NCBI RefSeq assembly: GCF_003018255.1
Contig: NZ_CP027440.1
Length of the DNA stretch: 64,000 nt
DNA from: Escherichia coli
GTDB lineage: Bacteria > Pseudomonadota > Gammaproteobacteria > Enterobacterales > Enterobacteriaceae
Reading direction: 5' to 3' (one strand)
Part shown: positions 1 through 64,000 of the stretch, piece after piece
Position numbering within the stretch: the stretch's first letter is position 1
How the letters are laid out: each line of letters opens with the position of its first letter
Made by a program: the position numbers and the translations under genes
The notes under the pieces: generated by a model
Seen by the model: only the letters and a program-made list of their open reading frames with translations
Database searches by the model: none
What the model was told of the DNA's origin: nothing

Positions 1-394
1 AGTCCGCACGCAACTTCTCGGCAAAACCGCCGCGATTCAAAATCGTCGGCACCGCACCTTGCTCGCAGTTGATCTGATTACCGCTAATACAGGCGTCGCA
101 GTGACCACAGCTACGCGCCGTCCAGCCAATCCCGACACGCTGACCGACCTGCAAACCTTTATCCTGCGCGGCGCTACCCAATGCAACCACGCGCCCAATC
201 ACCTCATGCCCGGCAACCAGCGGATACTGTGAAAATCCCCATTCGTTGTCGATCATCGACAGATCGGAATGGCAGATCCCGCAGTAATCCACCTGAACTT
301 CAACATCTTGTGGCTTCAGTTCACCGGGATCGTACTCATAAACTTCCAGTTCGCCGCCAGCCTCTTTTGCGGCATAACTTTTTATCATCGACAT
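1..394 (-). CDS. ahr: NADPH-dependent aldehyde reductase Ahr/YjgB, N-terminal part (gene continues past left edge)
   Basis: Own translation of minus strand from ATG at 394: [54 protein letters not shown]...GHEVIG...[10 protein letters not shown]. It has Zn-ADH GHE and Cys-rich zinc motifs and an AAGGA SD upstream. Absent from the ORF track because it is truncated. Confidence 0.85.
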
Positions 395-532
395 GTTTTT
401 ATCCTTCTCTGGTGTGGTCTGGGAAGTGTAGAGCATGGCAGGGCGGGGCGCCTGGAGTGTGACAAAGGTTACACATCGCGGTATGCAATGCTGAAAATTT
501 CAGCACTTAGCGAGGTGCGAGCAAGCTGGCGC

Positions 533-560
533 TTGCATGGTGGCGTGCGACAGGTATAAT
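533..560 (+). promoter_or_regulatory. Sigma70-like promoter of leuX
   Basis: TTGCAT (533-538), a 16-nt spacer, then TATAAT (555-560), about 30 nt upstream of the tRNA 5' end. Confidence 0.5.
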
Positions 561-589
561 CCACAACGTTTTCCGCATACCTCTTCAGT

Positions 590-674
590 GCCGAAGTGGC
601 GAAATCGGTAGACGCAGTTGATTCAAAATCAACCGTAGAAATACGTGCCGGTTCGAGTCCGGCCTTCGGCACCA
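590..674 (+). tRNA. leuX: tRNA-Leu, anticodon CAA
   Basis: 85-nt sequence GCCGAAGTGG...GGTTCGAGTCCGGCCTTCGGCACCA. It has a 7-bp acceptor stem, anticodon stem GTTGA/TCAAC with loop TTCAAAA (CAA), a long variable arm, a T-loop GGTTCGAGTCC and an encoded CCA. Confidence 0.95.
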
Positions 675-689
675 AGTGATGCAATAATT

Positions 690-713
690 AGCTACCTAAG
701 GGTGGCTTTTTTT
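690..713 (+). terminator. Rho-independent terminator after leuX
   Basis: Stem AGCTACC/GGTGGCT (one G-U pair), loop TAAG, then a T6 run. Confidence 0.6.
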
Positions 714-715
714 GT

Positions 716-740
716 GTCCATTTCCGTCCAAATTCGTCCA
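716..740 (+). repeat. Three GTCCA motifs phased at 10 bp (possible arm-type recombinase/RDF binding sites)
   Basis: GTCCAtttccGTCCAaattcGTCCA at 716, 726 and 736, between attL and int. Confidence 0.35.
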
Positions 741-841
741 TATCCGTTTGTAATTCAAAGGTAATTTATTTTTCCACAATAACCATATTTATTTTGTGGT
801 CTTTCCGTGTTGGTCATTTTTCATCCATTGACATCCACGCG

Positions 842-898
842 ATTTGGGGGCCAAATTGGGGGCTTAGACGTAGTTCGATAATAGTGAGGCCCCCAAAT
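842..898. promoter_or_regulatory. 11-bp inverted repeat bracketing the int 5' region and overlapping its SD/start codon
   Basis: ATTTGGGGGCC (842-852) and GGCCCCCAAAT (888-898), with a third direct copy AATTGGGGGC at 853-862. The int ATG is at 897. Confidence 0.4.
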
Positions 899-2573
899 GG
901 CACTAACAGATCGCGCTATAGTCCACGCCAAGCCTTGTGGCAAGCCGTATAAGCTCAGTGACTCGCATGGACTTTACCTGCTGGTTAACCCTAACGGTTC
1001 AAAACGCTGGTACATCAAGTACCGCTTTGTAAACAAAGAGAAAAAGCTCGCTTTAGGCCCTTATCCGCTTTTGACGCTTGCACAGGCAAGACGCATGCGT
1101 GAAGAGGCACAATTATTGCTGATTTCCGGCATCGATCCGAGTGCACGCCGAAAAGCAGAACGCCTTGCGATAACGCCGGAACATACGTTTGAGTCTGTGG
1201 CACGTGAATGGGTCACCAGTAACGTGAACTGGTCGGCGGAACATAAGAAGCGGGTGCTGCGTTATTTCGAGCTTTACGTATTCCCCACGAACGGCAGCTG
1301 TGACATCACCAAAATGAAGGTCAAAGATCTGCTGGTGCCCATCAAGGAAGTGGAGAAAGCGGGCAAACTGGATGTTGCTTCCCGGCTTCAGCAGCGCACT
1401 GCCTGCGTGATGCGCTACGCCGTCCAGAACGGCATTATCGATCATAACCCTGCATCAGATTTAACCGGCGCGGTCTCCACGCCCAAAGTACGGCATCACC
1501 CGGCGTTGGATCTGAATCTTATCCCTGATTTCCTGGAAAGAATCGACGATTACAAAGGCCGTCAACTGACTCAACTGGCGGTAAAACTGGCACTGCTGCT
1601 GTTTATCCGCTCCAGCGAACTGCGCTTTGCCCGCTGGGATGAAATTGATCTGCGTAACGCCATGTGGACCATCCCCGCTGAGCGTGAGCCGATCCCCGGC
1701 GTTAAATATTCAGCGCGTGGGGCGAAGATGCACTCCCCACACCTGGTCCCATTGTCACGTCAGGCCATCGAACTGCTGCACGAGGTGCGGCAGCATTGCC
1801 GACCGGGAACTGAACTGGTGTTCCCCGGCGATCACAATTACCGCAAGCCGATGAGTGAAAACACCATCAACAAAGCGCTGCGGGTGATGGGCTACGACAC
1901 CCAGAAAGATGTCTGTGGCCACGGTTTTCGCACTATGGCCTGTAGCGCGCTGGTGGAGTCGGGGCTGTGGTCAAGCGACGCGGTAGAGCGCCAGATGAGC
2001 CATCAGGAGCGCAAGCGCGTGCGTGCGGCGTATATCCACAAGGCGCAGCATCTCGAAGAACGTTGGGAGATGATGCAGTGGTGGGCGGATTATCTGGATG
2101 CAAACCGGTTCAGGCATGTTGTGCCGTATGGCTTCAAAAAGTCGCCGGGAGGCGCACTCGACCATATGAGTTTCCAGGAGCGCAATGACCGGCAGCTAGA
2201 GGAGCTGAAAGCCAGAATACTGGCTGACTCGGAATGGCTGACGGCGTCTGAATTATCCGCAAAAGCGGGCTTTCGTTCCGCCGATCCTGATGCTGGTCCG
2301 AAAGGCTGGAAAGCCGCCGGGAAGATATTCTCGCTGAAGGTCGATGGTGAGGATTTATACCCTGATTATGTTCTGGATGAGAAAATGCGGCCTCTCAAGG
2401 TTGTCCGTTTGATTCTTTCACTGTTTAAGGAGCGTAAAACACCGTGGGGGCTGGCTATCTGGTTTGGCTCGGCTAATCGCAGGTTGAGAGGTGGGAGGCC
2501 GAAAGACCTGCTGATTTCGAAGTCAGAGTTGGTTCTGATGGCGGCGCAGGAGGAGGTGGAGTCGGGGGAGTAG
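897..2573 (+). CDS. P4-type tyrosine integrase with a ~150-aa C-terminal extension
   Basis: 558 aa. N-terminal MALTDRAI..KPYKLSD..GLYLLV (DUF4102-like). Catalytic R (IRSSELRFARW), HGFRT and AAYIH (Tyr). Adjacent to the tRNA. Residues ~410-558 lie beyond the usual end of this family. Confidence 0.9.
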   Translation: MALTDRAIVHAKPCGKPYKLSDSHGLYLLVNPNGSKRWYIKYRFVNKEKKLALGPYPLLTLAQARRMREEAQLLLISGIDPSARRKAERLAITPEHTFESVAREWVTSNVNWSAEHKKRVLRYFELYVFPTNGSCDITKMKVKDLLVPIKEVEKAGKLDVASRLQQRTACVMRYAVQNGIIDHNPASDLTGAVSTPKVRHHPALDLNLIPDFLERIDDYKGRQLTQLAVKLALLLFIRSSELRFARWDEIDLRNAMWTIPAEREPIPGVKYSARGAKMHSPHLVPLSRQAIELLHEVRQHCRPGTELVFPGDHNYRKPMSENTINKALRVMGYDTQKDVCGHGFRTMACSALVESGLWSSDAVERQMSHQERKRVRAAYIHKAQHLEERWEMMQWWADYLDANRFRHVVPYGFKKSPGGALDHMSFQERNDRQLEELKARILADSEWLTASELSAKAGFRSADPDAGPKGWKAAGKIFSLKVDGEDLYPDYVLDEKMRPLKVVRLILSLFKERKTPWGLAIWFGSANRRLRGGRPKDLLISKSELVLMAAQEEVESGE

Positions 2574-2716
2574 GAATGGTTACTCAACCCTGAAAGAATG
2601 CGTCCAACTACTCTTTACCCTTCTTTCTTTAATGGAAAATGACGTTTGGAAGGTTGAATAAGGCATCGCATTTCTGGCGGTCTTTTTTTGATCATTTACG
2701 TTGCTTCTTTCTTTAT

Positions 2717-2771
2717 TTGTTCATAACATTGTTTTGTTCATGATTCATGAACAGTTATGAGGTGTGAACAA
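2717..2771. promoter_or_regulatory. Composite palindromic operator, copy 1 (four TGTTCA half-sites)
   Basis: TTGTTCATA...TTGTTCATGAtTCATGAACA...TGTGAACAA. Core 17-bp palindrome at 2736-2752. It ends at the SD/ATG of the next gene. Confidence 0.55.
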
Positions 2772-3770
2772 ATGAAGGAAGAACAGCTTTTGTCTGATGC
2801 GATAGAGAATCTGCCAAAAGGATTCCATTTGCAGTATGAACATAGCGGTAGACATGGTAAGCACGATGCCTGGGGTAAGCTAACAGGGCCGGATGGTGAG
2901 TCAGTGATATTTGCTCTGGAAGTAAAATTTATCCACCGTAAAGAGTCACTGATGGCTGTTCGCGAACAAATGGTTCGCTTTCCTGCGGATTTTCCTGTGC
3001 TGCTGGTGTGTAACCGCCTGACGTCTGCACTGGCGGAATATTGCGCCGACAGCCAGATCAACTTTATCGATACGGCAGGGAATGCCCGTATCCAGGTTCC
3101 AGGCTTGTATGTGCGGATCGAAGGCCGCTATGAAAAGAAACCCGTTTCCGCCAGCAGTCGTTTTGCTGAAGGGGTGATGAAGCTTCTTTTTGTTTTGCTG
3201 TCTAGCCCAGAGACCCTGAACGAGACTTACCGCAGTCTGGCCGGAAAGGCAGGTATCTCTCTGGGAATGGTCAGCAAGGCTTTTGATTATCTCGAAGCGC
3301 AACGCTATTTCCGCAAATCGAAGAAGGGGCGTCGCTTAATCAATGAAGGCGAGTTAGAGGCTTTGTGGCTGAAAGATTATGCTACAGCTTTGCGCCCTAA
3401 GCTGGATTCGCTTTCTTTATCCGCGCCTGTTTCATGGGATGAGTTGACGCTTGCGTCCGGGGAATACTGGAGCGGCGAGATTGCGGCGGCAAAGCTGAGC
3501 GGAGGATACCTGATACCAGAAAATGGCGTGATTTTTACATCCCATCCGTTGTTACAAAGGCGAAAGGAACTGGGACTAAAACCTGTTCCGGGGGGGAAAC
3601 TACAGCTGATCGCCGGTTTTTGGGGGAACTTTGTACTGAATCACAAAGCCGAGGCGATGCTATGCGTGGCTGAACTGCTGGCAAGCGGGGATGACAGAAA
3701 CTGGGAAACAGCAAGGATAATCAATGACAAATATCTTCACCTTAATGAATCCGATCTCTTCAGCTACTGA
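2772..3770 (+). CDS. Putative AbiEi-like / winged-helix protein (partner of downstream nucleotidyltransferase)
   Basis: ORF 2757-3770. The preferred ATG is at 2772 (GAGGTG SD 7 nt upstream). Central wHTH-like segment TYRSLAGKAGISLGMVSKAFDYLEAQRYF. Overlaps the next ORF. The family call is tentative. Confidence 0.5.
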   Translation: MKEEQLLSDAIENLPKGFHLQYEHSGRHGKHDAWGKLTGPDGESVIFALEVKFIHRKESLMAVREQMVRFPADFPVLLVCNRLTSALAEYCADSQINFIDTAGNARIQVPGLYVRIEGRYEKKPVSASSRFAEGVMKLLFVLLSSPETLNETYRSLAGKAGISLGMVSKAFDYLEAQRYFRKSKKGRRLINEGELEALWLKDYATALRPKLDSLSLSAPVSWDELTLASGEYWSGEIAAAKLSGGYLIPENGVIFTSHPLLQRRKELGLKPVPGGKLQLIAGFWGNFVLNHKAEAMLCVAELLASGDDRNWETARIINDKYLHLNESDLFSY

Positions 3771-4533
3771 AACGTTACTGAGTCAGATCAACCGTATTTG
3801 CACCGCTCAGGGGATCCCGTTTTTTATTGCAGGTGCAACGGCTCGTGAAATTCTGCTCCATCATATACACAGCAGAAGTATTGGTCGCCGAACCCGTGAT
3901 ATTGATATTGCCGTCTTTGTGGATAGCTGGCCGAGATTTGATGCGCTTAAAAATGCTTTCCTTGCTGAAGGGGCAGAAGTTGTCCAAGGTAATGCCCATC
4001 GTATGATTGTCAAAGGGATCGAGCTAGATATTATTCCTTTTGGTGGTGTTGCTGAAGGAAATCAAATTGCCTGGCCACCAGAACGTGAGATCATAATGGC
4101 TGTGGATGGATTTGCCGAAGTCTTTTCTCATACCGTAGTTGTGCGGCTGGATAACAGCGAAAATATTCCGTTCTGCTCCTTGCCAGGACTGGCTCTGTTA
4201 AAACTTTTTGCATGGCGTGATCGTGGGCATGGGAGTACTAAAGACGCGACCGATCTCTTTAAGATTATCTGTGAATATGGTGTTATCGAGAATGAACGCA
4301 TCTATGAATCGCCCGTCGAAGGGGAACGCCTGAACTGGGATCCCATACGTATGGGCGCTTTTCTGTTGGGAAGCGATATAGCGACAATTAGTGAACACTC
4401 ATCCTTGCAGGATTTACTCCATCTTGATAAAGAACGCCTGATCGATGTGATAGTACGACAACATGACGTGGGTGATGCTGGGATTGAGCAGATCATCAAT
4501 GATTTCTGGGATGGTATGGCAAGTGATGGTTGA
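3724..4533 (+). CDS. Pol-beta-superfamily nucleotidyltransferase, AbiEii-like
   Basis: 269 aa. AGATAREILLHHIHSRSIGRRTRDIDIAVFV fits the G-x-A..R-x-T-x-DID NTase motif, with a second acidic stretch IELDIIPFG. Overlaps the upstream gene. Confidence 0.6.
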   Translation: MTNIFTLMNPISSATETLLSQINRICTAQGIPFFIAGATAREILLHHIHSRSIGRRTRDIDIAVFVDSWPRFDALKNAFLAEGAEVVQGNAHRMIVKGIELDIIPFGGVAEGNQIAWPPEREIIMAVDGFAEVFSHTVVVRLDNSENIPFCSLPGLALLKLFAWRDRGHGSTKDATDLFKIICEYGVIENERIYESPVEGERLNWDPIRMGAFLLGSDIATISEHSSLQDLLHLDKERLIDVIVRQHDVGDAGIEQIINDFWDGMASDG

Positions 4534-4543
4534 GGATGTAGTT

Positions 4544-4598
4544 TTAGATGAAATGTTCACAACAGAGTTTTGTTCATGAATCATGAACGGTATTATTG
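4544..4598. repeat. Composite palindromic operator, copy 2 (downstream of the cassette)
   Basis: ATGTTCACAACAGAGTTTTGTTCATGAaTCATGAACGG...TGTGAACAA. Same half-site layout as 2717-2771. The 12+8 nt core is identical and overall identity is about 75%. Confidence 0.6.
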
Positions 4599-4677
4599 TG
4601 AACAATGGCAGGGCGTAACGCCAACTGCCCGATTAAGATGCGCTTATGTTATCAATAATGCCAGCCCAGAGTCAGTC

Positions 4678-4796
4678 GCGACATCATCAAACTGAAGGTC
4701 AAAGGCTTGCTGGTTCCCATCAAAGATAGTGGAGAACGCAGGTAAACTTGATGTTCCACCTTCCACGGCGCACCGCACCTTCGGCATGATGCGCTA
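4678..4796 (+). pseudogene. Fragment of a second P4-type integrase gene
   Basis: ~120 nt align at about 75% identity to int codons ~135-175 (compare 1291-1412): ..aaggtcaaagGcTtgctggtTcccatcaaAgaTagtggagaa... It has no start and is interrupted by stops. Confidence 0.7.
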
Positions 4797-4840
4797 ATAT
4801 TATGGCTATATAGGTATTGAAAAGATAAAATATTATCACT

Positions 4841-5329
4841 ATGGCTAAAAAAACGGCTCCCTTAGTTCCCGGTACTAATCAGTTGCTTGCTGAGTTTGGC
4901 GAACGGCTTAAGCTGGCGCGACTGCGACGTAAGCTCACAGCGAAGCGGGTTGCTGAGCGAGCCGGGATGTCGCCAATGACCTTGCGTTCTCTTGAATCAG
5001 GCGGGACGGGCGTGACAATCGGCGCTTATTTGTCAGTTATGCAGATTTTGGGTCTTGAAAAGGATCTGAACAAACTTGCCGCTGAGGATGAACAGGGACG
5101 CCAACTTCAGGATTCCCGGCTAATAAATAAAACGCGTGTTTCTCGTCCTGCTGCTATCTCTCACACAAACAGGCATACCGGAAACGTGATAAAAAACGAT
5201 GCCTTCGACAAGCAATTCTCGACATCACAAGAAAAATCAATCGATTCTGAAGTTAAAACAGAAGTCGTGACATCTGCATCTCTTGCTGCACTGCTAAAAC
5301 CAATAAAGAAACCCAGAAAAGGTAGCTGA
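4841..5329 (+). CDS. XRE-family HTH transcriptional regulator
   Basis: 162 aa. [26 protein letters not shown], with a low-complexity C-terminus. Confidence 0.75.
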
Positions 5330-5693
5330 CACGCTGGAATTTTTGTATTGAAACGAGGGACTATAGATTTCGATAGCAAAAAATAAAGCCTGCTGATGAT
5401 ATGTTTAAAAAATGCCAAAAAATGTACATATGGCGTTGATATGTCGATGCTGTAAACATATTTTGGCGTTATGTCGATAAAACTGGTTTTTTTAAACATA
5501 TCGTCATGCTTAATCCAACCGCTCAATCAGTCTTATATCTGTTATGGAAAATGCTTGTAAAATGGCGCGTTCTGCCATCTGGCAATGTTCATATTTACTG
5601 GCTCGAGGAATATCGTCCCCCCTTAATTTCCATGAAAAGTAATTTTAATTCATTTAGTTATTAATCTTTTCTCCGCTGAGAATATGAATTTTT

Positions 5694-5737
5694 ATCCCCT
5701 ATAGGGGATATGCTCAAAATATCTATCCTGGGGGATA
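5694..5737. promoter_or_regulatory. Palindromic operator pair upstream of the HipB-like gene
   Basis: Perfect 16-bp palindrome ATCCCCTATAGGGGAT (5694-5709) and the related TATCCTGGGGGATA (5724-5737), directly before the ATG at 5740. Confidence 0.5.
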
Positions 5738-5739
5738 AA

Positions 5740-6081
5740 ATGAACGTAACCTCACCCAAAATGTTGTCTCAGGCAATCAGGGATGCACGCAAGCAACGTA
5801 ACCTGACCCAGCGTGAAACTGCAGCAAGTATGGGCATGAAACAGTCAACGGTTTCAGAGTTTGAGAACCATCCTGAGGGGACCAGCCTGGATACGCTCTT
5901 TAAGCTGCTTGCCGCTCTGGACCTTAAGCTTCAGGTCGTAAGCTGGAGGGGTAAAAAAACTCTTCTGATGGCTGGGAGCAGGAGTGGTGATCTGTGGAAA
6001 TATGAACAAAAAGGCCATGGCGCTATCCGGACGGAACCACCATTTTCACTAGCGTACCATCTGGATTTCCAGAGCACATAA
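5740..6081 (+). CDS. HipB-like XRE antitoxin/regulator, probably frameshifted at its 3' end
   Basis: MNVTSPKMLSQAIRDARKQRNLTQRETAASMGMKQSTVSEFENHP..LDTLFKLLAALDLKLQV. After the A7 tract (5953-5959), the alternative frame ends ..DGWEQEW* at 5990, resembling the HipB C-terminal ..EW. Confidence 0.65.
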   Translation: MNVTSPKMLSQAIRDARKQRNLTQRETAASMGMKQSTVSEFENHPEGTSLDTLFKLLAALDLKLQVVSWRGKKTLLMAGSRSGDLWKYEQKGHGAIRTEPPFSLAYHLDFQST

Positions 6082-6207
6082 GAGAAGCTATTTTTGCATC
6101 AGTCAGCGCGTATTCCGTAGCCATCTCGGCAGTAGTTGAAACAGTAAAAAATGCCCCTATTTCATGGCTAATTAACCGCTAAATTCCAGCCATGGAGGAA
6201 ACCACCG

Positions 6208-6474
6208 ATGTCACCTCGGACACACCGCCAGCTCGTAAGTGTTGAAGTGATGTGGCCTGCTCAGACGCTACCGCTTCCCCTACAACAGGTAGTCGAAGCA
6301 TTGAATCAGGGCGAAACGCCCGATCAGATTATTATCCGCATGAACCAACGGGGTCTGCTGGCGTGGCGTGAGGATGCATCCGCGCAGGATACACACGATA
6401 TCTTTCAGGTACGTCTGGACAACCAGAATGAGGCGCGATTTCTCTGCCGCTACGTTACGTTGCCGCTGCACTGA
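6208..6474 (+). CDS. Hypothetical protein (88 aa)
   Basis: ORF with a GGAGGA SD 8 nt upstream of the ATG. No recognised motif. Confidence 0.4.
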   Translation: MSPRTHRQLVSVEVMWPAQTLPLPLQQVVEALNQGETPDQIIIRMNQRGLLAWREDASAQDTHDIFQVRLDNQNEARFLCRYVTLPLH

Positions 6475-6585
6475 TGCCCCTATCCCGGTAACGCGAAATT
6501 GAAGAGTGCTGTTTATCACCGGATAAATTAATATGCTATAAAATAAAGAGTTAGCAAATGTCGTTTCAGGGATGATGAGTTGTAA

Positions 6586-7239
6586 ATGAAGAAGAAACTG
6601 CCAGACCAGCTTTCCAGGGAATGCATTATTGCGGCTATGCGTGCCTATGATGAAGGTGTACGCCACCAGTTCAGCGAGTCCCGGCTGTATGATGTGGTCT
6701 TTGAAGGGCGCAGTTATCCACCGAAAGCTATAGTCGGTATTGCTGCTTCAAATATGACTGGCGTTGAGTTTTCCCCTGAAGATTTTAGTGGTGGTATCAA
6801 GTCGAAATGCGTCAAGTTGCTTACCGATCAAGGGTTCCAGATCGTTGAGAAACATTTGGGTAACGAGCAGCCCGCCATCAGTATTTTTCCTGATGAACTG
6901 CCACCGCAGAGCGTATTTACTGAAGGTGCAGCTACGCAGGTAACGGTTAATCGCTATGAACGCGACCGTAAGGCCCGACAGGCCGCATTAGCCTGGCATG
7001 GTTGTCTGTGCAAAGTATGTGGTATTGATATGATGAAGGTGTATGGCGAGATAGCGAAAGGTTTTATCCATATACACCACCTGATTCCGCTATCAGACAT
7101 CAAAGAGAATTACTCTCTGGATCCCAAAAAAGATTTTATTCCCGTCTGCCCAAATTGCCACGCCATGTTGCATCGGCGTAATCCGCCTTTTTCGCCTGAA
7201 GAATTGAAATCAATTATTGAATATCATGCGGCTCTTTAG
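6586..7239 (+). CDS. HNH endonuclease (McrA-like putative restriction enzyme)
   Basis: 217 aa. C-terminal HGCLCKVCG..FIHIHHLIPLS..PVCPNCHAMLHRR (HNH with CxxC pairs). Paralogue of 61354-62004. Confidence 0.8.
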   Translation: MKKKLPDQLSRECIIAAMRAYDEGVRHQFSESRLYDVVFEGRSYPPKAIVGIAASNMTGVEFSPEDFSGGIKSKCVKLLTDQGFQIVEKHLGNEQPAISIFPDELPPQSVFTEGAATQVTVNRYERDRKARQAALAWHGCLCKVCGIDMMKVYGEIAKGFIHIHHLIPLSDIKENYSLDPKKDFIPVCPNCHAMLHRRNPPFSPEELKSIIEYHAAL

Positions 7240-7294
7240 GTATTAAAGCCCATTCGCTGTAGCTCGGTGGAAGAGAGTATTTTGATATAAATAG

Positions 7295-8884
7295 CTATTC
7301 GCGCAGCAACTTCAGCCACGGATTATTCACCGGCACTTTCTCCCCCAACACCTGCTTCGGATCTTCCATCAGAAACCCTTTCAACTGACTACTTTTCTTT
7401 TGTGGAACCCGAACCTCGCAGATCCAGATAAAACTGTCATCATTACAGCGCAGGGCCAGCCCTGACTCCTGAAACATTCGTTGCGCCAGTTTCCAGCCGT
7501 CGCCGCTATCGCCTGTGGTTTCTGCTGCGTATGTTTTAAAGATCCCCGGCGAAATCAAGAAAAGATGGTTTTCCACCACATGTACCTTGCCGTTCCGGGT
7601 ATTCACCGTGGCTGAAGGACTAGTGTGGTTCTTCAGCCACTGCAGGAAATTGTTATTGTCACCAAGCCTCGGATCGTCTGCTATCTCCGGTAACGGTTGA
7701 GTCGGTGCGCTAAGTTCAGGAGCGGGTTCGGCTTCAATTACCGGCGTTACATCACCATCGAAACAGGCCGGACGTTGATCATCCTGCCCCCAGATTACAG
7801 ACGGCGTCAGGCGCAGTAGCGTCAGCGGTTCAACGGGCGACCAGCCTTTATCCGATCGGATAATGCAGCGCCAAATCGCTTTATCTTCGTTGGCAACAAT
7901 AAGCTGATGCGTCAGCAGTTCGTCAAACAGGCGGTTATTGTTTTCCGGCACGCTGGAAACTCCATGCTGGAGCAGCCAGGCGCGAACCCGGTCGGCGGTG
8001 GTTTTGCTGATAAGCCACAGCGCATCCTCCGTCAGCCAGCCATCGGATCCGCATTCGGGATTATTGAGCCGGTACTCGTTCTGTACCAGCGACCGCAAGG
8101 CTGTAAGAAGTTGCTGGGGGAAGGAAGAGGGCTTTTGCGCCAGCGCGGTTTTGATATCGCCGCCGAGGTATCGGGCGACAGAGGCTTTATCGGCCTGCTG
8201 CACCAGTTCAGCCAGTGCGCCAGACCGTTCGTAGTGTCCGGTGAGCTGGTAAATCAGGGACGCAAAAGCCGCCGGGTATCCGGCCAGCCAGTCCAGTAAT
8301 GGCGAGGGTATCAACTGATTAATCAGCATTGCGGTAGCCGCCGGATGCAGATGATAGTCGCGACCGTGGCTCTGGTACTGCCAGCGATAAGGCTGTGCCA
8401 GATAACCCTGCCACGAATGCCAGCGGGTGCCATCACGTTGATGAATCTCCATATCCACGGCGATTTTTCCCGTATCGTGCAGTAATGCCACGCAGACCAC
8501 TGCGACCGTCCATGCGCTGGCCTGCCGGGCCTGTTCTTCCGCGCCCGCTTCCGGTGGTAGCAGATAACCCTGGCGCAGTCGGATGGCGTTGCAGGCAACC
8601 TCCAGCGAATGATCCAGCAACCCGCCGGGAGTGGAATGGTGATGACTTTGTGAGGCGGGAAGCAGTTGTACCAACGCGGCGAAGCGATGAATCGCCGCGA
8701 GGATCCAGCTATCAAACAGGGTATCCGGCAGCGGGGTCAGTTGCCGTAACTGGTGCAAACAGGACTGGCGTAACGGCGTCGCCAGCAATTGTTCTGCGGA
8801 TTGTGGCGCAAACCAGCCCTCCGGCAGCGTAGCGTCTGGCGTAGGTGGCTGGCTCTGGGATGGTCTTTTTAGCCACTTCAGCAT
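7295..8884 (-). CDS. ICE relaxase, MobH/TraI family with HD domain
   Basis: 529 aa. HHHSTPGGLLDHSLEV and LLHDTGK (HD-domain metal ligands). Its position and size match PFGI-1-class relaxases. Confidence 0.8.
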   Translation of the reverse strand: MLKWLKRPSQSQPPTPDATLPEGWFAPQSAEQLLATPLRQSCLHQLRQLTPLPDTLFDSWILAAIHRFAALVQLLPASQSHHHSTPGGLLDHSLEVACNAIRLRQGYLLPPEAGAEEQARQASAWTVAVVCVALLHDTGKIAVDMEIHQRDGTRWHSWQGYLAQPYRWQYQSHGRDYHLHPAATAMLINQLIPSPLLDWLAGYPAAFASLIYQLTGHYERSGALAELVQQADKASVARYLGGDIKTALAQKPSSFPQQLLTALRSLVQNEYRLNNPECGSDGWLTEDALWLISKTTADRVRAWLLQHGVSSVPENNNRLFDELLTHQLIVANEDKAIWRCIIRSDKGWSPVEPLTLLRLTPSVIWGQDDQRPACFDGDVTPVIEAEPAPELSAPTQPLPEIADDPRLGDNNNFLQWLKNHTSPSATVNTRNGKVHVVENHLFLISPGIFKTYAAETTGDSGDGWKLAQRMFQESGLALRCNDDSFIWICEVRVPQKKSSQLKGFLMEDPKQVLGEKVPVNNPWLKLLRE

Positions 8885-9027
8885 ATTTCCCCTTTCCGGG
8901 CAGGCCCCTTTGCCCTTGTCGCCCTTCCTTTGCAGTGTCTCCCTTTGGGCCTTTTACATTTTTATTAGTAAAAACGGTATGCTCTCATGTGTATATCTGG
9001 CGCTGTATTTCTGGCCGACGAGGCAAA

Positions 9028-9050
9028 GTGACCGACGTTTTGTCGGCCAC
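9028..9050 (-). terminator. Hairpin downstream of the 9058-9430 gene
   Basis: GTGACCGAC/GTCGGCCAC 9-bp stem (one wobble pair), 5-nt loop and a weak U tract on the minus strand. Confidence 0.35.
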
Positions 9051-9057
9051 TTTAATA

Positions 9058-9430
9058 CTACCACCAGGCATAAAACATCAGCCTGTCTCGCTCAAAATCA
9101 AACGTCTCCAGCGTCTCCTTCACCCAGAGAGTGACGGTGCGAACGTCTTTCCAGTAGTGTTCTCCATAATCGGTATAACCATAGAAAAAGCCGTCAATCG
9201 TCGGATAAACCGCGCCGCAGTTATCCGGCGTCAGGCTCTGCAGGTCGCTCAGAAGCGCCTGCAAATTTGCTTTGGTGACTTCTAACAGCACTTGGTTGCG
9301 CACCAGCCCAACGTGTTTATCCACCCATTTAAGCAGCGGATTCACCTTGCGGAAATAACCCACTCTGGCGTACTGGCTTTCATCGGGCGCGTTTTTTTTT
9401 CCGTTCGAAAAAGAAGAGATCGAGTCCCAT
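9058..9430 (-). pseudogene. Hypothetical ICE gene split by a homopolymer (A9 on the coding strand)
   Basis: ATG at 9430 with GAGGA SD gives MGLDLFFFERKKKRAR*. Removing one A from the run at 9392-9400 joins it in frame to ORF 9058-9363 (..ERKKNAPDESQYARVGYFRKVNPLLKW..). Confidence 0.55.
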
Positions 9431-9495
9431 ACATTGATCCTCAGAAAAAGGGGAGCAACTTCCCGGCGGGGAAGGCTCCCCGTGCGGGTGGGCTG

Positions 9496-10401
9496 TCAGG
9501 CGCTAAGCTGACAGGGTTGTGGTACAGCGTTGAGCAGCCATTCACTGGCGTGGCGCGCCATACCGCTGGCGCGGATCACCGCCCGCTTGTCCTGGCGCAG
9601 GATATCCAGCCAGTAGCCGATATAGCTGGCGTGCTGGAGCCTGCCCTGAATGCCGCAATGGGCGCACAGGAAGGCGCTACCCATCTCCTCCACTAACTCT
9701 TCAGCAGCGTAGAGTGCTTCGGTGCGTTCCGCTCCGGCAATACCGGGGCGGTTAAGGCGTGAAGCGTGTCCGGTAGCGTGCGTCAGTTCATGCAGCAGCG
9801 TGGCGTAGTACGCCTCGCTGCTTTCAAACTGTTGCGGGTGCGGCATCATCACCAGATCGGTCGCGGGTTTGTAATACGCTTTCGACTGGCGGCGATGGCG
9901 CAGCGTCACACCGCTATTCATCGTAATGGCTTCAGCCATCTCCACAGGCGTTGCGGGCCGGGTAAACGGCTCGGACAGCGCCTGCGGCAGGCCGTCGCAC
10001 TGCGACAGGTTAAACAGCCAAAATTCACGAATAATCCCGAAATGCCGCACCTTCGGCTCGCCGTCTTTATCCAGCAACGGCTGGCCGAGTGCGTCGGTCT
10101 CTTCCTGCGTGCGCGGCAGATACAACACCGCCAGAGAGGATTTCTCCCCCCGGCGCACCTGCCCGCCGAGCGCGCTGACCTGATGGAACGTCAGCCAGCG
10201 GTCGCTGGCGAAGCTCTGCCTGTCGGCGCTGTTCCACAGCAGCGGTACATTGATGCCGTGATACGGACGACCGGATAACGCATTGATCGGGAACGGCGGC
10301 TCGCCATCGCGCCACGGGCGGAGCCACGGCACATTGCCGTTTTCCAGCTCAGCGATAATCTGGTCGGTGACTTTCTGGTAGATATCGTTGCTTCTGTCCA
10401 T
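9496..10401 (-). CDS. ardC: ArdC-like antirestriction protein (ssDNA-binding N-domain plus zincin-like metalloprotease)
   Basis: MDRSNDIYQKVTDQIIAELENGNVPWLRPW..GRPYHGINVPLL and LLHELTHATGH (HExxH). The ATG at 10401 has a GAGGA SD. Confidence 0.85.
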   Translation of the reverse strand: MDRSNDIYQKVTDQIIAELENGNVPWLRPWRDGEPPFPINALSGRPYHGINVPLLWNSADRQSFASDRWLTFHQVSALGGQVRRGEKSSLAVLYLPRTQEETDALGQPLLDKDGEPKVRHFGIIREFWLFNLSQCDGLPQALSEPFTRPATPVEMAEAITMNSGVTLRHRRQSKAYYKPATDLVMMPHPQQFESSEAYYATLLHELTHATGHASRLNRPGIAGAERTEALYAAEELVEEMGSAFLCAHCGIQGRLQHASYIGYWLDILRQDKRAVIRASGMARHASEWLLNAVPQPCQLSA

Positions 10402-10466
10402 CGTGTGGTCCTCATGGAAAGAAGCCGGAGCCTCCTCCATCCGGAAGCGACTCCGGCGGGGAGAGG

Positions 10467-10757
10467 TTATGCCTGTTCAGCCATCGAGACCTGCACATAG
10501 TGGCCGTGATAGTTGAGCGATAGCGGTAATGCGACAGGGACTTTCATATCGCCCTGCGGCGGCTGGCAGTAGATCGTAAAGGTGACTTTCTTGCGGGATG
10601 TCCCGGCGGTGCGCAGGGTCAGCAGTACGACGAGCAACAGATTGCCCAGCCGTTCTTCCACCTGCTGCGGGTCGGCGGGAAATTCCACTGCGGATTGCCA
10701 GACATCAGGGGCGATAACCACCGGCATTAACGACGGTTTTTTATCGAAAAGCGACAT
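10467..10757 (-). CDS. Hypothetical ICE protein (96 aa)
   Basis: ATG at 10757 preceded by an AGGAG SD. No recognised motif. Confidence 0.5.
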   Translation of the reverse strand: MSLFDKKPSLMPVVIAPDVWQSAVEFPADPQQVEERLGNLLLVVLLTLRTAGTSRKKVTFTIYCQPPQGDMKVPVALPLSLNYHGHYVQVSMAEQA

Positions 10758-11048
10758 GGTGTTTCTCCTGTAAATGAGCAGGGAACACCCTTCGCAGGGC
10801 GTTTCCCTGCGGGATGGAATGGTACGGGTATCCTGCGCATCTGCGCCGTTCGCACCTTCCGGATACATGGCGAACTTACTGCATGGCTGGCGGTAGTGTT
10901 TTCTGCGCGGGTGATAAAAGGGAGGGGAAAATCATTACTGGGGCTGAAGAGTTTTGTCGTTCCTGAAATGTGAACACAGGTAGATTGATGCGCACGCATC
11001 GCTCAAAAAACGATCTTTTTCAGGCGGATACTGAAATCAGAAAAGCAT

Positions 11049-11291
11049 ATGACCTTGAACAGTAAACACAATGACTGGAGGGATATGCTAATGAACCGAC
11101 AAGATATAAACGCATTAAAGAATTTTGATTTTCTGGCGCGCAGTTTTGCCCGTATGCACGCCCTGGGCCAGCCAGTTGATATCGATGCCGTTACCGGCAA
11201 TATGAGTGATGAACAGCAAGCATGGTTCCGGGAGCGATACGACCACTACCGAAAGCAGGCTGAGCGGGCGAGAGTGATAGAACTGCGGTGA
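11049..11291 (+). CDS. Hypothetical protein (start possibly 11091)
   Basis: 80-aa ORF. A GGAGGG SD favours an internal ATG. Followed by a clear terminator. Confidence 0.45.
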
Positions 11292-11300
11292 TGTAACGAA

Positions 11301-11330
11301 CAACGGGCTTAACGGCCCGTTGCGTTTTTT
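11301..11330 (+). terminator. Rho-independent terminator
   Basis: CAACGGGC/GCCCGTTG stem with a 6-nt loop, followed by CGTTTTTT. Confidence 0.7.
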
Positions 11331-11373
11331 CAGACTCCAGCTACCTACCACGAGATTGTCACTGACACGACAG

Positions 11374-11392
11374 TTTATGCGGTGCGCATAAA
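11374..11392. repeat. 19-bp palindrome TTTATGCGGTGCGCATAAA, copy 1
   Basis: Identical to 49043-49061. Lies immediately 3' of the minus-strand gene ending at 11436. Confidence 0.6.
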
Positions 11393-11435
11393 CTCAGCTA
11401 CAAGCCCTGTTCATCACACCGTCAGTACGAAATCT

Positions 11436-12938
11436 TCAGGGAATGCGTGTTTTACTGACGATCATCTTCCCGACCTGTTCGCCAGCGCTGCGGATATCGC
11501 CGACCGCGCTGCCCATCCCCCCAGCGACTGCTGCGCCGATCCTGATGCCCGCCCACGTCAGCGCCCCCAGCCAGAATGCGGGTAACACCAGGAACATCAC
11601 GCCCATAATGATATTTACAATCAGATCGTCGGAGGTGTTTTGCAGGCCCCAGAGGTTGAAGTATGAGTGGGTATCGCTGTCGTACATCATCTGCATCAGC
11701 CAGTTATCCAGCCAGCGGGCCAGTTCCCACCAGAAGGTGAGAAAGAACAGGGCGAACTGCACAAAGCTCAGCGTGATGACCGTTTTAAGATCCCATGCCG
11801 AGAACAGCAGAATTACTGGAATACAAATCACCAGCGCCATTTCGAGGAACGCCTGCACCATCGGCAGCGCCTGGCGGACGTTATCAAACGCCGGAAACAG
11901 GGCGTAGCTCGAAAGCCCCGCGCCGATGATCCCGCCCACACGACTCAGCAACTGCGTCTGGCTGAGGTTATCCCCCGCACTCCCACCAAACCCGTTGTAC
12001 ACCAGTCCGCCCTGCGATACCTGCATATTGCGCGGGCTGACCAGCGAGCGCAGTACCGCTTCTTCATACTCCTCTTTAGACTGTCCCAGTTTTTGCAGTT
12101 GCTGCCAGAGCGTGGTATCGACCTGCTTCAGCAGGCGGTTTTTCAGCCCCGTATCGCCATCGGACCACCACTCCTTACACGCAGGATAGCCACCGCCACC
12201 CGTATCGCTCAGACCGTCGTCGCGGCTGGCGTCATAAGGCCAGGCGGCGCGGGGCGAACGGGAGTGATCGCGGTCGTAATAGCCTAGCGTGGCGAGGTAA
12301 AAAGACGATCCCACCCAGTCCACTTCCCGGCTTTGCTCCTCGCTAATATCGCTACTCAGCCGCTTGAGCCTTGCCCGCGACGGCCCGTAGCAGTCGTTAA
12401 CGAAATCCTGTAGCTCCTGCGCCAGTGCCGGATCGGCGAGCCGGGTGTGCTGCACCTCAAAGCGCAACTGGCGCAGGTCCGGCTTGCAGGGCAATACGGC
12501 GACGGCGGCGCTGGTGATGCCTTTGCCCAGTGCATGCGTGAAGTACCACCACACTGGAACGGAAGCGCTCTGGCCGCTGAGTTCATTAATCAAAGGTGCG
12601 TAGCCGGAATCGCCGGGCTGTACCACCGACCAGCCGCACTGCTTTGTGCGCTGGCTGTCGTAGGTGAGGGTGTTGATATCGACATTGAGGAACGGCACAC
12701 CCGCGAAGAAGATCACCAGCAGTGCGCTGTAGAGCGAGTGCTCCACCCAGACGACCAGCAGGCGGGCGACGTTGCCTTCATCGGCCCCCTGGCCGCGCGC
12801 TTTCAGCCACAGGGCAACCAGTTTTGCCAGCAGGGGCACGGCGAACAGCCCGGTGGCGGTCAGCGTCTGCCACACGCCGTTATTCACCAGCCAGCCGAGC
12901 AGGGTGAGCACGTACTCGAAATAGCTGTTGGCGGTCAT
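11436..12938 (-). CDS. Conjugal transfer protein, TraG N-terminal-domain family (polytopic membrane)
   Basis: 500 aa with multiple hydrophobic spans. Size and position after the TraU-like/PFL_4711-like genes are as in PFGI-1-type ICEs. Confidence 0.7.
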   Translation of the reverse strand: MTANSYFEYVLTLLGWLVNNGVWQTLTATGLFAVPLLAKLVALWLKARGQGADEGNVARLLVVWVEHSLYSALLVIFFAGVPFLNVDINTLTYDSQRTKQCGWSVVQPGDSGYAPLINELSGQSASVPVWWYFTHALGKGITSAAVAVLPCKPDLRQLRFEVQHTRLADPALAQELQDFVNDCYGPSRARLKRLSSDISEEQSREVDWVGSSFYLATLGYYDRDHSRSPRAAWPYDASRDDGLSDTGGGGYPACKEWWSDGDTGLKNRLLKQVDTTLWQQLQKLGQSKEEYEEAVLRSLVSPRNMQVSQGGLVYNGFGGSAGDNLSQTQLLSRVGGIIGAGLSSYALFPAFDNVRQALPMVQAFLEMALVICIPVILLFSAWDLKTVITLSFVQFALFFLTFWWELARWLDNWLMQMMYDSDTHSYFNLWGLQNTSDDLIVNIIMGVMFLVLPAFWLGALTWAGIRIGAAVAGGMGSAVGDIRSAGEQVGKMIVSKTRIP

Positions 12939-14296
12939 CGCGGGCTGTCCGGCTGCGGGTTATTGAGGTTGTGCAGACGGCTGTCGCTGTCGTCCGGCAC
13001 CTCCACCACCTGTCCCTGAAGCTGGTCGCGCTGCTGTTTGCGTTGCAGGATCTGGCTGGCGGTATTGCGCGTCAGTGCCTGGCGGAAATCGAGTTCCAGC
13101 TTCAACTGGTTCAGCTCTTCATCCAGTTGGGCGGTGGTTTTGCCCAGGCTCTCCTGCGCCTCTTTGACGTTGGCGATATTGGGTTCACGCATACCTGCGA
13201 GCAGCGTACGCCGGGCCAGCAACGCCTGCTCGGTGACGCGGGCCAGCGCCAGTTCTCCCGCCAGCCGTTCGGTGAGGACGGCAACGTCCGGATCGTCGCG
13301 CAGCGCCTCGACCACGCCGCGGGTCAGTTGCATAGAACCGCCGGAAGCTTTCGCCAAATTGTCGAAGCCGGGTTTCTGACTGCCATTAACCAGATCTGTC
13401 AGGAGGGGCAGGATCTTCGCCTTTTCTTCGTCGATCAGCGGATGCAGGCCGATCCCCGCCTGCGCGCCGGAACGCGCATCCGGATCGTCGGTGACCTGCG
13501 CCACGCTGATGGTCTGCTCGCCAACGACGCGGGTCATCCACCCGGCGGCCTCTTCAGGGGATGTCCAGGTGCTACAAAGTTCCCCGTCGCATTCAGAGGA
13601 GCTAAGAGAAGTAGTGCTGGTGGCAGGCTGCTGGTTGAGGATATTCCATCCTGCGGCGGTGGCGTCATGGACTACCTTAATCGGCAGCTGGCCTTTGCCG
13701 CCGCGCTTTTCACCGCCCACCCAGCGTTTACCCTTTTCGGCGGCCTCTTTTGCCGCTTTCTGGTCGGTGCGGATGGCATCGTTATCGCTGGCGGCGAGGG
13801 ACTGGTAGTTCTCCGCTTTGGCTCCGGAAAACCAGGCGGAATCGGCCGCCAAATCGGTCATCTTCTCCGCCATTTTCTGGCAGTTCAGCAGAGACTTATC
13901 AAAATCCAGCCGCCCCTGCAGCACGCCGTTGGTCAGCAGATCATAAAGCTGCGGATTGGCGCGCTGGATAATCATCGCGGGCAGGCTGGCGACCGCCCCG
14001 GTGGCACTCTGGATAACGTTGCCCATCAGTTGCTGGAAGCCGTCGGTGATGCCGTTGAGCTGGTTGCGCACGGTGGTGTCGATGTCGAAATTGCCGCACA
14101 TCATATCGGCGTTCCAGCCAAGACCTAAGCTAAGCGGCGAGGGGCTACGGCGTACCGGAGGCGGCATGACCGCTTCACCGCCGCCAATCTGGTAGTAAAG
14201 CAGGTCGTCAACCGCGCCTCGCGTGCGGAAACTGTAGTCGTCTGCCGCCACGCAAACCCCGGCGAAAAACAATAAGACCAGGAAAAGGGCTCTCAT
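12935..14296 (-). CDS. ICE mating-pair protein (PFL_4711/TIGR03755-like), secreted
   Basis: Preferred start MRALFLVLLFFAGVCVA (signal peptide) at 14296 with a GGAGG SD. ATGA-type coupling to the next gene. Confidence 0.6.
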   Translation of the reverse strand: MRALFLVLLFFAGVCVAADDYSFRTRGAVDDLLYYQIGGGEAVMPPPVRRSPSPLSLGLGWNADMMCGNFDIDTTVRNQLNGITDGFQQLMGNVIQSATGAVASLPAMIIQRANPQLYDLLTNGVLQGRLDFDKSLLNCQKMAEKMTDLAADSAWFSGAKAENYQSLAASDNDAIRTDQKAAKEAAEKGKRWVGGEKRGGKGQLPIKVVHDATAAGWNILNQQPATSTTSLSSSECDGELCSTWTSPEEAAGWMTRVVGEQTISVAQVTDDPDARSGAQAGIGLHPLIDEEKAKILPLLTDLVNGSQKPGFDNLAKASGGSMQLTRGVVEALRDDPDVAVLTERLAGELALARVTEQALLARRTLLAGMREPNIANVKEAQESLGKTTAQLDEELNQLKLELDFRQALTRNTASQILQRKQQRDQLQGQVVEVPDDSDSRLHNLNNPQPDSPR

Positions 14297-14307
14297 CACC
14301 GCCTCCG

Positions 14308-15231
14308 TTAACCCGTACTGCCGAGAAAGGTTTGCCCCCGGCGCGGACAGCATTTATAGGGCCGCCACAGCGTCCAGGCGTACGCGCCATCCTCCGCCAG
14401 TTTGTTGGCGTAGGTGTCAGTGGCACTGCCATCCGGGAACACCGAACAGGCGGCGGATTTTTTCGGCGTGAGCATTTGCCAGCGATGGTTATCGCTGTCG
14501 CCTTCGATAACCGGGGAGGGCGGCCAGTACCCGGCGCGCGATGAGGCGGTCAGCGGCGTGTAGAGATGCGGTTGCCCGGTACGGGTCACCAGATCGGCCG
14601 CGCGCTGGGCGATAACGGCGGCGGCTTTATAGTCGTGCGTCTGGTTGATGGCTCCGGCTCGCGGGTAGATATTGCCCCACATATCGCCGTTCTGACCGAC
14701 TTCCCGCATGCCCGGCGTCAGCGCCTCCGGGTATGTCATTTCCGGCACACCGCTGCGCCACGCCAGCGTATCGGGTTGACTCAGAAAGTACGGTTGAAAA
14801 GGCTGCGATGAAGGTGAGCAGATATAGCCAAACTGGGTGAAAAATTTTGCCAGTTCATCACCCGCCGGGAAGCCGATGGCATCGGCATTCTTAAAGCGGA
14901 CCTTGCTGTGCTGGCTGGCAGAACGAGGATTCGTATCGCCGCCGCCTTCGGCAACACCGGGCAACGGTGGGCTGAGTAACGACATCTCCGCCCACGGATT
15001 CTGCCCGGTGTTGCTGTAAGCCGACACCACCAGATCCGGGCGGAAATGGCTGACCTTCACCGACGTGCGTACCGTACAGCCGAACGGCGTGCAGTACAGC
15101 CAGTAGCACAGGCCGACCACCCGGTATTTCACACAGTCCGGCGTAAGCGCAGAGGCTGCGATCTCCGGCGTAGTAATCGCCCTGAGGGGGAAAGCAGCGC
15201 ACAGCAGCAGAAGGATGTATTGGGCTCGCAT
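14308..15231 (-). CDS. TraU-like ICE protein (PFL_4710/TIGR03756-like)
   Basis: 307 aa. Signal peptide MRAQYILLLLCAAFPLRA and the Cys-rich VVGLCYWLYCTPFGC typical of the TraU family. Confidence 0.7.
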   Translation of the reverse strand: MRAQYILLLLCAAFPLRAITTPEIAASALTPDCVKYRVVGLCYWLYCTPFGCTVRTSVKVSHFRPDLVVSAYSNTGQNPWAEMSLLSPPLPGVAEGGGDTNPRSASQHSKVRFKNADAIGFPAGDELAKFFTQFGYICSPSSQPFQPYFLSQPDTLAWRSGVPEMTYPEALTPGMREVGQNGDMWGNIYPRAGAINQTHDYKAAAVIAQRAADLVTRTGQPHLYTPLTASSRAGYWPPSPVIEGDSDNHRWQMLTPKKSAACSVFPDGSATDTYANKLAEDGAYAWTLWRPYKCCPRRGQTFLGSTG

Positions 15232-15443
15232 CGCGCCTCCGACAGCAGATATTTCTTCTGTCGGGTGTACCGCAATATCTGTTCATCAACGGTATGAAAC
15301 TGGAAGCCGTTACAGAAAATTGTTGAGTTTTACATCATCACCAGACGTTGTTTCTGGTGGTATTCTCTGGTTCAGGCCTGGACTGTGAAGGCAGTTCTGG
15401 CCTGATTTTTTTTCATTTTTTATTTTGATAAGGAGCAAGGCTG

Positions 15444-16034
15444 ATGCCTGAAAAACGAAAGCATCTCACTCGTCATGAAGTGGGACAGATATTGCTTGCA
15501 GCAGACAGAGGGATCCATTTTGAGCGCGATTATTGCCTCATTCAGATGTGTTTTTTACACGGCCTGCGGGTCAGTGAACTGTGCGGGATGCGCCTGTCTG
15601 ATATCGATCTGATCGGGCGCTCGGTGTATGTCCGGCGGTTGAAAAACAGTCTCTCCACGCAGCATCCGCTGTTTGATAATGAACTGCCTGCGCTGATGCG
15701 CTGGCTGGCGGTACGCAACCGCTGGCGGGATGCGGATTCAGACTGGTTGTTCCTGTCGCAGAAGGGTGGTGCGCTGTCGCGCCATCAGGTTAGATTGTTA
15801 CTCAAACGTTACGGAGAACTGGCAGGTGTCAGCATTTCCGCTTATCCGCATATGCTGAGACACGGTTGCGGTTACGCGCTGGCAGATCTGGGGCGCGACA
15901 CCCGTCTGATACAGGATTATCTGGGGCACCGGAACATCCGGCATACGGTGATTTATACGGCGACAAATACGCAGAGGTTTATGAATGTCTGGGGAAACGT
16001 GAGAGAAAACCACACAATTAGTGCCAGAATGTAA
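15444..16034 (+). CDS. FimB/FimE-family tyrosine recombinase
   Basis: 196 aa. GLRVSELCGMRLSDIDL, HMLRHGCGYALA and LGHRNIRHTVIYT give the R..HxxR..H..Y catalytic pattern at the size of fimbrial switch recombinases. Confidence 0.85.
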   Translation: MPEKRKHLTRHEVGQILLAADRGIHFERDYCLIQMCFLHGLRVSELCGMRLSDIDLIGRSVYVRRLKNSLSTQHPLFDNELPALMRWLAVRNRWRDADSDWLFLSQKGGALSRHQVRLLLKRYGELAGVSISAYPHMLRHGCGYALADLGRDTRLIQDYLGHRNIRHTVIYTATNTQRFMNVWGNVRENHTISARM

Positions 16035-16159
16035 AGTAGTATCAGAAAAATTTAGCAAACTGTCAAAATTTTTCTGAGACCCCTTTTGGTAACGGACTAT
16101 CTTGTTGTTTTTAAAATAATATTTAATGTAACAAATATGTAGTCTCTCTCTGGTCCTGG

Positions 16160-16198
16160 CTGGCAACGTGCTTAAGTGGTTCACGTTGCCAGTTTTTA
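16160..16198 (+). terminator. Rho-independent terminator after the recombinase gene
   Basis: CTGGCAACGTG/CACGTTGCCAG 11-bp perfect stem with an 11-nt loop, then TTTTT. Confidence 0.65.
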
Positions 16199-16401
16199 CT
16201 CACTCACCGCATTACGGTTTTATGCCATTTTGAAAGCCATACTTCACTTCCACTGACATTTTATTTTTCACCCCCTTCGTCCACCACATTTTCTCCTGAA
16301 CTCACCACTCTGGCACTAACGGGAAAGTCTTACGCGGGTTTTCTCGTCACCAGAGTGAATCAGGGTTGAGCCCTGAGTGATCTTTCATCAAGGAGAAACG
16401 T

Positions 16402-16914
16402 ATGAAAAAAACGATGTTAAGCGCGTGTTTTTTACTGGTGGCCGGGAATGCGGTCGCCAATGATGGCACCATCCATTTTACCGGCAGTATTACCGACCAG
16501 ACATGCACCGTGGACAGCGGTTCGCAAAACCTGAACGTCGATCTGGGCAATGTAGGGCAAACCGCACTGAACGGTGCGGCCGGGATGAAAGCCTCCCCGA
16601 CGCGCTTCACGCTCAACCTGAGTGGTTGCCCTGATACCGTTACCGGGGCGAACGTGAAGTTTGACGGGACGTCTGATGGCGTAAACCAGAACCTGCTGGC
16701 GCTGGACAGCGGTACCGGGATTGCGACCGGCGTTGGTATCGAAATCGCCGATAAAAATGGTGCAGTCATTCCTCTGCATACGGCCTCAATGGATTACCCC
16801 CTCGCGGCAGGCAGCAATACGCTGGACTTCGTCGCCCGCTATGTTTCCACCGGTACCGCGGTAACCACAGGTACAGCTAACGGTACCTCGCAGTTCACCA
16901 TTAACTACAAATAA
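16402..16914 (+). CDS. Type 1-like major fimbrial subunit
   Basis: 170 aa. Signal peptide, GTIHFTGSITDQTC, and a C-terminal ..TGTANGTSQFTINYK beta-strand motif. AGGAG SD. Confidence 0.9.
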   Translation: MKKTMLSACFLLVAGNAVANDGTIHFTGSITDQTCTVDSGSQNLNVDLGNVGQTALNGAAGMKASPTRFTLNLSGCPDTVTGANVKFDGTSDGVNQNLLALDSGTGIATGVGIEIADKNGAVIPLHTASMDYPLAAGSNTLDFVARYVSTGTAVTTGTANGTSQFTINYK

Positions 16915-17027
16915 CGCTGTGCCGTCGCGGGGTTCACCACCTCTCCCATCCTACCCGACCTGGTGTACCGCCGCATAACAGGGACTGTTTCGCAGGGATG
17001 CGTATTTTTCGTCCGGAGAACAAGAAG

Positions 17028-17708
17028 ATGAACAGGTATGCAGACGTGGTGCTGGCACTGTTGCTGGCTTTCCTGAGCGTACAGGCGCAGGCCGGGATCG
17101 TGATTGGCGGTACGCGCGTGATTTATGACGGGGATAAAAAAGAGACGGCCGCCTCGGTACGCAACCCGGAGAAATCCGGCGTCTACCTGGTGCAAAGCTG
17201 GGTAGACAGTGGCGAACAGGGGGGCAAAACGCCGTTTATCGTCACGCCACCGTTGTTTCGCATTAATCCCGGCGAAGAGAACATGCTGCGCATTGTGCGC
17301 ACCGGAGGCAACCTGCCGCAGGACAGGGAGTCGGTGTTCTGGCTGAACGTGAAATCGATCCCCGCTACCGACGACAGCCATTCGCGCACCAACGTGTTGC
17401 AGGTAGTGGTCAAGTCGCGGCTGAAACTGTTTTACCGTCCGGCAGGCCTGGAAGGGCAGCCGGAGAGTGCCTATCACCAGTTGAGCGTTGCCCACAGCGG
17501 TAACCATCTTACCGTCAGCAATCCCACACCGTATTACGTCACGCTGTTCACCCTGAAGGTCGACGGGCAGGAGATTAAAGAGGCGGATATGGTGCCGCCG
17601 AAAGGCAGTGTGAGTTTCACGCTACCGTCAGCGACTGCAAGCGCGGTGACCTGGCAGGCCATCAGCGACTATGGCGGTGTCAGCCAGACCGAAAGCCGTA
17701 AGCTGTGA
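17028..17708 (+). CDS. Periplasmic fimbrial chaperone (PapD-like)
   Basis: MNRYADVVLALLLAFLSVQAQAGIVIGGTRVIY..., NMLRIV and ESVFWLNVKSIP are hallmark motifs. Confidence 0.9.
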   Translation: MNRYADVVLALLLAFLSVQAQAGIVIGGTRVIYDGDKKETAASVRNPEKSGVYLVQSWVDSGEQGGKTPFIVTPPLFRINPGEENMLRIVRTGGNLPQDRESVFWLNVKSIPATDDSHSRTNVLQVVVKSRLKLFYRPAGLEGQPESAYHQLSVAHSGNHLTVSNPTPYYVTLFTLKVDGQEIKEADMVPPKGSVSFTLPSATASAVTWQAISDYGGVSQTESRKL

Positions 17709-17719
17709 AGGAGGACGTG

Positions 17720-20236
17720 ATGAATAACCCGACGCCACGTTTGATGATAATCCTGCTGACGCTGTTGTTGGCAATAGTGCTTTTGTCTGGCTATTTGCGT
17801 AATGCCGAGGCGCGTGAGGTGTTTAACCCCCACGCGCTGGAGATTGATAACCCCGGCCAGCCGGTGGCGGATTTATCCACCTTTGCGGAATCCGGTGGTC
17901 AGCTACCTGGTACCTACCGCGTAACGGTCTTCGTGAACGGTGAAAAGCAGAGCGACGCACAGGATATTGCTTTTATTGACGGAGCCAAAAAGAAACTCAG
18001 CCCGCAGATAACGCCTGCGATGCTGAAAGCCTGGGGCGTCAAAACGGACGTCTTCCCGGCACTGGCAGCACTGCCGCCGGATCAACCACTGGATGATATT
18101 GGCCGCTATATCCCGATGGCCAACACTGAACTGCGCTTCAGTAAATTGCAGTTGAACGTCAGTATTCCCCAGGCGGCAATGAATGCCAGCGCCAGAGGAT
18201 ACGTGGATCCGTCCGAATGGGACGAAGGTGTCCCCGCCGCACTGCTGAACTACAACCTCAGCGGCAGCAACACCTGGCGCGATGGACAAAACGGTTCGGA
18301 TGATAACTACTACGCGAACCTGCAAAGCGGTATCAACCTCGGCGCGTGGCGGCTACGCAACTACTCGACCTGGAATTATGACGAAGATAATGGTAGCCAC
18401 TGGGATTCAGTAAACACGTACCTGCAACGGGATATCCAGCGCCTGAAGGGACAACTGACGCTCGGCGACAGCTACACGCCGTCGGACATCTTCGACAGCG
18501 TCCAGTTTCGCGGCGCGCAGTTGGCATCTGACGACAACATGCTGCCGGACAGCCTGCGCGGGTTCGCCCCGGTGATCCGCGGTATCGCCCAGTCTAACGC
18601 TCAGGTGACCATTAAGCAGAACGGCTACATCATCTACCAGAGCTACGTCGCGCCGGGTGCGTTTACCATCACCGATCTGTATCCGACCTCGGGCAGCGGT
18701 GACCTGGAAGTGACCATCAAAGAGGCCGACGGCAGCGAGCGCACCTTCGTCCAGCCGTTCTCGGCGGTGCCGATTATGCAACGTGAAGGCCGCCTGAAAT
18801 ATGCCCTGACCGCCGGGAAATACCGCAGCGGCAATGAGGACAGCGACGAGCCGCAGTTCGGCCAGGTCACTGCGATTTACGGTCTGCCGCATGCTATCAC
18901 CGTCTATGGCGGCACGCTGTACTCGGACGATTATCAGTCTGGCGCCGCAGGGCTCGGTTTTGGCCTCGGTGAACTCGGTTCGCTGTCAGCCGATATCACC
19001 GCCGCCCATACCACGCTCAATAACGATGAAACCCACAACGGGCAGTCGTACCGGGTGCAGTATTCGAAGGATTTTCAGACCACCGACACCAGCTTCACGC
19101 TGGCGGCATATCGCTACTCCACCGCCGGATTTTACACCTTCCAGGAAGCCAACGACCTGAGGGCTGATGATGATAACGGCTGGCAGATGACGTACAACAA
19201 ACGCCAGCGCCTCCAGTTAGATCTCAGTCAGAGTATCGGTAGCTATGGCTCGTTTTTTATCTCCGGCTACCAGCAGGATTACTGGCAGGAGGACGGCTAC
19301 GAACGCACGTTGAGCGCGGGCTGGAACGGGAATATCGACGGTATCAGCTACAGCGTTACCTGGAGTTACAGCGACTACCCGGAGAGCACGCAGCCTGCCG
19401 ACCAGCAACTGGCGTTCAACATCCAGGTGCCGCTCAGCCGCTTTATGCCGAACGCCTGGGCGAGCTACAGCGTCAACACCGCGAAACACGGCGATACCCG
19501 CCAGCAGGTAGGGCTGAACGGTACGGCGCTTGCCGACAACAACCTGAGCTACAGCCTCCAGCAGAGCTACACCAACCATGGTGTGGGCGGCTCCGGCAAT
19601 ATCAACGCCGACTATAAAGGCGGGCAGGGGGAAATCACCGGAGGCTACAACTATGACGACGACACGCAGCAGGTTAACTACGGGCTGAAGGGCGGTATTG
19701 TCGCGCATCCGCATGGCATCACGCTTTCGCAGCCGCTCGGCCAGTCGCTGGCGATCGTGAAAGCGCCCGGTGCGGATGATACGAAGGTACAGAACAACAC
19801 CGGGGTTTACACCGACTGGCGCGGTTATGCGGTAGTGCCGTATGTGAACCCGTACAAGAAAAACCGTATTGCGCTCGACACCAGCACGCTTGGCGACGAA
19901 GTGGATACCGACACTGCCGTACAGACCGTGACCCCCACGCAGGGTGCCGTGGTGATGGCGGATTTTAACACCCGTGTCGGGCGGCGTGTGCTCATGACGC
20001 TGCTGTACCGTGGGCTGCCAGTCCCCTTTGGCGCAGAGGCGAAGCTGAAAGAGGGCGGCAGCGGTATTGTCGGCGATGATGGCCAGGTCTATCTGACTGG
20101 CGTGCCGGAGGAAGGCGATATTGCGGTTAACTGGAACGGAGCACAACAGTGCGTGGTGCATTACCGTTTACCGGAACAGGAAAACCAGCCGTCAGTGATC
20201 CTGGTGAACCAGGAATGCAGGGAGGTGGCAAAATGA
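17720..20236 (+). CDS. Fimbrial outer-membrane usher
   Basis: ~838 aa. FNPHALEIDN, LNYNLSG and RGIAQSNAQVTIKQNGYIIYQSYVAPGAFTITDLYPT are typical of FimD/PapC. AAGGAGG SD before the ATG at 17720. Confidence 0.9.
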   Translation: MNNPTPRLMIILLTLLLAIVLLSGYLRNAEAREVFNPHALEIDNPGQPVADLSTFAESGGQLPGTYRVTVFVNGEKQSDAQDIAFIDGAKKKLSPQITPAMLKAWGVKTDVFPALAALPPDQPLDDIGRYIPMANTELRFSKLQLNVSIPQAAMNASARGYVDPSEWDEGVPAALLNYNLSGSNTWRDGQNGSDDNYYANLQSGINLGAWRLRNYSTWNYDEDNGSHWDSVNTYLQRDIQRLKGQLTLGDSYTPSDIFDSVQFRGAQLASDDNMLPDSLRGFAPVIRGIAQSNAQVTIKQNGYIIYQSYVAPGAFTITDLYPTSGSGDLEVTIKEADGSERTFVQPFSAVPIMQREGRLKYALTAGKYRSGNEDSDEPQFGQVTAIYGLPHAITVYGGTLYSDDYQSGAAGLGFGLGELGSLSADITAAHTTLNNDETHNGQSYRVQYSKDFQTTDTSFTLAAYRYSTAGFYTFQEANDLRADDDNGWQMTYNKRQRLQLDLSQSIGSYGSFFISGYQQDYWQEDGYERTLSAGWNGNIDGISYSVTWSYSDYPESTQPADQQLAFNIQVPLSRFMPNAWASYSVNTAKHGDTRQQVGLNGTALADNNLSYSLQQSYTNHGVGGSGNINADYKGGQGEITGGYNYDDDTQQVNYGLKGGIVAHPHGITLSQPLGQSLAIVKAPGADDTKVQNNTGVYTDWRGYAVVPYVNPYKKNRIALDTSTLGDEVDTDTAVQTVTPTQGAVVMADFNTRVGRRVLMTLLYRGLPVPFGAEAKLKEGGSGIVGDDGQVYLTGVPEEGDIAVNWNGAQQCVVHYRLPEQENQPSVILVNQECREVAK

Positions 20237-21237
20237 GAGTATGGCGCGGGATGATTCTGCTGGCGGGGATCCTGTTCTGCCAGGCGTCGTGGGCGTTTTG
20301 CACGTCTTCGGTGAGTTTCTCCATCAGCCCCGGTACGGTGGTGGTCCAGCGGGATGCTGTGGTGGGGGAACCCATTAGCGACTGGCTGGTGTCGAACCAG
20401 GGGATGGCCTATCAGGACTGCAATTATGATGCAACGCCACAATACGTCATCAATGCAGGCATCAAAAACACGGGCTCCCGCGCCAGCGTCACCTGGAATG
20501 GTGAGGCGGTGTTTAACAGTAATGTCGCAGGTGTGGGATTTGTGTTTGAAGGCCGCTCCTCGGTCGACAGCAATCCGTTACCGGAAAACTGGATCGGTAT
20601 CGCCAGCGGGCAGTCGCAGGTATTCACGCTCCAGATAAGCCACAGCGTTGGCTACCATCCCTCCATTAACGATCAGGCGCGGATCCGGCTGATAAAAACC
20701 GGCGACATTACGCCCGGTACGCTGAGCGGCAACCTGGGGCGTTTTATCGCGGGGACAAGGGAGAACGGGCAGTGGTCGACTGAAATTCCCATTACATTTT
20801 CCGGTGGGCAAATCACCACCATCGCCTGCTCAGTGACCACGCCTGATGTCAATGTGCCGCTGGGGCAGCATCAAAAAGCGGAGTTCTCCGGGCCGGGAAC
20901 GGGAACCGGCTGGCAGGCGTTTAACATCGGGCTGGACTGCGATAAAAGTGCCCGTATCAACGTTCAGATAGATGCCGTACAGGATCCGTCCAACGTGGCT
21001 GGCGTGATGAAGCTGGACAGCGCGCCCGGAGACATGGCGGCTACGGGCATCGGTGTCCAGTTGTTCTTTGCACCGGATAACAGCGCCGTACAGTTTGGTC
21101 AGTCACGCTATTACTATACCTCTCCCAATGGCGGTACTGAGACAGTGCAGCTTAAGGCGCGGTATTACCAGACCGCAGCCACGATTACTGCAGGTGTTGC
21201 CAATGCCACGGCGACCTTCACGCTGACCTATAAATGA
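20233..21237 (+). CDS. Two-domain fimbrial tip adhesin-like subunit, paralogue 1
   Basis: Start MRVWRGMILLAGILFCQASWA overlaps the usher stop. The C-terminal pilin domain ends ..ATATFTLTYK. The N-terminal ~170 aa are divergent. Confidence 0.7.
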   Translation: MRVWRGMILLAGILFCQASWAFCTSSVSFSISPGTVVVQRDAVVGEPISDWLVSNQGMAYQDCNYDATPQYVINAGIKNTGSRASVTWNGEAVFNSNVAGVGFVFEGRSSVDSNPLPENWIGIASGQSQVFTLQISHSVGYHPSINDQARIRLIKTGDITPGTLSGNLGRFIAGTRENGQWSTEIPITFSGGQITTIACSVTTPDVNVPLGQHQKAEFSGPGTGTGWQAFNIGLDCDKSARINVQIDAVQDPSNVAGVMKLDSAPGDMAATGIGVQLFFAPDNSAVQFGQSRYYYTSPNGGTETVQLKARYYQTAATITAGVANATATFTLTYK

Positions 21238-21255
21238 CGTCGCCGGAGTGTTGAG

Positions 21256-22203
21256 ATGAGAAAAATTCTTTTCTTCCTGCTGTTGATGATAGCCGTCCTG
21301 CCGGAGGTTCAGGCCACCTGTTCGTTCTACGGTGGTGTGACATCAGAAGTATCGGGTTACCTGAATTTCGGCAACGTGGTTATCCAGCGGGATGCACAGG
21401 TCGGCAGCACGATTGCCACTGCCATTACAGGGGCATACAACAATGGCGACGGCATTGCCGGGTGTAAGCGGGAGGCCTGGACCGCCCGCTGGGAACTGAC
21501 GCAATGGGGGACGCTGAGTGGCTATGGGAATGGTGTCTACAACACCAACCTGCCAGGGGTAGGATTACGTCTGAGTGCGGCCTCGACAGGTAAAACATTG
21601 CCCTATGAAACCAGCTACGCCTACAACGCTGGCGGCACCTGGGTATCCATTCCCGGTGATGGCATCAAGGGCGAGCTTATCAAAACCGGGGATATCACCA
21701 GCGGTACATTAACGGACGGTGTGCTGGCGCGCGCTTCGGTAGTGAATCAGTTTTATTTTGCCAACGTCACGTTGAACGGGATGAACACAGTGAAATCAGA
21801 AGCTTGTACTGTGACCACGCCCTCTGTTGATGTCCCGATGGGGGATCACGATAAAAGCGAATTCAGTGGTGCGGGATCTTCAACCGACTGGGTGAGCTTT
21901 GATATTGGTTTGAGCTGCGATGTCGGGGCGAGAATAAACGTACGTATCGATGCCACTGCGGATGCTTCCGCCGGTTCGCAAGGCGTCATGCTGATTGATA
22001 GCGGCGGGGCGTCTGGCGTGGGGATACAACTTCATTACCGCCCGGATGATGCCGCTGTCCAGTACGGTCAGGAACGGTTTTACTGGCAGTCGGTATATGG
22101 TGACGAGATCGTGCAGCTTAAGGCGCGATATTACCAGACTGCAGGCTCGATCACGCCAGGTGCGGCAAACGGTACGGCGACGTTTACGATGAGTTATAAA
22201 TAG
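21256..22203 (+). CDS. Two-domain fimbrial tip adhesin-like subunit, paralogue 2
   Basis: 315 aa. The C-terminal half aligns with 20233-21237 (C[ST]VTTP.V.VP.G.H.K.EFSG...QLKARYYQTA..I..G.ANGTATFT.SYK). The N-terminal halves differ. Confidence 0.7.
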   Translation: MRKILFFLLLMIAVLPEVQATCSFYGGVTSEVSGYLNFGNVVIQRDAQVGSTIATAITGAYNNGDGIAGCKREAWTARWELTQWGTLSGYGNGVYNTNLPGVGLRLSAASTGKTLPYETSYAYNAGGTWVSIPGDGIKGELIKTGDITSGTLTDGVLARASVVNQFYFANVTLNGMNTVKSEACTVTTPSVDVPMGDHDKSEFSGAGSSTDWVSFDIGLSCDVGARINVRIDATADASAGSQGVMLIDSGGASGVGIQLHYRPDDAAVQYGQERFYWQSVYGDEIVQLKARYYQTAGSITPGAANGTATFTMSYK

Positions 22204-22214
22204 CGCGTAATCAT

Positions 22215-23762
22215 ATGGAATATTCTATGTCGGATATTGTCGCCGGGAACAGGATTGCTGCTCAATATTTAAGAATGTCTACCGAGCATCAGAAATATTC
22301 GCCGGAGAACCAGCGGGAATATATCGAGAAGTATGCAAAAGAACACTGTATTACCATTAAATATACCTATGACGACGCTGGCCGAAGTGGGCTGAGCCTG
22401 GATAACAGGCCTGGCCTGCGTTCGCTGTTATATGATGTTGAAAACGGAATAATAAAAGTCTCGTTAATTCTTGTTTACGATGTCAGTCGGTTTGGTCGTT
22501 TTCAGGATATTGAAGAGGCTGCTCATTACTCGTGGCTACTGAAGCGTAATGGTGTGCGCATTATTTATTGCGCGGAGCCTTTCTCGGAAGAACAGACCGA
22601 ATTGTTTATGCTGGGATTATCTTACTCCCGCTATGGCGCCGCAACTTACAGTAAAAACCTTTCACAAAAAGTTTTTCTTGGCCAGGCAAACCTCGTTCGG
22701 CGGGGTTATTATCAAGGTGGTATGCCTGGCTATGGCATTCGGAGATTATTAATTGATGAACATACTAATCCGAAAGGCATGCTTCTGCCGGGGCAAAGGA
22801 AAAGCCTGCAAACTGACAGAGTAATATTGATCCCGGGGCCCGCGGAAGAGGTGGTAATAGTCAATAAAATCTATGACATGTTTATTGATGAGGGCAAGCC
22901 TGAGTTTGTTATTGCTTCAGAACTGAACCGGAAGAACATCCCCGCCGAGAATGGGCTCCAGTGGAGCCGATGTAAAATTCATCAGATACTGACCAATGAA
23001 AAATATATTGGCAATAATGTTTATAACAGAACCTCCGGACGATTGAAGACCCGAAGTGTCAGGAATCCTCAGGATCAGTGGATCAGATGTGACGGCGCGT
23101 GGGACCCTGTGGTATCAGTAGAGAAATTTGAGGCGGCTAAAAGGATTATTGAAGCCAGGGCCGTTCAGTACAGTGATGATGAACTGCTGGATAAACTACG
23201 CCATCTGCTGAAGCTTCGTGGCAGATTATCCGGGATTGTGATTGATGAAGAGGAACTGTTTCCATCGAGCAGCATTTTTCGTTCACGGTTTGGTGGGTTA
23301 GTCAGGGCTTACACCCTTATTGGTTATCACCCGCGCCATGATTACTCTTATCTTGAAATAAAAAAGCAGATTGCAGAATGCCATCTCACTTTCATGGATA
23401 ATTTGGTGCAGGATATATACCGATATGGCGGTTGGGCAGAGATGCATCAGGATGGTTCATTATATATTAATGATGAGTTTTTTGTTTCCGCTAATCTGGT
23501 TCGCTGCCAACGTTTGTCGTCAGGTAAGCTTCGTTGGAAGATAAAATTTAATGTATCCCATTATTGTGATGTCATGATCTTTCCACGGTTGGATAGCACA
23601 AATAACTCCGTGGTTGATTACTTTATGTTTCCGGCTATTGATGTGTTGTATAACGATTTAACGCTTCATGAGAACAATGGTTTTATCCTCGAACTATATC
23701 GATTTGATGATTTGTCATGTCTGGAAAATCTTGTAAAACGAACTGGTCTGGAGAGTAAATAA
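22215..23762 (+). CDS. Large serine recombinase
   Basis: 515 aa. AAQYLRMSTEHQ (catalytic Ser region), DDAGRSG and VYDVSRFGR form the resolvase domain, followed by a recombinase/zinc-ribbon-length extension. Lower GC than the fim genes. Confidence 0.85.
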   Translation: MEYSMSDIVAGNRIAAQYLRMSTEHQKYSPENQREYIEKYAKEHCITIKYTYDDAGRSGLSLDNRPGLRSLLYDVENGIIKVSLILVYDVSRFGRFQDIEEAAHYSWLLKRNGVRIIYCAEPFSEEQTELFMLGLSYSRYGAATYSKNLSQKVFLGQANLVRRGYYQGGMPGYGIRRLLIDEHTNPKGMLLPGQRKSLQTDRVILIPGPAEEVVIVNKIYDMFIDEGKPEFVIASELNRKNIPAENGLQWSRCKIHQILTNEKYIGNNVYNRTSGRLKTRSVRNPQDQWIRCDGAWDPVVSVEKFEAAKRIIEARAVQYSDDELLDKLRHLLKLRGRLSGIVIDEEELFPSSSIFRSRFGGLVRAYTLIGYHPRHDYSYLEIKKQIAECHLTFMDNLVQDIYRYGGWAEMHQDGSLYINDEFFVSANLVRCQRLSSGKLRWKIKFNVSHYCDVMIFPRLDSTNNSVVDYFMFPAIDVLYNDLTLHENNGFILELYRFDDLSCLENLVKRTGLESK

Positions 23763-24649
23763 TGAAATCTTTTGATGAACAGATAGAACTTGTCGATATC
23801 AGTGATATTTATATCGCAAATCCACGGAAAAGGAATAAATTCATTCATAATGAAATAAAAGAGAACATAAAAACCATTGGTCTGAAACGGCCTGTTAGCG
23901 TGCGCCCAGTGAATAATGAAAACTATAAATATGCCCTGATTTGTGGTCAGGGACGACTTGAAGCGTATATTGAGTATGGTGAAACGAAAATTCCTGCAAT
24001 CATCAAGCAGGTTGATGAAGAGACAGCGCACCTGATGAGCCTGGCTGAAAACATCGCAAGACGTAATCCCCGGGCGGCAGAGCTAATGGAAGATATCAGA
24101 AGAATGAAGACCAGTGGCCTGACCGATCGTGAAATAGGCTTGCGGCTTGGGTATAATTCGAGTTGGGTAAATGGGGTGATCACTCTGTTGTCATCCGGAG
24201 AGAAGCATCTTTTGCGGGCATTTGAGACTGGCGATATTCCCTTGTATCTTGCTGTGGAAATATCCCGGTCAGGAGATGAGGAAACTCAGGAACTGCTGAC
24301 GGTCGCCCTGAAAGAAGGACATATCAAGGGTGGGCAAATTAATAAGATCAGGCGCATACTTGAACAACGTAAGAAAGGCGATAAAGGTACGATTAGTACG
24401 GCTTTTTTTCCTGGGAAAAAACAGAAAAAACTGACCCCGGAAGAACTGGCTAATGTCTACCAGGAAAACATTAATGAGCAAAAAGCCATTCTGCTGAAAT
24501 CCACAATGGTTAAAGAGAAAATTCTGGCAGTAAAGCAAATATTTGGTTATTTACTTAAAGATAATGATTTTGTTACATTGCTGCACAGTAATAATATCCA
24601 CGATATTCCTTCTTTACTGGATGGCAGTGATGTATCGGGGGAGAAATAA
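23762..24649 (+). CDS. ParB/RepB-like protein 1
   Basis: 295 aa. ParB N-domain pattern IGLKRPVSVRP..YALICGQGRLEA, then HTH-like TDREIGLRLGYNSSWV. TAATG overlap with the recombinase stop. Confidence 0.7.
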   Translation: MKSFDEQIELVDISDIYIANPRKRNKFIHNEIKENIKTIGLKRPVSVRPVNNENYKYALICGQGRLEAYIEYGETKIPAIIKQVDEETAHLMSLAENIARRNPRAAELMEDIRRMKTSGLTDREIGLRLGYNSSWVNGVITLLSSGEKHLLRAFETGDIPLYLAVEISRSGDEETQELLTVALKEGHIKGGQINKIRRILEQRKKGDKGTISTAFFPGKKQKKLTPEELANVYQENINEQKAILLKSTMVKEKILAVKQIFGYLLKDNDFVTLLHSNNIHDIPSLLDGSDVSGEK

Positions 24650-24650
24650 G

Positions 24651-25541
24651 ATGATTTCACAATGTTTTGACTCCCGATTTTATACCTTTAAGGTGGAATC
24701 ACTGGTGTATGCCAGAACGCTGCCGGTTAATGTTAAATTCAGTACGAAGTACAAACAAATTAAAGCCTCTGTCGATGAAATTGGGTTAATTGAACCCATT
24801 GTGGTTTATATCAATGACGCCAATGATAAAGTCATTCTGGATGGACATCTTCGCGTTGAAGTTTTGAAAGAACTCGGAATAACTACTGCTCATTGTCTGA
24901 TATCCCCTGTGGAGGATACATATTCATATAACAAACGTGTTAGTCGCCTTACCATTGTGCAGGCCCAAAACATGCTGCTTAAAGCGGTTGAATCTGGCGT
25001 TTCAGTTGAAAAACTATGCGCCGTACTGGGTGTCACGCCAGATACGCTGATTGGTAAACTGAAAATTTCTGATGGCATTGCCCCTGAAGTCATGGCGTTA
25101 CTGGCAGAAAAAAATGTACCGCAGACCATTTTCTCTGTGTTGAAAAAACTAAAGTTCTATAAGCAGATAGAAATGGTTAACACCATGATCAGTATTAATA
25201 ATTTCACCCGCAAATTTGCGATGTCGATGCTGCATGCCGTTGCCCCTGAACATCTTGTAGCGCCTAAAAAAGATGCCAGCAGAGAAACAGATATCAGAAA
25301 AAATCTCGAAAGACTGGAAAAAGAAATGGCTTCCGTTCAGGTGGAAACGCAGCATCTTCAGGATGAATATGCTGAGAATAACCTTCGGCTGGTTATCATT
25401 AAAAATCACATTGAACGTCTGCTGGCGAACGGTCAGGTACTTAACTGGCTTTATGATAACCATCAGGAGTACCTTTCTGTGCTCAAGCAAATCTCGGGGC
25501 TGGATGATTTGAATAAGCTTGGCCAGACAATTGAGGAATGA
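24651..25541 (+). CDS. ParB-like protein 2 (divergent) with a C-terminal coiled coil
   Basis: Start at MISQCF (GGGGGAG SD), 1 nt after the previous stop. IGLIEPIVVY...VILDGHLRVEVLKELG is ParB-N-like. C-terminal heptad-rich LERLEKEMASVQVETQHLQDE. Confidence 0.6.
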   Translation: MISQCFDSRFYTFKVESLVYARTLPVNVKFSTKYKQIKASVDEIGLIEPIVVYINDANDKVILDGHLRVEVLKELGITTAHCLISPVEDTYSYNKRVSRLTIVQAQNMLLKAVESGVSVEKLCAVLGVTPDTLIGKLKISDGIAPEVMALLAEKNVPQTIFSVLKKLKFYKQIEMVNTMISINNFTRKFAMSMLHAVAPEHLVAPKKDASRETDIRKNLERLEKEMASVQVETQHLQDEYAENNLRLVIIKNHIERLLANGQVLNWLYDNHQEYLSVLKQISGLDDLNKLGQTIEE

Positions 25542-25740
25542 CACATTTTTAAAGCAAGGACTGCTGTTTTACAGATTGCCACTATGATGGGATGCACTGA
25601 GAGAGGAGGGCGTGCTGGTGGTTGACGTGATTCAACTGGTGCGGAAAATCTTGCTCAAAGGACGATGGCTTAAAATCAAGTTGCTGTTTCAAAAATGAAA
25701 AAGTAGATTTACATCCACTTTTCTTACTGAGGTAAAAATA

Positions 25741-26199
25741 GTGCATATAGATGCGGATTTCATAAGCTTGAGCACATTGGTGGCTAATCAACAAGCTGCA
25801 AAATGGGCGGGGGTTGCTGCTATTGCTGCCTGTTTGACGTTTGTTGTGACAACGATAGGTTTACTACTTGCTTGGCGGTCGTTGCATCAGTGGAAGCCTC
25901 AATACAAAGAAAACTCTAGACTTCTCCTAATCGAAGCTTTAATCGCATTTCAGAAATGTTTAATAACTATACCAAAAAATCTCGATAACGATCCCACCTA
26001 TCAAAGCCGAAAGGAATTTTTGAAGGCAAGTACTGAAGTTGAGCTAAGAGGACAAATATATCTTAAGCAACACAGCAACGAAAAATTAAAAGATGAATTA
26101 GCAAATCTCAGGAGTAAATGTGCAGAATTTGTTGGTGGTAAGGTGACTAAACCTGAACTGTCATTCATCTCAGCAATAATATTACTCATTGAAGTATAA
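25741..26199 (+). CDS. Hypothetical single-pass membrane protein
   Basis: 152-aa ORF with a GTG start. One TM span (WAGVAAIAACLTFVVTTIGLLLAW). AT-rich like the preceding three genes. Confidence 0.4.
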   Translation: MHIDADFISLSTLVANQQAAKWAGVAAIAACLTFVVTTIGLLLAWRSLHQWKPQYKENSRLLLIEALIAFQKCLITIPKNLDNDPTYQSRKEFLKASTEVELRGQIYLKQHSNEKLKDELANLRSKCAEFVGGKVTKPELSFISAIILLIEV

Positions 26200-26301
26200 T
26201 AGATTCTGGGCTAACACCAATCGGTTACCCGGTTGGGATATCGCTTCCGGGTAACCTGTGGAAAGGCAAAAGCCACTCCACAGGTTGCCCGAGCATATCG
26301 A

Positions 26302-27093
26302 TTACATGTTTGCGTCTTTATTTAACGCATATTGCCAGTTAGCTGCATCCAGCTTTCTCAGCAACGCGCAAAGCACATCCACCAGACAGGCGAGGATCCG
26401 CTGGCCTTTTTCCGCCGTGGCGCAGCGCGGATCGCCGGTTGCTCCGGTGGCGCTGATTTCCCCGATATCCCAGATCCGGTTCACGCCATAATCAGCGAAC
26501 ACCTCCACCGGGATCTGTTTCTGCGCATATTTCAGTTCCACCAGCTCCGGAATCAGCGCCATCATGACGGACGTTTCGCCCTCGCCGCCGTGTCCTAGTC
26601 CGGTGTTATCCCATGAGTCGAAAAATCCCTTCCCGAGATGATGTCCCACCAGATCCCACCACGCCGGAACCACGACAATCGCTGCCTGCGTATGTCGGGC
26701 CTTCACATTGCGGGCGGCGATTTCAATCGCCGGAATATTACCGTCATGGCCGTTAATCACCAGGATCCGGCGAATACCGTGGTGCAGCAGGCTGATGAAG
26801 ATATCTTCCGCCAGCGCGATATTGGTCTCGTAGCGTAGGGTGACCGCCAGTGGATAGGCATTGTAGTGAACGGATGTGCCGAACGGCGTGCAGGGCAGCA
26901 CAAGGGTATTATCCACCCGCTGCGCCACCCGGCAGGCGACGATTTCGGGTACAAACATATCGGGGCCGAGTGGCAGGTGATCGGCGTGGTTCTCACAACT
27001 GCCGAAGTTGACGATAGCAGTGAGTTCCTTACCAGACTGCAACAGCTCGCGGATTTCCCGGCCAGTCAGTTCATTGAGCATGACTTTTTTCAT
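26302..27093 (-). CDS. Creatininase-family amidohydrolase
   Basis: MKKVMLNELTGREIRE..AIVNFGSCENHADHLPLG..INGHDGN..GHGGEGETS, which are creatininase-fold metal-binding motifs. Confidence 0.8.
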   Translation of the reverse strand: MKKVMLNELTGREIRELLQSGKELTAIVNFGSCENHADHLPLGPDMFVPEIVACRVAQRVDNTLVLPCTPFGTSVHYNAYPLAVTLRYETNIALAEDIFISLLHHGIRRILVINGHDGNIPAIEIAARNVKARHTQAAIVVVPAWWDLVGHHLGKGFFDSWDNTGLGHGGEGETSVMMALIPELVELKYAQKQIPVEVFADYGVNRIWDIGEISATGATGDPRCATAEKGQRILACLVDVLCALLRKLDAANWQYALNKDANM

Positions 27094-28429
27094 CGGACAG
27101 CCTCCTGTTTTTTCGGACGACAAAGATGTAGTACGCGCTGGCGAGGGCCAGCCAGATCAGGACGGTAACCAGGGTAATGCCGCCGCCGTCGGTGAAAAAT
27201 TGCCCGGCCATGATCAGCGCAATCAGCCCCACGGTGAGTGGCTGGATGTAGCGGGCGGCCGGAGCCTTGTATTTCAGCGTTCCGTCGTGCAGGGCTATTC
27301 GGTGCAGGGTGGGCTGGCTTAAGGCAATCATCAGCCAGGTGAACAGAAAGCCGAATCCGGAAATCCCGGCGAGGATGACATACGCATCTGGCGAGAGAAT
27401 GGCGATGATGACGCCGGTAAACAGCACCAGGCTGCTGGCAAGAATGGCGTTATCCGGTGTTTTATGTGCCGGGTGCAGGCGGGCAAACCAGGCCGGGAAA
27501 TAGCCGTCAGACGCCATGGCGTGCAGCATCCGCGAGGTGGCGTAAACCCCGGTATCGATGCAGGAGAGCGCGGCGGTCAGCACCACAAAGTTCATGATAT
27601 GCCGCGCCATATGGCCACCGAGAATGCCGGAAGCTTCGACATACGGGCTGCTGCTGACACCTGCCTGCTGCCAGGGGAGAACGAGCAGCAGAACGGTCAA
27701 TGAGCCGACATACAGCAACAGGATCCGCACCACGGTGCCACGCAGCGTACGAGGAATATCACGCTGTGGGTTCTCGCTTTCACCCGCGGCGGTGCCGATG
27801 GCCTCTGTCCCGCCGAAAGAGAAAATCACCATTAACATCGCGCCGAGAAATCCGGGCAGCCCGCCAGCAAAAAAGCTGCCGCTGTCGGTCGGATGACTGA
27901 TGCTGGCGGGTGAGGCGTTATCCAGTCCCAGGCTGTAGCAGCCCGCGACGATAAAGGCCAGCAGCGCCACGACTTTCACCAGGCTCAGCCAGAACTCCAC
28001 TTCACCGAAAAAATGAACGCCGACCATGTTGATGGCAGTCAGCGACGAAGCGATCACCAGGCAAAACAGCCAGACGGGGACTCCGGGAAACCACAGGTTC
28101 AGGAAGGTGCCTGCAGCGATGGCCTCCGACGCCGGGCCAATCAGGAAGGCCAGCCAGTAGGTCCACCCGGTGATAAAGCCACACCATGGGCCAAAGGCGG
28201 TGCGGGCATAGGATTCAAAGGAACCGGAGACGGGCCTGGCGACCGCCATTTCGGCAAGCAACAGCATAATGAACAGGGTGATGACACCGCCGATAAGGTA
28301 GGCCAGCACCACCGACGGCCCGGTACGGGCAATGGCCGCGCCTGCGCCGAGGAAAAATCCGGCACCAATCACGCCTCCCACGGAAATCATCGTCAGGTGA
28401 CGGGCTTTCAGACTTCTGTTGAGTTCCAT
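27071..28429 (-). CDS. APC-family amino-acid permease
   Basis: MELNRSLKARHLTMISVGGVIGAGFFLG signature and about 12 hydrophobic spans. Confidence 0.85.
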   Translation of the reverse strand: MELNRSLKARHLTMISVGGVIGAGFFLGAGAAIARTGPSVVLAYLIGGVITLFIMLLLAEMAVARPVSGSFESYARTAFGPWCGFITGWTYWLAFLIGPASEAIAAGTFLNLWFPGVPVWLFCLVIASSLTAINMVGVHFFGEVEFWLSLVKVVALLAFIVAGCYSLGLDNASPASISHPTDSGSFFAGGLPGFLGAMLMVIFSFGGTEAIGTAAGESENPQRDIPRTLRGTVVRILLLYVGSLTVLLLVLPWQQAGVSSSPYVEASGILGGHMARHIMNFVVLTAALSCIDTGVYATSRMLHAMASDGYFPAWFARLHPAHKTPDNAILASSLVLFTGVIIAILSPDAYVILAGISGFGFLFTWLMIALSQPTLHRIALHDGTLKYKAPAARYIQPLTVGLIALIMAGQFFTDGGGITLVTVLIWLALASAYYIFVVRKNRRLSDEKSHAQ

Positions 28430-28472
28430 AATGTCTTCTCTTTTGTTGTTGTGGATGGATTCAAGGCAGCGC

Positions 28473-28847
28473 TTATGGCCGTCCCTCCTCAATCAGCAGT
28501 TCACCGTACAGGTCGTGAAGTTTAGGGATTGGGCCGGAGAGATGAACGGCTCCCGAATGGCAGGCATTCAGGCTGCCGTTAAACACCATGGTCAGGTGGC
28601 CAAGTTCAAACAAAGACTGCTGTGCCTCTTTACCCACGGCGGTCACCAGGTAGTCATGGCTCGCCAGCAGCAGCCGATCGCCGGGCAGGATCAGCAGGTC
28701 GTCTTCGCGGAATGAGGGTTCCAGCGACAGGGAATAGTCCAGGCAGTCTTTCGGTCCGTTGCTGTCAAAGGTGATAAGCGTCCTGTCTGCCAGTCCGTCG
28801 GCGACAAACAGCCCGATAGCAACGATGCGTGCGCAGTAGGTCATCAT
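28473..28847 (-). CDS. PTS glucitol/sorbitol IIA (SrlB)-like domain protein
   Basis: 124 aa. LITF..G....L......YLVTAVGKEAQQSLFELGHLTMVFNG....H.GAVHLSGPIP parallels E. coli SrlB (..YPVTAVGSVAEDNLRELGHVTLRFDG..GTVHVAGPVP). Confidence 0.6.
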   Translation of the reverse strand: MMTYCARIVAIGLFVADGLADRTLITFDSNGPKDCLDYSLSLEPSFREDDLLILPGDRLLLASHDYLVTAVGKEAQQSLFELGHLTMVFNGSLNACHSGAVHLSGPIPKLHDLYGELLIEEGRP

Positions 28848-29065
28848 GGCTCGTTCTCCCGTTTGTCGGGCATGAGAGTACGGCCTGGTGTAGGTGAGCA
28901 GGCATGTAGCCTGAATAGGTGAATAAAGCCTTCAGTCCGGGAGGCCGGGTGAAGGTGGCCTCCGGTTGTAAGAGCGATGGAGCAAGGGTGTGGTTCGGTG
29001 TGCATAAACAACTCTCCTGTCAGGTGTCGTTGATTAATGCGTCCTGCCACTCACAGCGCGGGTCG

Positions 29066-29341
29066 TTATGTCCCGGAGTTTTCTGTTGTTGTCATGAGGT
29101 GAAGCGGTTTACGGGGTTCACGTTTATTTCCCGTATTGAGGTAACGTTCCGGCCAGATTTCTGACGGATGCTTTCCCAGCGCAATGGCAATCAGCCACTC
29201 ACCTTTCGGCCACGGTCGGTTCAGGGCATTCGCCAGCGTTGACGAGGCCAGTCCCGCTTCCCGCGAGAGTTTCGCCAGACTGGTGCCGCGCTTGTGTAAG
29301 GCGGCAATGATATCGGCGGGGTGCCAGTCTTTTTTAGTCAT
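29066..29341 (-). CDS. Ner/SfsB (Nlp)-like DNA-binding protein
   Basis: DWHPADIIAALHKRGTSLAKLSREAGLASSTLANALNRPWPKGEWLIAIALG closely matches the SfsB/Ner pattern. Confidence 0.8.
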   Translation of the reverse strand: MTKKDWHPADIIAALHKRGTSLAKLSREAGLASSTLANALNRPWPKGEWLIAIALGKHPSEIWPERYLNTGNKREPRKPLHLMTTTENSGT

Positions 29342-29359
29342 TCCGTTTACCTCTATTGT

Positions 29360-29422
29360 TGACTATGAGTCACGAATGTATGCTAGCACGCTTTTTATGT
29401 GACTCATAGTCCGTGGACTGAT
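29360..29422. promoter_or_regulatory. Divergent-promoter operator: 13-bp perfect inverted repeat plus a 25-nt box
   Basis: GACTATGAGTCAC (29360-29372) and GTGACTCATAGTC (29398-29410). The box GTGACTCATAGTCCGTGGACTGATA runs 29398-29422. Confidence 0.6.
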
Positions 29423-29448
29423 AATCAACGAAGATTGATGCTGGCTAG

Positions 29449-29712
29449 ATGGAAAAGACGGGATCAATCAAAAAGGTACTGGGTAAAAGAATCAGGGCTC
29501 TACGCCGTGAGATGGACCTATCCCAGGAAGCTTTAGCCGACAAATGCGGTATCGATCGCACCTATATGAGTGGAATTGAGCGAGGAGTAAGGAACCCCAC
29601 GCTTGTTGTCATTTGTGCAATCTCGGACGGTCTGGGGATGGATCTTAGCCATTTATTTATGTTTGACGATGGCGCAGAAAAGGACGCCGAATCAACGAAG
29701 TGTGACTCATAG
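29449..29712 (+). CDS. XRE-family HTH regulator, tandem paralogue 1
   Basis: 87 aa. LSQEALADKCGIDRTYMSGIERGVRNPTL. Confidence 0.8.
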   Translation: MEKTGSIKKVLGKRIRALRREMDLSQEALADKCGIDRTYMSGIERGVRNPTLVVICAISDGLGMDLSHLFMFDDGAEKDAESTKCDS

Positions 29713-29725
29713 TCCGTGGTCTGAT
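29701..29725 (+). promoter_or_regulatory. Second copy of the 25-nt box
   Basis: GTGACTCATAGTCCGTGGTCTGATA, 24/25 identical to 29398-29422. Overlaps the end of paralogue 1 and lies upstream of paralogue 2. Confidence 0.6.
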
Positions 29726-29751
29726 AGACAACGTAAGTTCATTTTATCTGG

Positions 29752-29976
29752 ATGAAAAATACATCCAGTATTCAGGCGCAGTTTGGCGCACATCTCAAAA
29801 AACTCAGACTCCAGTCGGGCCTGTCTCAGGAAGCATTCGCGGATAAGTGTGGTCTCGATCGTACTTATGTGAGCGGTATTGAGCGGGGAGTAAGGAATCC
29901 AACCCTTGAGGTGATAAGTGTTTTAGGAAAAGGGTTGGACATGGACATCAAAGAATTATTCAACTTTGAAAGATAG
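29752..29976 (+). CDS. XRE-family HTH regulator, tandem paralogue 2
   Basis: 74 aa. LSQEAFADKCGLDRTYVSGIERGVRNPTL. Confidence 0.8.
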   Translation: MKNTSSIQAQFGAHLKKLRLQSGLSQEAFADKCGLDRTYVSGIERGVRNPTLEVISVLGKGLDMDIKELFNFER

Positions 29977-29978
29977 GT

Positions 29979-30923
29979 TTATCTATTAGTAGCAACTCTA
30001 TCCGCAGCAGTACGGGTAACTTGATTTCCAACATCCCAGCCGTTTTCATCTGGGAGTGACATCCCATCCATTGGCATTAGGATAAAACCACCAATAGTTG
30101 GTCCAAATGACTCAGTAGTGTTAATTCCTGCATAGCTTGTTCTGATAATATTTTCATTCAAATTGGTCAAAAATGATATTCGAGTACCAAGTGGGTGCGC
30201 GGTTACCATTTGGATGTATCCACCAATAGTATTGACTGTTTCTTGGTTAATCCAATTATTCAAAGCAATAAACGGGGTACGCCACCAATTTATTGTGTTA
30301 GGAGTAAATTGTTGCCTGGTATTCTCTATAAACTCATTAAGTTCATGCAAGTTATCACCTAATAAAACAGGTCTGCCTGTTGATAAATTTTGAATATCTT
30401 CAATCTGGAGGTTGGCTGGGTGCTCAATAGAGTTATTGAGTTTTATAATTTTGTAGGTTTGTGTTCTCCAGCAAAAACCAAAAATTATCATCTGTATTCT
30501 TACTGCTTGGGGAAAGGATTGGCCGATATCAGACATATATTGCTCGGCAATATTTTTTGCTAATGAAGCTATTTCATTAAGACTTGGGAATGCTTCGGTC
30601 GATATTTGTTGTTCTGGATTATTGTTCGCAATCTCATGAAGTCTTGCTAATGATACTGCAAGCATTTCTTTGACATTAATTCCAATCATTGTACTTCCTG
30701 CAAATCCGAAGCCAAATTCGAATATTTTTTGCGGGTGAATTCGATAAACGTCCGAAGAGCGAATAACTGATACGGGGATTGAGAATAATTTCGGACAATG
30801 GTCAGTTAGTCTGCTATTTTGCTGAGTGATTCTTGAGTCGCTGACTGCCCAAATACTATCGCTTTCCTCTCTATTAAACCAACATGCAATTGCGGTCATA
30901 AGGTTTTTCCAGTTATTTAACAT
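29979..30923 (-). CDS. Hypothetical 314-aa protein (possible Ntn-hydrolase/proteasome-like N-domain; start may be 30899)
   Basis: AT-rich ORF immediately downstream of the TraC-like gene. MTAIACW..WAVSDSRIT..PKLFSIP..FGFAGSTMIG loosely follows the proteasome-beta/HslV pattern. No firm family. Confidence 0.5.
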   Translation of the reverse strand: MLNNWKNLMTAIACWFNREESDSIWAVSDSRITQQNSRLTDHCPKLFSIPVSVIRSSDVYRIHPQKIFEFGFGFAGSTMIGINVKEMLAVSLARLHEIANNNPEQQISTEAFPSLNEIASLAKNIAEQYMSDIGQSFPQAVRIQMIIFGFCWRTQTYKIIKLNNSIEHPANLQIEDIQNLSTGRPVLLGDNLHELNEFIENTRQQFTPNTINWWRTPFIALNNWINQETVNTIGGYIQMVTAHPLGTRISFLTNLNENIIRTSYAGINTTESFGPTIGGFILMPMDGMSLPDENGWDVGNQVTRTAADRVATNR

Positions 30924-30947
30924 TAATGCGAATAGCTTAGCATATTT

Positions 30948-33590
30948 TTATTGCGAGATTACCGAGCTTAGGGTTATCGCCGCCTCCACTTCACTACACC
31001 CTGTCTCCTTCATAATCCGCATCCTATCGGCCTTTTCATGTTTCTCTGTCATCGCCAGCGCCAGATAGAGCGCTGGCGGCACCACCCGAAACAGTGCCTC
31101 TATACGCGGTGAAAGCACCACGCCCTCGGTATACTGCCCCGGTGATTTTACCGCTGAGCGCAGCAGTTGGCTCTGTTCTTCCGTAAGCGCTTTAAACCGG
31201 CAGACCTGCTCGATCTCTTCCGGCGGCATCACCAGTAGTTCCCACCATTCGATCATATTGAGCAGCTTCTTCGCCTCATCAGGAAAATCCGCCAGGTTCT
31301 GGGTGGCGAGCCACAGCCAGATACCGAGCTTGCGCCACATCTTCGAGCCTTTGGTGAGAAAGCGCGCCAATAAGGGATTAACAGTGATGATATGCGCCTC
31401 ATCGGTGATATTGACGATAGGCCTCGCCAGATGCTGGGCGCGCTCGCCGAGGTTATTGATATGGTTAATCAGCGAGATATAGCTGATGGCAAGCTGCGCT
31501 TCATAGCCTTCGCGGGCAAAGGTGGCGAGATCCACTAGGGTGATATCCGCCTCCGGCCACATCTGGCCTTCACGGTTAAACAGTTCGCCTTCAAACCCGG
31601 CGCAGAACAGGTTGATGGATTCCGCCATTTCATACGCCCTCTGGCGGCGGGCTTCCGGCAGACTGTTGTCGCGGGAAAGGGCGAACAGTGCGTCACGGAT
31701 ATCCTGGGTCAGCGTCTGTCGTTTTTCCTCGTAGCAGGTGTGCGCGGCAGCGATAATCGCCTGGCGGATCATCGCCCGATCCGGCCGGGTGAGGCGCGCA
31801 TCCTCTTTCGCTTCACCACCGGTAATCATCAACCGGGCGGTGATCTCCATTTCACCCAGCACGTCGCGCTGGTCATCGCCGTCGCTCTCTTCGTCCTCTG
31901 GCGGTTCGGCGTCGGTAACTGCCTGTTCCACCAGTCGCCACGCATCGGCGAACAGGGGCAGGGTGACGCCAGAACCGGGGCGCAGGCTGATTTTATTCAC
32001 CGTCAGGCCGTGGGCGGCGGCGTAGTCGGCCATCAGGCCAAATGAGTTTCCGGCCTCGATGATAAACAGGCGCGGACGATGTAGCGCCATCAGTTGCGCG
32101 ATTTTCGCGTTGAGGGTGGCGGATTTGCCCGCTCCGGTTGGCCCAAGAAGTAAAAGGTGTCCGTTCTGGGCACGATCCAGCTTGTTCAGCGGATCGAAGC
32201 ACAGCGGCGTGCCGCCCCGGTTGAAGTAGCTGATCCCCGGATGCCCGGTGCCGGTTTCCCGTCCGTACAGCGGCAGCAGCCCGGCGATATGCTGCACAAA
32301 GTTGAGCCGGGTATACAGCCCGCGCGGGTCGCGCAGGGGATCGAAGCACATCGGCAGCCAGCGCAGCCAGTGGCTTAAGGGGGCGACTTCGTGCTGCTCC
32401 TGCACCGGAACCAGCCCGGCGTTGAGCAGCAGGCTCTGTAGCTGACGCTGCTGGCGGAACAGGATATCGGTGTCCGGCGCGCTGAGATAAAACGCCAGCG
32501 TGCTGCGGTAGAGTTTATGGCCGTCCTTCAGGAAGCTTCGCACCTCGCTGCAGTCGCGGCGGGTGTATTCCGAATCGGTATTGTCGCCAATCGCCCGGTC
32601 GGCCAGGCGGCTGATGTGTTGCTCCAGCTTGTCCTGCGGATACACCACCACGGTCAGGTTCATGATGGTTCCGCCAGGCAGCAGGTCGACCAGGGCGTTA
32701 ATGCCGTCTCCGCGCGCGGTTTCCCCGGTCAGCAGGCCGGGCGGCGGCGCTTTGCGCAGGCGGTCAACCACCACCACTTTATGCGGGCGGTTATCCAGCC
32801 ACCAGACGCCGTTTGCCGCATCCGAACGGGGTTCACTCGCCAGCAGGCGTTCGGCGAAATCGGCCAGGACCGGCAGCGGTTCAGTTTCCGGCAGGTCAAG
32901 CTGCTGCCAGAAGGCTTTTTTGTCCTCAGCAGGCGGCGCGGGATTAAACCAGCGCACCAGCCAGCGGTGAATGTCCTGCTCATTCTGGCGGATAGCGCTG
33001 ATACCCGCCGCTTTTAGCCCGGCGGTAAGGCGTTCGCAGATATTATTCAGCGTCTCTTCCGGCGACGGTTCATCCGGTGAAAGTCCAGGAAGCCATCGGT
33101 ACACCACCATCCGCGTGCGCCGCCACGTCGCCCGCCAGCGGGTACGGGTGACGGTGTTATCGAGAAACAGTCCCTCGTCGCGGGTGAGATTCACCATATG
33201 GTTTGCCATCTGTGTGAGCCACTCGCGGGTAAAGGCGGAGTCGCGGATTTCCGGTGCGGCGTAAGAGGCAAGTGATGCCAGCCACGCCTCGCTGTCGTCC
33301 TCATCCTGACAGAAAAACTGTACCACCCACGGTGCGCGCTCATGCTCATCAAACGCATCCTGTAAGGCATCGGTGACGGTATCGCGGACCTGTTCCAGAA
33401 ACGCCGTTGAGCGGCCTTCGGTGCCAACGGGATATAGCTCAAATACGGCACCTACCGAGCGGCCATCTTCCAGCAGCAGCGTCTGCGACTCCGGCAAAAA
33501 CTCCACCCACGGCAGCCAGTCGACAAATGACGGGCCCTTGCGGTAGCTGGTATTCAGCGCCTGTTCAGTCAGGCCGCGCCGTTCATTCAT
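30948..33590 (-). CDS. Conjugative transfer ATPase (TraC/VirB4-like, PFL_4706/TIGR03744 type)
   Basis: 880 aa. Walker A LLLGPTGAGKSA and Walker B-like RLFIIEAGN / ITDEAH. ATGA overlap with the upstream lipoprotein gene. Confidence 0.85.
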   Translation of the reverse strand: MNERRGLTEQALNTSYRKGPSFVDWLPWVEFLPESQTLLLEDGRSVGAVFELYPVGTEGRSTAFLEQVRDTVTDALQDAFDEHERAPWVVQFFCQDEDDSEAWLASLASYAAPEIRDSAFTREWLTQMANHMVNLTRDEGLFLDNTVTRTRWRATWRRTRMVVYRWLPGLSPDEPSPEETLNNICERLTAGLKAAGISAIRQNEQDIHRWLVRWFNPAPPAEDKKAFWQQLDLPETEPLPVLADFAERLLASEPRSDAANGVWWLDNRPHKVVVVDRLRKAPPPGLLTGETARGDGINALVDLLPGGTIMNLTVVVYPQDKLEQHISRLADRAIGDNTDSEYTRRDCSEVRSFLKDGHKLYRSTLAFYLSAPDTDILFRQQRQLQSLLLNAGLVPVQEQHEVAPLSHWLRWLPMCFDPLRDPRGLYTRLNFVQHIAGLLPLYGRETGTGHPGISYFNRGGTPLCFDPLNKLDRAQNGHLLLLGPTGAGKSATLNAKIAQLMALHRPRLFIIEAGNSFGLMADYAAAHGLTVNKISLRPGSGVTLPLFADAWRLVEQAVTDAEPPEDEESDGDDQRDVLGEMEITARLMITGGEAKEDARLTRPDRAMIRQAIIAAAHTCYEEKRQTLTQDIRDALFALSRDNSLPEARRQRAYEMAESINLFCAGFEGELFNREGQMWPEADITLVDLATFAREGYEAQLAISYISLINHINNLGERAQHLARPIVNITDEAHIITVNPLLARFLTKGSKMWRKLGIWLWLATQNLADFPDEAKKLLNMIEWWELLVMPPEEIEQVCRFKALTEEQSQLLRSAVKSPGQYTEGVVLSPRIEALFRVVPPALYLALAMTEKHEKADRMRIMKETGCSEVEAAITLSSVISQ

Positions 33591-33946
33591 GGCGGCGTCA
33601 GGCGTTCGCCCGGCAACGCATACTGCGGACGGGTATAGAAGGGGAAAACGGTGCTGTAGCCGGGTACCGGCGTGTTGCTGTTGAGGTGCTGGAAGACGTA
33701 AAGCACCATATCCGGGTTGGGCAGGCGCGGAAACTGGCTGCGGATAGTGTCTGCCTCAGGCTGCGCCACCGGACCATCTGGCGGGCGGCGTAGCTGGGCG
33801 CGGGCATCCAGCAGAGCCGCGTTGCCGCCGCTTTGCTGCTGCCACAGCGTCAGCATGCTGGCATTGGGGTCGACAGGCATCAGTTCCTCCTGCGAGGTGC
33901 TGCATCCGGCCAGTAACAACAGAAGTATAAGGATGGTAAATTTCAT
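33587..33946 (-). CDS. ICE conjugal-transfer lipoprotein (TIGR03751-like)
   Basis: MKFTILILLLLLAGCST lipobox. 119 aa. Confidence 0.7.
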   Translation of the reverse strand: MKFTILILLLLLAGCSTSQEELMPVDPNASMLTLWQQQSGGNAALLDARAQLRRPPDGPVAQPEADTIRSQFPRLPNPDMVLYVFQHLNSNTPVPGYSTVFPFYTRPQYALPGERLTPP

Positions 33947-35238
33947 TCCAGACCTCCCGGTGTGCTGGCCTGCTGGTATTTCACCTGACGGCCTTCCGGC
34001 TCGTAGTCGATAGACAGCGCTTCGGTGAGATGCACCGCCACCTTGTGGCCCGGCGGCACGTACACGGCGTCGAACATCTGGCCGTAGTGCTGTTTCATCC
34101 AGTCGGCGGTCTCTTTCAGCCCGCCGCCAATAGCCTGGCCGAGCACGTACTGACCGTTGTTGCCCGTCACTGCGCTGGTGATGCTGCCGTCCTCGACCAC
34201 TGTGGTGCTTTCGCCATTGGCGAAGGCCTGCGCCGCCGCACCGGAACCCGCCAGCAGGAACTGCGAGGTCAGGTACTCCTTCGCATTGCTTTTACGCTCG
34301 CCGGGAATACATGGCAGCCCCTGGTTATCCGAAAGCCAGCCGATCTCCTGCTGTTTGTTGCCGGATTTGCCGCCCTGCGGGACGGTGCGGATGATGCCGT
34401 CGTGAAACACAAAGGTCATCGAGGTGATTTGCCCGCGCACACAGGAGAGCGTCCAGTCTCCCGAGGCGATGCCGGAGACCACCGCGCCCGCCACGTCCGG
34501 CAGCTCAACGCCATTGGCGGTGAGGTTGTCCTCGCCAATCAGAAGTTTAAACGGGTAGGGATCGCTGACGGTGCCGTTAAGCGGCACGCGGCCAATCAGC
34601 GCCGTCATCGCCACCGATCCGGTCAGCGTGGCGTTCTGCGGCAGGGTGTAGACCTTCACGTCAGGTTTCGGCGGTGGTTTGTCGGCCGCTTTCAGAGGGA
34701 CGCGCAGCAGCTTTTCATCCACAGGTGGAGGCGCATCCAGCGGCTCCAGCCAGCGGATATCGGGTTGAACGTCGGCAGGTAGTTCGCCGGGCGTCAGCCC
34801 CAGACCGGGCGGGATATCGTCCGGGCGCTTGGCCATCAGACGGTCGAGCTTATCCAGCAGCCCGCGCTGGCTTTTCACCAGTTCATCGCGCATCTGGTCC
34901 TGCTGGCGGCGCATGTCTTCCCGAAGCTGAGAGGCCAGCGTGGCCTGCTGTGCGTTAAGCCGTTTTTCGCGCGCCTGCTGGCTTTCGTTGTTTGTCTGGA
35001 TTGCCTGAAGTTCGCGGCGGTACTGTTTCATCTGGCCGACCAGCGTGGCGACGGTGTCGGCGGGCGTGTCGCCGTCGATGCCCAGATCGCGCAGTTCCTG
35101 CGGCGTTAAGGCCGCCACGGTGCGGGACAGGGAAGTCTCCTGCGTGTTTTTGCTGGCCGGGCGCAGCAGCAGCCATACCGTTACCAGTACGATGAGCGGC
35201 AGCAGGATTTTCAGCAGCAGGCTCTGGCGCGGCATCAT
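33943..35238 (-). CDS. ICE mating-pair protein (TIGR03752-like), N-terminal TM plus coiled coil
   Basis: 431 aa. Overlapping stop/start on both sides. Order conserved in this ICE family. Confidence 0.6.
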   Translation of the reverse strand: MMPRQSLLLKILLPLIVLVTVWLLLRPASKNTQETSLSRTVAALTPQELRDLGIDGDTPADTVATLVGQMKQYRRELQAIQTNNESQQAREKRLNAQQATLASQLREDMRRQQDQMRDELVKSQRGLLDKLDRLMAKRPDDIPPGLGLTPGELPADVQPDIRWLEPLDAPPPVDEKLLRVPLKAADKPPPKPDVKVYTLPQNATLTGSVAMTALIGRVPLNGTVSDPYPFKLLIGEDNLTANGVELPDVAGAVVSGIASGDWTLSCVRGQITSMTFVFHDGIIRTVPQGGKSGNKQQEIGWLSDNQGLPCIPGERKSNAKEYLTSQFLLAGSGAAAQAFANGESTTVVEDGSITSAVTGNNGQYVLGQAIGGGLKETADWMKQHYGQMFDAVYVPPGHKVAVHLTEALSIDYEPEGRQVKYQQASTPGGLE

Positions 35239-36002
35239 GGTTTGGGCTCCGGCAGCAGGGCGCGGGAAACCGGACCTTCCGTCACCAGGTACGCCACGGT
35301 GGTATCTTCTGCCAGACCACGCGGGCCGAGCCAGTCATGCTGGAACGCGGCAGCGGTGAACTGCCCCTGAAGCTCGCGCGGATCGAGCGTGATGCGCTGT
35401 CCGCTGTGATTTTGCAGGCGGATGGCGGTGACGGTGGTGGCGTTGACCTGCCATGACGCCAGCGGGGTGGCGGTAACCGGCTGCTGCGGCAGTAAAGTGG
35501 TGATGCGTTTCGCCAGCCGGACGGGCGCAGGTGTGACGCCGGGCAGGGCTTCGACGGTGCGCAGCGGCGCATACAGATTTTGCGCGGCGTAGCGCACCAG
35601 CAAGACGGGCAGAGGTTCTGTTGATGCTGTCACCGGGACGGATGTTTTTGCTGTGGCAGGCGTCTGCGGCGTATAGCTAATTTGCATTGGTTCAAGTGTC
35701 GAAGTGCCCTGGGTGGCATGAATATCCAGCAGGATCAGCTCACCGTTGCCGGTATCACGTAACTGGATGCGGGTGGCCGGGAACGCCGTGTTCGCCAGCA
35801 GGAAGACCTTGCCGCCTGCGCTTTGCAGACGCACTTTGCCTTCCAGCGTGGCGGGATAGCCAATGCGCACCGGTTTACCCACGTCAACAATTCGCTCCTG
35901 CCCGACATGCAGCGTGACGGGCAGCGGGATGTTTTCCCACTGCACCACTTCCGTGGCGAAGGCGGGGAAACTGAACAATAAAGTAAAGAGGACTGGCTTC
36001 AT
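35235..36002 (-). CDS. ICE mating-pair protein (TIGR03749-like), secreted
   Basis: Preferred start MKPVLFTLLFSFPAFA (signal peptide) at 36002, in an ATGA overlap with the upstream stop. Confidence 0.6.
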   Translation of the reverse strand: MKPVLFTLLFSFPAFATEVVQWENIPLPVTLHVGQERIVDVGKPVRIGYPATLEGKVRLQSAGGKVFLLANTAFPATRIQLRDTGNGELILLDIHATQGTSTLEPMQISYTPQTPATAKTSVPVTASTEPLPVLLVRYAAQNLYAPLRTVEALPGVTPAPVRLAKRITTLLPQQPVTATPLASWQVNATTVTAIRLQNHSGQRITLDPRELQGQFTAAAFQHDWLGPRGLAEDTTVAYLVTEGPVSRALLPEPKP

Positions 36003-36658
36003 GGTTTCTCCTCCGCCACCAGACGCTGCGGCGCGGCATCGGTACAGTCGATCGCCAGTCCCCACGGATTTTTCTCCGCATCGATGGCGTAGCGCACCAC
36101 CTGCAACGGGTAGCGCACCAGCGCTTTTTTCACCGGCTCGTTCTGGTAGTACTCTTCCACCGCCACATCCAGCGTTACCCGCCATGAATCCCGGCTCAGC
36201 GCCTCCACGCGCGGGAAGGGGCGCTTCTCGCCCTCATGCACCAGGCTGCTGTAGCCGTGGCCGGGCAGTTCATAGACGCCGCGCGTGCGGTCGCGCAGTT
36301 CACCGCCGTTGCGACGCACCTGAAAATCGTGCTCCAGCCGGGTGTAACAGGCGGGCGTCAGGTAGGCACGCAGCGAACGAAGATTACGGGAATAGTCCTC
36401 CTCGCCGTTATCCGGCCAGCGGTTAAGCTGCTGGAAGATATAAAAGGTGAAGGCGTAGACGCTGGCGGGAGGCACTTCCCACCACGGGCGGGTGCTGCCG
36501 CTGCGCAGATCCGGCGGGAACCAGAGGGTGAGCTTTTGCGGCGCGCTGTACCAGCCGTAGCCGACGCCCGCCAGACACAGGCACAGCAGAACAATCACCG
36601 CCCGCAGCGTCAGGATATGGTTATCGCGCTCAGCCAGCGCATGGCGAAAGCGGCTCAT
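35999..36658 (-). CDS. ICE mating-pair protein (TIGR03746-like)
   Basis: Preferred start MSRFRHALAERD at 36658 (ATGA overlap). One N-terminal TM span. Confidence 0.6.
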   Translation of the reverse strand: MSRFRHALAERDNHILTLRAVIVLLCLCLAGVGYGWYSAPQKLTLWFPPDLRSGSTRPWWEVPPASVYAFTFYIFQQLNRWPDNGEEDYSRNLRSLRAYLTPACYTRLEHDFQVRRNGGELRDRTRGVYELPGHGYSSLVHEGEKRPFPRVEALSRDSWRVTLDVAVEEYYQNEPVKKALVRYPLQVVRYAIDAEKNPWGLAIDCTDAAPQRLVAEEKP

Positions 36659-37008
36659 CGTGGACTCCTGCGCACCACCCACACGGCGCTGTGCTGGATC
36701 AGTTGTGCGCCGCGAAGATGATGACGCTCCAGCCAGGCGAGGAGCGCCTGCGGCAGCCAGGTGTCGGGCTTACCGCGTTTTGCGCGGGCCAGAATCCGCC
36801 CACCACCCTGAATCAGTAATGCCGCGCCAGCAAGTGCCGAACCGGGGATCAACGGCCAGTAGTGGGTTATCAGGGCCAGCAGAATGCCGAACGCACAGCC
36901 GCCGCCAAGACCGAGAGCCAGCGCCAGAAACAGTTCGCTGGTGGTGAGGCCGCGCCAGACCACGGGCTCGCGGTTGAGGCGGTCGGGGAGAAAGGGGATG
37001 GTTGCCAT
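36655..37008 (-). CDS. ICE membrane protein (TIGR03750-like)
   Basis: Preferred start MATIPFLPDRLNREPVVWRGLT at 37008. Two TM spans. Confidence 0.6.
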   Translation of the reverse strand: MATIPFLPDRLNREPVVWRGLTTSELFLALALGLGGGCAFGILLALITHYWPLIPGSALAGAALLIQGGGRILARAKRGKPDTWLPQALLAWLERHHLRGAQLIQHSAVWVVRRSPR

Positions 37009-37009
37009 A

Positions 37010-37327
37010 TCACAGGACGTCCGAAGCCTGGTTGAGCAGCCAGATGATGACCACCAGAAGAATGCTGCCGACGCCTGCCATCGAGCCCAGATCTTTCCAC
37101 TGCTTGCGTCCGCTCTGGATCTCCGAATAGGTAGCAATACAGTTGTTCGCCACTACCAGAAAACCGACGGCACAGATGGCCAGCGCCAGCAGCACCACGA
37201 TGTCAAAACCGTAGTTTTGCAGCGTCTCCATAATGCCCTTGCCCTGACCGCGTGACGGATCTTCCATCGTCGGCAGGTCGGCGAGGGCGTTAAATGTGGC
37301 GAACAGCAGTAACAGAAACCAGCGCAT
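37010..37327 (-). CDS. ICE membrane protein (TIGR03745-like, pilin-like)
   Basis: 105 aa with a signal peptide and two hydrophobic spans. Confidence 0.6.
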   Translation of the reverse strand: MRWFLLLLFATFNALADLPTMEDPSRGQGKGIMETLQNYGFDIVVLLALAICAVGFLVVANNCIATYSEIQSGRKQWKDLGSMAGVGSILLVVIIWLLNQASDVL

Positions 37328-37336
37328 GATGCCTCC

Positions 37337-37570
37337 TCAGCTCAGTACCAGCCAGAAGCTGACTAGCACCAGTAACAGTGAATGGGCCGCCACCGCGCCA
37401 AAGCTCTGCCAGCTCAGACGCTGGCGGCAGACGCCCTGCCAGGCGACCATTAGCGTCCAGGCACACCACAGCAGCAGGACGCTGGTAAACAGGCCGAGCA
37501 CCAGCAGGCTGACGGTCTCCGGTTTGCTCAGGCTGGCGGCCTGAAAGGCGGCGAGTTGCGAGTCAGTCAT
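37337..37570 (-). CDS. Small ICE membrane protein (TIGR03758-like)
   Basis: 77 aa with two TM spans. In operon order. Confidence 0.5.
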   Translation of the reverse strand: MTDSQLAAFQAASLSKPETVSLLVLGLFTSVLLLWCAWTLMVAWQGVCRQRLSWQSFGAVAAHSLLLVLVSFWLVLS

Positions 37571-37871
37571 CGGGATTCTCCTGCTGGTAGTTGGCGCTCA
37601 GGGGCTGAATAGCACGCGGCTGTGCTCTAGCCGGGGCAAGATAGCGGCGAATGCCTTGTTCAACGACAGAGATGTCCTGCTGCGCCTGTAAGTAGTCGAA
37701 GAAGTAGCGCGCCTGCGGATCGTTGCTGGCGCTGGTCCGGGCGTGCTCCAGCGAGGTTTTAACGCCGTCGAGTTGCTTCAGCGCGAGGGCGAGCTGGGTG
37801 GATTCCGGGGAGGCGATTACCAGTACCGGGAAAGGTATTATTAACAGTAATAGTGCTGTCTGGGACTGCAT
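37563..37871 (-). CDS. RAQPRD-family ICE protein
   Basis: 102 aa. Signal peptide and a near-canonical motif ARAQPRAIQP. Confidence 0.7.
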   Translation of the reverse strand: MQSQTALLLLIIPFPVLVIASPESTQLALALKQLDGVKTSLEHARTSASNDPQARYFFDYLQAQQDISVVEQGIRRYLAPARAQPRAIQPLSANYQQENPDD

Positions 37872-37872
37872 T

Positions 37873-37917
37873 TGAAGCTCTCCTTATACTCAATGATTAG
37901 CAAAGTAGGAGAGCTTC
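37873..37917 (-). promoter_or_regulatory. 11-bp hairpin that includes the SD of the RAQPRD gene
   Basis: On the minus strand, TGAAGCTCTCC ..23 nt.. GGAGAGCTTCA followed by AATG. The 3' arm contains the AAGGAGAG SD. Confidence 0.5.
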
Positions 37918-37938
37918 AGAGGTGAAGCAGCTAAAAAA

Positions 37939-39180
37939 TCATTTCACTACATGAAGAATTTTTAGCATAGAGTTGTCAATGGTCTGTTTGATTTTCTCGT
38001 AATAAATTGGTTCAGATAATGGCGAGTCCCAGGTATGTATATCATTTTTATCAAAGGGAATACATTTCATCGCTGTCTTTTTTAGTTTTTTCCCTTTTTG
38101 TTCGTACTCGTCAATGTCATTTACAGTGAATTTCAAACTTTCTATTCTTGCTTTGACTATTGCTGTTGGGCAGATGAGTTTTATATTCCCTAAAGTAAAT
38201 GTGTTAACTCCAGTAATGAAGAATCTATCAGGGATGTTTTTATAGTATCGAGTATTCCATATTTTACCATTAAACATACCTGCTGGGTGAGTTGCTCTTT
38301 CAATATAGTATTCATGGGTTCTCTGGTCACTAATCCCTGAAAGATTCATTGTCATATTAGCTATCATGTTGGGAATAGGTCTGTACCAAACGCTAAGTGC
38401 AGCGGTTGCGACAGGTATAAATATTAAAACAACAATAATTCCTGTCATTTTATTGCCGTTTTGCCGTTCATTAATATGTATGATACCAGGCAGAATGCCA
38501 ATTGTAACAATAACTACAGTTATGGCAATGAGTATGCTCATCTCATACCAGTCACTAGTACCCTCACTGAAATTAAGTTGGTTAAACAGAAACATCATTG
38601 GTAATATTTGTACTACTCCAGGTATTATAAGTTGTAAGGATAACCAGAAGTTGAATCCTTTCTTTCTGGATAGTTTTTCGTATCGCACTGTATTATTTAA
38701 GCGAGATTTTTGTTTTCTAAATAGCCGAATCGCACATGTAACATAGCTGTGAATAAATATGGAAATAATACTAAAGGCTGTAATTATGTAGCCATTCCAT
38801 TTTGTCATGTAATAAATGTAATAAGCAATGATTAGCAGGCAGCATATAAATAAGCTATTCTGATAGCAAACAGTAGAAATCCGATGGGTGATGCTAGAAT
38901 ATACCTTTAACTTGTTTTCATATCCAGAGTAAATAAGTATTAAAATAAAAGATGAGATGAAAATTATTAGGCTGAATCCTGATATCGATAATAAAATAAA
39001 AAAGAATATAATCCCTAAGGTTGAACTGAGGTTTACAGCATCGAAAAAAATATCTAATCTATCAATGTTTGATAGGTAAAACCATATAACTGCTATCGTG
39101 AATCCAGTGATGAAGGTAGATGAGGTTACTACTGAAATAATGAATTTTTTGTTTATGATATTAAAAATAGGTTTGTCCAT
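37939..39180 (-). CDS. Polytopic membrane protein of unknown function (cargo)
   Basis: 413 aa, very AT-rich. About 8 hydrophobic spans, then a ~140-aa soluble C-terminus. No recognised motif. Confidence 0.6.
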   Translation of the reverse strand: MDKPIFNIINKKFIISVVTSSTFITGFTIAVIWFYLSNIDRLDIFFDAVNLSSTLGIIFFFILLSISGFSLIIFISSFILILIYSGYENKLKVYSSITHRISTVCYQNSLFICCLLIIAYYIYYMTKWNGYIITAFSIISIFIHSYVTCAIRLFRKQKSRLNNTVRYEKLSRKKGFNFWLSLQLIIPGVVQILPMMFLFNQLNFSEGTSDWYEMSILIAITVVIVTIGILPGIIHINERQNGNKMTGIIVVLIFIPVATAALSVWYRPIPNMIANMTMNLSGISDQRTHEYYIERATHPAGMFNGKIWNTRYYKNIPDRFFITGVNTFTLGNIKLICPTAIVKARIESLKFTVNDIDEYEQKGKKLKKTAMKCIPFDKNDIHTWDSPLSEPIYYEKIKQTIDNSMLKILHVVK

Positions 39181-39225
39181 GGTTTGAATTCCATCTCTAA
39201 AAAATTTCTTGTCTTGTGTTTTTTA

Positions 39226-39510
39226 TCACCAATTTACAGGTAAGCGCCGATGGGTATGAAACACGCGTAAAACCTGAATTATATTATTTCGTACTCGATA
39301 GGGAATGATATAAGGGTAATTATGAAGAATGAGCTCACGTGTTTCAGGTACCCTTCCTTCCCGGCCCATAGCGGGTTGCTCTTTGAGCAGTTGCGTAAGT
39401 CGCCAGACTTCGTTCACAAACCGTTCCGCAGCCTGCGGATCGTCTTCAGCAATATACCGGAACTCAGCTTCGAGATTGGCAATGGCTTTACGTAGCCACT
39501 TAATTTCCAT
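39226..39510 (-). CDS. RelE/ParE-family type II toxin
   Basis: 94 aa. Ends ..YIIPYRVRNNIIQVLRVFHTHR, typical of ParE/RelE. Overlaps the antitoxin stop. Confidence 0.8.
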   Translation of the reverse strand: MEIKWLRKAIANLEAEFRYIAEDDPQAAERFVNEVWRLTQLLKEQPAMGREGRVPETRELILHNYPYIIPYRVRNNIIQVLRVFHTHRRLPVNW

Positions 39511-39745
39511 CTGGCTTTACTCCCAGACGTTGAAACAGCTTATCCACCTCATCTGAAGTGGCAAAATCACCGGCATCAGCTTCCTGAATGGCCTGCTCAA
39601 TCTCTGCAACTTGCCAGGCCTCCCGGGCAACATAATCTTCAATTGCCTGATTTGCCAGCCAGGACTTTGAGCGTCCGGTCGCTTTTGATAATGCTTCCAG
39701 TTGCGTGGAAAGATTGTTGTTTAAACGGACTGACATTACGCCCAT
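39500..39745 (-). CDS. RHH (CopG/ParD-like) antitoxin
   Basis: MGVMSVRLNNNLSTQLEALSKATGRSKSWLANQAIEDYV is a ribbon-helix-helix motif. GAGG SD before the ATG at 39745. Confidence 0.75.
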   Translation of the reverse strand: MGVMSVRLNNNLSTQLEALSKATGRSKSWLANQAIEDYVAREAWQVAEIEQAIQEADAGDFATSDEVDKLFQRLGVKPDGN

Positions 39746-39810
39746 ATTGGTGGCCTCATACACATGTACACATTGTATACATTGTAGTGAGGTGCGATTT
39801 TTTGAGCAAC

Positions 39811-40458
39811 TTATAACCAACGTTTAAAGCTTCCTGCTGCCATCCATACCGCTATCCCGGACCATAAGGCGGCAGGAAGTAAAACCAGCATCGCGGGCAG
39901 AGAAAATGGCTGCGCCAGATAAACCACCCAAAGCGTGGTGGTGACTGAACTGCCGCACCTGATGACATAACGGTGGAGAAAAATGGATTCCAGCCCGGAG
40001 CCAAACCGTCTTAAATCCCGGTGTACCAGGCCTTCTGTCAGCCCGGTTACAGCACTGAGGCACAGCAGTGGCAACATGATAACCAGCCACGTCAGGCGCA
40101 GCGCAAAGCTGATCATGGTATAAGCCAGGACGGTAACGGGTTCGTGGAACAACCGACTCACGGCCTTATGTCTGACATCATTAACGCGGGTTATTCCATG
40201 CTCCAGCAGTACTCGTATCTCTTTCCCCAAAGGATGTGGCTGTACCGCAATAATCAGTTCCACCTTCTCCTGCCTCATCACCTGAAAAACATGCCTGCTC
40301 CCTTCCTGCGGCCACCAGAAATATAGCCCCACTAGTTCCAGCACCACTCGCAGCACCAGCGTACCGATAACCAGCCCAATAATCCGTCCGGCCAGTGACA
40401 ATAGCCAGCCAATCGGTCCCTGTGGTGGGCGTGACGGAGGCGGTCGCAGCTCACTCAT
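39811..40458 (-). CDS. ICE membrane protein (TIGR03747-like)
   Basis: Preferred start MSELRPPP at 40458 in an ATGA overlap with the TraD stop. About 4 TM spans. Confidence 0.6.
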   Translation of the reverse strand: MSELRPPPSRPPQGPIGWLLSLAGRIIGLVIGTLVLRVVLELVGLYFWWPQEGSRHVFQVMRQEKVELIIAVQPHPLGKEIRVLLEHGITRVNDVRHKAVSRLFHEPVTVLAYTMISFALRLTWLVIMLPLLCLSAVTGLTEGLVHRDLRRFGSGLESIFLHRYVIRCGSSVTTTLWVVYLAQPFSLPAMLVLLPAALWSGIAVWMAAGSFKRWL

Positions 40459-42473
40459 TCCGTTAGCCCCTGCTGGCGCGCCTGCATCCACGCCGCCAGT
40501 TGCGCGACAGAATCTGGTAGTGGGCATTGCTTATCCGCTACGGGCAGCGGCAGACGAATTTTCCACAACTGCCCGCCTTCCAGCAGGGCAAAAGCCTGGC
40601 CTTTGGGGAGCTGGATCAGCGCGGCGGTATCCAGCAGCGGTACATTGCGGGTGGTCACCTGCTCGCAGGTGTTGCTGGTAAAGCCGTTGATGCCGCCCGG
40701 CGTGTCGGTGACACCTGAACTGACCTGGCGGCTGCGCACTTCCACCTGTGGCAGTTGCTTCGTCAGCAGTTCGGCGGTGGCGGTTTCGCGTACCCGCAGC
40801 ATAATCAGGTTGTTGAAGTTACCCACCACCTGGCCTGTCTTTGGTGCGCTGCCGATACGGGCCTGAATATCACTCAACGTCTGCGTGTAGGCGGTGACCT
40901 GAATGCCCGCACCGCCGCCCTTGTTGACCAGGGGAATAAACTCCTCGCCCATCAGTTCATTAAACTCATCGCAGTGCAGATTGATAGGCGGCGGTTTTTC
41001 GCTATTGCCGGGCAGTCCATCATTGAGGCCAAATTTATACAGATGCCCGGCGACGCTCACCAGATCGGCAAACATCGAATTGCCGACGGCGGCAGCGACC
41101 ACCGAATCGGAGAGCGCGTCCAACCCGACATAGACTACCGCCTTCTGGCGGATCGCCTGTTGCCAGTCGAGGATCGGACGCGCGTCGTCCAGATCGTGGT
41201 AATCCGGGGCCAGCAGGGCGGCAAGCGTGCCGGTGGTCAGCTTTTCCAGCAGTGGCAGCAGTGAGGCGACAATCTTGTCGAAATAGGTTTTGTCATAGCG
41301 CACCGCCGAGAGCAGGCCATCGAGGATCGGATCGTATAATTTTTCCGCGTTGAGGTACTGCTCCAGCGCCACCACGTGAGGATCGCGGCCCAGCATGTGG
41401 CGCGGCGTGTTTTTGTCGTTAACGCGCTCCGCCAGTTGCACCACCACTTCCCATGACCGCGTGTTGTGGCGCGGCAGCACGATGCGGGCATAGTCGATAA
41501 ACAGGGCGTCGATATTGACGACGTGGCGGGAAATTAACTGATAGTCGGGGCGCTGGCCGAGCGCCACCAGGGCGCGGGCGATGATGTTGACAAAGCGCCA
41601 GGCGAACTCGCGAAAGGCCGCCGAGTTGCCTTCGCCGGAAAGCTGACCAGTGAGGCGAGACGCCACCTCCGAAATGCGGCCAAATCGCCCGATAGCGTTG
41701 TAGCGGGCGGAGAACTCCGGGTACGCCAGATGGAACAGGATAAAGCGGTCGCCGCGTCCGGCGCGCTGCGCTTCTTTCCACATACGCTTCAGCAGATCCG
41801 CGTCGCCTTTCGGATCAAAAACGATCACCACCTCGCCACGGCGGATGTCCTGAGTGGCAAGCAGTTCCGCCAGCCGGGTTTTGCCAACGCGGGTGGTGCC
41901 GAGCACCAGCGTATGGCCGGGGCGTTCACTGAGCGGCAGAGTGACGTCGCACTCTTTTAGTTCCACCCCATGCAACCACGGATTGCCGCCTACGGGTGGC
42001 AGCGGACGTACTGGGTTCAGCCAGCGATCGGCGCTGAGCAGTCGGGCAAGGCCGGGCAGGGTATGCTCGCTGCGTTTTTCGATGTGTCTTGCCAGGCGGT
42101 AACACCATCCGGGGCGCAGCCAGCGTGCGGCTTCCGGTTGCAGGCAGTCGTACAGACGCTGTGTGTGGATGGGCTGCCAGCGAAAGCCTTTACCGAGAAA
42201 CAGCCTCTGGCGGCTGACGGGGATTTTCCGGCTGGTGAGCGCGTAGCGCGGCAGGCGCAGGAGGTTACGCTGGTAGCGTACGATTTGCCATCCCTGCCAG
42301 CCGCGCCGCAGGGCCAGAAGCATCAGGGCACTGGCCATCATGCGGGCCTGCCACGGCGTCAGCATCAGCAGCGGGGCCTGCGTCAGGCAGATTAATGCGC
42401 CACAGCCAGCGATGACGGTGCTGTAAAACTCCACGGGTGGGCGCAGCAGCGCCTCCAGCGCGTAGCGGCTCAT
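40455..42473 (-). CDS. Conjugative coupling protein TraD (PFGI-1 class, TIGR03743-like)
   Basis: 672 aa. N-terminal TM spans, Walker A VLGTTRVGKTR and Walker B-like VVIVFDPKGD. Confidence 0.85.
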   Translation of the reverse strand: MSRYALEALLRPPVEFYSTVIAGCGALICLTQAPLLMLTPWQARMMASALMLLALRRGWQGWQIVRYQRNLLRLPRYALTSRKIPVSRQRLFLGKGFRWQPIHTQRLYDCLQPEAARWLRPGWCYRLARHIEKRSEHTLPGLARLLSADRWLNPVRPLPPVGGNPWLHGVELKECDVTLPLSERPGHTLVLGTTRVGKTRLAELLATQDIRRGEVVIVFDPKGDADLLKRMWKEAQRAGRGDRFILFHLAYPEFSARYNAIGRFGRISEVASRLTGQLSGEGNSAAFREFAWRFVNIIARALVALGQRPDYQLISRHVVNIDALFIDYARIVLPRHNTRSWEVVVQLAERVNDKNTPRHMLGRDPHVVALEQYLNAEKLYDPILDGLLSAVRYDKTYFDKIVASLLPLLEKLTTGTLAALLAPDYHDLDDARPILDWQQAIRQKAVVYVGLDALSDSVVAAAVGNSMFADLVSVAGHLYKFGLNDGLPGNSEKPPPINLHCDEFNELMGEEFIPLVNKGGGAGIQVTAYTQTLSDIQARIGSAPKTGQVVGNFNNLIMLRVRETATAELLTKQLPQVEVRSRQVSSGVTDTPGGINGFTSNTCEQVTTRNVPLLDTAALIQLPKGQAFALLEGGQLWKIRLPLPVADKQCPLPDSVAQLAAWMQARQQGLTE

Positions 42474-42988
42474 GGCGGTGAGGCCTGTTGCAGATGGCGG
42501 CTGACCAGCTTGCGGTATCGCGCGGCAGGCGCGCCGCCAGCGGGACGATGATAGCGGGCGGCGGCATTGAGCCAGCTTCCGGGACGTTCATCGTAGCGCT
42601 GACGCAGCAGTTGCGCGGTGAGCGACAGGTTTTGAAGGGGATACAGGGCGTCGCAGGGAGAGTCAAAATATGCCTGGTGCCAGCCGATGTTGATTTGCCC
42701 GAGTCCCACGTCAATGCGCTTTGGGCTGGTGCGGCGGATGGCAACCAGCAGCGCCTGGCAGGCCTGCTCCCGGCTGGCATAGCGGTAGCCGGTCCCGCTG
42801 ATATTGAGCGTCCACGGCCACGGAAGATGTCTGCCGCTCAGGTTCGTGCCGCTTTCGGTTTGTGTGACGGCCCACAGCAGCTCCGGCGGCACGCGGAAAT
42901 GCTCCGCGGTGCGCAGGTACGCTTCTGGCAGCGGCTGTGCCAGCGCCAGACAGGGTAGCAGCAGGATCAGGGCAGGACCTCGCGCCAT
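42470..42988 (-). CDS. Lytic transglycosylase (SLT domain), secreted
   Basis: Signal peptide. LLWAVTQTESG (catalytic Glu motif) and GLGQIN. Confidence 0.75.
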   Translation of the reverse strand: MARGPALILLLPCLALAQPLPEAYLRTAEHFRVPPELLWAVTQTESGTNLSGRHLPWPWTLNISGTGYRYASREQACQALLVAIRRTSPKRIDVGLGQINIGWHQAYFDSPCDALYPLQNLSLTAQLLRQRYDERPGSWLNAAARYHRPAGGAPAARYRKLVSRHLQQASPP

Positions 42989-43641
42989 TGCTCCCCCTTA
43001 CGTTCCAGCGCCACCGGGATTTTGCTCTGCCCCAACAGGAGCCAGCGGCCCGCGTCGTGGTTAAGCGTGATGCTGTGTTCACCCACCAGTTTTGCGTCGA
43101 TGCCATGCGCCATCGCCCATCGGCGCACCCGGTTATCATCGCCTTCACTCCCAACCAGCCAGATATCCAGCGGGCGCTGTTGCGCCAGCAGGGTACGCAG
43201 CAGGCTGTCGCAGGGCGGGCAGTCATCTTTAACAAATAGCGAAACGCGGGAAGTACTGGCAGAGGTGGTTTTCAGCGGCGTCAGGCCCGGATACAGGCGC
43301 TGCCAGGCGGCATCATAAGCACGCTGGAAGGCGAGTTCTTTCTCCAGCCGCTGGTACTCCTGCCTGACCAGCAGTTCGGCAAAGCGCTGGCGTTCGTGGT
43401 CAGTGTCGGCTTCTACGCCGAGTGTGGTCAGTGGATCGAGCCCCGGCGACCAGACGCCGCGCGCCTGCTGTTTCAGCGTGAGATAGCGCTGCCACTCCTC
43501 TGGCGTGATGCCCCAGACGGTGGCCTGCTGCTGCGTGGTCAGTGGTTGCAGGGCTGAACCCACGTTCTGGCTGGTCTGCACCTGAAGCGGTTGCGCCCAC
43601 GTGCTGGCGGTGAACAGTAACAGGAGAATCAGGCGTTTCAT
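42967..43641 (-). CDS. ICE periplasmic protein (TIGR03759-like, thioredoxin-like CxxC)
   Basis: 224 aa. Signal peptide and DDCPPCD. Confidence 0.6.
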   Translation of the reverse strand: MKRLILLLLFTASTWAQPLQVQTSQNVGSALQPLTTQQQATVWGITPEEWQRYLTLKQQARGVWSPGLDPLTTLGVEADTDHERQRFAELLVRQEYQRLEKELAFQRAYDAAWQRLYPGLTPLKTTSASTSRVSLFVKDDCPPCDSLLRTLLAQQRPLDIWLVGSEGDDNRVRRWAMAHGIDAKLVGEHSITLNHDAGRWLLLGQSKIPVALERKGEQWREVLP

Positions 43642-43644
43642 CGC

Positions 43645-44301
43645 TTACTCCGGTACTTTCAGCGTCAGCTGGCGTTTACCGTGGCGGAATACCGCCCGGC
43701 GCTCATCAAACCGCGCCAGCCGCCAGCCGTGCCACTGCTCCCCGATACGCAGCCACACTACCTGATGGAGATAAAGGGCCTCCGGCGGCACGATCACTGC
43801 CAGTCGGATATCGCCGCGCTGTACGGTTCCGGCGAGAAAAAACGGGGCCGTTAACGGCCCCAAAGGGTGGAGGGACACGGGATGACGGTAAGCCACCGTC
43901 TGGGGGAGGGAATGGTCGCTGGTAAAACAGACTTCACGGCGGTTTTCGTCTGCGGTCATTCGCCATGCCGGGCCTGCCAGCAGTTGCAGGGCGGCCTTCA
44001 GGCGCAGCGGGCCGGTGTGGTACTGGTTCAACGGTAACGGGAGGCCATAAAGCTGCGCCCGGCGCGCATCGGAGAGACACAAAGACCAGCCGCTGTCGCG
44101 CAGCAGGTACTGCAATGCTTCACCGACTGTCGGGTGAAAACCGGGCGGAACGGACAGGGTGGTAAGCTGTTCGAGTGGCGGTTGTTGCGGTGACGTGCTG
44201 ACCAGCAGATAGCGGTCGTAGCGGACGACTTCTGGCGTTGCAGGGGAGGCGGCCACGCCGTTGAAAATAAACAGGAGCAGAGCTGTCAGCAGTCGTTTCA
44301 T
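43645..44301 (-). CDS. PilL-like ICE lipoprotein/pilus protein
   Basis: Preferred start MKRLLTALLLFIFNGVAA at 44301 (GGAGGA SD). Positional equivalence to pilL2 in this ICE family. Confidence 0.5.
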   Translation of the reverse strand: MKRLLTALLLFIFNGVAASPATPEVVRYDRYLLVSTSPQQPPLEQLTTLSVPPGFHPTVGEALQYLLRDSGWSLCLSDARRAQLYGLPLPLNQYHTGPLRLKAALQLLAGPAWRMTADENRREVCFTSDHSLPQTVAYRHPVSLHPLGPLTAPFFLAGTVQRGDIRLAVIVPPEALYLHQVVWLRIGEQWHGWRLARFDERRAVFRHGKRQLTLKVPE

Positions 44302-44414
44302 CGCATCCTCCACAGTGCTTTTACAGGAGCGTGCCGGATGAGAGGGCTGGGGACTACCGACAACTGTTTGCTGCGTCAAAAAATAGCGCCCGTTATTCCG
44401 GGCGCAAAATCAGA

Positions 44415-44795
44415 TCAGTAAGGGAATCTTTCCCCCATCAGCCCCAGCGTGGCGGCGATGGGGATGCCTTGCTCAGAAAAATGAACGCGTAACGTCAATC
44501 TGACGGTTTGCTGCTGCGTGCTGCCGTTGGTTTTTTGCGTCAGCACCGAGCGGTAATCGATACGAATGGTGCGCTGCGGCGGTTGGTGGGAGATAAAGGC
44601 CACTACCGCTGCCATTTCAACACCTTTCAGCAAGTCCCTGATGGCGTTGTCATTCCGGTCTTCAAGACAGTGCTTGTGGGCCGGAAGGGTAATGGCCAGA
44701 TCCAGTGGCAAGCCAGCGTCCAGCGCCTCGTCATCAAGGTTAATCAGTTTGCCCCGGTCAAGGGCTTCTTCGCGTGAGTTCAATACGGTATTCAT
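44415..44795 (-). CDS. Hypothetical ICE protein
   Basis: 126-aa ORF in backbone orientation. No recognised motif. Confidence 0.5.
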   Translation of the reverse strand: MNTVLNSREEALDRGKLINLDDEALDAGLPLDLAITLPAHKHCLEDRNDNAIRDLLKGVEMAAVVAFISHQPPQRTIRIDYRSVLTQKTNGSTQQQTVRLTLRVHFSEQGIPIAATLGLMGERFPY

Positions 44796-44868
44796 CGTGC
44801 GTCTCTCCGGTAAAAGGCCAGGGAAACGCCCCGACGGGGAATTTCCCCGGCAGGGTGAATGCTGTGCG

Positions 44869-45312
44869 TCAGAACTGCGCTACAGGCTCTGCTGGCAGTG
44901 CGGCTGGCGCTGGCTGAGGTTCAGCTTCGCGCTCTGCCCGGTAAACCTCTTCACCGTCAATTTTGATGAGCCCGATGTGCAGCAGATGGGCCTTCAGGCT
45001 GACGCCGGTTTCGCCTTTACGGTCGCCTTTGCTGTAGACAAAGGTGTCGGCGTACAGATCGCCGAGGCGGAACTGGATCAGCACCTTGCGTTTCTGCTCG
45101 CAGGCGTCGATACAGCGGCGCACCAGTTTCTGCGCTTCCTTGCCGCTGACGCGGCAGTCGAACCAGGTGTGCTCCGCGTTGCTGGCTTCGCCCCGTAGTG
45201 CGGCAATGTCGCAACACAGGAACGGTTCGCCTTTTTTCGGGGTCACTTCCCGGATCCGGTTGAGGTAGCCCAGACCGCTGGTGTACAGGTTGAAGTAGTG
45301 GGTATCGTTCAT
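44869..45312 (-). CDS. DUF3577/STY4534-like ICE protein (SSB-like)
   Basis: MNDTHYFNLYTSGLGYLNRIREV...FLCCDIAALRG matches my recollection of the STY4534 family N-terminus. Confidence 0.6.
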   Translation of the reverse strand: MNDTHYFNLYTSGLGYLNRIREVTPKKGEPFLCCDIAALRGEASNAEHTWFDCRVSGKEAQKLVRRCIDACEQKRKVLIQFRLGDLYADTFVYSKGDRKGETGVSLKAHLLHIGLIKIDGEEVYRAEREAEPQPAPAALPAEPVAQF

Positions 45313-45553
45313 GGTGGTATCTCCGTGTTGAAGGTGCGGAGCGCCCCATGCGCGGGAACGCCCCGCTTCGGGTTTGGCTCATTGGCTGCAAGGCCTCTGA
45401 GTTACTGGCAGTACGGGCATTCCGCGCTGTGCGCCTCCGCGTTTCAGGAATGCATGGCGGGTTTTGGGGTTGACCTGTTTAGTTGAATCTTCGGTAGGGA
45501 GAAACGAAAGGTGGAATTGTTTTTACGGCGTGAAAGTTGGAAGTACAGAATGC

Positions 45554-45577
45554 AAAAAGGCCTTAATAACTAAGGCC
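45554..45577 (-). terminator. Rho-independent terminator (minus strand)
   Basis: GGCCTTA/TAAGGCC stem with a 5-nt loop, followed on the minus strand by TTTTT. Confidence 0.6.
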
Positions 45578-45595
45578 CTGAAAGTTAGCTAAATA

Positions 45596-45778
45596 TTATT
45601 TCCGGCGGTCATCGACTTCTTTGGCGACACCTTTAAAGGGAGTGCCGTCCTGCTTCTGGTCGATAAAGCGACCTGTCGTTGTATCGCGTTTGGTGTAGTT
45701 GCCATTCTGCGGATTCTGAACCTGTGTGCGGTCTGTAACAGAGCCCTTGCGATAACCGTCTCCGGTATTCTTGGCCAT
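45596..45778 (-). CDS. Small hydrophilic protein (60 aa)
   Basis: ORF followed by the terminator. Gly/Lys/Asp/Thr-rich. No firm family. Confidence 0.4.
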   Translation of the reverse strand: MAKNTGDGYRKGSVTDRTQVQNPQNGNYTKRDTTTGRFIDQKQDGTPFKGVAKEVDDRRK

Positions 45779-45885
45779 CTTAACACTCCGAAAAATGAGG
45801 AATATTCCTCAGAGAGGATCATCAGACTGCCAATTTGAACGAGCAATCAGGGAAAAGTAAAAGTGTGATGCAGGAAACAGGTTAT

Positions 45886-47691
45886 TTACTCATTCCGTAA
45901 CGACTTAATCAGCTCTGTCACGTTCTGCTGTTGCTGCACCAGGAACGCCTCCAGTCCCATTTTCCCCGTCGCGATGTCATCCAGCATTTGCTCCCACAGT
46001 GCAGTGGTGCCTGGATCTTTCAGCGTTTCCGGCAGGGCGTCAATCAGCGTGCTGGCGGTATCCGTTGCCAGCAGGAAACGACGCTGCTTAATCAGATAGC
46101 CGCGCTTAAGGAGCGTCTGGATAATCCCGGCGCGGGTGGCTTCGGTGCCGATGCCCGCGTTTTCTTTCAGCCGCTGTTTCAGGCGTTCATCGCTGACAAA
46201 ACGGGCGGCATTTTTCATCGCGGCAATCAGCGTCCCTTCGGTGTAGTGCTCCGGTGGCTGGGTCTGGCGGGCGCGAACGTCCACCTGTTCCACCTAGCAG
46301 GTTTGTCCCTGTTGCAGGGCGGGAAGTGCCTGCGTTTCTTCCGGTGAGTGCGTTGCCATTTCGCGCAAAAACAGTTGTCGCCAGCCGCTGACAATCACCA
46401 CTGAGCCACGGGCAGTCAGCGTTTCCCCGGCGCAGTTCAGGCGCAGGTCCGTTTTATCCACTTCGTGGTCTGGCAGAAACTGCGCCAGAAAATGGCTGCG
46501 TACCAGGCCGTAGACCTTGCGCTCGCTGTCGTTCATCTGCGTCAGATCTACCGTTTTACGGGTCGGGATGATGCCATGGTGGGCGGTGATTTTGCTGTCG
46601 TCCCACAACCGGGAGCGTTGCTGCAGATTAAGCTGCGTGGCGAGGGGCTGGAGTGAAGCGTCGCTGGCGACCAGCGCCGCCAGAACTTGTGGTGCTTCAT
46701 CGTGCATGGAGAGCGGCAGATAGCCGCAGTCGGTGCGCGGGTAGGTGGTGGCTTTATGGGTTTCATACAGGAGCTGGGCGATATCCAGAACCTCCTGTGC
46801 GCCCATGCCCCACTGTTTTGAGCAGGCCTGCTGCAGGGCGCTGAGAGTGAAGGCCTGCGGTGGCGGCGTTTTCTCCCGCCGGGTTGTCACGTCCATTACC
46901 AGCGCGGTTCCGGCTTGTTGCAGGCGTGCTGTGGCCTCACGGGCGGCGGATTCGCGGATGCAGCGGCTTTCGTCGTCACAGTACGCACTATCCGGCTGCC
47001 ACTGCGCCAGAAAGGAACAACCCTCCGCATGCAAACGGGCATCCACCCGCCACCAGGGGCGGGGCGTGAAGCGGGCGATCTCCCGGTCGCGCTCCACCAC
47101 CAGACGCAGGGTCGGCGTCTGCACCCGGCCCACGGAGAGCACGCCCTTGTGCCGCCGGTTCATTAGCGTGCAGGCGCGGGTCATGTTGATGCCGACCAGC
47201 CAGTCGGTGCGGGCGCGCGCCAGTCCGGCCTGATACAGCGGAAAGGTGCTGTCGCCGGGACGCAGAGTGGCGAGCGCCTTGTGGATACTGGCCTCATCCA
47301 GCGCCGACAGCCACAGCCGCTGGACCGGACCGCGCCAGCGGCATTGTTCCAGAATTTCGCGGGCGATGGTTTCGCCTTCGCGATCGGCGTCGGTGGCAAT
47401 CACCACTGCATCCGCCTGTTTCAGCAGCTTTTCGATGATACGGAACTGCTTATGCACCTCCGGGCGGATCACCAACCGCCATGCCGGGGGAATAAACGGC
47501 AGCTGTTCCGTCCGCCAGTGTTTCAGCGCCGGATCGTAATCCTCCGGCGCGGCCATGCTCAGCAGATGGCCGAAACACCAGGTGATGGTTACGGTGGCGT
47601 TATGCAGGTAGCCGTCGCTGCGGTTATGGGCGTCAAGAATTCGGGCGATGTCGCGTGCCTGAGAGGGTTTTTCGCACAGGTAAAGTTGCAT
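45886..47691 (-). pseudogene. DNA topoisomerase III interrupted by a single in-frame TAG
   Basis: MQLYLCEKPSQARDIA, DADREGE (Toprim), SVGRVQTPTL and TTYPRTDCGYL (catalytic Tyr). The TAG at 46294-46296 separates ..QQGQTC from VEQVDVRARQTQPPEHYTEGTLI.. in the same frame. Confidence 0.85.
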
Positions 47692-47775
47692 GGGCTGTCT
47701 CCGGTGAAAGGGAGTTCAGCATGGTGTGCCGGAGGGATAAGGCGACAGGGGAAACTGGTAGGAGAAGGTAAAAAT

Positions 47776-47823
47776 TGCACCTTAAAACGTGCATTAAGCG
47801 CACAGTGCCTGTTTTAAGGTGCA
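47776..47823 (-). terminator. 13-bp perfect inverted repeat between the 47883 gene and the topoisomerase gene
   Basis: TGCACCTTAAAAC (47776-47788) and GTTTTAAGGTGCA (47811-47823). AATTTTT follows on the minus strand. Confidence 0.5.
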
Positions 47824-47882
47824 TGAGTTAAGTTTAAAATAATCGATAAAGTGACACTCAGGGTTTAACTTTGCGCAAAATT

Positions 47883-48308
47883 TTAAACCAGGGTGGTTAA
47901 CGGTTGTATCCGCCGCAGCATAAACATCACCACTGAAAGCTGCGTATTCAGCACATGCCGCCGCCATTCGAGCGCCATCAGCGCGTCGCGCAGTTCATCG
48001 CTCGCGTCCGGCTGTTGAATGGCCTCTTGCAACGCCACGCTCCCCGAACGGTTGTTGTCCAGATTGCGCCAGCGCAGATAGCTGACGCCGGAGCGCGCCG
48101 GGTTGCTGCACAGAATCAGCGGTACATTACGCCCCGGCAGTTCATACACCGCCTGTTTCAGCACTGGCTGATTTTGTTGCAGCTGCAAGCGCAGCGCCTG
48201 TAATTCCTGTACCAGCGCGCGCAGCTCTCCCTTACCCTTAAAGGCCTTTAAAAGGCCCTTTAGCGAGCTTTTGCGGGCGGAGCGTTCATCATCATCGTCA
48301 TTGAACAT
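47883..48308 (-). CDS. Conserved ICE hypothetical protein
   Basis: 141-aa ORF overlapping the upstream gene by 11 nt. In backbone position. Confidence 0.5.
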   Translation of the reverse strand: MFNDDDDERSARKSSLKGLLKAFKGKGELRALVQELQALRLQLQQNQPVLKQAVYELPGRNVPLILCSNPARSGVSYLRWRNLDNNRSGSVALQEAIQQPDASDELRDALMALEWRRHVLNTQLSVVMFMLRRIQPLTTLV

Positions 48309-48909
48309 CGCGCTGTATCTCCGTAAGCATCTTTTTGGGCAAATTTCCGAGCTTATGCGCCATCGACTGCGCCAGCGGACTGTTCGCCCGCACGTCGGCG
48401 CGAGTCACGCCAGTGGTGCGAAAGCGGTTCACGAAGCTGAACACCTGGAGCATCAGGCGTGGGATGGTGGCAATGAAATCGCGCTTCTCCGCCTGGGTGA
48501 TAAGGCCGAGATGCCAGGCAAGCAGGGTGCGGCGGACCAGCAGATCGTAATCAATCAACTGTTGCAGCAGGCGCGAACCGGGCGGTGAGAATAGCGCCAG
48601 CGGCAGGATGAATTCGGTCGGGGACGGGTTACTGACCTGCGTGGTGTGGATAGCGCCTGGCAGGCTGGCGAAAGCATGGTCCAGACGACGGTTTTTTTGC
48701 TTCAGTAGGTGGGCGATCAGGTTCAGGCGGATGCGCAGTTGCTTCAGCCAGTGGGCGGCCCACGGATCGTCGGCCTCTTCGGCGCGCAGCAGACGCCTGA
48801 GTAACGCCAGACAGAGCAGCATGCCAGTGGGATGCGCCTGCCACAGCCGGGCGGCGACGCGGGTATGCAGGGTGATGCGGATATCGCTGAACAGGGTTGT
48901 GCCAGGCAT
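48298..48909 (-). CDS. Conserved ICE hypothetical protein (PFL_4669/TIGR03761-like)
   Basis: 203-aa ORF. The assignment rests on position and recollection only. Confidence 0.5.
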   Translation of the reverse strand: MPGTTLFSDIRITLHTRVAARLWQAHPTGMLLCLALLRRLLRAEEADDPWAAHWLKQLRIRLNLIAHLLKQKNRRLDHAFASLPGAIHTTQVSNPSPTEFILPLALFSPPGSRLLQQLIDYDLLVRRTLLAWHLGLITQAEKRDFIATIPRLMLQVFSFVNRFRTTGVTRADVRANSPLAQSMAHKLGNLPKKMLTEIQRDVQ

Positions 48910-49042
48910 CGGAAATTCTCCATGGATTCAGATGCCCGCAGTGTCGGTCCGCACAATGAGTCAGGCGACGGGAAACCCATCTGGTCCGCAGAAAGTTAAT
49001 TTCGCCGATGAATGAGGTTTGATTGATAGTTGGTACACCGGC

Positions 49043-49061
49043 TTTATGCGGTGCGCATAAA
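49043..49061. repeat. 19-bp palindrome TTTATGCGGTGCGCATAAA, copy 2
   Basis: Identical to 11374-11392. Lies immediately 3' of the minus-strand gene ending at 49069. Confidence 0.6.
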
Positions 49062-49068
49062 ATCAGGG

Positions 49069-49941
49069 CTATCTGCGCCTGCGCCGAAGCTGATTGAACT
49101 CGCCCCGTCTGGCTTTCTCCAGCGTTGCCAGCAGATAGGCGAGGGGGCGGTGGATATCGTGGGCGGCGATCCGCCACAGGCAGTCGTCCAGCACTTGCTG
49201 GCAGAGAGCGGGATCCAGATTGCGCATCGCGCGTTCTGCGGCGCGGCGCTCGCTGGCGCTGAAGGGATTATCCACAGGCCAGTGCAGGTCTGGCGTACGC
49301 TTTTGATGTTTATTGTTTAAATCTGTACCAGTATGTACGCAATGCGGCTCCGGCTGCCCGCCAGCCCCCGCCACATTACTGAGTCTTAATTGAAGACTCG
49401 GGCATTTTTTACTGAGTCCTCGATTAAGACCAGGGGCGGTCTTCAATGGAGACTCAGTGCAGGTTCGTCCACCGTCCACAGGTTGTTGCAGGGTGAGCAG
49501 CAGCCCGATAGCGATGTTTCGGATGCGTCGGTTGCGGTGGCGGGAACAAGCGGTGAGCAGCGACAGGTATTCACTGTCCATCCGACAGGCATCGGCATGA
49601 GTCAGTGGCGCATCATGCAGGGCGTAGAGGTTGCCGGTGATCCTGCCGCTTTGCTCGTCGCGCAGCCGCTGGCACAGGCTCAGCCAGCGGGTGATCCGCA
49701 GCATCATCAGTGCATTGCTGACGGTACTGCGCGAGGCCTTCTCGCCTTCAGGCTGGTCAGAGAGCCAGCCCTGCAGTTCGTTGTAGGAGGGGAAGACGCC
49801 GCTGCCGTCGTCGCGGGCATGCAGGCGCAGCAGTTGCCACGCGAACTTGTCGCGCGGGGAGAGGTTGCGCGCCAGCAGCAGGCGCTTCGGCACGCTCTGC
49901 TGCGGGTTGCCGAGAAACAGCAGCCGATCGTCACTCTTCAT
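49069..49941 (-). CDS. STY4528-like island replication/regulatory protein
   Basis: 290 aa. N-terminal wHTH-like PRDKFAWQLLRLHARDDG..FPSYNELQGWL..STVSNALMMLRITRWLS. Confidence 0.5.
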   Translation of the reverse strand: MKSDDRLLFLGNPQQSVPKRLLLARNLSPRDKFAWQLLRLHARDDGSGVFPSYNELQGWLSDQPEGEKASRSTVSNALMMLRITRWLSLCQRLRDEQSGRITGNLYALHDAPLTHADACRMDSEYLSLLTACSRHRNRRIRNIAIGLLLTLQQPVDGGRTCTESPLKTAPGLNRGLSKKCPSLQLRLSNVAGAGGQPEPHCVHTGTDLNNKHQKRTPDLHWPVDNPFSASERRAAERAMRNLDPALCQQVLDDCLWRIAAHDIHRPLAYLLATLEKARRGEFNQLRRRRR

Positions 49942-50488
49942 GCAGCAGCTTCTCCTGAGTCCACTGGCGCAGCAGGTTCCAGATGACCGTCAGCGACAGA
50001 TCGTGTTCGCGGGCCATTGCCATCATGGCGGTTAGCGCTTCGGGTGAGTCGAGCTTTTTCACGCCCGTCTTCTGCCACTCGTTCCACACCAGCGTCTCCA
50101 CCTGCTCATCCGGGGCATTGTTGCGCCCCTGGCGGACAAACAGGCCAATCAGCCGCCGCCGGGCACAGACCTCCGGCGTGGAAAGGCCAAAATAGTGGTT
50201 AATGAACTCGATGGACGCGCCGAGCGACAGCGCTTCCTCCAGACGCTGCTGGAACAGCCGCTCCTGCTCCATCCTCGCGAGCATCCGGCCCAGCATCTCG
50301 TGATCAATGTGGGTGGTGATGAACTGCACCGCGCTGTTGCTGAGAAACAGGATGTCGTCGGCGGTAAGGCGCGTCAGCTCGCACAGCTCCTGCGGGCTGA
50401 AGCCGAGCGATTCGCAGTAGCGGATCTGCCCCTCCTTCAGCGCCTGGACGATGTGGGTGAGTACTGCCTGGTTAACTGAGGGTGTCAT
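49931..50488 (-). CDS. Conserved ICE protein (DUF2857-like)
   Basis: 185-aa ORF overlapping both neighbours. Adjacent to parB as in this ICE family. Confidence 0.5.
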   Translation of the reverse strand: MTPSVNQAVLTHIVQALKEGQIRYCESLGFSPQELCELTRLTADDILFLSNSAVQFITTHIDHEMLGRMLARMEQERLFQQRLEEALSLGASIEFINHYFGLSTPEVCARRRLIGLFVRQGRNNAPDEQVETLVWNEWQKTGVKKLDSPEALTAMMAMAREHDLSLTVIWNLLRQWTQEKLLHEE

Positions 50489-51779
50489 GGCGCACCTCCC
50501 GCAGCCGCCGCTGGCGGCACAGGCTAATAAGCTGCATCAGTTGCTGGATCTGAGCGTTGTTGTAGTCCGGCGACAGCAACAATTCGAGGGCGGGCATCGG
50601 CGTACTGGTGTCGCCATTCAGGGCCGCCAGCACCTGATAGCAGCGCTGTGCCGCCGGGTGGGGAAAATCGTGGCAAGGCGCGAGGGTGAAACCGGCCGGA
50701 GCGCTGTCGTCCGGCTGGATACAGGCGTCCAGTCCCCAGCAGGCACACAGCGACTGTGCCGTATGCACCAGCGGTGAGGGCTTTGGCTCATCGGGCGCGG
50801 CGGGTTCAGTCGGTGGCTCAGGCTCTGGTAGTGGTGCTTTTTCCACTTCCGGCGGTGGCGGCCAGAGGACCTTTTCGGCCGGAGGCCCCAGCAGCACCTG
50901 CCGCTTGCTCTGACCGTCAGTCAGTTCCGCCAGCAACGTATTCCAGCTCATGCCGCTGCGACAGCTCATCTCACCGAGCAGTTCGTCCTGCACCAGTTGC
51001 GGTACCACGGCTTCCGGCTCGCCGTTGAAGATGGCGAGGGCGGTGCTGAACAGGTCGGCAAATTCGGGCTGGCGTTCCAGCGGCATCAGCTTTACCCAGA
51101 CCTGTTCTGCTGCGCTGCGTAGTGACAGCAGGCGATCGATAACCTTGCGGGTAAGACCGCCATATAGCGCGTTTGGGATGCAGGGCAGCAGCCAGTCTAC
51201 GGTCTGTAGCATCCGGCTGATTTGCGACTGGCTGACGGGATAGCCGTCGCGGGTGAGTTGTTCCGCCAGCGCCAGCTGCGTCGGGCATTCAATGCCTGCC
51301 TCGAGGTAAAGATCGCGCAGGTGCAGGACCCCTTCCGCCCGTTCGATAAACATCAATCCGTTATGCAGGTCGCTTTCGGCCAGATGGCCGATCAGGCACT
51401 GGACTTCGCCTTGCTGCGGTGACAGCGTTTCCGGCCACGGTCTGAACGGCCAGCAGACGCGGTGGTAACGCTCATCCTGCGTCTCCTGCCACAGTTCATT
51501 GAGGATGGCGAGGCGCGTATTTCCGCCGCTGGCGAGCATATATTTTTCATCACCGGGGCGGCGGGTCAGTACCGGCGGGTTATCCAGCCCACGGGCAAGA
51601 ATTGACGCCTTCAGCACGTCATAGCCGGGGTTGCGGGTGACGCGGGGATTGAGGGAGAACGGCTGGATTTGCTCCAGGCTGACCTGGACCATTTCCTGTT
51701 CTCCGGTATTGCTGGCGCCGTGAAGCCAGCGGTTGAGCAGGTGTGAAGCGCACATAATCTTCCTCCGGCATTCAGACAT
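50472..51779 (-). CDS. ParB-family protein (ICE PFGI-1 class; start may be 51692)
   Basis: VSLEQIQPFSLNPRVTRNPGYDVLKASILARGLDNPPVLTRRPG..YMLASGGNTRLAIL (ParB N-domain) and a Pro/Glu-rich linker. Confidence 0.75.
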   Translation of the reverse strand: MSECRRKIMCASHLLNRWLHGASNTGEQEMVQVSLEQIQPFSLNPRVTRNPGYDVLKASILARGLDNPPVLTRRPGDEKYMLASGGNTRLAILNELWQETQDERYHRVCWPFRPWPETLSPQQGEVQCLIGHLAESDLHNGLMFIERAEGVLHLRDLYLEAGIECPTQLALAEQLTRDGYPVSQSQISRMLQTVDWLLPCIPNALYGGLTRKVIDRLLSLRSAAEQVWVKLMPLERQPEFADLFSTALAIFNGEPEAVVPQLVQDELLGEMSCRSGMSWNTLLAELTDGQSKRQVLLGPPAEKVLWPPPPEVEKAPLPEPEPPTEPAAPDEPKPSPLVHTAQSLCACWGLDACIQPDDSAPAGFTLAPCHDFPHPAAQRCYQVLAALNGDTSTPMPALELLLSPDYNNAQIQQLMQLISLCRQRRLREVRHDTLS

Positions 51780-51972
51780 CGCGGGTAAGCCGGATGCGCT
51801 GGTGGATCCACGCGTCCACCTCGCTTTCCAGCCAGGCGACGTGGCGGCTATTGAGTCGAATGGACGGCGGAAACTGTTGCAGCTGGATTTGTCGATAAAT
51901 CCACGATTTACCGAAGCCGATTTTATCTTCCACCTGGCGTAAGCGTAAAAATCTGTCGCTATTCATAACCAT
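51772..51972 (-). CDS. AlpA-family transcriptional regulator/excisionase-like protein
   Basis: 66 aa. RFLRLRQVEDKIGFGKSWIYRQIQLQQFPPSIRLNSRHVAWLESEVDAWI. Confidence 0.8.
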   Translation of the reverse strand: MVMNSDRFLRLRQVEDKIGFGKSWIYRQIQLQQFPPSIRLNSRHVAWLESEVDAWIHQRIRLTRDV

Positions 51973-52104
51973 TCCTCCTGTGTCCAGATTCGTTCACATC
52001 AGCACGATAGGCGTGGTTATCAAAGCAGCAGCGTCCCTGCCAGGCAGTAAAAATCCTTATCTGGGTTAGTGAGAGTTGTTAGTTGAAAGGGTTAGTTGAT
52101 CGCG

Positions 52105-52995
52105 TTACGGCGGTGCGCCGCGCTGGAGTGCGGTTTTCAACGTCTCGGGGCTCAGCGGCAGGTGCATACCTTCCTCACGCGCCCAGCATTCGAAAATATT
52201 CAGCAGTTTGTAGGGATGCTCCAGCATTTCATCGTCCAGTTGCGGGTTGTGCTTGCAGGCCAGCCACAGCAAACGCGAAAGCGCGGAGGTGATCCGCTCC
52301 TTTGATTCTGGCTGATGACGGGTCAGGAAGGCTTCGAGATGAGTGCGGCGGATGATGAACAGTGCGTCAGGAGGCAGCGTGTCCTGCAGGTAGCAGACGG
52401 ACAGACTGAGCCGGGATTTCAGGTCATTGTGGCCATTACCATATAGCTGGCCAATCAGCAGATGAAGCTCTTCCTGGAGGTTGTTTTGCGTGGCGAGCAG
52501 TTCCAGTAAAAGCTCCCGCAACGATTTGCGGCAACAGAGTTGGTAGTAGCTGTCGTTTTCATCGCAGACCACGATGCCAATCTGGTTGCAGCAATGGGTA
52601 TCATTGGGGCAAGGGCGATTCAACGTTTTCGCCAGTTGCTGGTGGAGCAGCAGGCGCTCAATGCCGATTAACGGCAAATTCCACAGATGGCTGGTGGTCA
52701 GTTGCAGAGTTGGGTCGCGTCTGCACGGCGGCGAGTTTGCCATCACTTTGCGGTTGCCGGGTTTGTTGCACTGCGAAGGTGGAAAAGGAGGCTTACTGAA
52801 TCGGCAGGCAAAGCGGCAAGGCGGATTGAGTGGTCTCAGCAGAACGGGCGAAGGGAAGTAGACCGAGAGCGACAGATCGCCGTGCAGGGCATGGCGGATC
52901 AGGTCGGCGGGCAGCAACGTGATGTTGTGCTGCCGGATGACTTCTGCAGCCTCATCCAGCGTCAGCCACTCTTGGCGAATTTTGTGTGGGGGCAT
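52105..52995 (-). CDS. Hypothetical protein (296 aa), last backbone-orientation gene
   Basis: Long ORF, Cys-rich in the middle. No recognised motif. Confidence 0.5.
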   Translation of the reverse strand: MPPHKIRQEWLTLDEAAEVIRQHNITLLPADLIRHALHGDLSLSVYFPSPVLLRPLNPPCRFACRFSKPPFPPSQCNKPGNRKVMANSPPCRRDPTLQLTTSHLWNLPLIGIERLLLHQQLAKTLNRPCPNDTHCCNQIGIVVCDENDSYYQLCCRKSLRELLLELLATQNNLQEELHLLIGQLYGNGHNDLKSRLSLSVCYLQDTLPPDALFIIRRTHLEAFLTRHQPESKERITSALSRLLWLACKHNPQLDDEMLEHPYKLLNIFECWAREEGMHLPLSPETLKTALQRGAPP

Positions 52996-53171
52996 GGGTA
53001 ACTCCTATTAGTTACATATGATGAGTACTATCTAAAAAAGCCAACTAAAGCGAGGTAAGGTGAGTTCTTTTAACTGGTTGTTTTGTATGTGATCTATTGG
53101 TGTTTTTTTTAGGTTTTTTACTGTTTTATTTAGGAAATCAATGATTACGAATAGGCATAAATATGGTATGA

Positions 53172-53198
53172 TATCCATTAGTATAATATCAATGGATA
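53172..53198. promoter_or_regulatory. Inverted repeat bracketing a TATAAT box upstream of the DUF262 gene
   Basis: TATCCATT (53172-53179) aG TATAAT atc AATGGATA (53191-53198). The ATG is at 53211. Confidence 0.45.
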
Positions 53199-53210
53199 AA
53201 GGCTTCTGTT

Positions 53211-55157
53211 ATGAATTTTGAAGAGCTTATAAATGATATTGAAAGACTCTTAATTGGTAAAGAGTTGCAGTCTATAAATCCTAACACCCCCCCATTATTC
53301 CTTTTAAAAATAGACAGGGATATTGGTAAATATTACGTGTCTGTTTCTTTAAATGCTAAGCCTACGGCAAGGTCAATTTCTGAATTTGAATATATATTTA
53401 ATGACTTACTGCGTAAAGGGTTTTGTAATGTAGATCAGTCATTATATGGTAGCTCTTCAAGCCGTAATCACCCGGAAACAATATTTGCAAACTTGCCTTA
53501 TATTCAATTCTTTAAGTTCAAGAAAAAGAAACATATATTATTACGTAATAAAAATGTACACGAAGCAGGTCAACTTTCTGAATTACAAGGGGCTGAGTCT
53601 CGTGCTATAAGGAAGCAAATAGAAAATTATTTATCTCTAAATTTAAGTGAAATTGCAGAGCAGCAGTTAAAATCGTTGGAAAAAATGTTCGATGCGTATG
53701 ATGCTATTTTAAAAAAATACCCAGGGGATATCCCTGTTATAATGGCTGAGCAAGGCTTGTTGGGATTAAAAAACATTAGCGAAGTACTGATTAATTCTTA
53801 TGTTTCCTTGGATTTTGACAGTAGTGGCGATAAAATAAATAAATTAAGTAAATTTAAACAGGTGGAGTTATTTAAAGAAGATTTATCTTTAGAGGATTTA
53901 ATTGAGTCCCCTGAGATAAGTGGAGTTGATTCAGGTGATAAGAATATTGAGGAACAATCGGAATCAGAATTAGCACCTGAGCAAAAACGTACGGGCATTG
54001 CAAAAATGCTTATGACTACACCAGTTTTAACACTAATTTTTGATCGTGTAAGATATGATGAAATTGAGTTACAACCTGACTTTCAGAGAAAAGACCGAAT
54101 TTGGCCTGACGACAAAAAGTCAAAACTTATTGAATCAATATTAATGAAGCTTCCATTACCGGGGTTTTACTTTGGTGAAAAGCCAAACGGTAACTGGGTA
54201 GTTATTGATGGCCTTCAAAGAACGACTACAATTTGTGATTATATGAGTGGTCATTTCTCATTGAAAGGGCTCTCTATTTTAGAGCACTTAAATGGAAAGA
54301 GTTTTAAAGATCTTACTCGAACCGAGCAACGAGACATTAGAGAGTATCAAATTACGGCTTACCAAATAGAACTAAATGATGATAGTTCTGAATTGGTTGT
54401 AGAACTATTCCATAGAATAAACACTTATGGTGTAAAGTTAAGTAGTCAAGAAATAAGATCTGCACTTAATAAAGGCAATAGCGTAACCTTTTTACGTTAT
54501 TTAGCTTCATTAGAAACGTTCAAAAAAGCGACGCAATTTAAAGTAAAGCCGGACAGGCAAAAAGATATGGAGCTCTGTTTGTCCGCTCTTGCTTTTATGG
54601 TACTTGGTTATAATAACTATGGCCAACATTCGTATGATCATTTTTTATGTAGTGCAATGCAGAAGCTAAATAATTATCCATTAAGCATCATTAATAAAGA
54701 AGAGATTGATGCTGGAACAGCTCTTATTTCTCCTTCAAGTGAAGTCTTTTTAACTTTATATTCAAAATATAATCAGGCTTTAATCTTAGCAAATGAAGTT
54801 TTTGGTGAAATAGCTTTTTCAAAAGATCCGGAAAATAAAAAATCACCTATTAATAAACAACTCTTTGAGTTAATTGTTACTGTTTTCTCTGTATTTGACT
54901 CACATCAAAAGGAGATGATGTTAGCTAATGGTGATAAATTTATTGATAGCTTATACTTGGCTATTGAGGAGAATAGTAGTCGATATGCTAAGTGGGAGTC
55001 TGATACATATGAAAAGGACGATAGAGGATTTAGAGACTCAATATCTACTTCGACAGGTAAAAGAATATCTGTTGTATATCGATTTGATGCTTTTTTAAAT
55101 ATCCTTGGAAAAAGCACAGGAATAACTATTGATAGTAAATTATTACAGGGGGAGTGA
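53211..55157 (+). CDS. DUF262 (ParB-like NTPase/nuclease superfamily) protein with an unknown ~285-aa N-terminal region
   Basis: 648 aa. LQPDFQRKDRIWPDDKKSKLIESILMKLPLPGFYFGEKPNGNWVVIDGLQRTTTI matches the DUF262 FQR...W / DGQQR core. Confidence 0.8.
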   Translation: MNFEELINDIERLLIGKELQSINPNTPPLFLLKIDRDIGKYYVSVSLNAKPTARSISEFEYIFNDLLRKGFCNVDQSLYGSSSSRNHPETIFANLPYIQFFKFKKKKHILLRNKNVHEAGQLSELQGAESRAIRKQIENYLSLNLSEIAEQQLKSLEKMFDAYDAILKKYPGDIPVIMAEQGLLGLKNISEVLINSYVSLDFDSSGDKINKLSKFKQVELFKEDLSLEDLIESPEISGVDSGDKNIEEQSESELAPEQKRTGIAKMLMTTPVLTLIFDRVRYDEIELQPDFQRKDRIWPDDKKSKLIESILMKLPLPGFYFGEKPNGNWVVIDGLQRTTTICDYMSGHFSLKGLSILEHLNGKSFKDLTRTEQRDIREYQITAYQIELNDDSSELVVELFHRINTYGVKLSSQEIRSALNKGNSVTFLRYLASLETFKKATQFKVKPDRQKDMELCLSALAFMVLGYNNYGQHSYDHFLCSAMQKLNNYPLSIINKEEIDAGTALISPSSEVFLTLYSKYNQALILANEVFGEIAFSKDPENKKSPINKQLFELIVTVFSVFDSHQKEMMLANGDKFIDSLYLAIEENSSRYAKWESDTYEKDDRGFRDSISTSTGKRISVVYRFDAFLNILGKSTGITIDSKLLQGE

Positions 55158-56305
55158 TGAAAAAAATTACGTCTTTAACATTAAAAAATTTCAAAGCTTA
55201 TAAAGAACAGAGTTTTGATTTTAGTAATTTAACTGTATTTTGCGGTAATAATTCTGTTGGTAAAAGTACGGCTATTCAAGCTATCGGTATGTTTCTCCAA
55301 TCAGATATGAATGGTAACAGTAATCTAAAAATAAATGGCGATTTAGTTCATGTCGGAGACTTCGACGATATTCATAATTTCAGTATGCGTGAGGATGATG
55401 TTTTATATTTAAAATATACATTTGAAGACGATACGGCTTGCTGGGGATATGGTATAGAAGAAGGGGATGCTAGAGAAGAACTTTCTAGGAAAAATGAATT
55501 ACCTTTTATTGGGTGTGATAAACAATTAAGAACTATAACAAACTCACTTAAAGATAACTTTTCATTCCAATATTTGGAAGCGGAGAGATTTGGTCCAAGA
55601 GATAATATTCCATTATCACAGCACAATTATCATGAAGGTTGGCTTGGGAAAAATGGGGAACATACAATTGAAGTTCTTGAGAGTTTGGTCACAAGGAGGC
55701 GTTTAAATTTTTCTGCTCAAGAGGATCCTAGGAAACATGAAGGAATTATTAATAATAATGTTTTCAATCATATTGAAGCATGGATGTCTGAGATTTCACC
55801 AGGGCATCGTATCTCACCTAGAATTGAGGCTAGGGCGAATGTTGCATTTAATGTCATAATCCCTTCACCTGGACAATTAACGAAACCTATTAACATAGGA
55901 TTTGGATTTAGTTATGCTCTTAGTATTGTCACTGCTTTAATGCTGGCATCAAAAAATGAACTCGTTATTATTGAAAATCCTGAGGCTCATCTACATCCAA
56001 GAGGTCAAAGCTATTTAGGACGACTTATTGCTTTATCAGCAAAAGCAGGGATCCAGGTTATTATTGAGACTCATAGTGATCATCTTCTTAATGGCATAAG
56101 AGTAATTGCACGCACAGATCCAACTTTTGATGCTTCTCTTTTTACTCTTTACTATATTTCACGAGAAAATGATGAAACATCTGTCGCCAAAATAAAAATA
56201 AATAATGAAGGGAAACTTTCCGAATGGCCTAGAGGGTTCTTTGATCAACAATCACAGGATATGTATACGATAATGACAGGCTCTTTTGATCATCCCAATA
56301 TTTAA
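55157..56305 (+). CDS. AAA/ABC-type ATPase with a DUF3696-like C-terminus
   Basis: Walker A FCGNNSVGKST, Walker B-region LVIIENPEAHLHP, H-loop IIETHSDHLL and C-terminal LSEWPRGFFDQ. Its ATG overlaps the upstream TGA (TGATG). Confidence 0.85.
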   Translation: MKKITSLTLKNFKAYKEQSFDFSNLTVFCGNNSVGKSTAIQAIGMFLQSDMNGNSNLKINGDLVHVGDFDDIHNFSMREDDVLYLKYTFEDDTACWGYGIEEGDAREELSRKNELPFIGCDKQLRTITNSLKDNFSFQYLEAERFGPRDNIPLSQHNYHEGWLGKNGEHTIEVLESLVTRRRLNFSAQEDPRKHEGIINNNVFNHIEAWMSEISPGHRISPRIEARANVAFNVIIPSPGQLTKPINIGFGFSYALSIVTALMLASKNELVIIENPEAHLHPRGQSYLGRLIALSAKAGIQVIIETHSDHLLNGIRVIARTDPTFDASLFTLYYISRENDETSVAKIKINNEGKLSEWPRGFFDQQSQDMYTIMTGSFDHPNI

Positions 56306-56324
56306 TATTGTAGGGACATATAAA

Positions 56325-57209
56325 ATGAAAGCTGGCGTGTTTCTTATTCCTGAATGTTTTGATTTCAATACGGATATTTTATCTTTAAGTTCGGACCTTG
56401 ATCTGGCTTCGAAACTCGTAGTAAATACCCGTTCAGAATTTATTCACTTTATGAAATCTAGGGAGTTTGACTCGAAGATTGCGGAGTTATTGTTTTCCAC
56501 ATCACCTGATTATGCTGGAATGATGTCAAGATTTTACGATCAGCATCTATCAAAAGTTATAAAAATGGATATTAATGACGATGATATTATTGATATTATA
56601 AATAGCGAAGAACCTAAGTATTCTAACCGTTTGTTATCAATTTTTAATACGGGAAAAAAAGATTTAAATATTAAATATGTTAATAGATTAATTGACTCAG
56701 AAATTAAGATGAATGATTATTGTACTGATATCTTATTGAATTACCCAAGAAATGACGAGCAATACTGTGAGGATATACAGCAGGTTTATAAAAATTTAAT
56801 TTTCCTAGATTATCCAGAGGCAAAAGAATTTAAGACATTTAATAGTCTCAAGAGAATGACCGGTGGTTATGATAATTTCTTGAAGGCTATAACCAATTTT
56901 TTAAGTTATATGAATAAATTCGAATTCAAAACGAAAGATATGATGGATACATTGAAAATGATGGAGAGTGATTTAGGATCTCCAGTAACTCCGGAAGGAG
57001 GGGGGAAGAAAAGCCGATCTTTGAAAAGAGATTTTTTAATTAATGGAAAGCTATATACAAATGTAAACTGCGAATTCCATTTGAAATTAGAAAATGTTGA
57101 TGATACTAAGGGAAACAGAAAACACCATAAGAATAGAATTTATTTTGGATTTATTATGATAAGTGATAAAAACAGAGTGGCAATAGCTCATATTGGGGAA
57201 CACATTTGA
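56325..57209 (+). CDS. Unknown 294-aa protein, third gene of the operon
   Basis: ATG 19 nt after the ATPase stop. No recognised domain. The C-terminus CEFHLKL...NRIYFGF...VAIAHIGEHI is faintly RelE/YafQ-like. Confidence 0.6.
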   Translation: MKAGVFLIPECFDFNTDILSLSSDLDLASKLVVNTRSEFIHFMKSREFDSKIAELLFSTSPDYAGMMSRFYDQHLSKVIKMDINDDDIIDIINSEEPKYSNRLLSIFNTGKKDLNIKYVNRLIDSEIKMNDYCTDILLNYPRNDEQYCEDIQQVYKNLIFLDYPEAKEFKTFNSLKRMTGGYDNFLKAITNFLSYMNKFEFKTKDMMDTLKMMESDLGSPVTPEGGGKKSRSLKRDFLINGKLYTNVNCEFHLKLENVDDTKGNRKHHKNRIYFGFIMISDKNRVAIAHIGEHI

Positions 57210-57219
57210 AATCATTTTA

Positions 57220-57248
57220 AACCTACTGATAGTATATATCAGTAGGTT
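57220..57248. terminator. Bidirectional hairpin between convergent operons
   Basis: AACCTACTGATA gtata TATCAGTAGGTT, a 12-bp perfect stem flanked by TTTT upstream. Confidence 0.6.
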
Positions 57249-57270
57249 CATGTTAATTTGATGTTCTTAG

Positions 57271-58344
57271 CTATATAACACAATCTTCCATAAAAGAATC
57301 TAGAAATAAATCATTTATTCCTTTAGGTTTTCTTCGGTCGCATAGAGAGTATAATTCTTCAACTGAAGAGTAAGGGAAGAATTTAGCTTTTAATTCAATG
57401 AATTGGGGCATGTTTGCAAATTCTATCACCTTTGCTCGATATTCATCAGGAGCAACGATAGTCCAACGGATATCTTGTAATCTCGGTGCATGATCATAGA
57501 ATTGTTTCATGCGAGTCAGACCACTTTTTATACCAGTACTGTGTTCAATCTCCATTACTGCTGGCATCATGCGGCCTTCCCTAAACCAAATGCAGTCTAT
57601 AAGACGAGCATCTTTAATCGCATCATTATACGATTGGAGTACTTGCTCATCAGATAATGAACTTATTACACCGTCCATTTGCGCTATAGCTTTACCATTA
57701 TATTGTAAGCTACGATCATTGGCTGCTACCCAAGTATCTAAACCTAAACAATAACCTATTTTTACTAAGGCAATTTGTATCTGAGCATGACGTCTTTTTT
57801 CTTCAATAGTCATGCCTTTAGTCGGTTTAATTGTCTCAATATCAACGCTTTGGTGAACAACATCGAAGCTCATTTCAGAGACAACAATATTAGTCTGGTG
57901 CTCAATTAACAAACCATTAGTATGTGGCATATCTGGCAGAAAAATCAGATGCTTATGTCCTGGTTTTATAGACTTTTGTGCATTCATGATTTCCAGTCTG
58001 GCTGGCCTACACCAATAGAACTCTGGAGTATGTGCGAGCAAGCTCTCCAATACCGAGCGGGTGTTGTAACTGGCACCGAAAACCCTTTCAACGTTGACAG
58101 GTCTGTTTTCTTCGAGTGCATTTGCAAGTCGCCAAAGCATTTGAGTCGAAATACTCTCTGTTTTAGCTGTTGCTTGAGTTTGACCTTTCTTAGGATCAAA
58201 TCTCTTTATTTCGATAGGACCTTCGGGATGTTGGATACGTACAATCTCAATCTTCCCGCTATTCCTATCGTTTATATAGTTAAACAGCGTATTTTTGGGT
58301 AAGCTCGAAATCGCCTGAACCAGATTCGATGCTGTTATCCTCAT
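57271..58344 (-). CDS. Putative type II restriction endonuclease
   Basis: 357 aa, downstream of and overlapping the C5-methyltransferase gene by 65 nt. PD-(D/E)xK-like LIDCIWF...AVMEIEHST. Specificity unknown. Confidence 0.6.
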   Translation of the reverse strand: MRITASNLVQAISSLPKNTLFNYINDRNSGKIEIVRIQHPEGPIEIKRFDPKKGQTQATAKTESISTQMLWRLANALEENRPVNVERVFGASYNTRSVLESLLAHTPEFYWCRPARLEIMNAQKSIKPGHKHLIFLPDMPHTNGLLIEHQTNIVVSEMSFDVVHQSVDIETIKPTKGMTIEEKRRHAQIQIALVKIGYCLGLDTWVAANDRSLQYNGKAIAQMDGVISSLSDEQVLQSYNDAIKDARLIDCIWFREGRMMPAVMEIEHSTGIKSGLTRMKQFYDHAPRLQDIRWTIVAPDEYRAKVIEFANMPQFIELKAKFFPYSSVEELYSLCDRRKPKGINDLFLDSFMEDCVI

Positions 58345-59419
58345 TACTGTATCCTAAATGTTGCAAAATTGATTGGGCAATACCGAGCGCGGCGATATAG
58401 GGAACTCCGTTTCCGACTGTTTTAAACATATTCGACAAAGTCATATCCCCTGGTAGCTCAAAATTTTTTGGCAAAGACTGGATTGCCAATGCTTCAGCGA
58501 CCGTAATACGACGAGGTTTGTATGGGTGAAGGTGAACTTCATTATTACCATATGCTGCTGTTGGAGAGTATCTCCAGCGATGAAGCCTTTTATATGATTT
58601 TTTACTATCGTCGCCTTCTTCTACTGACTGGAATCTTGCTAAACCGGCTCGGGCCGTAAATACATGTTTAGCGTTTGGATGATTGGTAACATCGTTTTTC
58701 TCGAACCAGTATTCTATAGTAAGTTCTTCTGGAATACCTTGCGGGCATTCCATACTTGAGTCTTCTTCGTATGTGTTTGTTGTTGGCCAAGGGAACTGGA
58801 AAGCTTCCTTATTGGGGTATATTTGGCCACTCCATTCGAAGTTTTTGGCTAAAGACTTATCAAGAAAACCAACTAAAATAATCCTTTCTCGATCTTGAGG
58901 CGCACCGTATTCAATTGAATTAATCAATCTTTCATGCAGGATATATCCTACTGAAGCTAGTTCATTCTTAATTTGTTCGAAAAATTCTCTATGTTTAAGA
59001 GTCCGGTATAAGCCTTTAACGTTTTCAAAAAGGAAGAAATCAGGCATCATTTCAATTATCAGGTCAATGTAACTTTGTGATAATTTGCCATTTTCACCAT
59101 CTTTGCCTTTGTTTTTGCCAGCAACAGAAAAGTCAGGGCATGGTGGTCCGCCAATGAAGCCCACTAGGCGGTTTTCACCTTTCAGTGTTTTCATGCTATG
59201 CTTAATCACTGAATGCTCAATAGTTTCAATGCTTTCTTGGGCATACCCAAAGCGTGGCGGCTGTTTGCCAAGTTTTTTTCTTGAGTGTTTATACGCGTCC
59301 ATGAAGGGAGGATGGAATTCATTGACGAAAACCACCTCATACCCGGCATTTTCGAAGCCTAGGTCAAGAAAACCTGATCCTGAAAAGAATGAAAATATAG
59401 CGGGTTTCATTGTGGACAT
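58280..59419 (-). CDS. DNA (cytosine-5) methyltransferase
   Basis: Motif I FSFFSGSGFLDLGF, IV GGPPCPDFS, VI FLFENV, VIII QDRERI and X TVGNGVP. Confidence 0.9.
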   Translation of the reverse strand: MSTMKPAIFSFFSGSGFLDLGFENAGYEVVFVNEFHPPFMDAYKHSRKKLGKQPPRFGYAQESIETIEHSVIKHSMKTLKGENRLVGFIGGPPCPDFSVAGKNKGKDGENGKLSQSYIDLIIEMMPDFFLFENVKGLYRTLKHREFFEQIKNELASVGYILHERLINSIEYGAPQDRERIILVGFLDKSLAKNFEWSGQIYPNKEAFQFPWPTTNTYEEDSSMECPQGIPEELTIEYWFEKNDVTNHPNAKHVFTARAGLARFQSVEEGDDSKKSYKRLHRWRYSPTAAYGNNEVHLHPYKPRRITVAEALAIQSLPKNFELPGDMTLSNMFKTVGNGVPYIAALGIAQSILQHLGYSNEDNSIESGSGDFELTQKYAV

Positions 59420-59644
59420 TTTATACCTATCAAGTTAGCTTAAATTTTTACTAAATATCTCGCTGTACGATCCTACTATTTTACATGATAACTTGTTAAT
59501 TATCAATTTACTTTTTAATATATTAGCAAATAAGACCTGGCACTACTTCAGATTAGATAGTATTCATTGCTATAAAGTTAGGTGTTAATATATTGATTAA
59601 TAGTATAAGCTGCTATTATAGATTTAGAAACCGAAGGAACTTAT

Positions 59645-60100
59645 ATGCCTGATATGAGGTTATTTAAATCAAAAAACACCAAACTTGAGTTAAGAATCAG
59701 GAAGCCGTTGTTTGCCAGAGGATTTCGTTATCGATTGCATAATAGTGGTTTGCCTGGTAGACCAGATATGTATTTCCCTAAATACAATGCAGTCATTTTT
59801 ATCCATGGCTGTTTTTGGCATGGGCATGATAACGGCTGCCCTATATCTCACACTCCTAAAAATAATGAATCGTACTGGCAAAATAAAATCAATAAAAATC
59901 AAGAAAGAGATGTCAAAAATCAATATGTTCTTGCATCTAAAAACATCCGCGTTCTGATTATATGGGAGTGTGCAATAAAACTTAAAAGTATTGATTTTGT
60001 CGATTTTATTGATTACATCGATGAATGGCTTAGAGGTGGGGCAAATTCAACACAGATGAGCGCAAAGGAACCAATGCCGACTTTTGAGTTTCCGAAATGA
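59645..60100 (+). CDS. vsr: Very-short-patch repair endonuclease
   Basis: SKNTKLELRIRKPLFARGFRYRLH..LPGRPDMYFP..VIFIHGCFWHGH..NNESYWQNKINKNQERD..VLIIWEC. Confidence 0.9.
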   Translation: MPDMRLFKSKNTKLELRIRKPLFARGFRYRLHNSGLPGRPDMYFPKYNAVIFIHGCFWHGHDNGCPISHTPKNNESYWQNKINKNQERDVKNQYVLASKNIRVLIIWECAIKLKSIDFVDFIDYIDEWLRGGANSTQMSAKEPMPTFEFPK

Positions 60101-60282
60101 ATTATTATGACAAGTTCCCTTGAGTGGTAATATCTAACATCGTTATTTGCTAATATATATATGAAATAAAGTAATTGCCAAGAAATTTATTACAAAACAA
60201 GACCCGCAAAAAATCTCTTTCCATGTGGGGTTTTATTAGCTATTAGTGTTTGGTTAAATTATTAACCATCAATAGGCATCCT

Positions 60283-60423
60283 ATGCTTCAATCTCTGAAC
60301 CACTTAACGCTCGCCGTCAGTAATTTGCAAACTAGCCTGACATTCTGGCGCGATTTACTAGGGCTACATGTGGGAGATTTAGCATCCCGACTGACGCAGT
60401 GCCGGGAGAGGCCTTGCTCTTGA
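60283..60423 (+). pseudogene. Truncated FosA/glyoxalase-family gene remnant
   Basis: Own translation MLQSLNHLTLAVSNLQTSLTFWRDLLGLHV.. matches the FosA N-terminus (MLQSLNHLTLAVSDLQKSVTFW..LLGL), then diverges and stops after 46 codons. Confidence 0.6.
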
Positions 60424-60562
60424 ATGCGTTTCGGACCTGGAAAATAATTACGCAACTTTGTGATCTTCCACCCAGTATTCAATTTTATGTCCCATTTTGG
60501 GGGCAAATCCTCAAAATAAAATCTCACAAACCATTATTTTTCAACGAATTAAACGCAAAGGC

Positions 60563-60588
60563 GAGTCCGGCCTTCGACCTTCGCACCA
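60563..60588 (+). repeat. Degenerate copy of the leuX 3' end (candidate attR)
   Basis: GAGTCCGGCCTTCGaccttcGCACCA versus GAGTCCGGCCTTCGGCACCA at 655-674 (a 6-nt insertion). Confidence 0.55.
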
Positions 60589-60789
60589 TCGGAACATCAA
60601 TAGACGTCAACGGACGTTTTTTTATGACTGAAATCCGCGCCACACAAGGCTTTTCGCTATTTTTCGCTCAACCTAAGTCAACCTACATCAACTTACTGAT
60701 GTGGATACAGCTACAGCTGCGGCTATATCCCGATTCGATAATGTTTGTACCCACACAAAACCCTTGAAAGGCTACAAGGCTGAAATTGT

Positions 60790-60975
60790 CTAAACCATAG
60801 AGATGATTTTTATGATCCAGTCTTTCTCTTGTTGAGATAGTTCCAGTTTGCTCACTCGTGTTAAGAAGGTATTGATCACCTGAACATCCGAATTGGTGAG
60901 CCTATTTAATAGAGCGGGTGGTATACCTTTACTAACAATCGCTTTGCGGTGACTTTCGTAGTTTTTATTACTCAT
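60790..60975 (-). CDS. Hypothetical small protein (61 aa)
   Basis: ORF only, with no motif and a weak context. Confidence 0.3.
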   Translation of the reverse strand: MSNKNYESHRKAIVSKGIPPALLNRLTNSDVQVINTFLTRVSKLELSQQEKDWIIKIISMV

Positions 60976-61031
60976 TGTTGATCCTCAAAAATCATTGTAT
61001 GGCGGCATTGATCGTTTCCAGCAACCTTTAC

Positions 61032-61274
61032 TTACTCACTTCGAACTGCATCCTCGTAGACTGTTCCACTACAATAATCGAAAAGGCGCGGATGTCCATT
61101 CAGGTATCCCGCTAATACGTATAGCAATAACAATGGCTTATGCGGCGCGCGCTGTTCACCCTTGTGCCAGATTTTTATATTGGCAATTGCCTGCTGTAGC
61201 GATTTACTGGAAGCCATTGATATCCCTGGCAGTGAAATAATTGCGATCATGCTCGCAAATTTTCTGCTGTTCAA
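61032..61274 (-). pseudogene. N-terminal fragment of an HNH_2/restriction-like protein
   Basis: 80-aa ORF containing W.KGEQRAPHKPLLLLYVLA, which I associate with N-termini of ~290-aa HNH-type restriction proteins. It terminates early. Confidence 0.35.
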
Positions 61275-61353
61275 GCCTGCAAGTGAAGATATATTACCTT
61301 GATCTCATTTGTTTTTTTGCTGCCTGTTCTGAGAACGTATAAGGACATTCTCC

Positions 61354-62004
61354 ATGAATAAACTCCCTGATCATCTTCCGCGGCGGTATATCATCGAAGC
61401 TATCCATTTATGGGATGCGGGAGAAACTCATCAGTTCCAGCCTGCGCGGTTGTATGAGATTGAATATCATGGCCGACGTTACCCCTCGAAGGCGATTGCT
61501 GGCATCGCAGCGACATTGATGACGGGGACGCAATTTACCCCTGCGGATTTCACCGGCGGAATAAAATCTAAATGCGTCAAACTACTCATAGAGCAGGGAT
61601 TTCATATTCATCAGGATAAAGCCGCTGCGGCTCCCATAGCCGACGTTCTGTTCCCGGATGAGTTGCCGTCGCAGGAGACATACCTTGAAGGTGCGGCGAT
61701 AAAGGTGACAGTAAACCGCTATGAACGCGATAAAAAGGCCCGAGATAAAGCGGTCGAACATCATGGATGCCAGTGCAACGTATGCGGCGTTGATCTGGTG
61801 AAGATCTATGGTGATATCGCTGAAGGCTTTATCCATATGCATCACCTGGTGCCGCTTTCAGCCATTAAAGAGGATTACCAGCTGGATCCAGTTAATGATT
61901 TGCTGCCTGTGTGCCCTAATTGCCATGCGATGCTGCACCGACGCAAACCACCGTTTTCACCGGAGGAGTTAAAAGCGTTGATGGATGCAAATAAATCAAA
62001 TTAA
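61354..62004 (+). CDS. HNH endonuclease (McrA-like), paralogue of 6586-7239
   Basis: 216 aa, collinear with the other copy. YPSKAIAGIAA, GGIKSKCVKLL, NRYERDKKAR, HGCQCNVCG, FIHMHHLVPLS and PVCPNCHAMLHRR. Confidence 0.8.
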   Translation: MNKLPDHLPRRYIIEAIHLWDAGETHQFQPARLYEIEYHGRRYPSKAIAGIAATLMTGTQFTPADFTGGIKSKCVKLLIEQGFHIHQDKAAAAPIADVLFPDELPSQETYLEGAAIKVTVNRYERDKKARDKAVEHHGCQCNVCGVDLVKIYGDIAEGFIHMHHLVPLSAIKEDYQLDPVNDLLPVCPNCHAMLHRRKPPFSPEELKALMDANKSN

Positions 62005-62011
62005 TGAACGC

Positions 62012-62992
62012 TCACCTTTCGCGCCAAAACCGCAAAATTGCTTCTACAAACCTGTCAGAAATAATCCCCCGACGGGCTGCCGCGCTGAAATGACTGCTTC
62101 GCAGTGCCGTCGTCCAGTTCTCCGGTGACCGGTACGCTGAACCGTAATATCCCGTGCTTAAATCGTCCGGATCTTCATCAGGCGCGTTCGTCAGTCCTCT
62201 TTCACCTTGTTGCTGGAAGTCGACGAAAATAATATTGGCTAAAACATTATTTTGATAATTGCCATAAATCGCTTCATACGCATGAGGGAAATTTTCTTTC
62301 CAGTACCAGGTGGTATCGCCGCAAAACCACGGTGCGTCAGTAATATTATTAAGCTGAGAATGGTATTGTTTTAGATCCCTACGAAAGGCTTCAACCATAT
62401 GATTAAAGTGTTGAGGGTGTGACGAGTAGTCACAGGTCATTAAGTCAAATTCGCCTTGCATCCAGCATACGCCGAGGAATTTGTTCTGCGGATTTTTTGC
62501 CAGTGCGGCTCGCGTTCTGCTGACTAAATCCTGGTACAGCGGAGTATCCGTTCCCCAACGACAAGCATCATGGCTGGCTCCGTGCCGTTCTGAATATGTC
62601 CCTTCGCTGCCCGCGGTAAAAGCCGATCCGCCACGGCAACACGGAACGATGAGAACCCCTGCGTTATCAGGAATAAAGGGCAGTAATTTCCGTGCAATAT
62701 GCAGTGCCTGGCCAACGGTGCCGTACTGTGTTTGATGATTTGTTGCCAGAGGATGGTGATAACCCTGCATATCCTGAACATCGTGTGGGCAGTGAGTCAG
62801 TGGAATAATGTCGTTAAAGTGACATGACGGGCCTCCGGGATGCGTATGCGCAAATCTCGCTAATTGTTTAATTCTGGGATGAGGCGCATCTTCCCTGTCC
62901 GGTAATGGCAGTCCTTCGCCATACGCCATGGCATTAGACTGACCAGCAACGGTAAGAACATAGTAATAATCGGGCGATATTATTGCGTTCAT
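62012..62992 (-). CDS. nanS: 9-O-acetyl-N-acetylneuraminate esterase NanS (YjhS)
   Basis: MNAIISPDYYYVLTVAGQSNAMAYGEGLPLPDREDAPHPRIKQLARFAHTHPGG... matches E. coli NanS. The start is taken at MNAII. Confidence 0.9.
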   Translation of the reverse strand: MNAIISPDYYYVLTVAGQSNAMAYGEGLPLPDREDAPHPRIKQLARFAHTHPGGPSCHFNDIIPLTHCPHDVQDMQGYHHPLATNHQTQYGTVGQALHIARKLLPFIPDNAGVLIVPCCRGGSAFTAGSEGTYSERHGASHDACRWGTDTPLYQDLVSRTRAALAKNPQNKFLGVCWMQGEFDLMTCDYSSHPQHFNHMVEAFRRDLKQYHSQLNNITDAPWFCGDTTWYWKENFPHAYEAIYGNYQNNVLANIIFVDFQQQGERGLTNAPDEDPDDLSTGYYGSAYRSPENWTTALRSSHFSAAARRGIISDRFVEAILRFWRER

Positions 62993-63056
62993 ATAATTTT
63001 CGCGTAATACAAATGACAAATTGATAGCAGGGCCCCTTTACCGAGGCCCTGAAGCG

Positions 63057-64000
63057 TTAGTTTTGTACTGTGACTTTATTATCCTTCACAGAAATTAAAA
63101 CTGAATCCGTCACCGCTTTGCCGCCTGCAGTTTCACCGCCAATAATTAATAAACTATTATTCCAGGGCAATGATACTCCGTAGGCCCGACCTTGCGATAA
63201 TTCACCAGATTTATCCCATTTCCCGTTATGCCAAAGATGAATATCAGTGCTATATGATTTTTTCAGGCCTTCATGCGCATAGTTCTTACCGTTTTGGTAA
63301 TTTTCCCGCGAACCTTTGAATCCGGCCCCTCCGGCAAATATAAGAGAATCATTGCTTATCCCCGCAAAACCGCCAGCGACGCCATCTGGTGATGCGACGG
63401 GAGCAAGCTTATTCCATTTTAAATTATCACCGGTGAAGTCAAGTTCAAATACGGCATCCGTTCGCAATCCTGGTTTGGCTTCGCCATTAATAAGCCAGGT
63501 TTTATCACCTTTATTCACAACCGCCGCACCAGCCGTTCCGTACCAGGGAGATTCGCCAGCGTAACTCCATTGCTGTGTTGAGGGATCAAAAGACAACAGA
63601 AACTTATTGAAGAAATAATCTTCTGCTTTTTTGTCAAAATAGTGGGCGTTGATTTTATCTATAGCGGTTGAATCTTTTCCAGCTTCGTTGAGATCTTCAA
63701 AATAGCCATTGAAGATATTCTGGTTAACACCGCCAGTAACATAAGCCTTGCCGTTGTGTACAAAAGTCACATGGCCCGCCATGCCCATCGGCGCGTGCGA
63801 CATCAATTTAACCCAGCTATTGGTTTTGGGGTTGTATTTGTGTACGTCATTAAATACTTGAGTCAAGCCCTCGCTGTTTTTGCCAATGCCGCCAAACACA
63901 TACAGATTGCCATCAATAAATGCAGAGGTTGCTTGATCTCTCGGTCCGCCAGGGAATGCAGCTAACGCTGTCCATTTTTTATCTTTGGCCTGTGTATCCA
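63057..64000 (-). CDS. nanM: N-acetylneuraminate epimerase NanM (YjhT), C-terminal ~315 aa (gene continues past right edge)
   Basis: ..FGGIGKNSEGLTQVFNDVHKYNPKTNSWVKL.. Kelch repeats ending ..VKDNKVTVQN. The frame stays open upstream of the listed Met to the window edge (..WTALAAFPGGPRDQATSAFIDGNLYV). Confidence 0.9.
   Translation of the reverse strand, partial: DTQAKDKKWTALAAFPGGPRDQATSAFIDGNLYVFGGIGKNSEGLTQVFNDVHKYNPKTNSWVKLMSHAPMGMAGHVTFVHNGKAYVTGGVNQNIFNGYFEDLNEAGKDSTAIDKINAHYFDKKAEDYFFNKFLLSFDPSTQQWSYAGESPWYGTAGAAVVNKGDKTWLINGEAKPGLRTDAVFELDFTGDNLKWNKLAPVASPDGVAGGFAGISNDSLIFAGGAGFKGSRENYQNGKNYAHEGLKKSYSTDIHLWHNGKWDKSGELSQGRAYGVSLPWNNSLLIIGGETAGGKAVTDSVLISVKDNKVTVQN

What the first reader, a model, noticed from the sequence alone, without database searches (positions are those of the whole stretch)
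2717..4598. AbiE-like two-gene cassette bracketed by two copies of a ~55-bp four-half-site palindromic operator
An overlapping gene pair (a wHTH-containing 333-aa protein plus a Pol-beta nucleotidyltransferase with a G-x-A..RTRDIDI motif) resembles AbiEi/AbiEii type IV toxin-antitoxin/abortive-infection modules. In those modules the antitoxin autoregulates through promoter inverted repeats.
Unusually, the composite site (TGTTCA n11 TGTTCATGA-N-TCATGAACA n12 TGAACA) occurs twice. One copy lies at the promoter and start codon (2717-2771). The other lies just past the stop codon of the second gene (4544-4598). Both have identical core and half-site spacing.
The downstream copy is followed only by a 17-codon ORF and then an integrase fragment. 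It may be the orphaned promoter of a lost sister cassette, or the pair may mark recombination or cassette boundaries.
Basis: partly seen in the sequence, partly recalled or inferred. Interest (0 to 1): 0.55.

Follow-up and report, generated by a model that had tools for sequence, protein, structure and literature searches.

The report
Toxin-antitoxin cassette with a second operator
A two-gene toxin-antitoxin or phage-defence cassette in an E. coli leuX island carries its regulator's four-part palindromic binding site at its promoter and again just past its last gene; the second copy lacks a promoter but has been conserved in related bacteria, which is unusual for this kind of module.

Summary
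The composite site TGTTCA-n11-TGTTCATGAnTCATGAACA-n11-TGAACA lies at 2718-2770 (op1) and 4554-4604 (op2, right spacer 9 nt). These are the only two such sites in the 64 kb window.

The genes belong to the little-studied COG4861/COG4849 sister branch of AbiE (Pfam AbiEi_2 plus a DUF1814 nucleotidyltransferase), not to AbiE proper.

op1 overlaps the -35/-10, the ribosome-binding site and the start codon. The same site sits upstream of homologues across bacterial phyla, so it is almost certainly the autoregulatory operator.

op2 is not a family feature. Only 6 of 74 complete cassettes have a downstream copy. It is, however, orthologous between the E. coli and Brenneria lineages. Its half-sites are intact while its spacers are scrambled, and it has no promoter elements.

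I read op2 as a selectively maintained second binding site for the cassette's own regulator, acting as an auxiliary operator or roadblock. I do not read it as an orphaned promoter. A role as a recombination boundary is not excluded.

Side findings: orphan copies are common, including in phage genomes; many relatives have tandem operators; and the regulator has a nuclease-like N-terminal domain.

The parts
590..674 (+). tRNA-Leu(CAA) (leuX), the island's integration site
   Evidence: ARAGORN; RefSeq annotation of the identical E. coli locus.
897..2573 (+). P4-type tyrosine integrase ORF of 558 aa. The integrase domains end near residue 384 and are followed by a C-terminal extension with no Pfam match.
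   Evidence: Pfam Arm-DNA-bind_3, Phage_int_M and Phage_integrase. RefSeq-2144 a partial pseudogene. The same 558-aa ORF is intact at 96% identity in L105.
2701..2729 (+). Inferred sigma-70 promoter: -35 TTGCTT (2701-2706), 17-nt spacer containing the left outer half-site, -10 TAACAT (2724-2729).
   Evidence: A TTGCa/t hexamer lies 11 nt (or 7 nt in a second operator type) upstream of the left half-site and is conserved across Enterobacterales, Shewanella and Oceanimonas loci. This was read from the sequences; the promoter itself is inferred.
2718..2770 (.). op1, a four-half-site composite operator: TGTTCA 2718-2723, core TGTTCATGATTCATGAACA 2735-2753, TGAACA 2765-2770. The Shine-Dalgarno GAGGTG (2759-2764) lies in the right spacer.
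   Evidence: The same site lies upstream of homologues in 112 of 148 family genes examined. A logo from 102 distinct sites is.
2772..3770 (+). Gene 1: a COG4861/AbiEi_2-type regulator and putative antitoxin of 332 aa. It has an N-terminal PD-(D/E)xK-like domain (1-120), a winged helix-turn-helix (133-190) and a C-terminal AbiEi_2 domain (188-322).
3724..4533 (+). Gene 2: a DUF1814 (COG4849-type) Pol-beta-fold nucleotidyltransferase and putative toxin of 269 aa. Motifs: AGATA...RRTRDIDI and KLFAWRDR.
   Evidence: Pfam PF08843 at 21.9 bits against a cut-off of 22.5. 32 of 33 homologues match. Invariant R55, T57, D59, D61, K160, W164. Motif III KLxAaxxR as defined in PMC3985639.
4554..4604 (.). 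op2, the second composite site without a promoter: TGTTCA 4554-4559, core TGTTCATGAATCATGAACG 4571-4589, TGAACA 4599-4604. Left spacer 11 nt, right spacer 9 nt.
   Evidence: It is orthologous to sites in L003, L004, L105, L166 and L208 and to the remnants in L002 and L149.
4605..4658 (+). 17-codon ORF starting directly after op2. It is not conserved outside the closest relatives and is probably not a gene.
   Evidence: Read. L004, L002 and L208 carry unrelated sequence here.
4674..4794 (+). Internal fragment of a P4-type integrase gene (about residues 134-173, with a frame shift).
   Evidence: tblastn of the window's integrase.

Best explanation
The cassette is a COG4861/COG4849-type relative of AbiE/MenAT. 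Gene 1 encodes a DNA-binding partner and gene 2 a DUF1814 nucleotidyltransferase toxin.

op1 is the family's autoregulatory operator. Four half-sites cover the promoter spacer, the transcription start region, the ribosome-binding site and the start codon, so binding of gene 1's winged-helix domain would shut off the operon.

op2 is a second binding site for the same protein. It was acquired at the base of one Enterobacterales clade and has been kept by selection at a fixed place 18-20 nt after the toxin gene's stop codon. It has no promoter of its own.

op2 most likely works together with op1. It may act as a distal auxiliary operator, with protein bridging the two sites and looping out the 1.8 kb operon. 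This would be the distal equivalent of the tandem double operators seen in many relatives. It may also act as a protein roadblock that bounds the transcription unit.

Shown here: site conservation, orthology, the selection signature and the lack of promoter elements. Inferred: binding by gene 1's product, looping or roadblock action, toxicity and antitoxicity.
For: Family assignment:
- Pfam results.
- The gene pair is conserved in about 60 loci from Proteobacteria to Bacteroidota and Actinomycetota.

op1 as the operator:
- In 112 of 148 family genes the core lies within 170 nt upstream.
- In the metagenome scan, 94 of 138 site instances lie just upstream of such a gene.
- The right outer half-site, which was not part of the search pattern, sits at n11 in 71 of 102 sites.
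- The -35 is conserved at a fixed offset.

op2 orthology:
- Window 2684-4606 aligns without a break to Brenneria L208 2913-4840 at 78.6% and ends at op2's right edge.
- Lineages carrying op2 lie on both sides of the clade's deepest split.

Selection on op2:
- Window versus L004: 0 of 31 half-site positions differ, against 8 of 20 spacer positions.
- Window versus L208: spacers match at 4 of 11 positions while the half-sites are kept.
- L028: 1 of 31 half-site differences against 7 of 22 spacer differences within a 91%-identical repeat.

Other points:
- op2 has no -35 or -10 in any lineage.
- About 27 loci carry two composite sites 54-126 bp apart. Five lineages carry distal pairs 832-2119 bp apart that bracket a transcription unit.
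- Four inverted repeats in an AbiEi-type promoter have precedent in Rv2827c (PMC7319586).
Against: - No binding, looping or expression data exist for this branch.
- Only 6 of 74 complete cassettes have a downstream copy, 5 of them in this window's own lineage. The clade members L005, L210, L209 and L212 have lost it or lack it. It is therefore dispensable.
- op2's right outer half-site is 2 bp out of register with the family norm; none of 102 op1 sites has n9.
- One intact cassette (L166) has a mutated op2 half-site.
- The cassette-less remnant L149 still has perfect half-sites. That fits poorly with selection exerted by a resident regulator, unless one acts in trans.
- op2's right spacer resembles that of a different operator subtype, which hints at a foreign origin.
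Confidence: 0.5

Rival explanations
1. op2 is the leftover operator or promoter of a neighbouring cassette of the same family whose genes were deleted. It is a scar with no present function.
For: - Orphan operators are common: 42 of 138 instances in metagenome loci have no family gene nearby, 17 or more of them with over 1 kb of sequence on both sides.
- Decayed cassettes keep the operator (L103, L115, L193).
- op2's right spacer (TATTATTG/TATTATCG) is closest to the operators of a different cassette subtype (L028, L036, L119).
- An ATG follows op2 directly, as it does op1.
- In L022 a second site follows a canonical terminator, like the start of a new unit.
Against: - No -35 and no usable -10 in any op2 lineage. 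Similarity to op1 starts at the left half-site, although the family's -35 lies only 7-11 nt further upstream.
- The offset after the stop codon is a constant 18-20 nt.
- op2 is orthologous across lineages with about 21% nucleotide divergence.
- Half-sites are conserved while spacers are randomised.
- No locus with two tandem cassettes was found among about 200 loci.
Confidence: 0.15
2. The two sites mark the ends of a mobile or exchangeable cassette. Recombination at the palindrome, site-specific or short-homology, inserts or excises op-Ei-NT units. Solo sites would be empty or post-excision sites, and the nuclease-like N-terminal domain of gene 1's product might take part.
For: - Homology of the window with L004, L002 and L208 ends at the right edge of op2 (4611, 4602, 4606). 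Homology with L005 to L009 starts at the promoter or op1.
- The repeats bracketing the cassette are direct.
- Solo sites occur in very diverse chromosomal and phage contexts.
- The D..ExK triad is conserved, with weak fold matches to EndoMS/NucS, XisH-like, AF1548 and CdiA-CT nucleases.
Against: - 68 of 74 complete cassettes have no downstream site.
- Several relatives end exactly at the stop codon (L005, L209).
- No empty versus occupied pair with identical flanks was found. In E. coli the upstream flank never occurs without the cassette.
- In L028 the flanking repeat is 240 nt and includes the 3' end of a housekeeping gene. That points to island accretion or duplication rather than crossover at the site.
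- The region after op2 is simply indel-rich within one island backbone.
- The core has a 1-nt centre, unlike known recombinase crossover sites (my knowledge).
Confidence: 0.12
3. op2 acts at the RNA level. The transcribed palindrome forms a 3' hairpin that terminates the operon or protects the mRNA 3' end, and the likeness to op1 is secondary.
For: - The scan flags op2's core as terminator-like: 9-bp stem, tail TATTATTGTG.
- The op2 RNA folds to -19.2 kcal/mol (z = -2.2).
- Several relatives without op2 have a canonical terminator at this position (L005, L007, L010, L027, L030; read).
- L208's op2 is a near-perfect 53-nt palindrome.
Against: - The T-rich tail is not conserved (L004, L002, L149, L208), and the stem has only 3 G-C pairs.
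- There is no covariation. Spacer complementarity in non-promoter copies (4.55 of 11) is about the same as in op1 (3.96 of 11).
- What is conserved is the exact half-site sequence shared with op1, not pairing.
- Under strict criteria only 9 of 63 cassettes have a terminator-like hairpin after the stop codon, so a terminator slot is not a family rule.
Confidence: 0.12

Closest known systems
AbiE (Streptococcus agalactiae AbiEi/AbiEii) and M. tuberculosis MenAT3/MenAT4 (COG5340 antitoxin + COG2253 DUF1814 NTase)
   Same: - A bicistronic, overlapping operon with the regulator first and the Pol-beta-fold DUF1814 NTase second.
- The regulator has a winged helix.
- Inverted repeats overlap the promoter; in Rv2827c there are four repeats (PMC3985639, PMC7319586).
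   Different: - The partner protein is PF09952/COG4861, not COG5340. Its winged helix is central and preceded by an extra 120-aa nuclease-like domain.
- The NTase carries the COG4849 motif KLxAaxxR.
- PADLOC's defence models do not recognise the partner.
- The operator has 6-bp half-sites in a 53-bp composite rather than 23-bp repeats.
- A second operator past the operon's end has not been described for AbiE.
COG4861-COG4849 gene pairs (e.g. M. tuberculosis Rv0837c-Rv0836c, MenA2/MenT2)
   Same: The same two protein families in the same order. This is the branch the cassette belongs to.
   Different: The branch is essentially uncharacterised. MenT2 was omitted from one study for 'a lack of detectable activity' (PMC11375011). 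I found no description of its operator.
Phage lambda OR/OL (CI octamer loop enclosing cI-rexA-rexB) and other distal auxiliary operators (lac O2/O3, gal OI, deo)
   Same: Two multi-subsite operator clusters with the same recognition sequence. One lies at the promoter and one is a promoterless distal site. In lambda they lie 2.4 kb apart and bracket an operon that includes an abortive-infection system (my knowledge).
   Different: No evidence exists that the COG4861 protein oligomerises or loops DNA. Here the distal site is dispensable in many relatives.
Solo or flanking recombination sites (integron attC, solo LTR-like scars)
   Same: Direct repeats of a palindromic site bracket a gene cassette, and solo copies are scattered in other contexts.
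   Different: No dedicated recombinase is present, most cassettes are not bracketed, and no precise insertion/excision polymorphism was found.

Membership tests
AbiE proper (COG5340 AbiEi + COG2253 AbiEii) | Bicistronic operon with the regulator gene directly upstream of, and overlapping, the NTase gene | tested here: met
   2772-3770 and 3724-4533 overlap by 47 nt. The arrangement is kept in about 60 loci.
AbiE proper (COG5340 AbiEi + COG2253 AbiEii) | Antitoxin of the COG5340 type: N-terminal winged helix plus a C-terminal antitoxicity domain | tested here: not met
AbiE proper (COG5340 AbiEi + COG2253 AbiEii) | Toxin is a DUF1814 (PF08843) Pol-beta-fold NTase with the catalytic G..DxD motif | tested here: inconclusive
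   The window protein scores 21.9 bits against a cut-off of 22.5, but 32 of 33 homologues match PF08843, best E 9.9e-12. G37, D59 and D61 are invariant or nearly so. Motif III is of the COG4849 type rather than COG2253.
AbiE proper (COG5340 AbiEi + COG2253 AbiEii) | Negative autoregulation through inverted repeats in the promoter | not testable with these tools
   The sequence prerequisites are present and conserved. Binding and repression need experiments.
AbiE proper (COG5340 AbiEi + COG2253 AbiEii) | NTase is toxic, is neutralised by the partner, and protects against phage | not testable with these tools
   No computation can show this.
COG4861-COG4849 pair (MenA2/MenT2-like) | Partner protein belongs to PF09952/COG4861 and has a winged helix | tested here: met
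   PF09952 scores 57.3 bits against a cut-off of 21. All listed homologues carry PF09952. The winged helix is seen in the model, with MarR and Crp matches.
COG4861-COG4849 pair (MenA2/MenT2-like) | NTase carries the COG4849 motif III, KLxAaxxR | tested here: met
   KLFAWRDR is at residues 160-167. K160 and W164 are invariant in 33 homologues. The motif is defined in PMC3985639.
Distal auxiliary operator (lambda OL/OR, lac, gal type) | A second site with the same recognition sequence, lacking its own promoter, at a distance from the regulated promoter | tested here: met
   op2 has all four half-sites and no -35 or -10. It starts 1836 bp downstream of the start of op1 (start-to-start).
Distal auxiliary operator (lambda OL/OR, lac, gal type) | The repressor oligomerises and bridges both sites, and removing the distal site weakens repression | not testable with these tools
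   Needs EMSA, AFM or 3C and reporter assays.
Site-specific recombination cassette (integron-like) | Cassettes are regularly bounded by the site, and empty and occupied alleles differ by exactly one unit | tested here: not met
   6 of 74 cassettes are bracketed. No empty allele occurs in 5426 E. coli genomes. The L028 repeat extends 190 nt beyond the site.
Intrinsic (Rho-independent) terminator | G+C-rich stem followed by a conserved U-tract | tested here: not met
   The stem has 3 G-C pairs of 9. The tail is T-rich only in the window's closest relatives and is absent in L004, L002, L149 and L208.

The most novel reading that the evidence does not exclude
The 53-bp composite palindrome may be a portable cis element recognised by COG4861 proteins across bacterial phyla, and not only a private operator.
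- It occurs as solo copies in chromosomes and in phage genomes. In one phage it sits 4 nt upstream of a tRNA-Leu gene inside a 16-tRNA array.
- It occurs as direct repeats around gene units.
- The protein that reads it carries a conserved D..ExK nuclease-like domain.

The site could therefore take part in phage-host conflict, with phage copies titrating or exploiting the regulator of a tRNA-targeting toxin. It could also take part in cassette mobility, with the protein cutting or pairing the sites.
Probability: 0.12. Interest if true: 0.8.

Novelty: new variant of a known kind. Interest (0 to 1): 0.5.

Why it matters
DUF1814 nucleotidyltransferase toxins (AbiEii, MenT) block translation by modifying tRNA. 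They matter for phage defence and for M. tuberculosis physiology. The COG4861/COG4849 branch has no described operator or regulatory logic.

This locus supplies three things:
- A precise, testable operator consensus that holds across phyla.
- A natural case of a conserved, promoterless second operator at the 3' end of a toxin-antitoxin operon. I found no such arrangement described for these systems.
- A three-domain architecture for the partner protein, with a nuclease-like domain that may mean it is more than an antitoxin and repressor.

If op2 loops with op1 or blocks read-through, it would add a new layer to toxin-antitoxin transcriptional control. If not, it is a well-documented case of binding sites outliving or travelling with their cassette.

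Tried and rejected
1. Known RNA family: Rfam returned only a chance palindrome hit.
2. Canonical terminator slot: my impression that cassettes without op2 usually have a terminator did not hold. Only 9 of 63 meet strict criteria.
3. RNA hairpin selection: the spacers show no excess complementarity.
4. Decay of op2 after cassette loss: L002 shows decay but L149 does not, so this is inconclusive.
5. Outward promoters inside the sites (TTCACA-17-AATCAT): these follow from the palindrome and the Shine-Dalgarno sequence, and are not independently conserved.
6. L188, with a third distant site, is a mirror-image contig and probably an assembly artefact.
7. An integrase fragment after op2 as a shared junction in L149: tblastn did not support it.
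8. Other targets of the regulator in the island or the genome: there are none in the window, and the six E. coli genomes carrying the cassette have exactly two sites each.
9. PDB sequence searches for both proteins found nothing useful.
10. The literature searches found no paper containing the operator string, no analysis of PF09952 beyond mentions in two papers, and no report of a TA operon with a downstream operator.
Full report
OBSERVATION

The window region is identical to the chromosome of E. coli JNE23-011 at the leuX tRNA-Leu island.

Two overlapping + strand genes lie at 2772-3770 (332 aa) and 3724-4533 (269 aa).

The upstream composite site (op1) reads TGTTCA (2718-2723), 11 nt, TGTTCATGATTCATGAACA (2735-2753), 11 nt, TGAACA (2765-2770). 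It ends one base before the ATG.

The downstream site (op2) is TGTTCA (4554-4559), 11 nt, TGTTCATGAATCATGAACG (4571-4589), 9 nt, TGAACA (4599-4604). It starts 20 nt after the stop codon of gene 2.

The claim of identical core and spacing is not exact.

The core with up to 3 mismatches occurs twice in 64 kb, against 0.05 expected. A scan for the whole four-half-site geometry finds only these two sites in the window. That scan gives 0 hits in 1.3 Mb of shuffled locus sequence.

The 17-codon ORF and the integrase fragment after op2 are present.

THE GENES

Gene 1 matches Pfam AbiEi_2 (PF09952, 57.3 bits, residues 188-322). Gene 2 scores 21.9 bits on AbiEii (PF08843), just under the cut-off of 22.5. 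However, 32 of 33 of its homologues match that family.

Gene 2 carries the COG4849 motif KLxAaxxR (KLFAWRDR). It also has invariant R55, T57, D59, D61, K160 and W164.

Dy et al. (PMC3985639) distinguish two pairs: COG5340-COG2253, which is AbiE proper, and COG4861-COG4849. This cassette belongs to the second pair. Its only studied member, M. tuberculosis MenT2, was omitted from one study 'due to a lack of detectable activity' (PMC11375011).

PADLOC and NCBIfam do not recognise gene 1.

An AlphaFold model of gene 1's product (pLDDT 90.6) shows three domains.
- The C-terminal domain corresponds to AbiEi_2.
- The N-terminal alpha/beta domain carries D32...E50-x-K52, conserved in 61, 54 and 63 of 71 homologues. 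D100 and G103 are invariant.

The N-terminal domain gives only weak fold matches, all to PD-(D/E)xK nucleases: EndoMS/NucS (Foldseek probability 0.98, E 0.02), an XisH-like protein, AF1548 and CdiA-CT. I treat the nuclease-like fold as likely and any nuclease activity as unknown.

op1 IS THE FAMILY OPERATOR

I fetched 80 genome loci that encode homologues of gene 1. The NTase gene follows in nearly all of them.

In gamma-proteobacterial loci with 35-97% protein identity, the same four-half-site site lies directly upstream. A TTGCa/t -35 lies 11 nt upstream of the left half-site (7 nt in a second type). As a result the left half-site lies in the promoter spacer, and the -10 follows it. The core covers the start region, and the right half-site lies between the Shine-Dalgarno sequence and the ATG.

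Of 138 site instances, 94 lie just upstream of a family gene, including genes only about 30% identical to any of my queries.

The right outer half-site was not part of the search pattern, yet it is at n11 in 71 of 102 distinct sites and never at n9.

Overall, 112 of 148 family genes have the core within 170 nt upstream.

This is strong comparative evidence for an autoregulatory operator. Binding itself is inferred by analogy with AbiEi and Rv2827c (PMC7319586).

op2 IS LINEAGE-SPECIFIC BUT OLD AND CONSERVED

Among 74 complete cassettes with at least 120 nt of sequence after the stop codon, only 6 have a second core within 500 nt downstream. Five belong to the window's own lineage (L001, L003, L004, L105, L166). 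The sixth is Marinomonas L028.

Within the clade whose gene 1 is at least 79% identical to the window's, Brenneria goodwinii (L208) also has op2 20 nt after the stop codon. Window 2684-4606 aligns without a break to L208 2913-4840 at 78.6% and ends at op2's right edge.

In a neighbour-joining tree of gene 1, lineages with op2 lie on both sides of the deepest split. L005, L210, L209 and L212 lack it, as do the outgroups. The simplest reading is one gain at the base of the clade followed by several losses. Two of those losses (L209, L212) are in loci whose NTase gene is already broken.

Two kinds of cassette-less remnant keep the 3' end of the NTase gene plus op2:
- L002, found in 47 of 5426 E. 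coli genomes at leuX, 86% identical.
- L149, a Brenneria-type remnant next to a glpD-like gene, identified only from its N-terminal sequence.

Across all these copies the half-sites are kept while the spacers are scrambled and vary between 9 and 11 nt.
- Window versus L004: 0 of 31 half-site positions differ, against 8 of 20 spacer positions.
- Window versus L208: the spacers match at 4 of 11 positions.
- L028 shows the same pattern inside a 240-nt repeat that is 91% identical: 1 of 31 against 7 of 22.

op2 has no -35 and no usable -10 in any lineage. Its similarity to op1 begins at the left half-site.

WHAT op2 IS LIKELY TO DO

These features fit a protein-binding site kept by selection and fit a decaying promoter poorly.

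Many relatives have two composite sites. About 27 loci carry tandem pairs 54-126 bp apart upstream of gene 1. Five lineages carry distal pairs 832-2119 bp apart.

Each distal pair brackets a transcription unit:
- The cassette itself, in the window clade and in L028.
- A truncated cassette in L022.
- A divergently transcribed metallophosphatase gene in Leclercia L016 and L017.
- A 168-aa ORF in L191.

I therefore favour op2 as a distal partner of op1, acting as an auxiliary operator through looping, as a roadblock at the operon's end, or as both. My confidence is 0.5 that op2 is a functional site for gene 1's protein. The exact mode of action is open.

RIVALS

Relic of a sister cassette (0.15). 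Orphan sites are common, and op2's right spacer resembles a different operator subtype. The lack of a promoter, the fixed offset, the orthology and the selection pattern argue against this.

Recombination or cassette boundary (0.12). Homology with other lineages stops at op2's right edge, solo sites exist, and the protein has a nuclease-like domain. However, most cassettes are not bracketed, no empty or occupied alleles were found, and the L028 repeat includes 145 nt of a carboxypeptidase gene. That points to island accretion at a hot spot. The stretch after op2 is also simply indel-rich within one island backbone. L002 and L004 resume homology with the window at 5396-5585, and L004 is cut by an IS1 end.

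RNA hairpin or terminator (0.12). The window's op2 is flagged as terminator-like. The T-tail and the pairing are not conserved, and there is no covariation.

COMPARISON AND NOVELTY

The cassette is a member of a known but uncharacterised branch of the AbiE/MenAT superfamily. RefSeq already names it as such.

Several things appear to be undescribed in the library I could search:
- The operator consensus for this branch and its conservation across phyla.
- The tandem and distal double-operator arrangements.
- The conserved promoterless copy at the 3' end in this clade.

I rate it a new variant of a known kind, with interest 0.5.

The most novel reading not excluded is that the palindrome is a portable element. 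It could be involved in phage-host conflict, or in cassette mobility using the partner's nuclease-like domain. All five copies in viral contigs are orphans. One of them lies 4 nt upstream of a tRNA-Leu gene in a 16-tRNA array. I give this reading a probability of about 0.12.

Noticed in passing
L207:2325-2469 (IMG/VR contig IMGVR_UViG_3300002307_000075); also L203-L206: All five operator copies found in viral contigs are orphans, with no COG4861 or NTase gene in the DNA held. In L207 the site ends 4 nt before a tRNA-Leu(UAA) gene inside an array of 16 tRNA genes. This is notable because DUF1814 toxins target tRNAs.
   Followed up: partly
Metagenome loci L084-L201 (e.g. L087:1524-1576, L156, L100, L133, L174): About 30% of operator instances (42 of 138) have no family gene nearby. 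Their contexts are diverse and include type I restriction-modification genes, HipA-like genes and an integrase. Two orphan sites examined (L087, L189) are perfect 53-bp palindromes and L156 is nearly so.
   Followed up: partly
L016:3082-3992 and L017:3099-3996: In Leclercia, a calcineurin-like metallophosphatase gene (PF00149) lies on the opposite strand between two composite operators, next to the Ei-NT cassette. Related toxins are controlled by phosphorylation, so the phosphatase might be an accessory component.
   Followed up: partly
window 2772-3140 (residues 1-120 of gene 1): The putative antitoxin has an N-terminal domain with a conserved D32..E50-x-K52 triad and invariant D100/G103. It gives weak fold matches to PD-(D/E)xK nucleases (EndoMS/NucS, XisH-like, AF1548). 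This was not mentioned in the papers I read.
   Followed up: partly
L044, L047, L049, L053, L054, L056, L058, L093, L106, L124, L126-L128 and others: Many beta-proteobacterial and soil cassettes carry two complete composite operators in tandem (eight half-sites) upstream of gene 1. The spacings are 54-56, 66-69 or 84-85 bp.
   Followed up: partly
window 897-2573: The integrase ORF runs on for about 140 codons beyond the point (2144) where RefSeq ends its partial pseudogene; that part (tested from 2217) has no Pfam match. RefSeq calls the gene a partial pseudogene, yet the same 558-aa ORF is intact at 96% identity in metagenome locus L105.
   Followed up: partly
window 5396-5505; L004:5877-5905; L002:6330-6365: The inverted repeat GATATGTTTAAAAAA ... 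TTTTTTAAACATATC lies upstream of the XRE-type gene at 5740-6081. Related copies follow op2 closely in L002 and L004. Relative to them, the window has an insert holding the integrase fragment and the HTH gene at 4841-5329.
   Followed up: no
L002:6464-6565: An unannotated 33-codon ORF encodes a strongly hydrophobic peptide (MPLQIIILILVAALTLGLVLIVLWRRIFGYRSW). It lies downstream of the orphan op2 in the 47 E. coli genomes with the remnant, and it resembles small membrane toxins.
   Followed up: no
L028:3742-3981 and 5861-6100; L036:137-396 and 3381-3615: In Marinomonas, the 3' end of an ORF that looks like an M32-type carboxypeptidase gene (judged from its sequence only) is duplicated around inserted DNA. 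This suggests an integration hot spot where islands carrying these cassettes accumulate.
   Followed up: partly
L004:5908-5977: The Franconibacter contig ends in an IS1 terminal inverted repeat about 70 nt after op2.
   Followed up: no
L188:600-4400: The contig is a large mirror-image inverted duplication that includes the operator. It is probably a metagenome assembly artefact and was excluded from the counts of distal pairs.
   Followed up: yes

What the first reader, a model, noticed from the sequence alone, without database searches (positions are those of the whole stretch)
22215..26199. Low-GC block of a large serine recombinase plus two divergent ParB/RepB-like proteins (and a small membrane protein) inserted 12 bp after the fimbrial operon
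Genes 1 and 2 overlap (TAATG). Genes 2 and 3 are separated by 1 nt, so they are probably one transcription unit. The two ParB-like proteins are not close paralogues: one has a RepB-like HTH middle, and the other has a coiled-coil tail. There is no ParA, replication gene or obvious att or res repeat that I could find at the block edges, so this is neither a standard partition locus nor an obvious integrative element. The combination could be a small mobile module, a DNA-inversion/regulatory device, or a ParB-CTPase-based system of unknown role such as plasmid or phage interference.
Basis: partly seen in the sequence, partly recalled or inferred. Interest (0 to 1): 0.6.

Follow-up and report, generated by a model that had tools for sequence, protein, structure and literature searches.

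The report
Recombinase plus two ParB proteins module
A conserved, uncharacterised three-gene operon (an unusual serine recombinase plus two ParB-like DNA clamps) rides as cargo in an E. coli conjugative element; relatives sit beside defence genes in many bacteria, including strain BL21, so it can be tested directly.

Summary
Three tightly coupled genes lie at 22215-25541: a serine recombinase and two very different ParB/RepB-like proteins. They form a 42% GC block 11 nt after a fimbrial operon.

The block is not a free-standing insertion. It is cargo inside a decaying PFGI-1/ICEclc-type conjugative element integrated at leuX. The fourth gene, a small membrane ORF, belongs to a separate variable slot.

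The trio is a real, widespread module:
- It has the same order and coupling in about 50 loci from Enterobacterales to Alpha- and Betaproteobacteria.
- A 51%-identical version lies next to ssrA in about 13% of complete E. coli genomes, including BL21.
- dN/dS is 0.02-0.05.
- The catalytic serine motif is invariant. ParB1 keeps ParB CTP-type motifs and ParB2 is degenerate.
- The recombinase lacks the zinc-ribbon/coiled-coil domain of phage integrases and instead carries a restriction-endonuclease-fold domain.

I found no att, res or inverted repeats and no sign of self-mobility. Neighbours are tyrosine integrases and many defence genes. No PADLOC model and no paper found describes the trio.

My best guess, mostly inferred, is a trans-acting ParB-clamp-guided recombinase that interferes with foreign DNA. 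The main rival is a resolution or stability module for mobile elements.

The parts
22204..22214 (+). 11-nt spacer between the stop codon of the last fimbrial gene and the recombinase ATG. It leaves no room for a promoter or operator of the trio's own.
   Evidence: Sequence read. No promoter-like or terminator-like site is predicted here. In relatives outside this ICE lineage, a promoter with a palindromic operator sits at about -78 to -40. That palindrome is absent from the whole window at up to 2 mismatches.
22215..23762 (+). Rec: a non-canonical large serine recombinase of 515 aa. It has a catalytic domain, a recombinase domain, a helical motif and a restriction-endonuclease-fold C-terminal domain.
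   Evidence: Pfam Resolvase 2.9e-20 and Recombinase 1.9e-23. The AF2 model has mean pLDDT 78. Foldseek matches SprA, Bxb1 and phiC31 integrases over about 320 columns only. dN/dS is about 0.05.
22278..22280 (+). Codon of the predicted catalytic serine (S22) in Y-x-R-M-S-T-x-x-Q. The partner motif D-x-S-R-x-G-R lies at aa 89-95.
   Evidence: Both motifs are invariant in 38 non-redundant trio orthologues. Coordinates checked by translation.
23175..23345 (+). Rec aa 321-377: a conserved helical motif (L..L...G.LSG.IIDE..PSS..RFG.L..AY.LIGY.P..DY).
   Evidence: This is the most conserved part of the C-terminal half. The same about 55-aa stretch recurs 3-7 times in unrelated proteins in the 1.8-billion-protein library.
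23427..23684 (+). Rec aa 405-490: a beta-rich domain with a PD-(D/E)XK (restriction endonuclease / Holliday-junction resolvase) fold. It stands where phage integrases carry the zinc ribbon and coiled coil.
23762..24649 (+). ParB1: a ParB N-terminal domain, HTH and RepB-type C-terminal region (295 aa). Its start overlaps the Rec stop (TAATG).
   Evidence: Pfam ParB_N 1.1e-11 and RepB 5e-13. It aligns to Spo0J, Noc and KorB structures. The motifs P-R-x-R (aa 21-24), C-G-Q-G-R-x-E (aa 61-67; nt 23945-23956 = GQGR) and E-N-x-A-R (aa 96-100; nt 24047-24061) are invariant in 38 orthologues. dN/dS is 0.02-0.04.
24651..25541 (+). ParB2: a degenerate ParB-like protein with a RepB-type region and a coiled-coil tail (296 aa). 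It starts 1 nt after the ParB1 stop.
   Evidence: Pfam RepB 1.2e-23; ParB_N is weak at 1e-3. A profile of the family matches Noc structures at 6e-9. D-G-H-L-R-x-E (nt 24840-24854 = DGHLR) is invariant, but the P-R and E-N motifs are missing. It matches phrog_31451 at 5e-72. dN/dS is 0.03-0.05.
25543..26329 (+). A separate variable cargo slot holding the 152-aa single-pass membrane ORF (25741-26199). It is NOT part of the conserved module.
   Evidence: In NZ_CP028744 this stretch is replaced by an FMN-binding regulator gene while the trio is kept. The ORF was found only in the window's own record among all loci. Its only match is phrog_6169, of unknown function.

Best explanation
**What it is (shown).**
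- The block is two adjacent cargo slots of a leuX-integrated, decaying PFGI-1/ICEclc-type integrative conjugative element.
- Its core, 22215-25541, is a self-contained three-gene operon, Rec-ParB1-ParB2. The operon is conserved as a unit across Proteobacteria and is under strong purifying selection.
- It is exchanged between mobile elements as a cassette. In most lineages the cassette is a promoter with a palindromic operator plus the three genes.
- It typically sits next to a tyrosine integrase or other mobility genes, among defence and toxin-antitoxin genes.

**How it most likely works (inferred).**
- ParB1 keeps variants of the three ParB nucleotide-binding motifs. ParB2 is degenerate and has a coiled-coil tail. 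The two probably form an asymmetric CTP-switch DNA clamp.
- The clamp would bind a short palindrome. In relatives this is AAAWTGATCAATTT, which overlaps the operon's own promoter and would give autoregulation.
- The clamp would recruit or license Rec. Rec is a catalytically intact serine recombinase whose zinc-ribbon/coiled-coil control domain is replaced by a helical motif and a nuclease-fold DNA-recognition domain.
- In the ICE lineage of this window the operon has lost its promoter and palindrome and keeps no conserved flanking DNA, yet it stays under strong selection. I therefore infer that it acts in trans on other DNA.
- Given its neighbourhoods, the most likely role is interference with invading or competing DNA such as plasmids, phages or other islands. 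Rec would break or rearrange DNA marked by the ParB pair.
- In this window the operon is probably transcribed by read-through from the phase-variable fimbrial operon.
For: **Conservation and selection.**
- The trio has the same order, with overlapping or abutting genes, in about 50 of 57 loci recovered with ParB2 alone. Taxa include Enterobacterales, Burkholderiales, Nevskia, Rhizobiales, Rhodospirillales and a Sumerlaeia MAG.
- dN/dS is 0.02-0.05 at dS 1-2 within the ICE lineage.
- Identity across the four ICE copies falls to 0.04-0.09 per 100-nt bin outside the trio, against about 0.6-0.8 inside it.

**Unit of exchange.** Pairs at 87-91% DNA identity in different contexts share exactly -78 to the ParB2 stop codon.

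**Proteins.**
- The Rec catalytic motifs and the ParB1 motifs are invariant; ParB2 is degenerate.
- Rec matches LSR structures only over the N-terminal and recombinase domains.
- The Rec C-terminal domain has a PD-(D/E)XK fold.

**Cis elements.** A palindrome lies at a fixed -55 in about 30 loci, between a -35 element and an extended -10. It is absent from the window.

**Context.**
- ICE cargo in the window.
- ssrA-int-trio followed by a type I R-M system in E. coli.
- First cargo gene of a Tn7-like element.
- Beside toxin-antitoxin, R-M, DUF6119 and Dnd-like genes on alphaproteobacterial plasmids.
- The 130 immediate neighbours matched 146 PADLOC families. These include pAgo+SIR2, type III R-M, Kiwa, DarG, PD-T4-3, IetA, MADS and AriA-like.
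- The only recurrent neighbour is a tyrosine integrase, found in 21 loci.

**Distribution.** It occurs in 692 of 5426 complete E. coli genomes, never on their plasmids. It is absent from every enterobacterial plasmid in PLSDB.
Against: - No experiment supports any function.
- No PADLOC model matches any of the three proteins as a defence component.
- Association with defence genes is guilt by association. The same regions also hold stability genes such as toxin-antitoxins.
- From general knowledge, E. coli B and BL21 carry a trio yet are the classical permissive hosts for T-phages and take up common plasmids readily. Any protection must therefore be narrow or conditional.
- No target DNA is known.
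- CTP binding, ParB1-ParB2 heterodimerisation and a Rec-ParB contact are all inferred from motifs, not shown.
- The nuclease-fold domain lacks a conserved catalytic triad.
- Trios on alpha- and betaproteobacterial plasmids (103 records) fit a plasmid-maintenance role equally well.
Confidence: 0.4

Rival explanations
1. A multimer or cointegrate resolution and stability module for circular forms of mobile elements. Rec would act as a resolvase at a single site per element, the palindrome that overlaps its own promoter, as in Tn3, Sin and beta res sites. The ParB pair would replace accessory res subsites or Fis/Hbsu-type factors and ensure that only sites on the same molecule recombine.
For: - There is one palindrome per locus, at a fixed position over the promoter. 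Its dyad centre falls on the A|T step of a GATC core.
- The trio lives on elements that pass through circular intermediates: ICEs, islands with MobA/MobL relaxases, and conjugative plasmids of Alpha- and Betaproteobacteria.
- Toxin-antitoxin neighbours suit a stability region.
- Rec lacks the domain that gives phage integrases their attP/attB selectivity.
Against: - The ICE lineage of the window has lost the palindrome and all conserved flanking DNA, yet keeps dN/dS at 0.02-0.05.
- No embedded conserved DNA site was found in the coding regions.
- The trio was not found on enterobacterial plasmids, where resolution systems are common.
- It is also cargo of a TnsA-bearing Tn7-like transposon, which from general knowledge transposes by cut-and-paste and would not form cointegrates.
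- It persists in chromosomal islands whose integrase is decayed.
- A 14-16 bp palindrome is shorter than the resolvase crossover sites I recall, and fits an HTH operator better.
Confidence: 0.25
2. The two ParB-like proteins are CTP-dependent transcriptional regulators of their host mobile element, in the manner of KorB, BisD or VirB. The recombinase would be a co-regulated but functionally separate partner.
For: - The palindromic operator overlaps the -10 of the operon's own promoter.
- ParB family members on mobile elements are known regulators. BisD, Noc, PadC, Osa and HerB are listed in PMC13370423, and VirB appears in PMC10770331.
- The window's ICE has its own ParB-family plus DUF2857 pair. 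I take this for a BisD/BisC-like pair from memory.
Against: - The three genes are strictly co-inherited and apparently translationally coupled across phyla.
- The Rec catalytic residues are invariant.
- The host elements are of unrelated types, so no common regulon exists.
- Only one operator copy is present per locus.
Confidence: 0.12
3. The trio is a small autonomous mobile element or an integration module. Rec would be its integrase or transposase and the ParB proteins its helpers.
For: - Sharp cassette boundaries at -78 and at the stop codon, seen at 87-91% identity in different contexts.
- Recurrent 3,980-bp assembly contigs.
- Precedents of large serine recombinases with helper proteins, including a ParBc-domain protein in the Dehalococcoides ssrA-island integration module (PMC3146451).
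Against: - No terminal inverted or direct repeats and no att-like core were found at the boundaries.
- The flanking about 200-bp direct repeats in E. coli are 3' fragments of tyrosine-integrase pseudogenes.
- The 3,980-bp contigs begin and end inside those repeats, so they are an assembly effect.
- There are one, rarely two, copies per genome.
- The trio lies inside, not at the edge of, its host elements.
- The ICE lineage has kept one position while synonymous sites diverged to saturation.
Confidence: 0.07
4. A DNA-inversion (phase-variation) switch or a degenerate partition locus.
For: - It sits next to a phase-variable fimbrial operon.
- NCBI annotates the ParB-like proteins as partition proteins.
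Against: - No inverted repeat of 24 nt or more involves the block anywhere in the 64-kb window. The short local ones are at chance level and are not conserved.
- The fim operon has its own tyrosine invertase.
- No ParA gene is adjacent in the window or in the loci whose annotation I inspected, and none was a recurrent neighbour.
- No parS array is present.
Confidence: 0.04

Closest known systems
Large serine recombinases (phage and ICE integrases such as SPbeta SprA, Bxb1 and phiC31; CcrB, TnpX)
   Same: - The catalytic domain has the Ser nucleophile and the D-x-S-R-x-G-R motif, followed by the 'recombinase domain'.
- The best structural matches are SprA, Bxb1 and phiC31 (E 3e-14 to 8e-10).
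- The best NCBIfam match is CcrB, far below its cut-off.
   Different: - There is no zinc-ribbon or coiled-coil domain. In its place are a helical motif and a PD-(D/E)XK-fold domain.
- It is not at the edge of a mobile element, and no att sites were found.
- It is always followed by two ParB-like genes.
Serine recombinase with two dedicated accessory proteins: XisF-XisH-XisI of the Anabaena fdxN element (recalled from memory; NCBIfam XisF model hit at E 1e-4)
   Same: A three-gene logic: a large serine recombinase whose activity depends on two small co-encoded helper proteins.
   Different: - From memory, the XisH and XisI helpers are not ParB-like.
- XisF excises an element flanked by its sites. 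No such sites exist here.
ParB-CTP molecular switches outside partition: KorB, Noc, BisD (ICEclc), VirB, HerB/YfjB
   Same: - A ParB N-domain plus HTH. ParB1 aligns to Spo0J, Noc and KorB structures.
- They are encoded on mobile elements.
- A single palindromic operator is present in relatives.
- No ParA partner is present.
   Different: - Two very divergent ParB-like proteins in tandem, one of them degenerate.
- The nucleotide-binding box reads GQGR or GHLR rather than GERR.
- The pair is obligately coupled to a recombinase, which none of these systems has.
Resolvase/res systems of Tn3-family transposons and plasmids (Tn3, Sin, beta, RK2 ParA)
   Same: A serine recombinase gene preceded, in relatives, by a palindromic site that overlaps its promoter. 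It is carried by mobile elements.
   Different: - Rec is an LSR-type protein of 515 aa, not a small resolvase with a C-terminal HTH.
- No three-subsite res region is present.
- The site is missing in the window's lineage.
- Accessory functions would be supplied by ParB-like proteins.
Dehalococcoides ssrA-island integration module (DsiB serine integrase, DsiA, RecF-like, ParBc-domain protein, Mom-like) - PMC3146451
   Same: A CcrB-like large serine recombinase is co-encoded with a ParB-domain protein in islands at ssrA.
   Different: - That module has six genes and lies at the island edge with ssrA direct repeats. DsiB is its proposed integrase.
- Here a tyrosine integrase occupies that role, and the trio is internal cargo.

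Membership tests
Large serine recombinase (integrase-type) | N-terminal catalytic domain with the serine nucleophile and conserved Arg/Asp residues | tested here: met
   Pfam Resolvase 2.9e-20. Y-x-R-M-S-T-x-x-Q and D-x-S-R-x-G-R are invariant in 38 orthologues.
Large serine recombinase (integrase-type) | Recombinase domain (PF07508) following the long alpha-E helix | tested here: met
   PF07508 1.9e-23, aa 211-315. Structural match to SprA, Bxb1 and phiC31 over about 320 columns.
Large serine recombinase (integrase-type) | C-terminal zinc-ribbon domain with an embedded coiled coil | tested here: not met
   No Pfam hit in aa 316-515, even at E<=1. The LSR structures do not align beyond about aa 320. 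Modelled alone, the C-terminal region has a PD-(D/E)XK fold.
Large serine recombinase (integrase-type) | Gene lies at the edge of a mobile element flanked by attL and attR | tested here: not met
   It is internal to the ICE. No repeats lie at the edges. Homology with sister ICEs ends at gene ends, with no shared core.
ParABS partition system | ParA (Walker ATPase) encoded next to ParB | tested here: not met
   No ParA adjoins the trio in the window or in the loci whose annotation I inspected, and none was a recurrent neighbour.
ParABS partition system | ParB with N-terminal CTP-binding motifs (PR box, GERR box, ENLQR box) and an HTH | tested here: inconclusive
   ParB1 keeps P-R-x-R, G-Q-G-R and E-N-x-A-R, all invariant. 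ParB2 keeps only G-H-L-R. Nucleotide binding cannot be tested with these tools.
ParABS partition system | Centromere: one or more parS palindromes near the genes | tested here: not met
   The relatives' palindrome is absent from the 64-kb window at up to 2 mismatches. Relatives have a single copy over the promoter, not an array.
Tn3-type resolvase/res system | Small resolvase (about 185-210 aa) with a C-terminal HTH and a multi-subsite res region upstream | tested here: not met
   Rec is 515 aa and of LSR type. Only 11 nt lie upstream in the window. Relatives have a single 14-16 bp palindrome.
Known anti-phage defence systems (PADLOC-DB v2, 2023) | Proteins match the HMMs of a described or candidate system | tested here: not met
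   Rec and ParB1 have no hit. ParB2 has only a weak ParB-domain hit to a type II methyltransferase model.
Defence-island cargo (guilt by association) | Recurrent location next to known defence genes in unrelated genomes | tested here: met
   The 130 immediate neighbours matched 146 PADLOC families, including pAgo+SIR2, type III R-M, Kiwa, DarG, PD-T4-3, IetA, MADS, AriA-like and PDC-S06. A type I R-M system lies next door in E. coli. No formal background control was run.
PFGI-1/ICEclc/SPI-7-type ICE (the host element, not the trio) | TIGR037xx-type mating-pair genes, MobH relaxase, TraD/TraG, tRNA integration site, tyrosine integrase | tested here: met
   RefSeq annotation of the identical record. 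tRNA-Leu(CAA) lies at 590-674. The integrase and topoisomerase III are pseudogenes, and no attR repeat was found in the window, so the ICE is probably decaying.
Tn5053/Tn402 res-tniR module | Resolvase placed after tniQ in a replicative TniABQ transposon | tested here: not met
   The Piscinibacter element carries TnsA, so it is Tn7-like and, from general knowledge, cut-and-paste. The trio is its first cargo gene. No Tni genes occur in the 57 genome loci.

The most novel reading that the evidence does not exclude
The trio is a new kind of immunity or conflict system. An asymmetric ParB1/ParB2 CTP-switch clamp would recognise incoming or competing DNA and license a serine recombinase. The recombinase, equipped with a nuclease-fold recognition domain in place of the integrase control domain, would then break or scramble that DNA. 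This would be the first link between ParB-type clamps and site-specific recombination. It could be tested directly in E. coli B/BL21, which carries a native copy.
Probability: 0.25. Interest if true: 0.85.

Novelty: new variant of a known kind. Interest (0 to 1): 0.62.

Why it matters
- ParB-CTP clamps are an actively expanding class of molecular switches. Large serine recombinases are important genome-engineering tools. No described system joins the two.
- A conserved operon couples a ParB pair to a recombinase that has swapped its directionality domain for a nuclease-fold domain. It would show either a new way of controlling serine recombination or a new anti-MGE mechanism.
- The module is common. 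It occurs in about 13% of complete E. coli genomes and in many Enterobacterales, rhizobial and Burkholderiales plasmids. It sits in BL21 and, by inference, other B-derived laboratory strains, so genetics and biochemistry are immediately feasible.
- For this window specifically, the operon is fused behind a phase-variable fimbrial operon in an ICE. Its expression may therefore follow the fimbrial switch.

Tried and rejected
1. **Flanking direct repeats in E. coli relatives.** Repeats of about 175-245 bp at 80-84% identity, spaced 3,958 bp apart, looked like res or att sites. They are 3' fragments of two tyrosine-integrase pseudogenes, and they are absent in sister loci and in the window.
2. **Recurrent 3,980-bp contigs.** These suggested a circular element. 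The contigs simply start and end inside those repeats, so they are an assembly effect.
3. **Cis sites embedded in the genes.**
   - Third-codon-position information across 38 orthologues gave no outlier beyond conserved amino acids.
   - Four-way nucleotide conservation within the ICE lineage showed only a weak cluster of 17-19 nt runs around the Rec/ParB1 junction (23655-23791). That is not convincing.
4. **Trio as a substitute for the TniR resolvase in Tn5053-like transposons.** The Piscinibacter element has TnsA and is Tn7-like, and no Tni genes occur in the genome loci.
5. **Integron-like cassette platform downstream of ParB2.** The breakpoints fall at gene ends and share no core motif.
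6. **Terminal inverted repeats at the cassette ends** (-78 and the stop codon). None were found.
7. **Long-range inverted repeats for an inversion switch.** None involve the block.
8. **The operator 16-mer in viral contigs.** Most hits are single and probably chance. One contig holds 61-bp tandem arrays containing the motif, but no trio-type ParB lies nearby.
9. **Literature.** Nine full-text searches found no description of the trio.
10. **AFDB fold search.** The library was not available.

Full report
**1.

- The last fimbrial gene stops at 22201-22203 (TAG). After an 11-nt spacer the recombinase starts at 22215.
- Gene 1 and gene 2 overlap in TAATG. Gene 2 and the conserved ATG of gene 3 (24651) are 1 nt apart.
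- GC is 42% in the trio and 40% in the next slot, against 58-59% on both sides.
- Gene 1 has the Resolvase and Recombinase domains. Genes 2 and 3 both match ParB_N plus the RepB family PF07506, with the ParB_N match weak for gene 3. They are only 29% identical over 62 residues.
- Gene 4 has a single predicted membrane helix and no Pfam, NCBIfam or PADLOC match.
- No ParA gene lies next to the block, and no repeats lie at the edges.

**2. Where it sits**

- The window is E. coli. Positions 21000-27500 are 100% identical to strain JNE23-011, and about 46.5 kb of that record aligns to the window at 99.98%.
- The whole region from tRNA-Leu(CAA) at 590-674 to about 62 kb is a PFGI-1/ICEclc/SPI-7-type integrative conjugative element. 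It carries a MobH relaxase, TraG, TraD, PilL2 and the TIGR037xx mating-pair genes. It also has a ParB-family plus DUF2857 pair, and further cargo.
- Its integrase and topoisomerase III are pseudogenes. I found no attR copy of the tRNA end in the window. The ICE is therefore probably decaying.
- The block lies in a cargo region between two sets of transfer genes, directly behind a fimbrial operon that has its own tyrosine invertase.
- A sister ICE (CP062901) has a SAM methyltransferase in place of 22203-26344.
- Another sister ICE (CP028744) keeps the trio but has an FMN-binding regulator in place of 25543-26329.
'Insertion' is not demonstrated. The breakpoints fall at gene ends with no shared core.

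**3. The trio is a conserved module**

- I searched 185,579 species genomes with a profile of gene 3 alone and recovered 57 loci.
- About 50 of them carry Rec-ParB1-ParB2 in the same order, with overlapping or abutting genes. They come from many Enterobacterales, Pandoraea, Noviherbaspirillum, Nevskia, Rhizobiales, Rhodospirillales and a Sumerlaeia MAG.
- The closest relatives (85-92% amino-acid identity; Enterobacter, Salmonella) sit at the same place in the same ICE family.
- Within that lineage synonymous sites are saturated (dS 1-2), while dN/dS is 0.02-0.05 for all three genes.
- Per-100-nt identity across the four ICE copies falls from about 0.6-0.8 inside the trio to 0.04-0.09 in the bins outside it.
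- A 51%-identical version is present in 692 of 5,426 complete E. coli genomes, always on the chromosome. In most it is arranged as ssrA, P4-type integrase, Rec, ParB, ParB. This includes BL21 and NEBExpress.
- The C-terminal half of Rec alone finds 474 clusters (50% identity) at E<=1e-10 among 1.8 billion representatives.

**4. The proteins**

*Rec*
- The motifs Y-x-R-M-S-T-x-x-Q and D-x-S-R-x-G-R are invariant in 38 non-redundant orthologues.
- The full-length AlphaFold model has mean pLDDT 78. It matches SprA, Bxb1 and phiC31 integrases, but only over the catalytic and recombinase domains, about 320 columns.
- Residues 321-377 are a strongly conserved helical motif. The same motif recurs several times within unrelated proteins.
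- Modelled alone, the C-terminal region has mean pLDDT 80. Its beta-rich part has a PD-(D/E)XK fold.
  - Almost all of the top 60 hits share this fold.
- The canonical acidic/lysine triad is not conserved. Several arginines, N463, D468 and N488 are.
- I therefore read the domain as a DNA-recognition or interaction domain rather than a proven nuclease.
- Rec thus lacks the zinc-ribbon/coiled-coil domain that governs att-site choice and directionality in phage integrases.

*ParB1*
- It aligns to Spo0J, Noc and KorB structures.
- It keeps invariant P-R-x-R, C-G-Q-G-R-x-E and E-N-x-A-R. These are variants of the three ParB nucleotide-binding boxes.

*ParB2*
- It keeps only D-G-H-L-R-x-E and ends in a coiled-coil-like segment.

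**5. Cis elements**

- In about 30 enterobacterial loci of several subfamilies, a 14-16 bp palindrome AAA(A/T)TGATCAATTT with a GATC core lies at a fixed -55 from the Rec ATG.
- It sits between a TTGAAA or TTGCAA -35 element and overlaps an extended -10 (TGaTCAATT). There is one copy per locus.
- Pairs of trios at 87-91% DNA identity in different genomic contexts share exactly the stretch from -78 to the ParB2 stop codon.
- The unit of exchange is therefore promoter/operator plus three genes. It has no terminal repeats.
- The window's lineage has lost this promoter. Only 11-107 nt separate the fimbrial stop from Rec, and the palindrome is absent from the whole 64-kb window at up to 2 mismatches.
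- No promoter or terminator is predicted at the junction. Read-through from the phase-variable fim operon is therefore likely, though inferred.
- Scans for embedded sites found nothing convincing.

**6. Context**

- The only recurrent neighbour is a tyrosine integrase, present in 21 loci. The usual arrangement is tRNA or tmRNA, then the integrase, then the trio. The sites include ssrA, tRNA-Arg(CCT), tRNA-Asn and tRNA-Leu.
- Other neighbours are MobA/MobL relaxases, D5-type primases, small resolvases and RES toxins.
- DUF6119/TIGR04141 lies next to the trio both in E. coli and on a Rhizobium plasmid.
- A PADLOC scan of the 130 immediate neighbours at 37 non-redundant loci matched 146 defence families. 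Hits included pAgo+SIR2, type III R-M, Kiwa, DarG, PD-T4-3, IetA, MADS and AriA-like proteins.
- In E. coli WCHEC020031 the ssrA island runs integrase, trio, type I R-M.
- On plasmids the family occurs only in Alpha- and Betaproteobacteria: 103 records and none enterobacterial.
  - There it sits among toxin-antitoxin, R-M, Dnd-like and transfer genes.
  - It often has a divergently transcribed DeoR-like HTH gene upstream.
- In Piscinibacter it is the first cargo gene after tniQ of a TnsA-bearing Tn7-like transposon.
- The window's own ICE also carries AbiE, a complete Menshen system and a type II R-M with Vsr.

**7. What it most likely does**

*Shown*
- It is a self-contained module under selection.
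- It carries its own promoter and operator, except in the ICE lineage.
- It is exchanged among mobile elements and embedded in defence or accessory regions.

*Inferred*
- ParB1 and ParB2 form an asymmetric CTP-switch clamp that binds a palindrome and controls Rec.
- The ICE lineage stays under strong purifying selection without the palindrome or any conserved flanking DNA. I therefore infer action in trans on other DNA.
- Given the neighbourhoods, interference with invading or competing DNA is my leading guess (confidence about 0.4 for the whole statement).

*Rivals*
- The main rival is a resolution or stability module that uses the promoter palindrome as its single site (0.25). It is weakened by three observations: the ICE lineage lacks the site, enterobacterial plasmids lack the trio, and the trio is carried by a cut-and-paste transposon.
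- Pure regulation (0.12), autonomous mobility (0.07) and inversion or partition (0.04) fit worse.

*Against the defence reading*
- No PADLOC model matches.
- From general knowledge, E. coli B strains carry a trio yet are permissive for T-phages and common plasmids.

**8. Comparison with known systems and novelty**

- The parts belong to known families: LSR-type serine recombinases and the ParB/Noc/KorB superfamily.
- Rec fails two defining LSR features: the zinc-ribbon/coiled-coil domain, and flanking att sites at an element edge.
- The locus fails the ParABS definition: no ParA and no centromere.
- The closest analogies are recombinases with two dedicated helpers (XisF/XisH/XisI, recalled from memory) and non-partition ParB-CTP switches such as KorB, BisD, VirB and HerB (PMC13370423, PMC10770331).
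- A further analogy is the Dehalococcoides ssrA-island module, which pairs a CcrB-like integrase with a ParBc protein (PMC3146451).
- Nine full-text searches found no paper that describes this trio.
- I rate it a new variant of known kinds. I give about one chance in four that it is a new type of ParB-guided recombinase immunity.

Noticed in passing
window 590-674 to about 62,000: Most of the window is a PFGI-1/ICEclc/SPI-7-type ICE integrated at tRNA-Leu(CAA) (leuX). The integrase (about 898-2145) and topoisomerase III (about 45,886-47,691) are pseudogenes. No attR copy of the tRNA 3' end occurs in the window. The ICE is probably immobile and decaying.
   Followed up: partly
window about 53.2-57.2 kb (L081:6632-10630): A complete Menshen defence system lies near the far end of the ICE: NsnA 1.7e-113, NsnB 1.4e-104, NsnC 1.4e-83. 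It is followed at about 57.3-60.1 kb by a type II restriction enzyme, a Dcm methyltransferase and Vsr.
   Followed up: yes
window about 49.9-51.8 kb (L081:3351-5175, minus strand): The ICE's own 'ParB family protein' (427 aa) lies next to a DUF2857 protein. From memory this resembles the BisD/BisC transfer-competence activator pair of ICEclc. It is unrelated to the trio's ParB proteins and has no PADLOC hit.
   Followed up: no
window 29979-30923 (minus strand): A second low-GC (35-39%) variable slot holds a 314-aa ORF with no PADLOC hit. Sister ICEs carry a RES-domain protein, a PLD-family protein or a Septu-like HNH plus AAA pair at this position. It is probably another defence-cargo hotspot.
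   Followed up: partly
window 11374-11397 and 49043-49066: Two copies (96% identical) of a 24-nt sequence containing the palindrome TTTATGCG-GTG-CGCATAAA lie 37.7 kb apart, in intergenic parts of the ICE. They may be binding sites for an ICE regulator.
   Followed up: no
window 2772-4533: An AbiEi/AbiEii (type IV toxin-antitoxin / abortive infection) pair lies just inside the leuX end of the ICE.
   Followed up: no
L077:8330-13177 (E. coli BL21 TaKaRa, NZ_CP010816.1): BL21 and NEBExpress carry a 51%-identical trio directly after ssrA and a P4-type integrase, followed by IS1 and glaH. About 590 other complete E. coli genomes have the same arrangement.
   Followed up: yes
L006:13836-15443; L087:1521-3503; also L033, L041 and L065 neighbours: DUF6119/TIGR04141 ('sporadically distributed protein') is an immediate neighbour of the trio in several unrelated hosts: 4 of the 130 neighbour ORFs scanned at 37 loci, plus a Rhizobium plasmid. 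This may be a functional link or just shared defence-island residence.
   Followed up: partly
L083:3756-4388, L085:3745-4362, L087:3737-4366, L089:3745-4374 (minus strand): Alphaproteobacterial trios have a fourth conserved gene. It is a divergently transcribed protein of about 209 aa with a C-terminal DeoR-like HTH, and is probably a dedicated regulator. Enterobacterial trios lack it.
   Followed up: partly
L156:394-1917, L191, L150 (IMGVR_UViG_641201063_000001): One 131-kb viral contig has several arrays of a 61-bp tandem repeat. The core of the repeat is a 24-bp perfect palindrome, TTTCAAAATTGATCAATTTTGAAA, which contains the trio's operator motif. No trio-type ParB lies nearby, so this may be coincidence.
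   Followed up: partly
window 29398-29459 and 29701-29762: Two adjacent small Xre-type HTH genes are preceded by a 62-nt direct repeat (77% identity). This is a tandem duplication of a regulator cassette between the cargo slots.
   Followed up: no

Follow-up and report, generated by a model that had tools for sequence, protein, structure and literature searches.

Do two small regulator genes that abut the end of an oppositely oriented, low-GC gene control that gene, or do they belong to another module altogether? The question arises in a 64-kb stretch of Escherichia coli DNA (hereafter the window) that carries an ICE of the PFGI-1/SPI-7 class inserted at tRNA-Leu. The last gene of its transfer block, encoding a TraC-type ATPase, lies upstream of the low-GC gene. 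Our analysis indicates that two mobile modules, each independent of the other, probably adjoin here in a post-traC cargo slot, which in related bacteria holds known anti-phage systems, and that they are not a dedicated regulator-target pair. In this reading, the first module combines a tandem duplication of a controller (C) unit with a divergent Ner-like gene, and the second is a single-gene cargo that encodes a proteasome-beta-like hydrolase; the two meet tail to tail, 2 bp apart.

Results

A duplicated controller unit

The 13-mer GTGACTCATAGTC occurs in three exact copies in the window, at 29361-29373 (-), 29399-29411 (+) and 29702-29714 (+), as a first-pass annotation of the locus had claimed; allowing up to two mismatches, there are four matches, a number that was reached in 0 of 100 shuffles. 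The inverted pair is indeed separated by 25 nt, and the 25-nt boxes at 29398-29422 and 29701-29725, embedded in a 62-nt direct repeat with a spacing of 303 bp, do share 24 of 25 positions. Operator and gene repeat with the same 303-bp period, in agreement with the earlier idea of a duplicated autoregulatory unit. A two-mismatch 13-mer at 56066 lies within a DUF3696 gene and is probably a chance match.

The duplicated genes are C1 (29449..29712, + strand, 87 aa, recognition helix DRTYMSG), which matches Pfam HTH_3 at 1.8e-13, and C2 (29752..29976, + strand, 74 aa, recognition helix DRTYVSG), tandem paralogs with 58% identity. The RefSeq start of C1 at 29512 would truncate the HTH and disregard the conserved spacing between operator and ATG. 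The top PADLOC match of both is Control_protein (6.2e-20 for C1 and 3.8e-20 for C2), and the closest solved relatives of C2 are C.AhdI (1.7e-12), C.Esp1396I, C.BclI and C.Csp231I, all of which are restriction-modification controllers. The earlier description of C1 and C2 as XRE regulators stands and can be refined: both are small single-domain XRE-type HTH proteins nearest to characterised C proteins, and their sequences place them in the AhdI/PvuII group of restriction-modification controller (C) proteins, with the 13-mer as the C-box half-operator. C proteins delay the expression of a toxic restriction enzyme until the methylase protects the new host; their genes normally precede the restriction gene in a common transcript. 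C1 and C2 do not lie within a restriction-modification system with an adjacent methylase: no restriction enzyme or methylase gene adjoins them, the nearest methylase is approximately 28 kb away and has no C-box, and the next gene is convergent and encodes a protein of proteasome-like predicted fold. A search for a C-box near the distant m5C methylase/Vsr module of the ICE found none.

The 13-mer serves as the left C-box in an operator of canonical form, GACT-N3-AGTC-CGTG-GNCT-N3-ANNC, the published consensus being GACT-N3-AGTC-N4-GACT-N3-AGTC with a conserved central GT (PMC2175313). Operator 1, GACTCATAGTC-CGTG-GACTGATAATC (29401..29426, + strand; O_L 29401-29411, spacer 29412-29415, O_R 29416-29426), agrees with this consensus at 15 of 16 symmetric positions, and its left box has the same sequence as the symmetrised PvuII box, GACTcatAGTC. 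Operator 2, GACTCATAGTC-CGTG-GTCTGATAGAC (29704..29729, + strand), has the same spacer and agrees at 14 of 16 positions; its right box is the symmetric variant GTCT..AGAC, a type that is also present in single-C loci of other genera. In the AhdI-like subset, a CGTG spacer pairs with a DR(T/S)Y recognition helix (PMC2175313), and both C1 and C2 combine a DRTY helix with this spacer. The 64-kb window contains no other exact C-box, and a search of Rfam over 28000-32000 found no known RNA.

At both C1 and C2, the operator lies exactly 22 nt 5′ of the ATG, which is a leaderless-promoter layout. This distance, together with a conserved nAT(G/A)CT at tail positions 11-16, was found at 59 of 60 related loci. 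The putative C-activated C1 promoter (29414..29448, + strand) comprises a -35-like TGGACT (29414-29419), a 17-nt spacer and a -10-like GATGCT (29437-29442), with 6 nt to the ATG; its geometry parallels that of the mapped leaderless PvuII promoter, and a leaderless mRNA is predicted for C1, which has no Shine-Dalgarno sequence. By analogy, the C2 promoter (29717..29751, + strand) would comprise a -35-like TGGTCT (29717-29722), a 17-nt spacer and a -10-like CATTTT (29740-29745), likewise with 6 nt to the ATG. A generic sigma-70 promoter scan called neither these promoters nor any for the ner gene or the convergent gene; the site numbers returned by the generic promoter and terminator scan were no higher than in shuffles.

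While the operator geometry is read directly, we infer the logic of activation and repression by comparison with C.PvuII and C.AhdI. The weak promoter, with a -35 that extends over the spacer and into the first half of the right box, would be activated by a C dimer bound at the left box; at higher C levels the right box would be filled as well, leading to repression. The TAG stop codon of C1 falls within O_L of operator 2, so that read-through from the first unit must traverse the second operator.

A Ner-like partner under predicted C control

Divergent from C1 lies a gene for a 91-aa Ner-like DNA-binding protein of the SfsB/Nlp family (29066..29341, - strand), which belongs to the HTH_35 family (PF13693, 8.2e-36, residues 5-78 of 91) and scores 101 bits against NCBIfam SfsB, below the equivalog cut-off of 150. 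Its putative promoter, read from the sequence (29375..29403, - strand), comprises a -35 GTCACA (29403-29398), which coincides in part with the left edge of operator 1, a 17-nt spacer and a -10 TACATT (29380-29375).

The third 13-mer copy, O_N (29361..29373), consists of one palindromic C-box, GACTATGAGTC, together with AC; it is located 19 nt 5′ of the ner ATG, with a GAGG Shine-Dalgarno sequence in between. The first-pass annotation correctly placed 13-mer copies in the divergent region, but the role of a shared operator does not fit this copy, which sits on the predicted ner transcription start. From this position, C should silence ner, and we predict that ner is shut off through this lone left-type box. 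This extra box on a divergent promoter resembles the single methylase-promoter operator reported for Esp1396I (PMC3488213).

The cassette recurs beside varied cargo

Across Enterobacterales, we found the Ner-like/C cassette at 60 related loci. A divergent Ner-like gene adjoins the C gene in 51 of these 60 closest loci, and most of the Ner-linked ones keep an O_N-type box in the corresponding position. In other species, neighbours of the cassette include Dsr1 (1.5e-108), HamA (4.5e-118) and HamB (9e-279) of Hachiman, a PD-T4-6/mad6-like kinase (2e-34) and a type II methylase (1.4e-136). In Superficieibacter, a 99%-identical C2 converges on PD-Lambda-4 A and B (E = 0 and 3e-160), and in several Xenorhabdus species a core nucleoside hydrolase-like gene converges on C. 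In Enterobacterales, the cassette behaves like a portable regulatory head that borders variable cargo, often a defence system; because many cassette loci have housekeeping neighbours only, a "defence head" is not universal.

The gene that converges on C2 in the window is present at only one of these 60 loci, L014, which is a MAG contig that matches the ICE of the window itself. The proposal of the first-pass annotation that C1 and C2 are its private repressors is therefore not supported.

An explanation without any present target would be that C1 and C2 are selfish, autoregulated orphans left behind by the loss of restriction-modification genes. Their full C-family sequence and operator features, the missing restriction and methylase neighbours and the occurrence of distant C2 homologs (51-57% identity) in canonical C-REase-MTase units are what such a relic should display, but intact operators are accompanied by a Ner-like partner in the 51 loci, which span many genera, the extra box on the predicted ner promoter is conserved and the downstream cargo in different species is varied and not of the restriction type. 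Moreover, C1 and C2 are under purifying selection, with a dN/dS of 0.03-0.04 between E. coli and Citrobacter. We consider a mere relic improbable.

The convergent gene encodes a proteasome-beta-like protein

As annotated, a convergent low-GC ORF has its end at 29979, with 2 nt separating it from the C2 stop. The 314-aa version of it does open with an ATG at 30923, 24 nt after the traC stop, but this is unlikely to be the actual start; judged from the sequence, translation most likely begins at ATG 30899, yielding a protein of 306 aa that opens with M-T-A-I-A-C-W. We favour this start, which is also that of RefSeq, because all homologs begin with M-T and the 8-codon 5′ extension is not conserved in the Citrobacter copy. 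The gene (29979..30899, - strand; ORF open to 30923) thus starts 48 nt after the TraC-type ATPase gene (30948..33590, - strand; NCBIfam TIGR03744, 1340 bits, and so annotated in an identical E. coli record).

The structural model of the 306-aa protein shows the topology of proteasome beta in an alpha-beta-beta-alpha sandwich, in which the order of strands and helices follows the S1-S10/H1-H4 core of the beta family (MEROPS T1: 20S beta, HslV, Anbu, BPH). Among 73 family sequences (20-50% identity), nearly all of which align from residue 1, conservation reaches at least 90% at M1 and T2 and is complete at D21 and K37. The Ntn-hydrolase/proteasome beta pattern with Thr after Met, loosely read from the N-terminus in the first-pass annotation, agrees with the predicted fold and the conserved Thr/Asp/Lys. 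As in proteasome beta, a conserved Gly precedes H1, and the Thr nucleophile, directly after Met, would be bared by removal of the initiator Met alone; a propeptide is missing, as in non-20S homologs (PMC8665760). The Asp and Lys lie 19 and 35 residues past the Thr, compared with 16 and 32 in the proteasome. The protein is approximately 100 residues longer than a beta subunit owing to insertions and a C-terminal tail, and, unlike proteasome beta, it is encoded by a single gene on mobile elements without an ATPase partner.

None of the 73 family members matches the Pfam proteasome family (PF00227), the family profile gave only E above 0.3 against PDB sequences, and hhalign of the profile against E. 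coli HslV found no match. Because this last comparison gave nothing, the proteasome link is a structural one only. Across Pfam, NCBIfam, PADLOC and PDB sequences, the sole match of the 306-aa protein is a sub-threshold NCBIfam hypothetical protein; no family among the PADLOC-DB v2.0.0 defence models matches at E ≤0.1, and in BFVD only proteasome-like proteins of phages matched, and weakly. Fuchs, Alva and Lupas (2021, PMC8665760) described 22 further groups of proteasome homologs, including the proteobacterial GPH, DPH and RPC. RPC lacks helix H2 (PMC8665760) and our model has both H1 and H2, which speaks against RPC on comparison with its published description. The representatives of GPH, DPH and RPC (WP_152342571.1, WP_074989469.1 and WP_140207863) are absent from the accessions of the 306-aa family clusters.

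The enzyme gene travels independently of its neighbours

The family of the 306-aa protein comprises roughly 780 clusters. We found its homologs in 14 contexts, which include lambdoid and P2-like prophages, a P4-like satellite and chromosomal islets, as well as a second site of a related ICE, where the gene lies next to the relaxase gene and beside AbiH and a ubiquitin-like operon. Another homolog lies beside DarTG, and one on a Vibrio plasmid has as neighbours a cluster of helicase genes, a nucleotidyltransferase gene and a pair of SLATT and reverse-transcriptase genes. There was no match in the phage collection, and only three loci in IMG/VR had one. The upstream genes of two prophages, encoding 200 and 205 aa, are unrelated, so no conserved partner emerges and the 306-aa gene stands alone.

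Adjacency to C genes or traC is confined to copies of the present ICE lineage, and a role tied to the transfer operon, as suggested in the first-pass annotation, is not sustained by this distribution. Such a role would make the protein an accessory of conjugation, acting in entry exclusion or in pilus or substrate processing, and would account for co-transcription with traC. The gene does follow traC on the same strand without a predicted terminator, an arrangement also seen in a Citrobacter ICE. Against it, the GC content of the gene is 35-40% compared with 55-66% in the transfer genes, homologs reside in prophages, a satellite, chromosomal islets and the ICE site by the relaxase, and the allele was swapped independently of traC; a function in conjugation is accordingly very improbable. 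For the gene as an independent cargo, transcription would probably come from traC read-through or from a weak promoter of its own.

Between E. coli and the Citrobacter ICE, the enzyme gene has a dS of 1.6, whereas its neighbours have 0.19-0.45 (0.45 for traC), and its dN/dS is 0.083. Taken together, these values indicate a functional gene that was exchanged independently of its flanks. The Citrobacter ICE nevertheless keeps the 2-bp tail-to-tail spacing and the traC-enzyme arrangement despite its differing enzyme allele (22% protein divergence).

This spacing bears on the possibility that the region is a dedicated unit after all, in which C1 and C2 control the proteasome-like gene through a convergent antisense collision switch that sets the amount of enzyme: transcripts from the C promoters would run antisense into the 3′ end of the enzyme gene, and traC read-through would run antisense into C2. 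The stops lie 2 bp apart with no convincing terminator between them, the spacing survives the divergence of the enzyme, and the near-identical cassette in Superficieibacter converges on a defence operon. The rarity of the enzyme gene among the cassette loci nonetheless argues against a dedicated unit, and in the 12 enzyme contexts examined outside this ICE lineage no C-family gene adjoins the homolog. The P4-like satellite has a Ner protein with 64% identity, but its XRE protein shares only 28% identity with C2 and lacks a C-box, and we rejected it as an instance of the same Ner-C block. In the several Xenorhabdus species mentioned above, moreover, the gene that converges on C is a core one. 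A dedicated switch is therefore unlikely, although the conserved spacing could reflect selection for a coupled arrangement and so count against independence, and PD-Lambda-4, as a second convergent case, could point to a function of the convergent layout as such.

Discussion

The first module shares with systems of the C.AhdI/C.PvuII type the size and XRE fold of the regulator, the DRTY helix and a two-palindrome operator just 5′ of the gene. In both, the -35 extends over the spacer and half-box 2A, and the mRNA of our module, like theirs, is predicted to be leaderless. It differs from them in its tandem duplication, its divergent Ner-like partner and the lack of a co-transcribed restriction gene and an adjacent methylase, and the cargo of related loci is Dsr1, Hachiman, PD-Lambda-4, a kinase or nothing. 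The divergent gene, like Mu Ner and E. coli SfsB (Nlp), matches HTH_35 over its full length, at a score below the SfsB cut-off; unlike those, it is paired with a C-type protein and has a C-box on its predicted start.

A small DNA-binding regulator with its own operator beside many unrelated defence systems is likewise found for the WYL proteins BrxR/CapW, for CapH-CapP and for RptR. In our case, the regulator is a C-type XRE protein instead of a WYL protein, the operator is of another kind, activation followed by repression is predicted in place of a damage-released repressor, and the cargo is sometimes convergent and not downstream as in those cassettes. RptR, a published defence-island repressor that binds TAGCTA, was considered as a relative and is unrelated.

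The second module, the putative 306-aa enzyme, is most likely active in phage or mobile-element conflict, an association drawn from approximately 14 contexts. We regard it as a candidate new defence effector, a lead that comes from its position and not from the regulators.

A bolder reading links the two halves, and we offer it as a tentative possibility that we think less likely to hold than to fail. The 306-aa protein would found a class of single-gene anti-phage or anti-mobile-element immunity, with a proteasome-like threonine protease or transpeptidase that occupies defence slots of prophages, satellites, plasmids and ICEs, and the C-protein/C-box timer, with its Ner-like partner, would have been exapted in Enterobacterales as a general establishment switch for toxic defence cargo such as Dsr1, Hachiman and PD-Lambda-4, convergent cargo included.

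An intact C unit that lacks restriction-modification genes and lies beside unrelated defence systems suggests that this timer is reused more widely than has been described. If this is true, a device previously thought to be specific to restriction-modification would have a broader use. Similarly, a proteasome-fold enzyme with a conserved triad, present as a lone gene in known defence hotspots, is a candidate for a new immunity mechanism, which, if confirmed, would show what one of the many uncharacterised proteasome homologs of bacteria is for.

Genomic setting

The 2.1 kb around two small tandem XRE-type genes (C1 and C2) and a low-GC ORF convergent on them matches the E. coli JNE23-011 chromosome with 100% identity, and it recurs at 95-100% identity in 42 of the 43 matching complete E. 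coli genomes, chromosomally in every case. The annotation of the JNE23-011 record places it in an integrative conjugative element (ICE) of ~60 kb and of the PFGI-1/SPI-7 class, inserted beside tRNA-Leu, with a MobH relaxase, a TraD coupling protein and a series of TIGR037xx transfer genes. The TraC-type ATPase gene (traC, 30948-33590, minus strand; TIGR03744, 1340 bits) closes the transfer block and marks the start of a cargo stretch that carries the low-GC ORF, the two HTH genes, a Ner-like gene (ner), a PTS-IIA-like/permease/creatininase group, partition genes and a fimbrial operon, beyond which the remaining transfer genes lie. GC content is 35-40% in the ORF, 44-47% in the HTH genes and 55-66% in the transfer genes.

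Because the topoisomerase III gene is an annotated pseudogene with an internal stop (45568-47373) and the integrase beside tRNA-Leu is truncated (898-2145), this copy of the ICE may have lost mobility. RefSeq annotation of the identical record lists further defence or addiction modules, namely AbiEi/AbiEii (2773-4534), a RelE/ParE-CopG pair within the transfer cluster (39226-39745), a DUF262 and DUF3696 pair with a third gene (53212-57210), a hypothetical gene with an m5C methylase and Vsr (57272-60101), and a remnant of a phosphorothioate-dependent nuclease.

A duplicated regulatory unit of the controller-protein family

The features described in the first-pass annotation, three copies of a 13-mer including an inverted pair, duplicated XRE genes and a convergent low-GC ORF, were all found. 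A sequence scan located the 13-mer GTGACTCATAGTC at 29361-29373 (minus strand), 29399-29411 (plus) and 29702-29714 (plus); with two mismatches allowed there are four matches, a number reached in 0 of 100 shuffles. The fourth, GAGACTCATAGTG at 56066-56078 within the DUF3696 gene, is probably a chance match because it has neither a second box nor an adjacent promoter context. Copies 1 and 2 are perfect inverted repeats of each other with a separation of 25 nt, and copies 2 and 3 lie inside a 62-nt direct repeat whose 303-bp spacing is shared by the coding regions; the C1 and C2 proteins are 58% identical across 73 residues.

Both proteins matched generic XRE models, 'control protein' models of restriction-modification systems came out best in the defence library (6e-20 and 4e-20), and their closest solved relatives are C.AhdI, C.Esp1396I, C.BclI and C.Csp231I. 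The 13-mer includes GACTCATAGTC, which opens both operator 1, before C1 (GACTCATAGTC-CGTG-GACTGATAATC), and operator 2, before C2 (GACTCATAGTC-CGTG-GTCTGATAGAC). In the consensus operator of the group, GACT-N3-AGTC-N4-GACT-N3-AGTC, the central GT is conserved, and a DR(T/S)Y recognition helix pairs with a CGTG spacer (PMC2175313); the recognition helices here read DRTYMSG and DRTYVSG. Judged by protein sequence, operator and the pairing of helix and spacer, C1 (29449-29712) and C2 (29752-29976) are therefore controller (C) proteins of the restriction-modification type. RefSeq starts C1 at an internal ATG (29512; 66 aa), which would cut the HTH; because the operator-to-ATG spacing of 22 nt is conserved and the HTH domain boundaries agree, we prefer the 87-aa protein starting at 29449.

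Promoter geometry and predicted control of ner

We fetched 80 loci with C2 relatives, one genome per species, and the 60 closest (L014-L073) were compared. An identical operator type precedes each C gene in 59 of these 60; its tail to the ATG is 22 nt in most and 23 nt for a few second copies. Tail positions 11-16 hold a conserved -10-like hexamer (GATGCT, GATACT, AATGCT or CATTTT) that stops 6 nt short of the ATG, and 17 nt 5′ of this -10 a -35-like TGGACT/TGGTCT runs from the spacer into the first half of the right box. A Shine-Dalgarno sequence is absent before C genes in this layout, and a generic promoter scan did not call the C promoter sites. The layout equals that of PvuII, in which experimental mapping showed a leaderless C-activated transcript and a -35 over the spacer and half-box 2A; by this analogy we infer that the C genes would share the same activation and repression logic and leaderless starts.

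The Ner-like gene (29066-29341, minus strand; Pfam HTH_35, 8e-36) diverges from C1. Between the lone box (29361-29373) and the ner ATG are 19 nt, which include GAGG. On the ner strand, a -35-like GTCACA overlapping the left edge of operator 1 is followed after 17 nt by a -10-like TACATT, so that the predicted ner transcription start falls inside the lone box; ner transcription should consequently be blocked when C protein occupies this box and the left box of operator 1. The lone box is reminiscent of Esp1396I, in which a single operator lies at the methylase promoter and the C protein governs both genes (PMC3488213). Most Ner-linked loci have this box in the same place, and the divergent neighbour of the C gene is Ner-like in 51 of the 60. 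Tandem C genes, as in the window, occur in 15 of the loci. C1 ends with a TAG stop within the left box of operator 2, so transcription of the first unit must cross that operator.

In Photorhabdus (L046-L051, L061, L066, L070), two separate C genes lie 0.7-3 kb apart, each with a complete operator and only one with a Ner-like partner. Ner and its downstream DNA (28909-29332) are 87% identical to Salmonella plasmid NZ_CP110658.1, whose annotation shows a PTS glucitol/sorbitol IIC gene as the neighbour; since this homology ends just within the ner start, Ner also moves without C genes.

The cassette often adjoins varied defence genes

No restriction or methylase gene lies near C1 and C2 in the window; the sole methylase of the ICE is ~28 kb from them, and the 64 kb contain no further exact C-box. 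Canonical units do occur for more distant C2 homologs (51-57% identity, other phyla), where a type II restriction gene comes after the C gene and the methylase is convergent or divergent; plasmid pEC22 has such a unit as well. Neighbours in the Enterobacterales clade (60-100% identity) are unlike these canonical units: they include Dsr1 in Serratia inhibens (1.5e-108), Hachiman HamA and HamB in Serratia silvae (4.5e-118 and 9e-279), a PD-T4-6/mad6-like kinase in Brenneria (L043; 2e-34), an AAA_16/NACHT-like ATPase in Dickeya (L038), a type I restriction-enzyme fragment in Rahnella (L022, L023), a McrBC-like pair one gene removed in Buttiauxella (L020) and, at a second Serratia inhibens locus, a type II methylase (1.4e-136) behind an operator identical to that of the Hachiman locus. 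The Hachiman and methylase loci (L072, 679-4446; L073, 4953-6818) share the same C gene with identical operator and tail across two Serratia species and provide a clean case of one regulatory head with exchanged downstream cargo, Hachiman versus methylase; the Dsr1 locus is L027.

In Superficieibacter electus (L015, 4315-9994), Ner and a tandem C1-C2, 88% and 99% identical to those of the window, converge on a full-length two-gene PD-Lambda-4 A+B system (E = 0 and 3e-160), which fills the slot of the low-GC ORF in the same tail-to-tail geometry. Other cassettes have housekeeping neighbours only, in Xenorhabdus efp/sugE-like genes on one side and nucleoside hydrolase-like genes on the other, and elsewhere guaA, ferritin, PTS or MFS genes, so the association of the cassette with defence is frequent, not universal. 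That the cassette is purely a relic of a lost restriction system is distinctly unlikely, as this fits poorly with its conservation, its partner gene and strong purifying selection.

The convergent ORF encodes a predicted proteasome-like protein

The ORF had been given 314 residues; its low GC and convergent orientation stand, but the start probably does not. Because every homolog begins M-T-(A/S)-I and the eight codons 5′ of that Met are unconserved in the Citrobacter copy of the ICE, the start is most likely at 30899, as in RefSeq, giving 306 aa (29979-30899, minus strand) and a stop 2 nt from that of C2.

The protein had no match in Pfam, PADLOC or PDB sequences. A word-indexed search found only 33 relatives, and a profile search of 1.84 billion representatives gave 782 clusters with E up to 1e-3; among the matches listed, most have 260-300 residues and an alignment that starts at residue 1. 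No sequence-profile link to proteasomes was obtained. The first-pass annotation had guessed at an Ntn-hydrolase of the proteasome-beta type and proposed structure prediction with a fold search. The AlphaFold model (34 sequences; pLDDT 82.8, pTM 0.84) has the strand and helix order of the S1-S10/H1-H4 core, and the best 50 Foldseek matches were 20S proteasome chains throughout, of beta type where the subunit was named. Comparison of 73 family members (20-50% identity) shows no variation at D21 and K37 and at least 90% conservation of M1, T2 and G68. Removal of Met is compatible with a Thr directly after it, given the specificity of methionine aminopeptidase. K37 lies 16 residues past D21, as proteasomal Lys33 does past Asp17, and G68, just before the first helix, resembles the oxyanion Gly47 (PMC8665760). 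The guess is thus borne out at the level of predicted fold and catalytic residues, making the protein a candidate enzyme. Fuchs, Alva and Lupas described 22 further groups of proteasome homologs, of which GPH, DPH and RPC are proteobacterial (PMC8665760). Compared by description only, the family may equal a catalogued group; the presence of helix H2 in the model makes RPC, which has no such helix, unlikely.

Distribution and exchange of the 306-aa gene

The same arrangement occurs in this ICE and its Citrobacter relative. Elsewhere, homologs lie in a Serratia lambdoid prophage between recombination genes and cI, with a RelA/SpoT-domain gene alongside; beside DarT-DarG in a Vibrio island; beside the integrase of an E. 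coli prophage, an element also present on an IncI2 plasmid; between baseplate and tail-completion genes of a Rahnella P2-like prophage; between ogr copies of a Providencia P2-like prophage; after the primase of a P4-like satellite, with an HNH/ScoMcrA-type nuclease alongside; with an Imm63 immunity gene in a chromosomal islet; on a conjugative plasmid of Vibrio, flanked on one side by a DEAD-helicase cluster and on the other by a nucleotidyltransferase gene with a SLATT/reverse-transcriptase pair; and at two further, less informative metagenomic or chromosomal sites. At a different site in a related ICE, a homolog lies between a relaxase/AbiH remnant and a ubiquitin-like (E1-JAB/E2/Ubl) operon. 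This 69%-identical homolog (L098, 5001-9934; L099, 749-5683) is convergent to the operon (Multi_ubiq/Prok-E2, ThiF-JAB, BubE); such proximity of a proteasome-fold gene and a ubiquitin-like system may have arisen by chance in a defence island. The homologs have no conserved partner gene. The gene was not present in 50,697 sequenced phage records and is rare in IMG/VR; the window allele occurs in 37 of 5,426 complete E. coli genomes.

Between the E. coli and Citrobacter ICEs, identity is 93.6% for TraC, 97.7% for C1 and 98.6% for C2, and dS of the neighbours is 0.19-0.45, whereas the 306-aa protein is 78% identical, with a dS of 1.6 and a dN/dS of 0.083. These values point to a selected, functional gene whose allele was exchanged independently of its flanks. 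The alignment with comparison locus L009 (6001-6921) is colinear with the 2-bp junction kept, which looks like allele replacement in a fixed slot.

Outside this ICE lineage, neither a C-family gene nor traC adjoined the homologs in the contexts examined. The proposal that C1 and C2 form a private repressor pair of the 306-aa gene is therefore not sustained, nor, given also the independent allele swap, is its assignment to the transfer machinery; a role of the enzyme in conjugation fits this distribution poorly and is very improbable. Coupling of the C genes and the 306-aa gene by transcriptional collision, to which the junction conserved in the ICE lineage and the parallel convergent arrangement with PD-Lambda-4 would lend themselves, we consider unlikely.

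A probable junction of two mobile modules

On the best-supported reading, the region joins two mobile modules that are separate from each other. The first would be a C-protein/C-box/Ner regulatory cassette detached from restriction-modification, and the second a lone proteasome-like hydrolase gene in a slot that holds defence systems elsewhere. Both components are of known kinds. As far as the searched literature shows, the variants are new. In the one, a C-type timer would be exapted, along with a Ner-like partner, next to defence cargo other than restriction; in the other, an enzyme of proteasome fold would be carried singly in defence hotspots. Neither variant overturns a principle, and testing both would be cheap.
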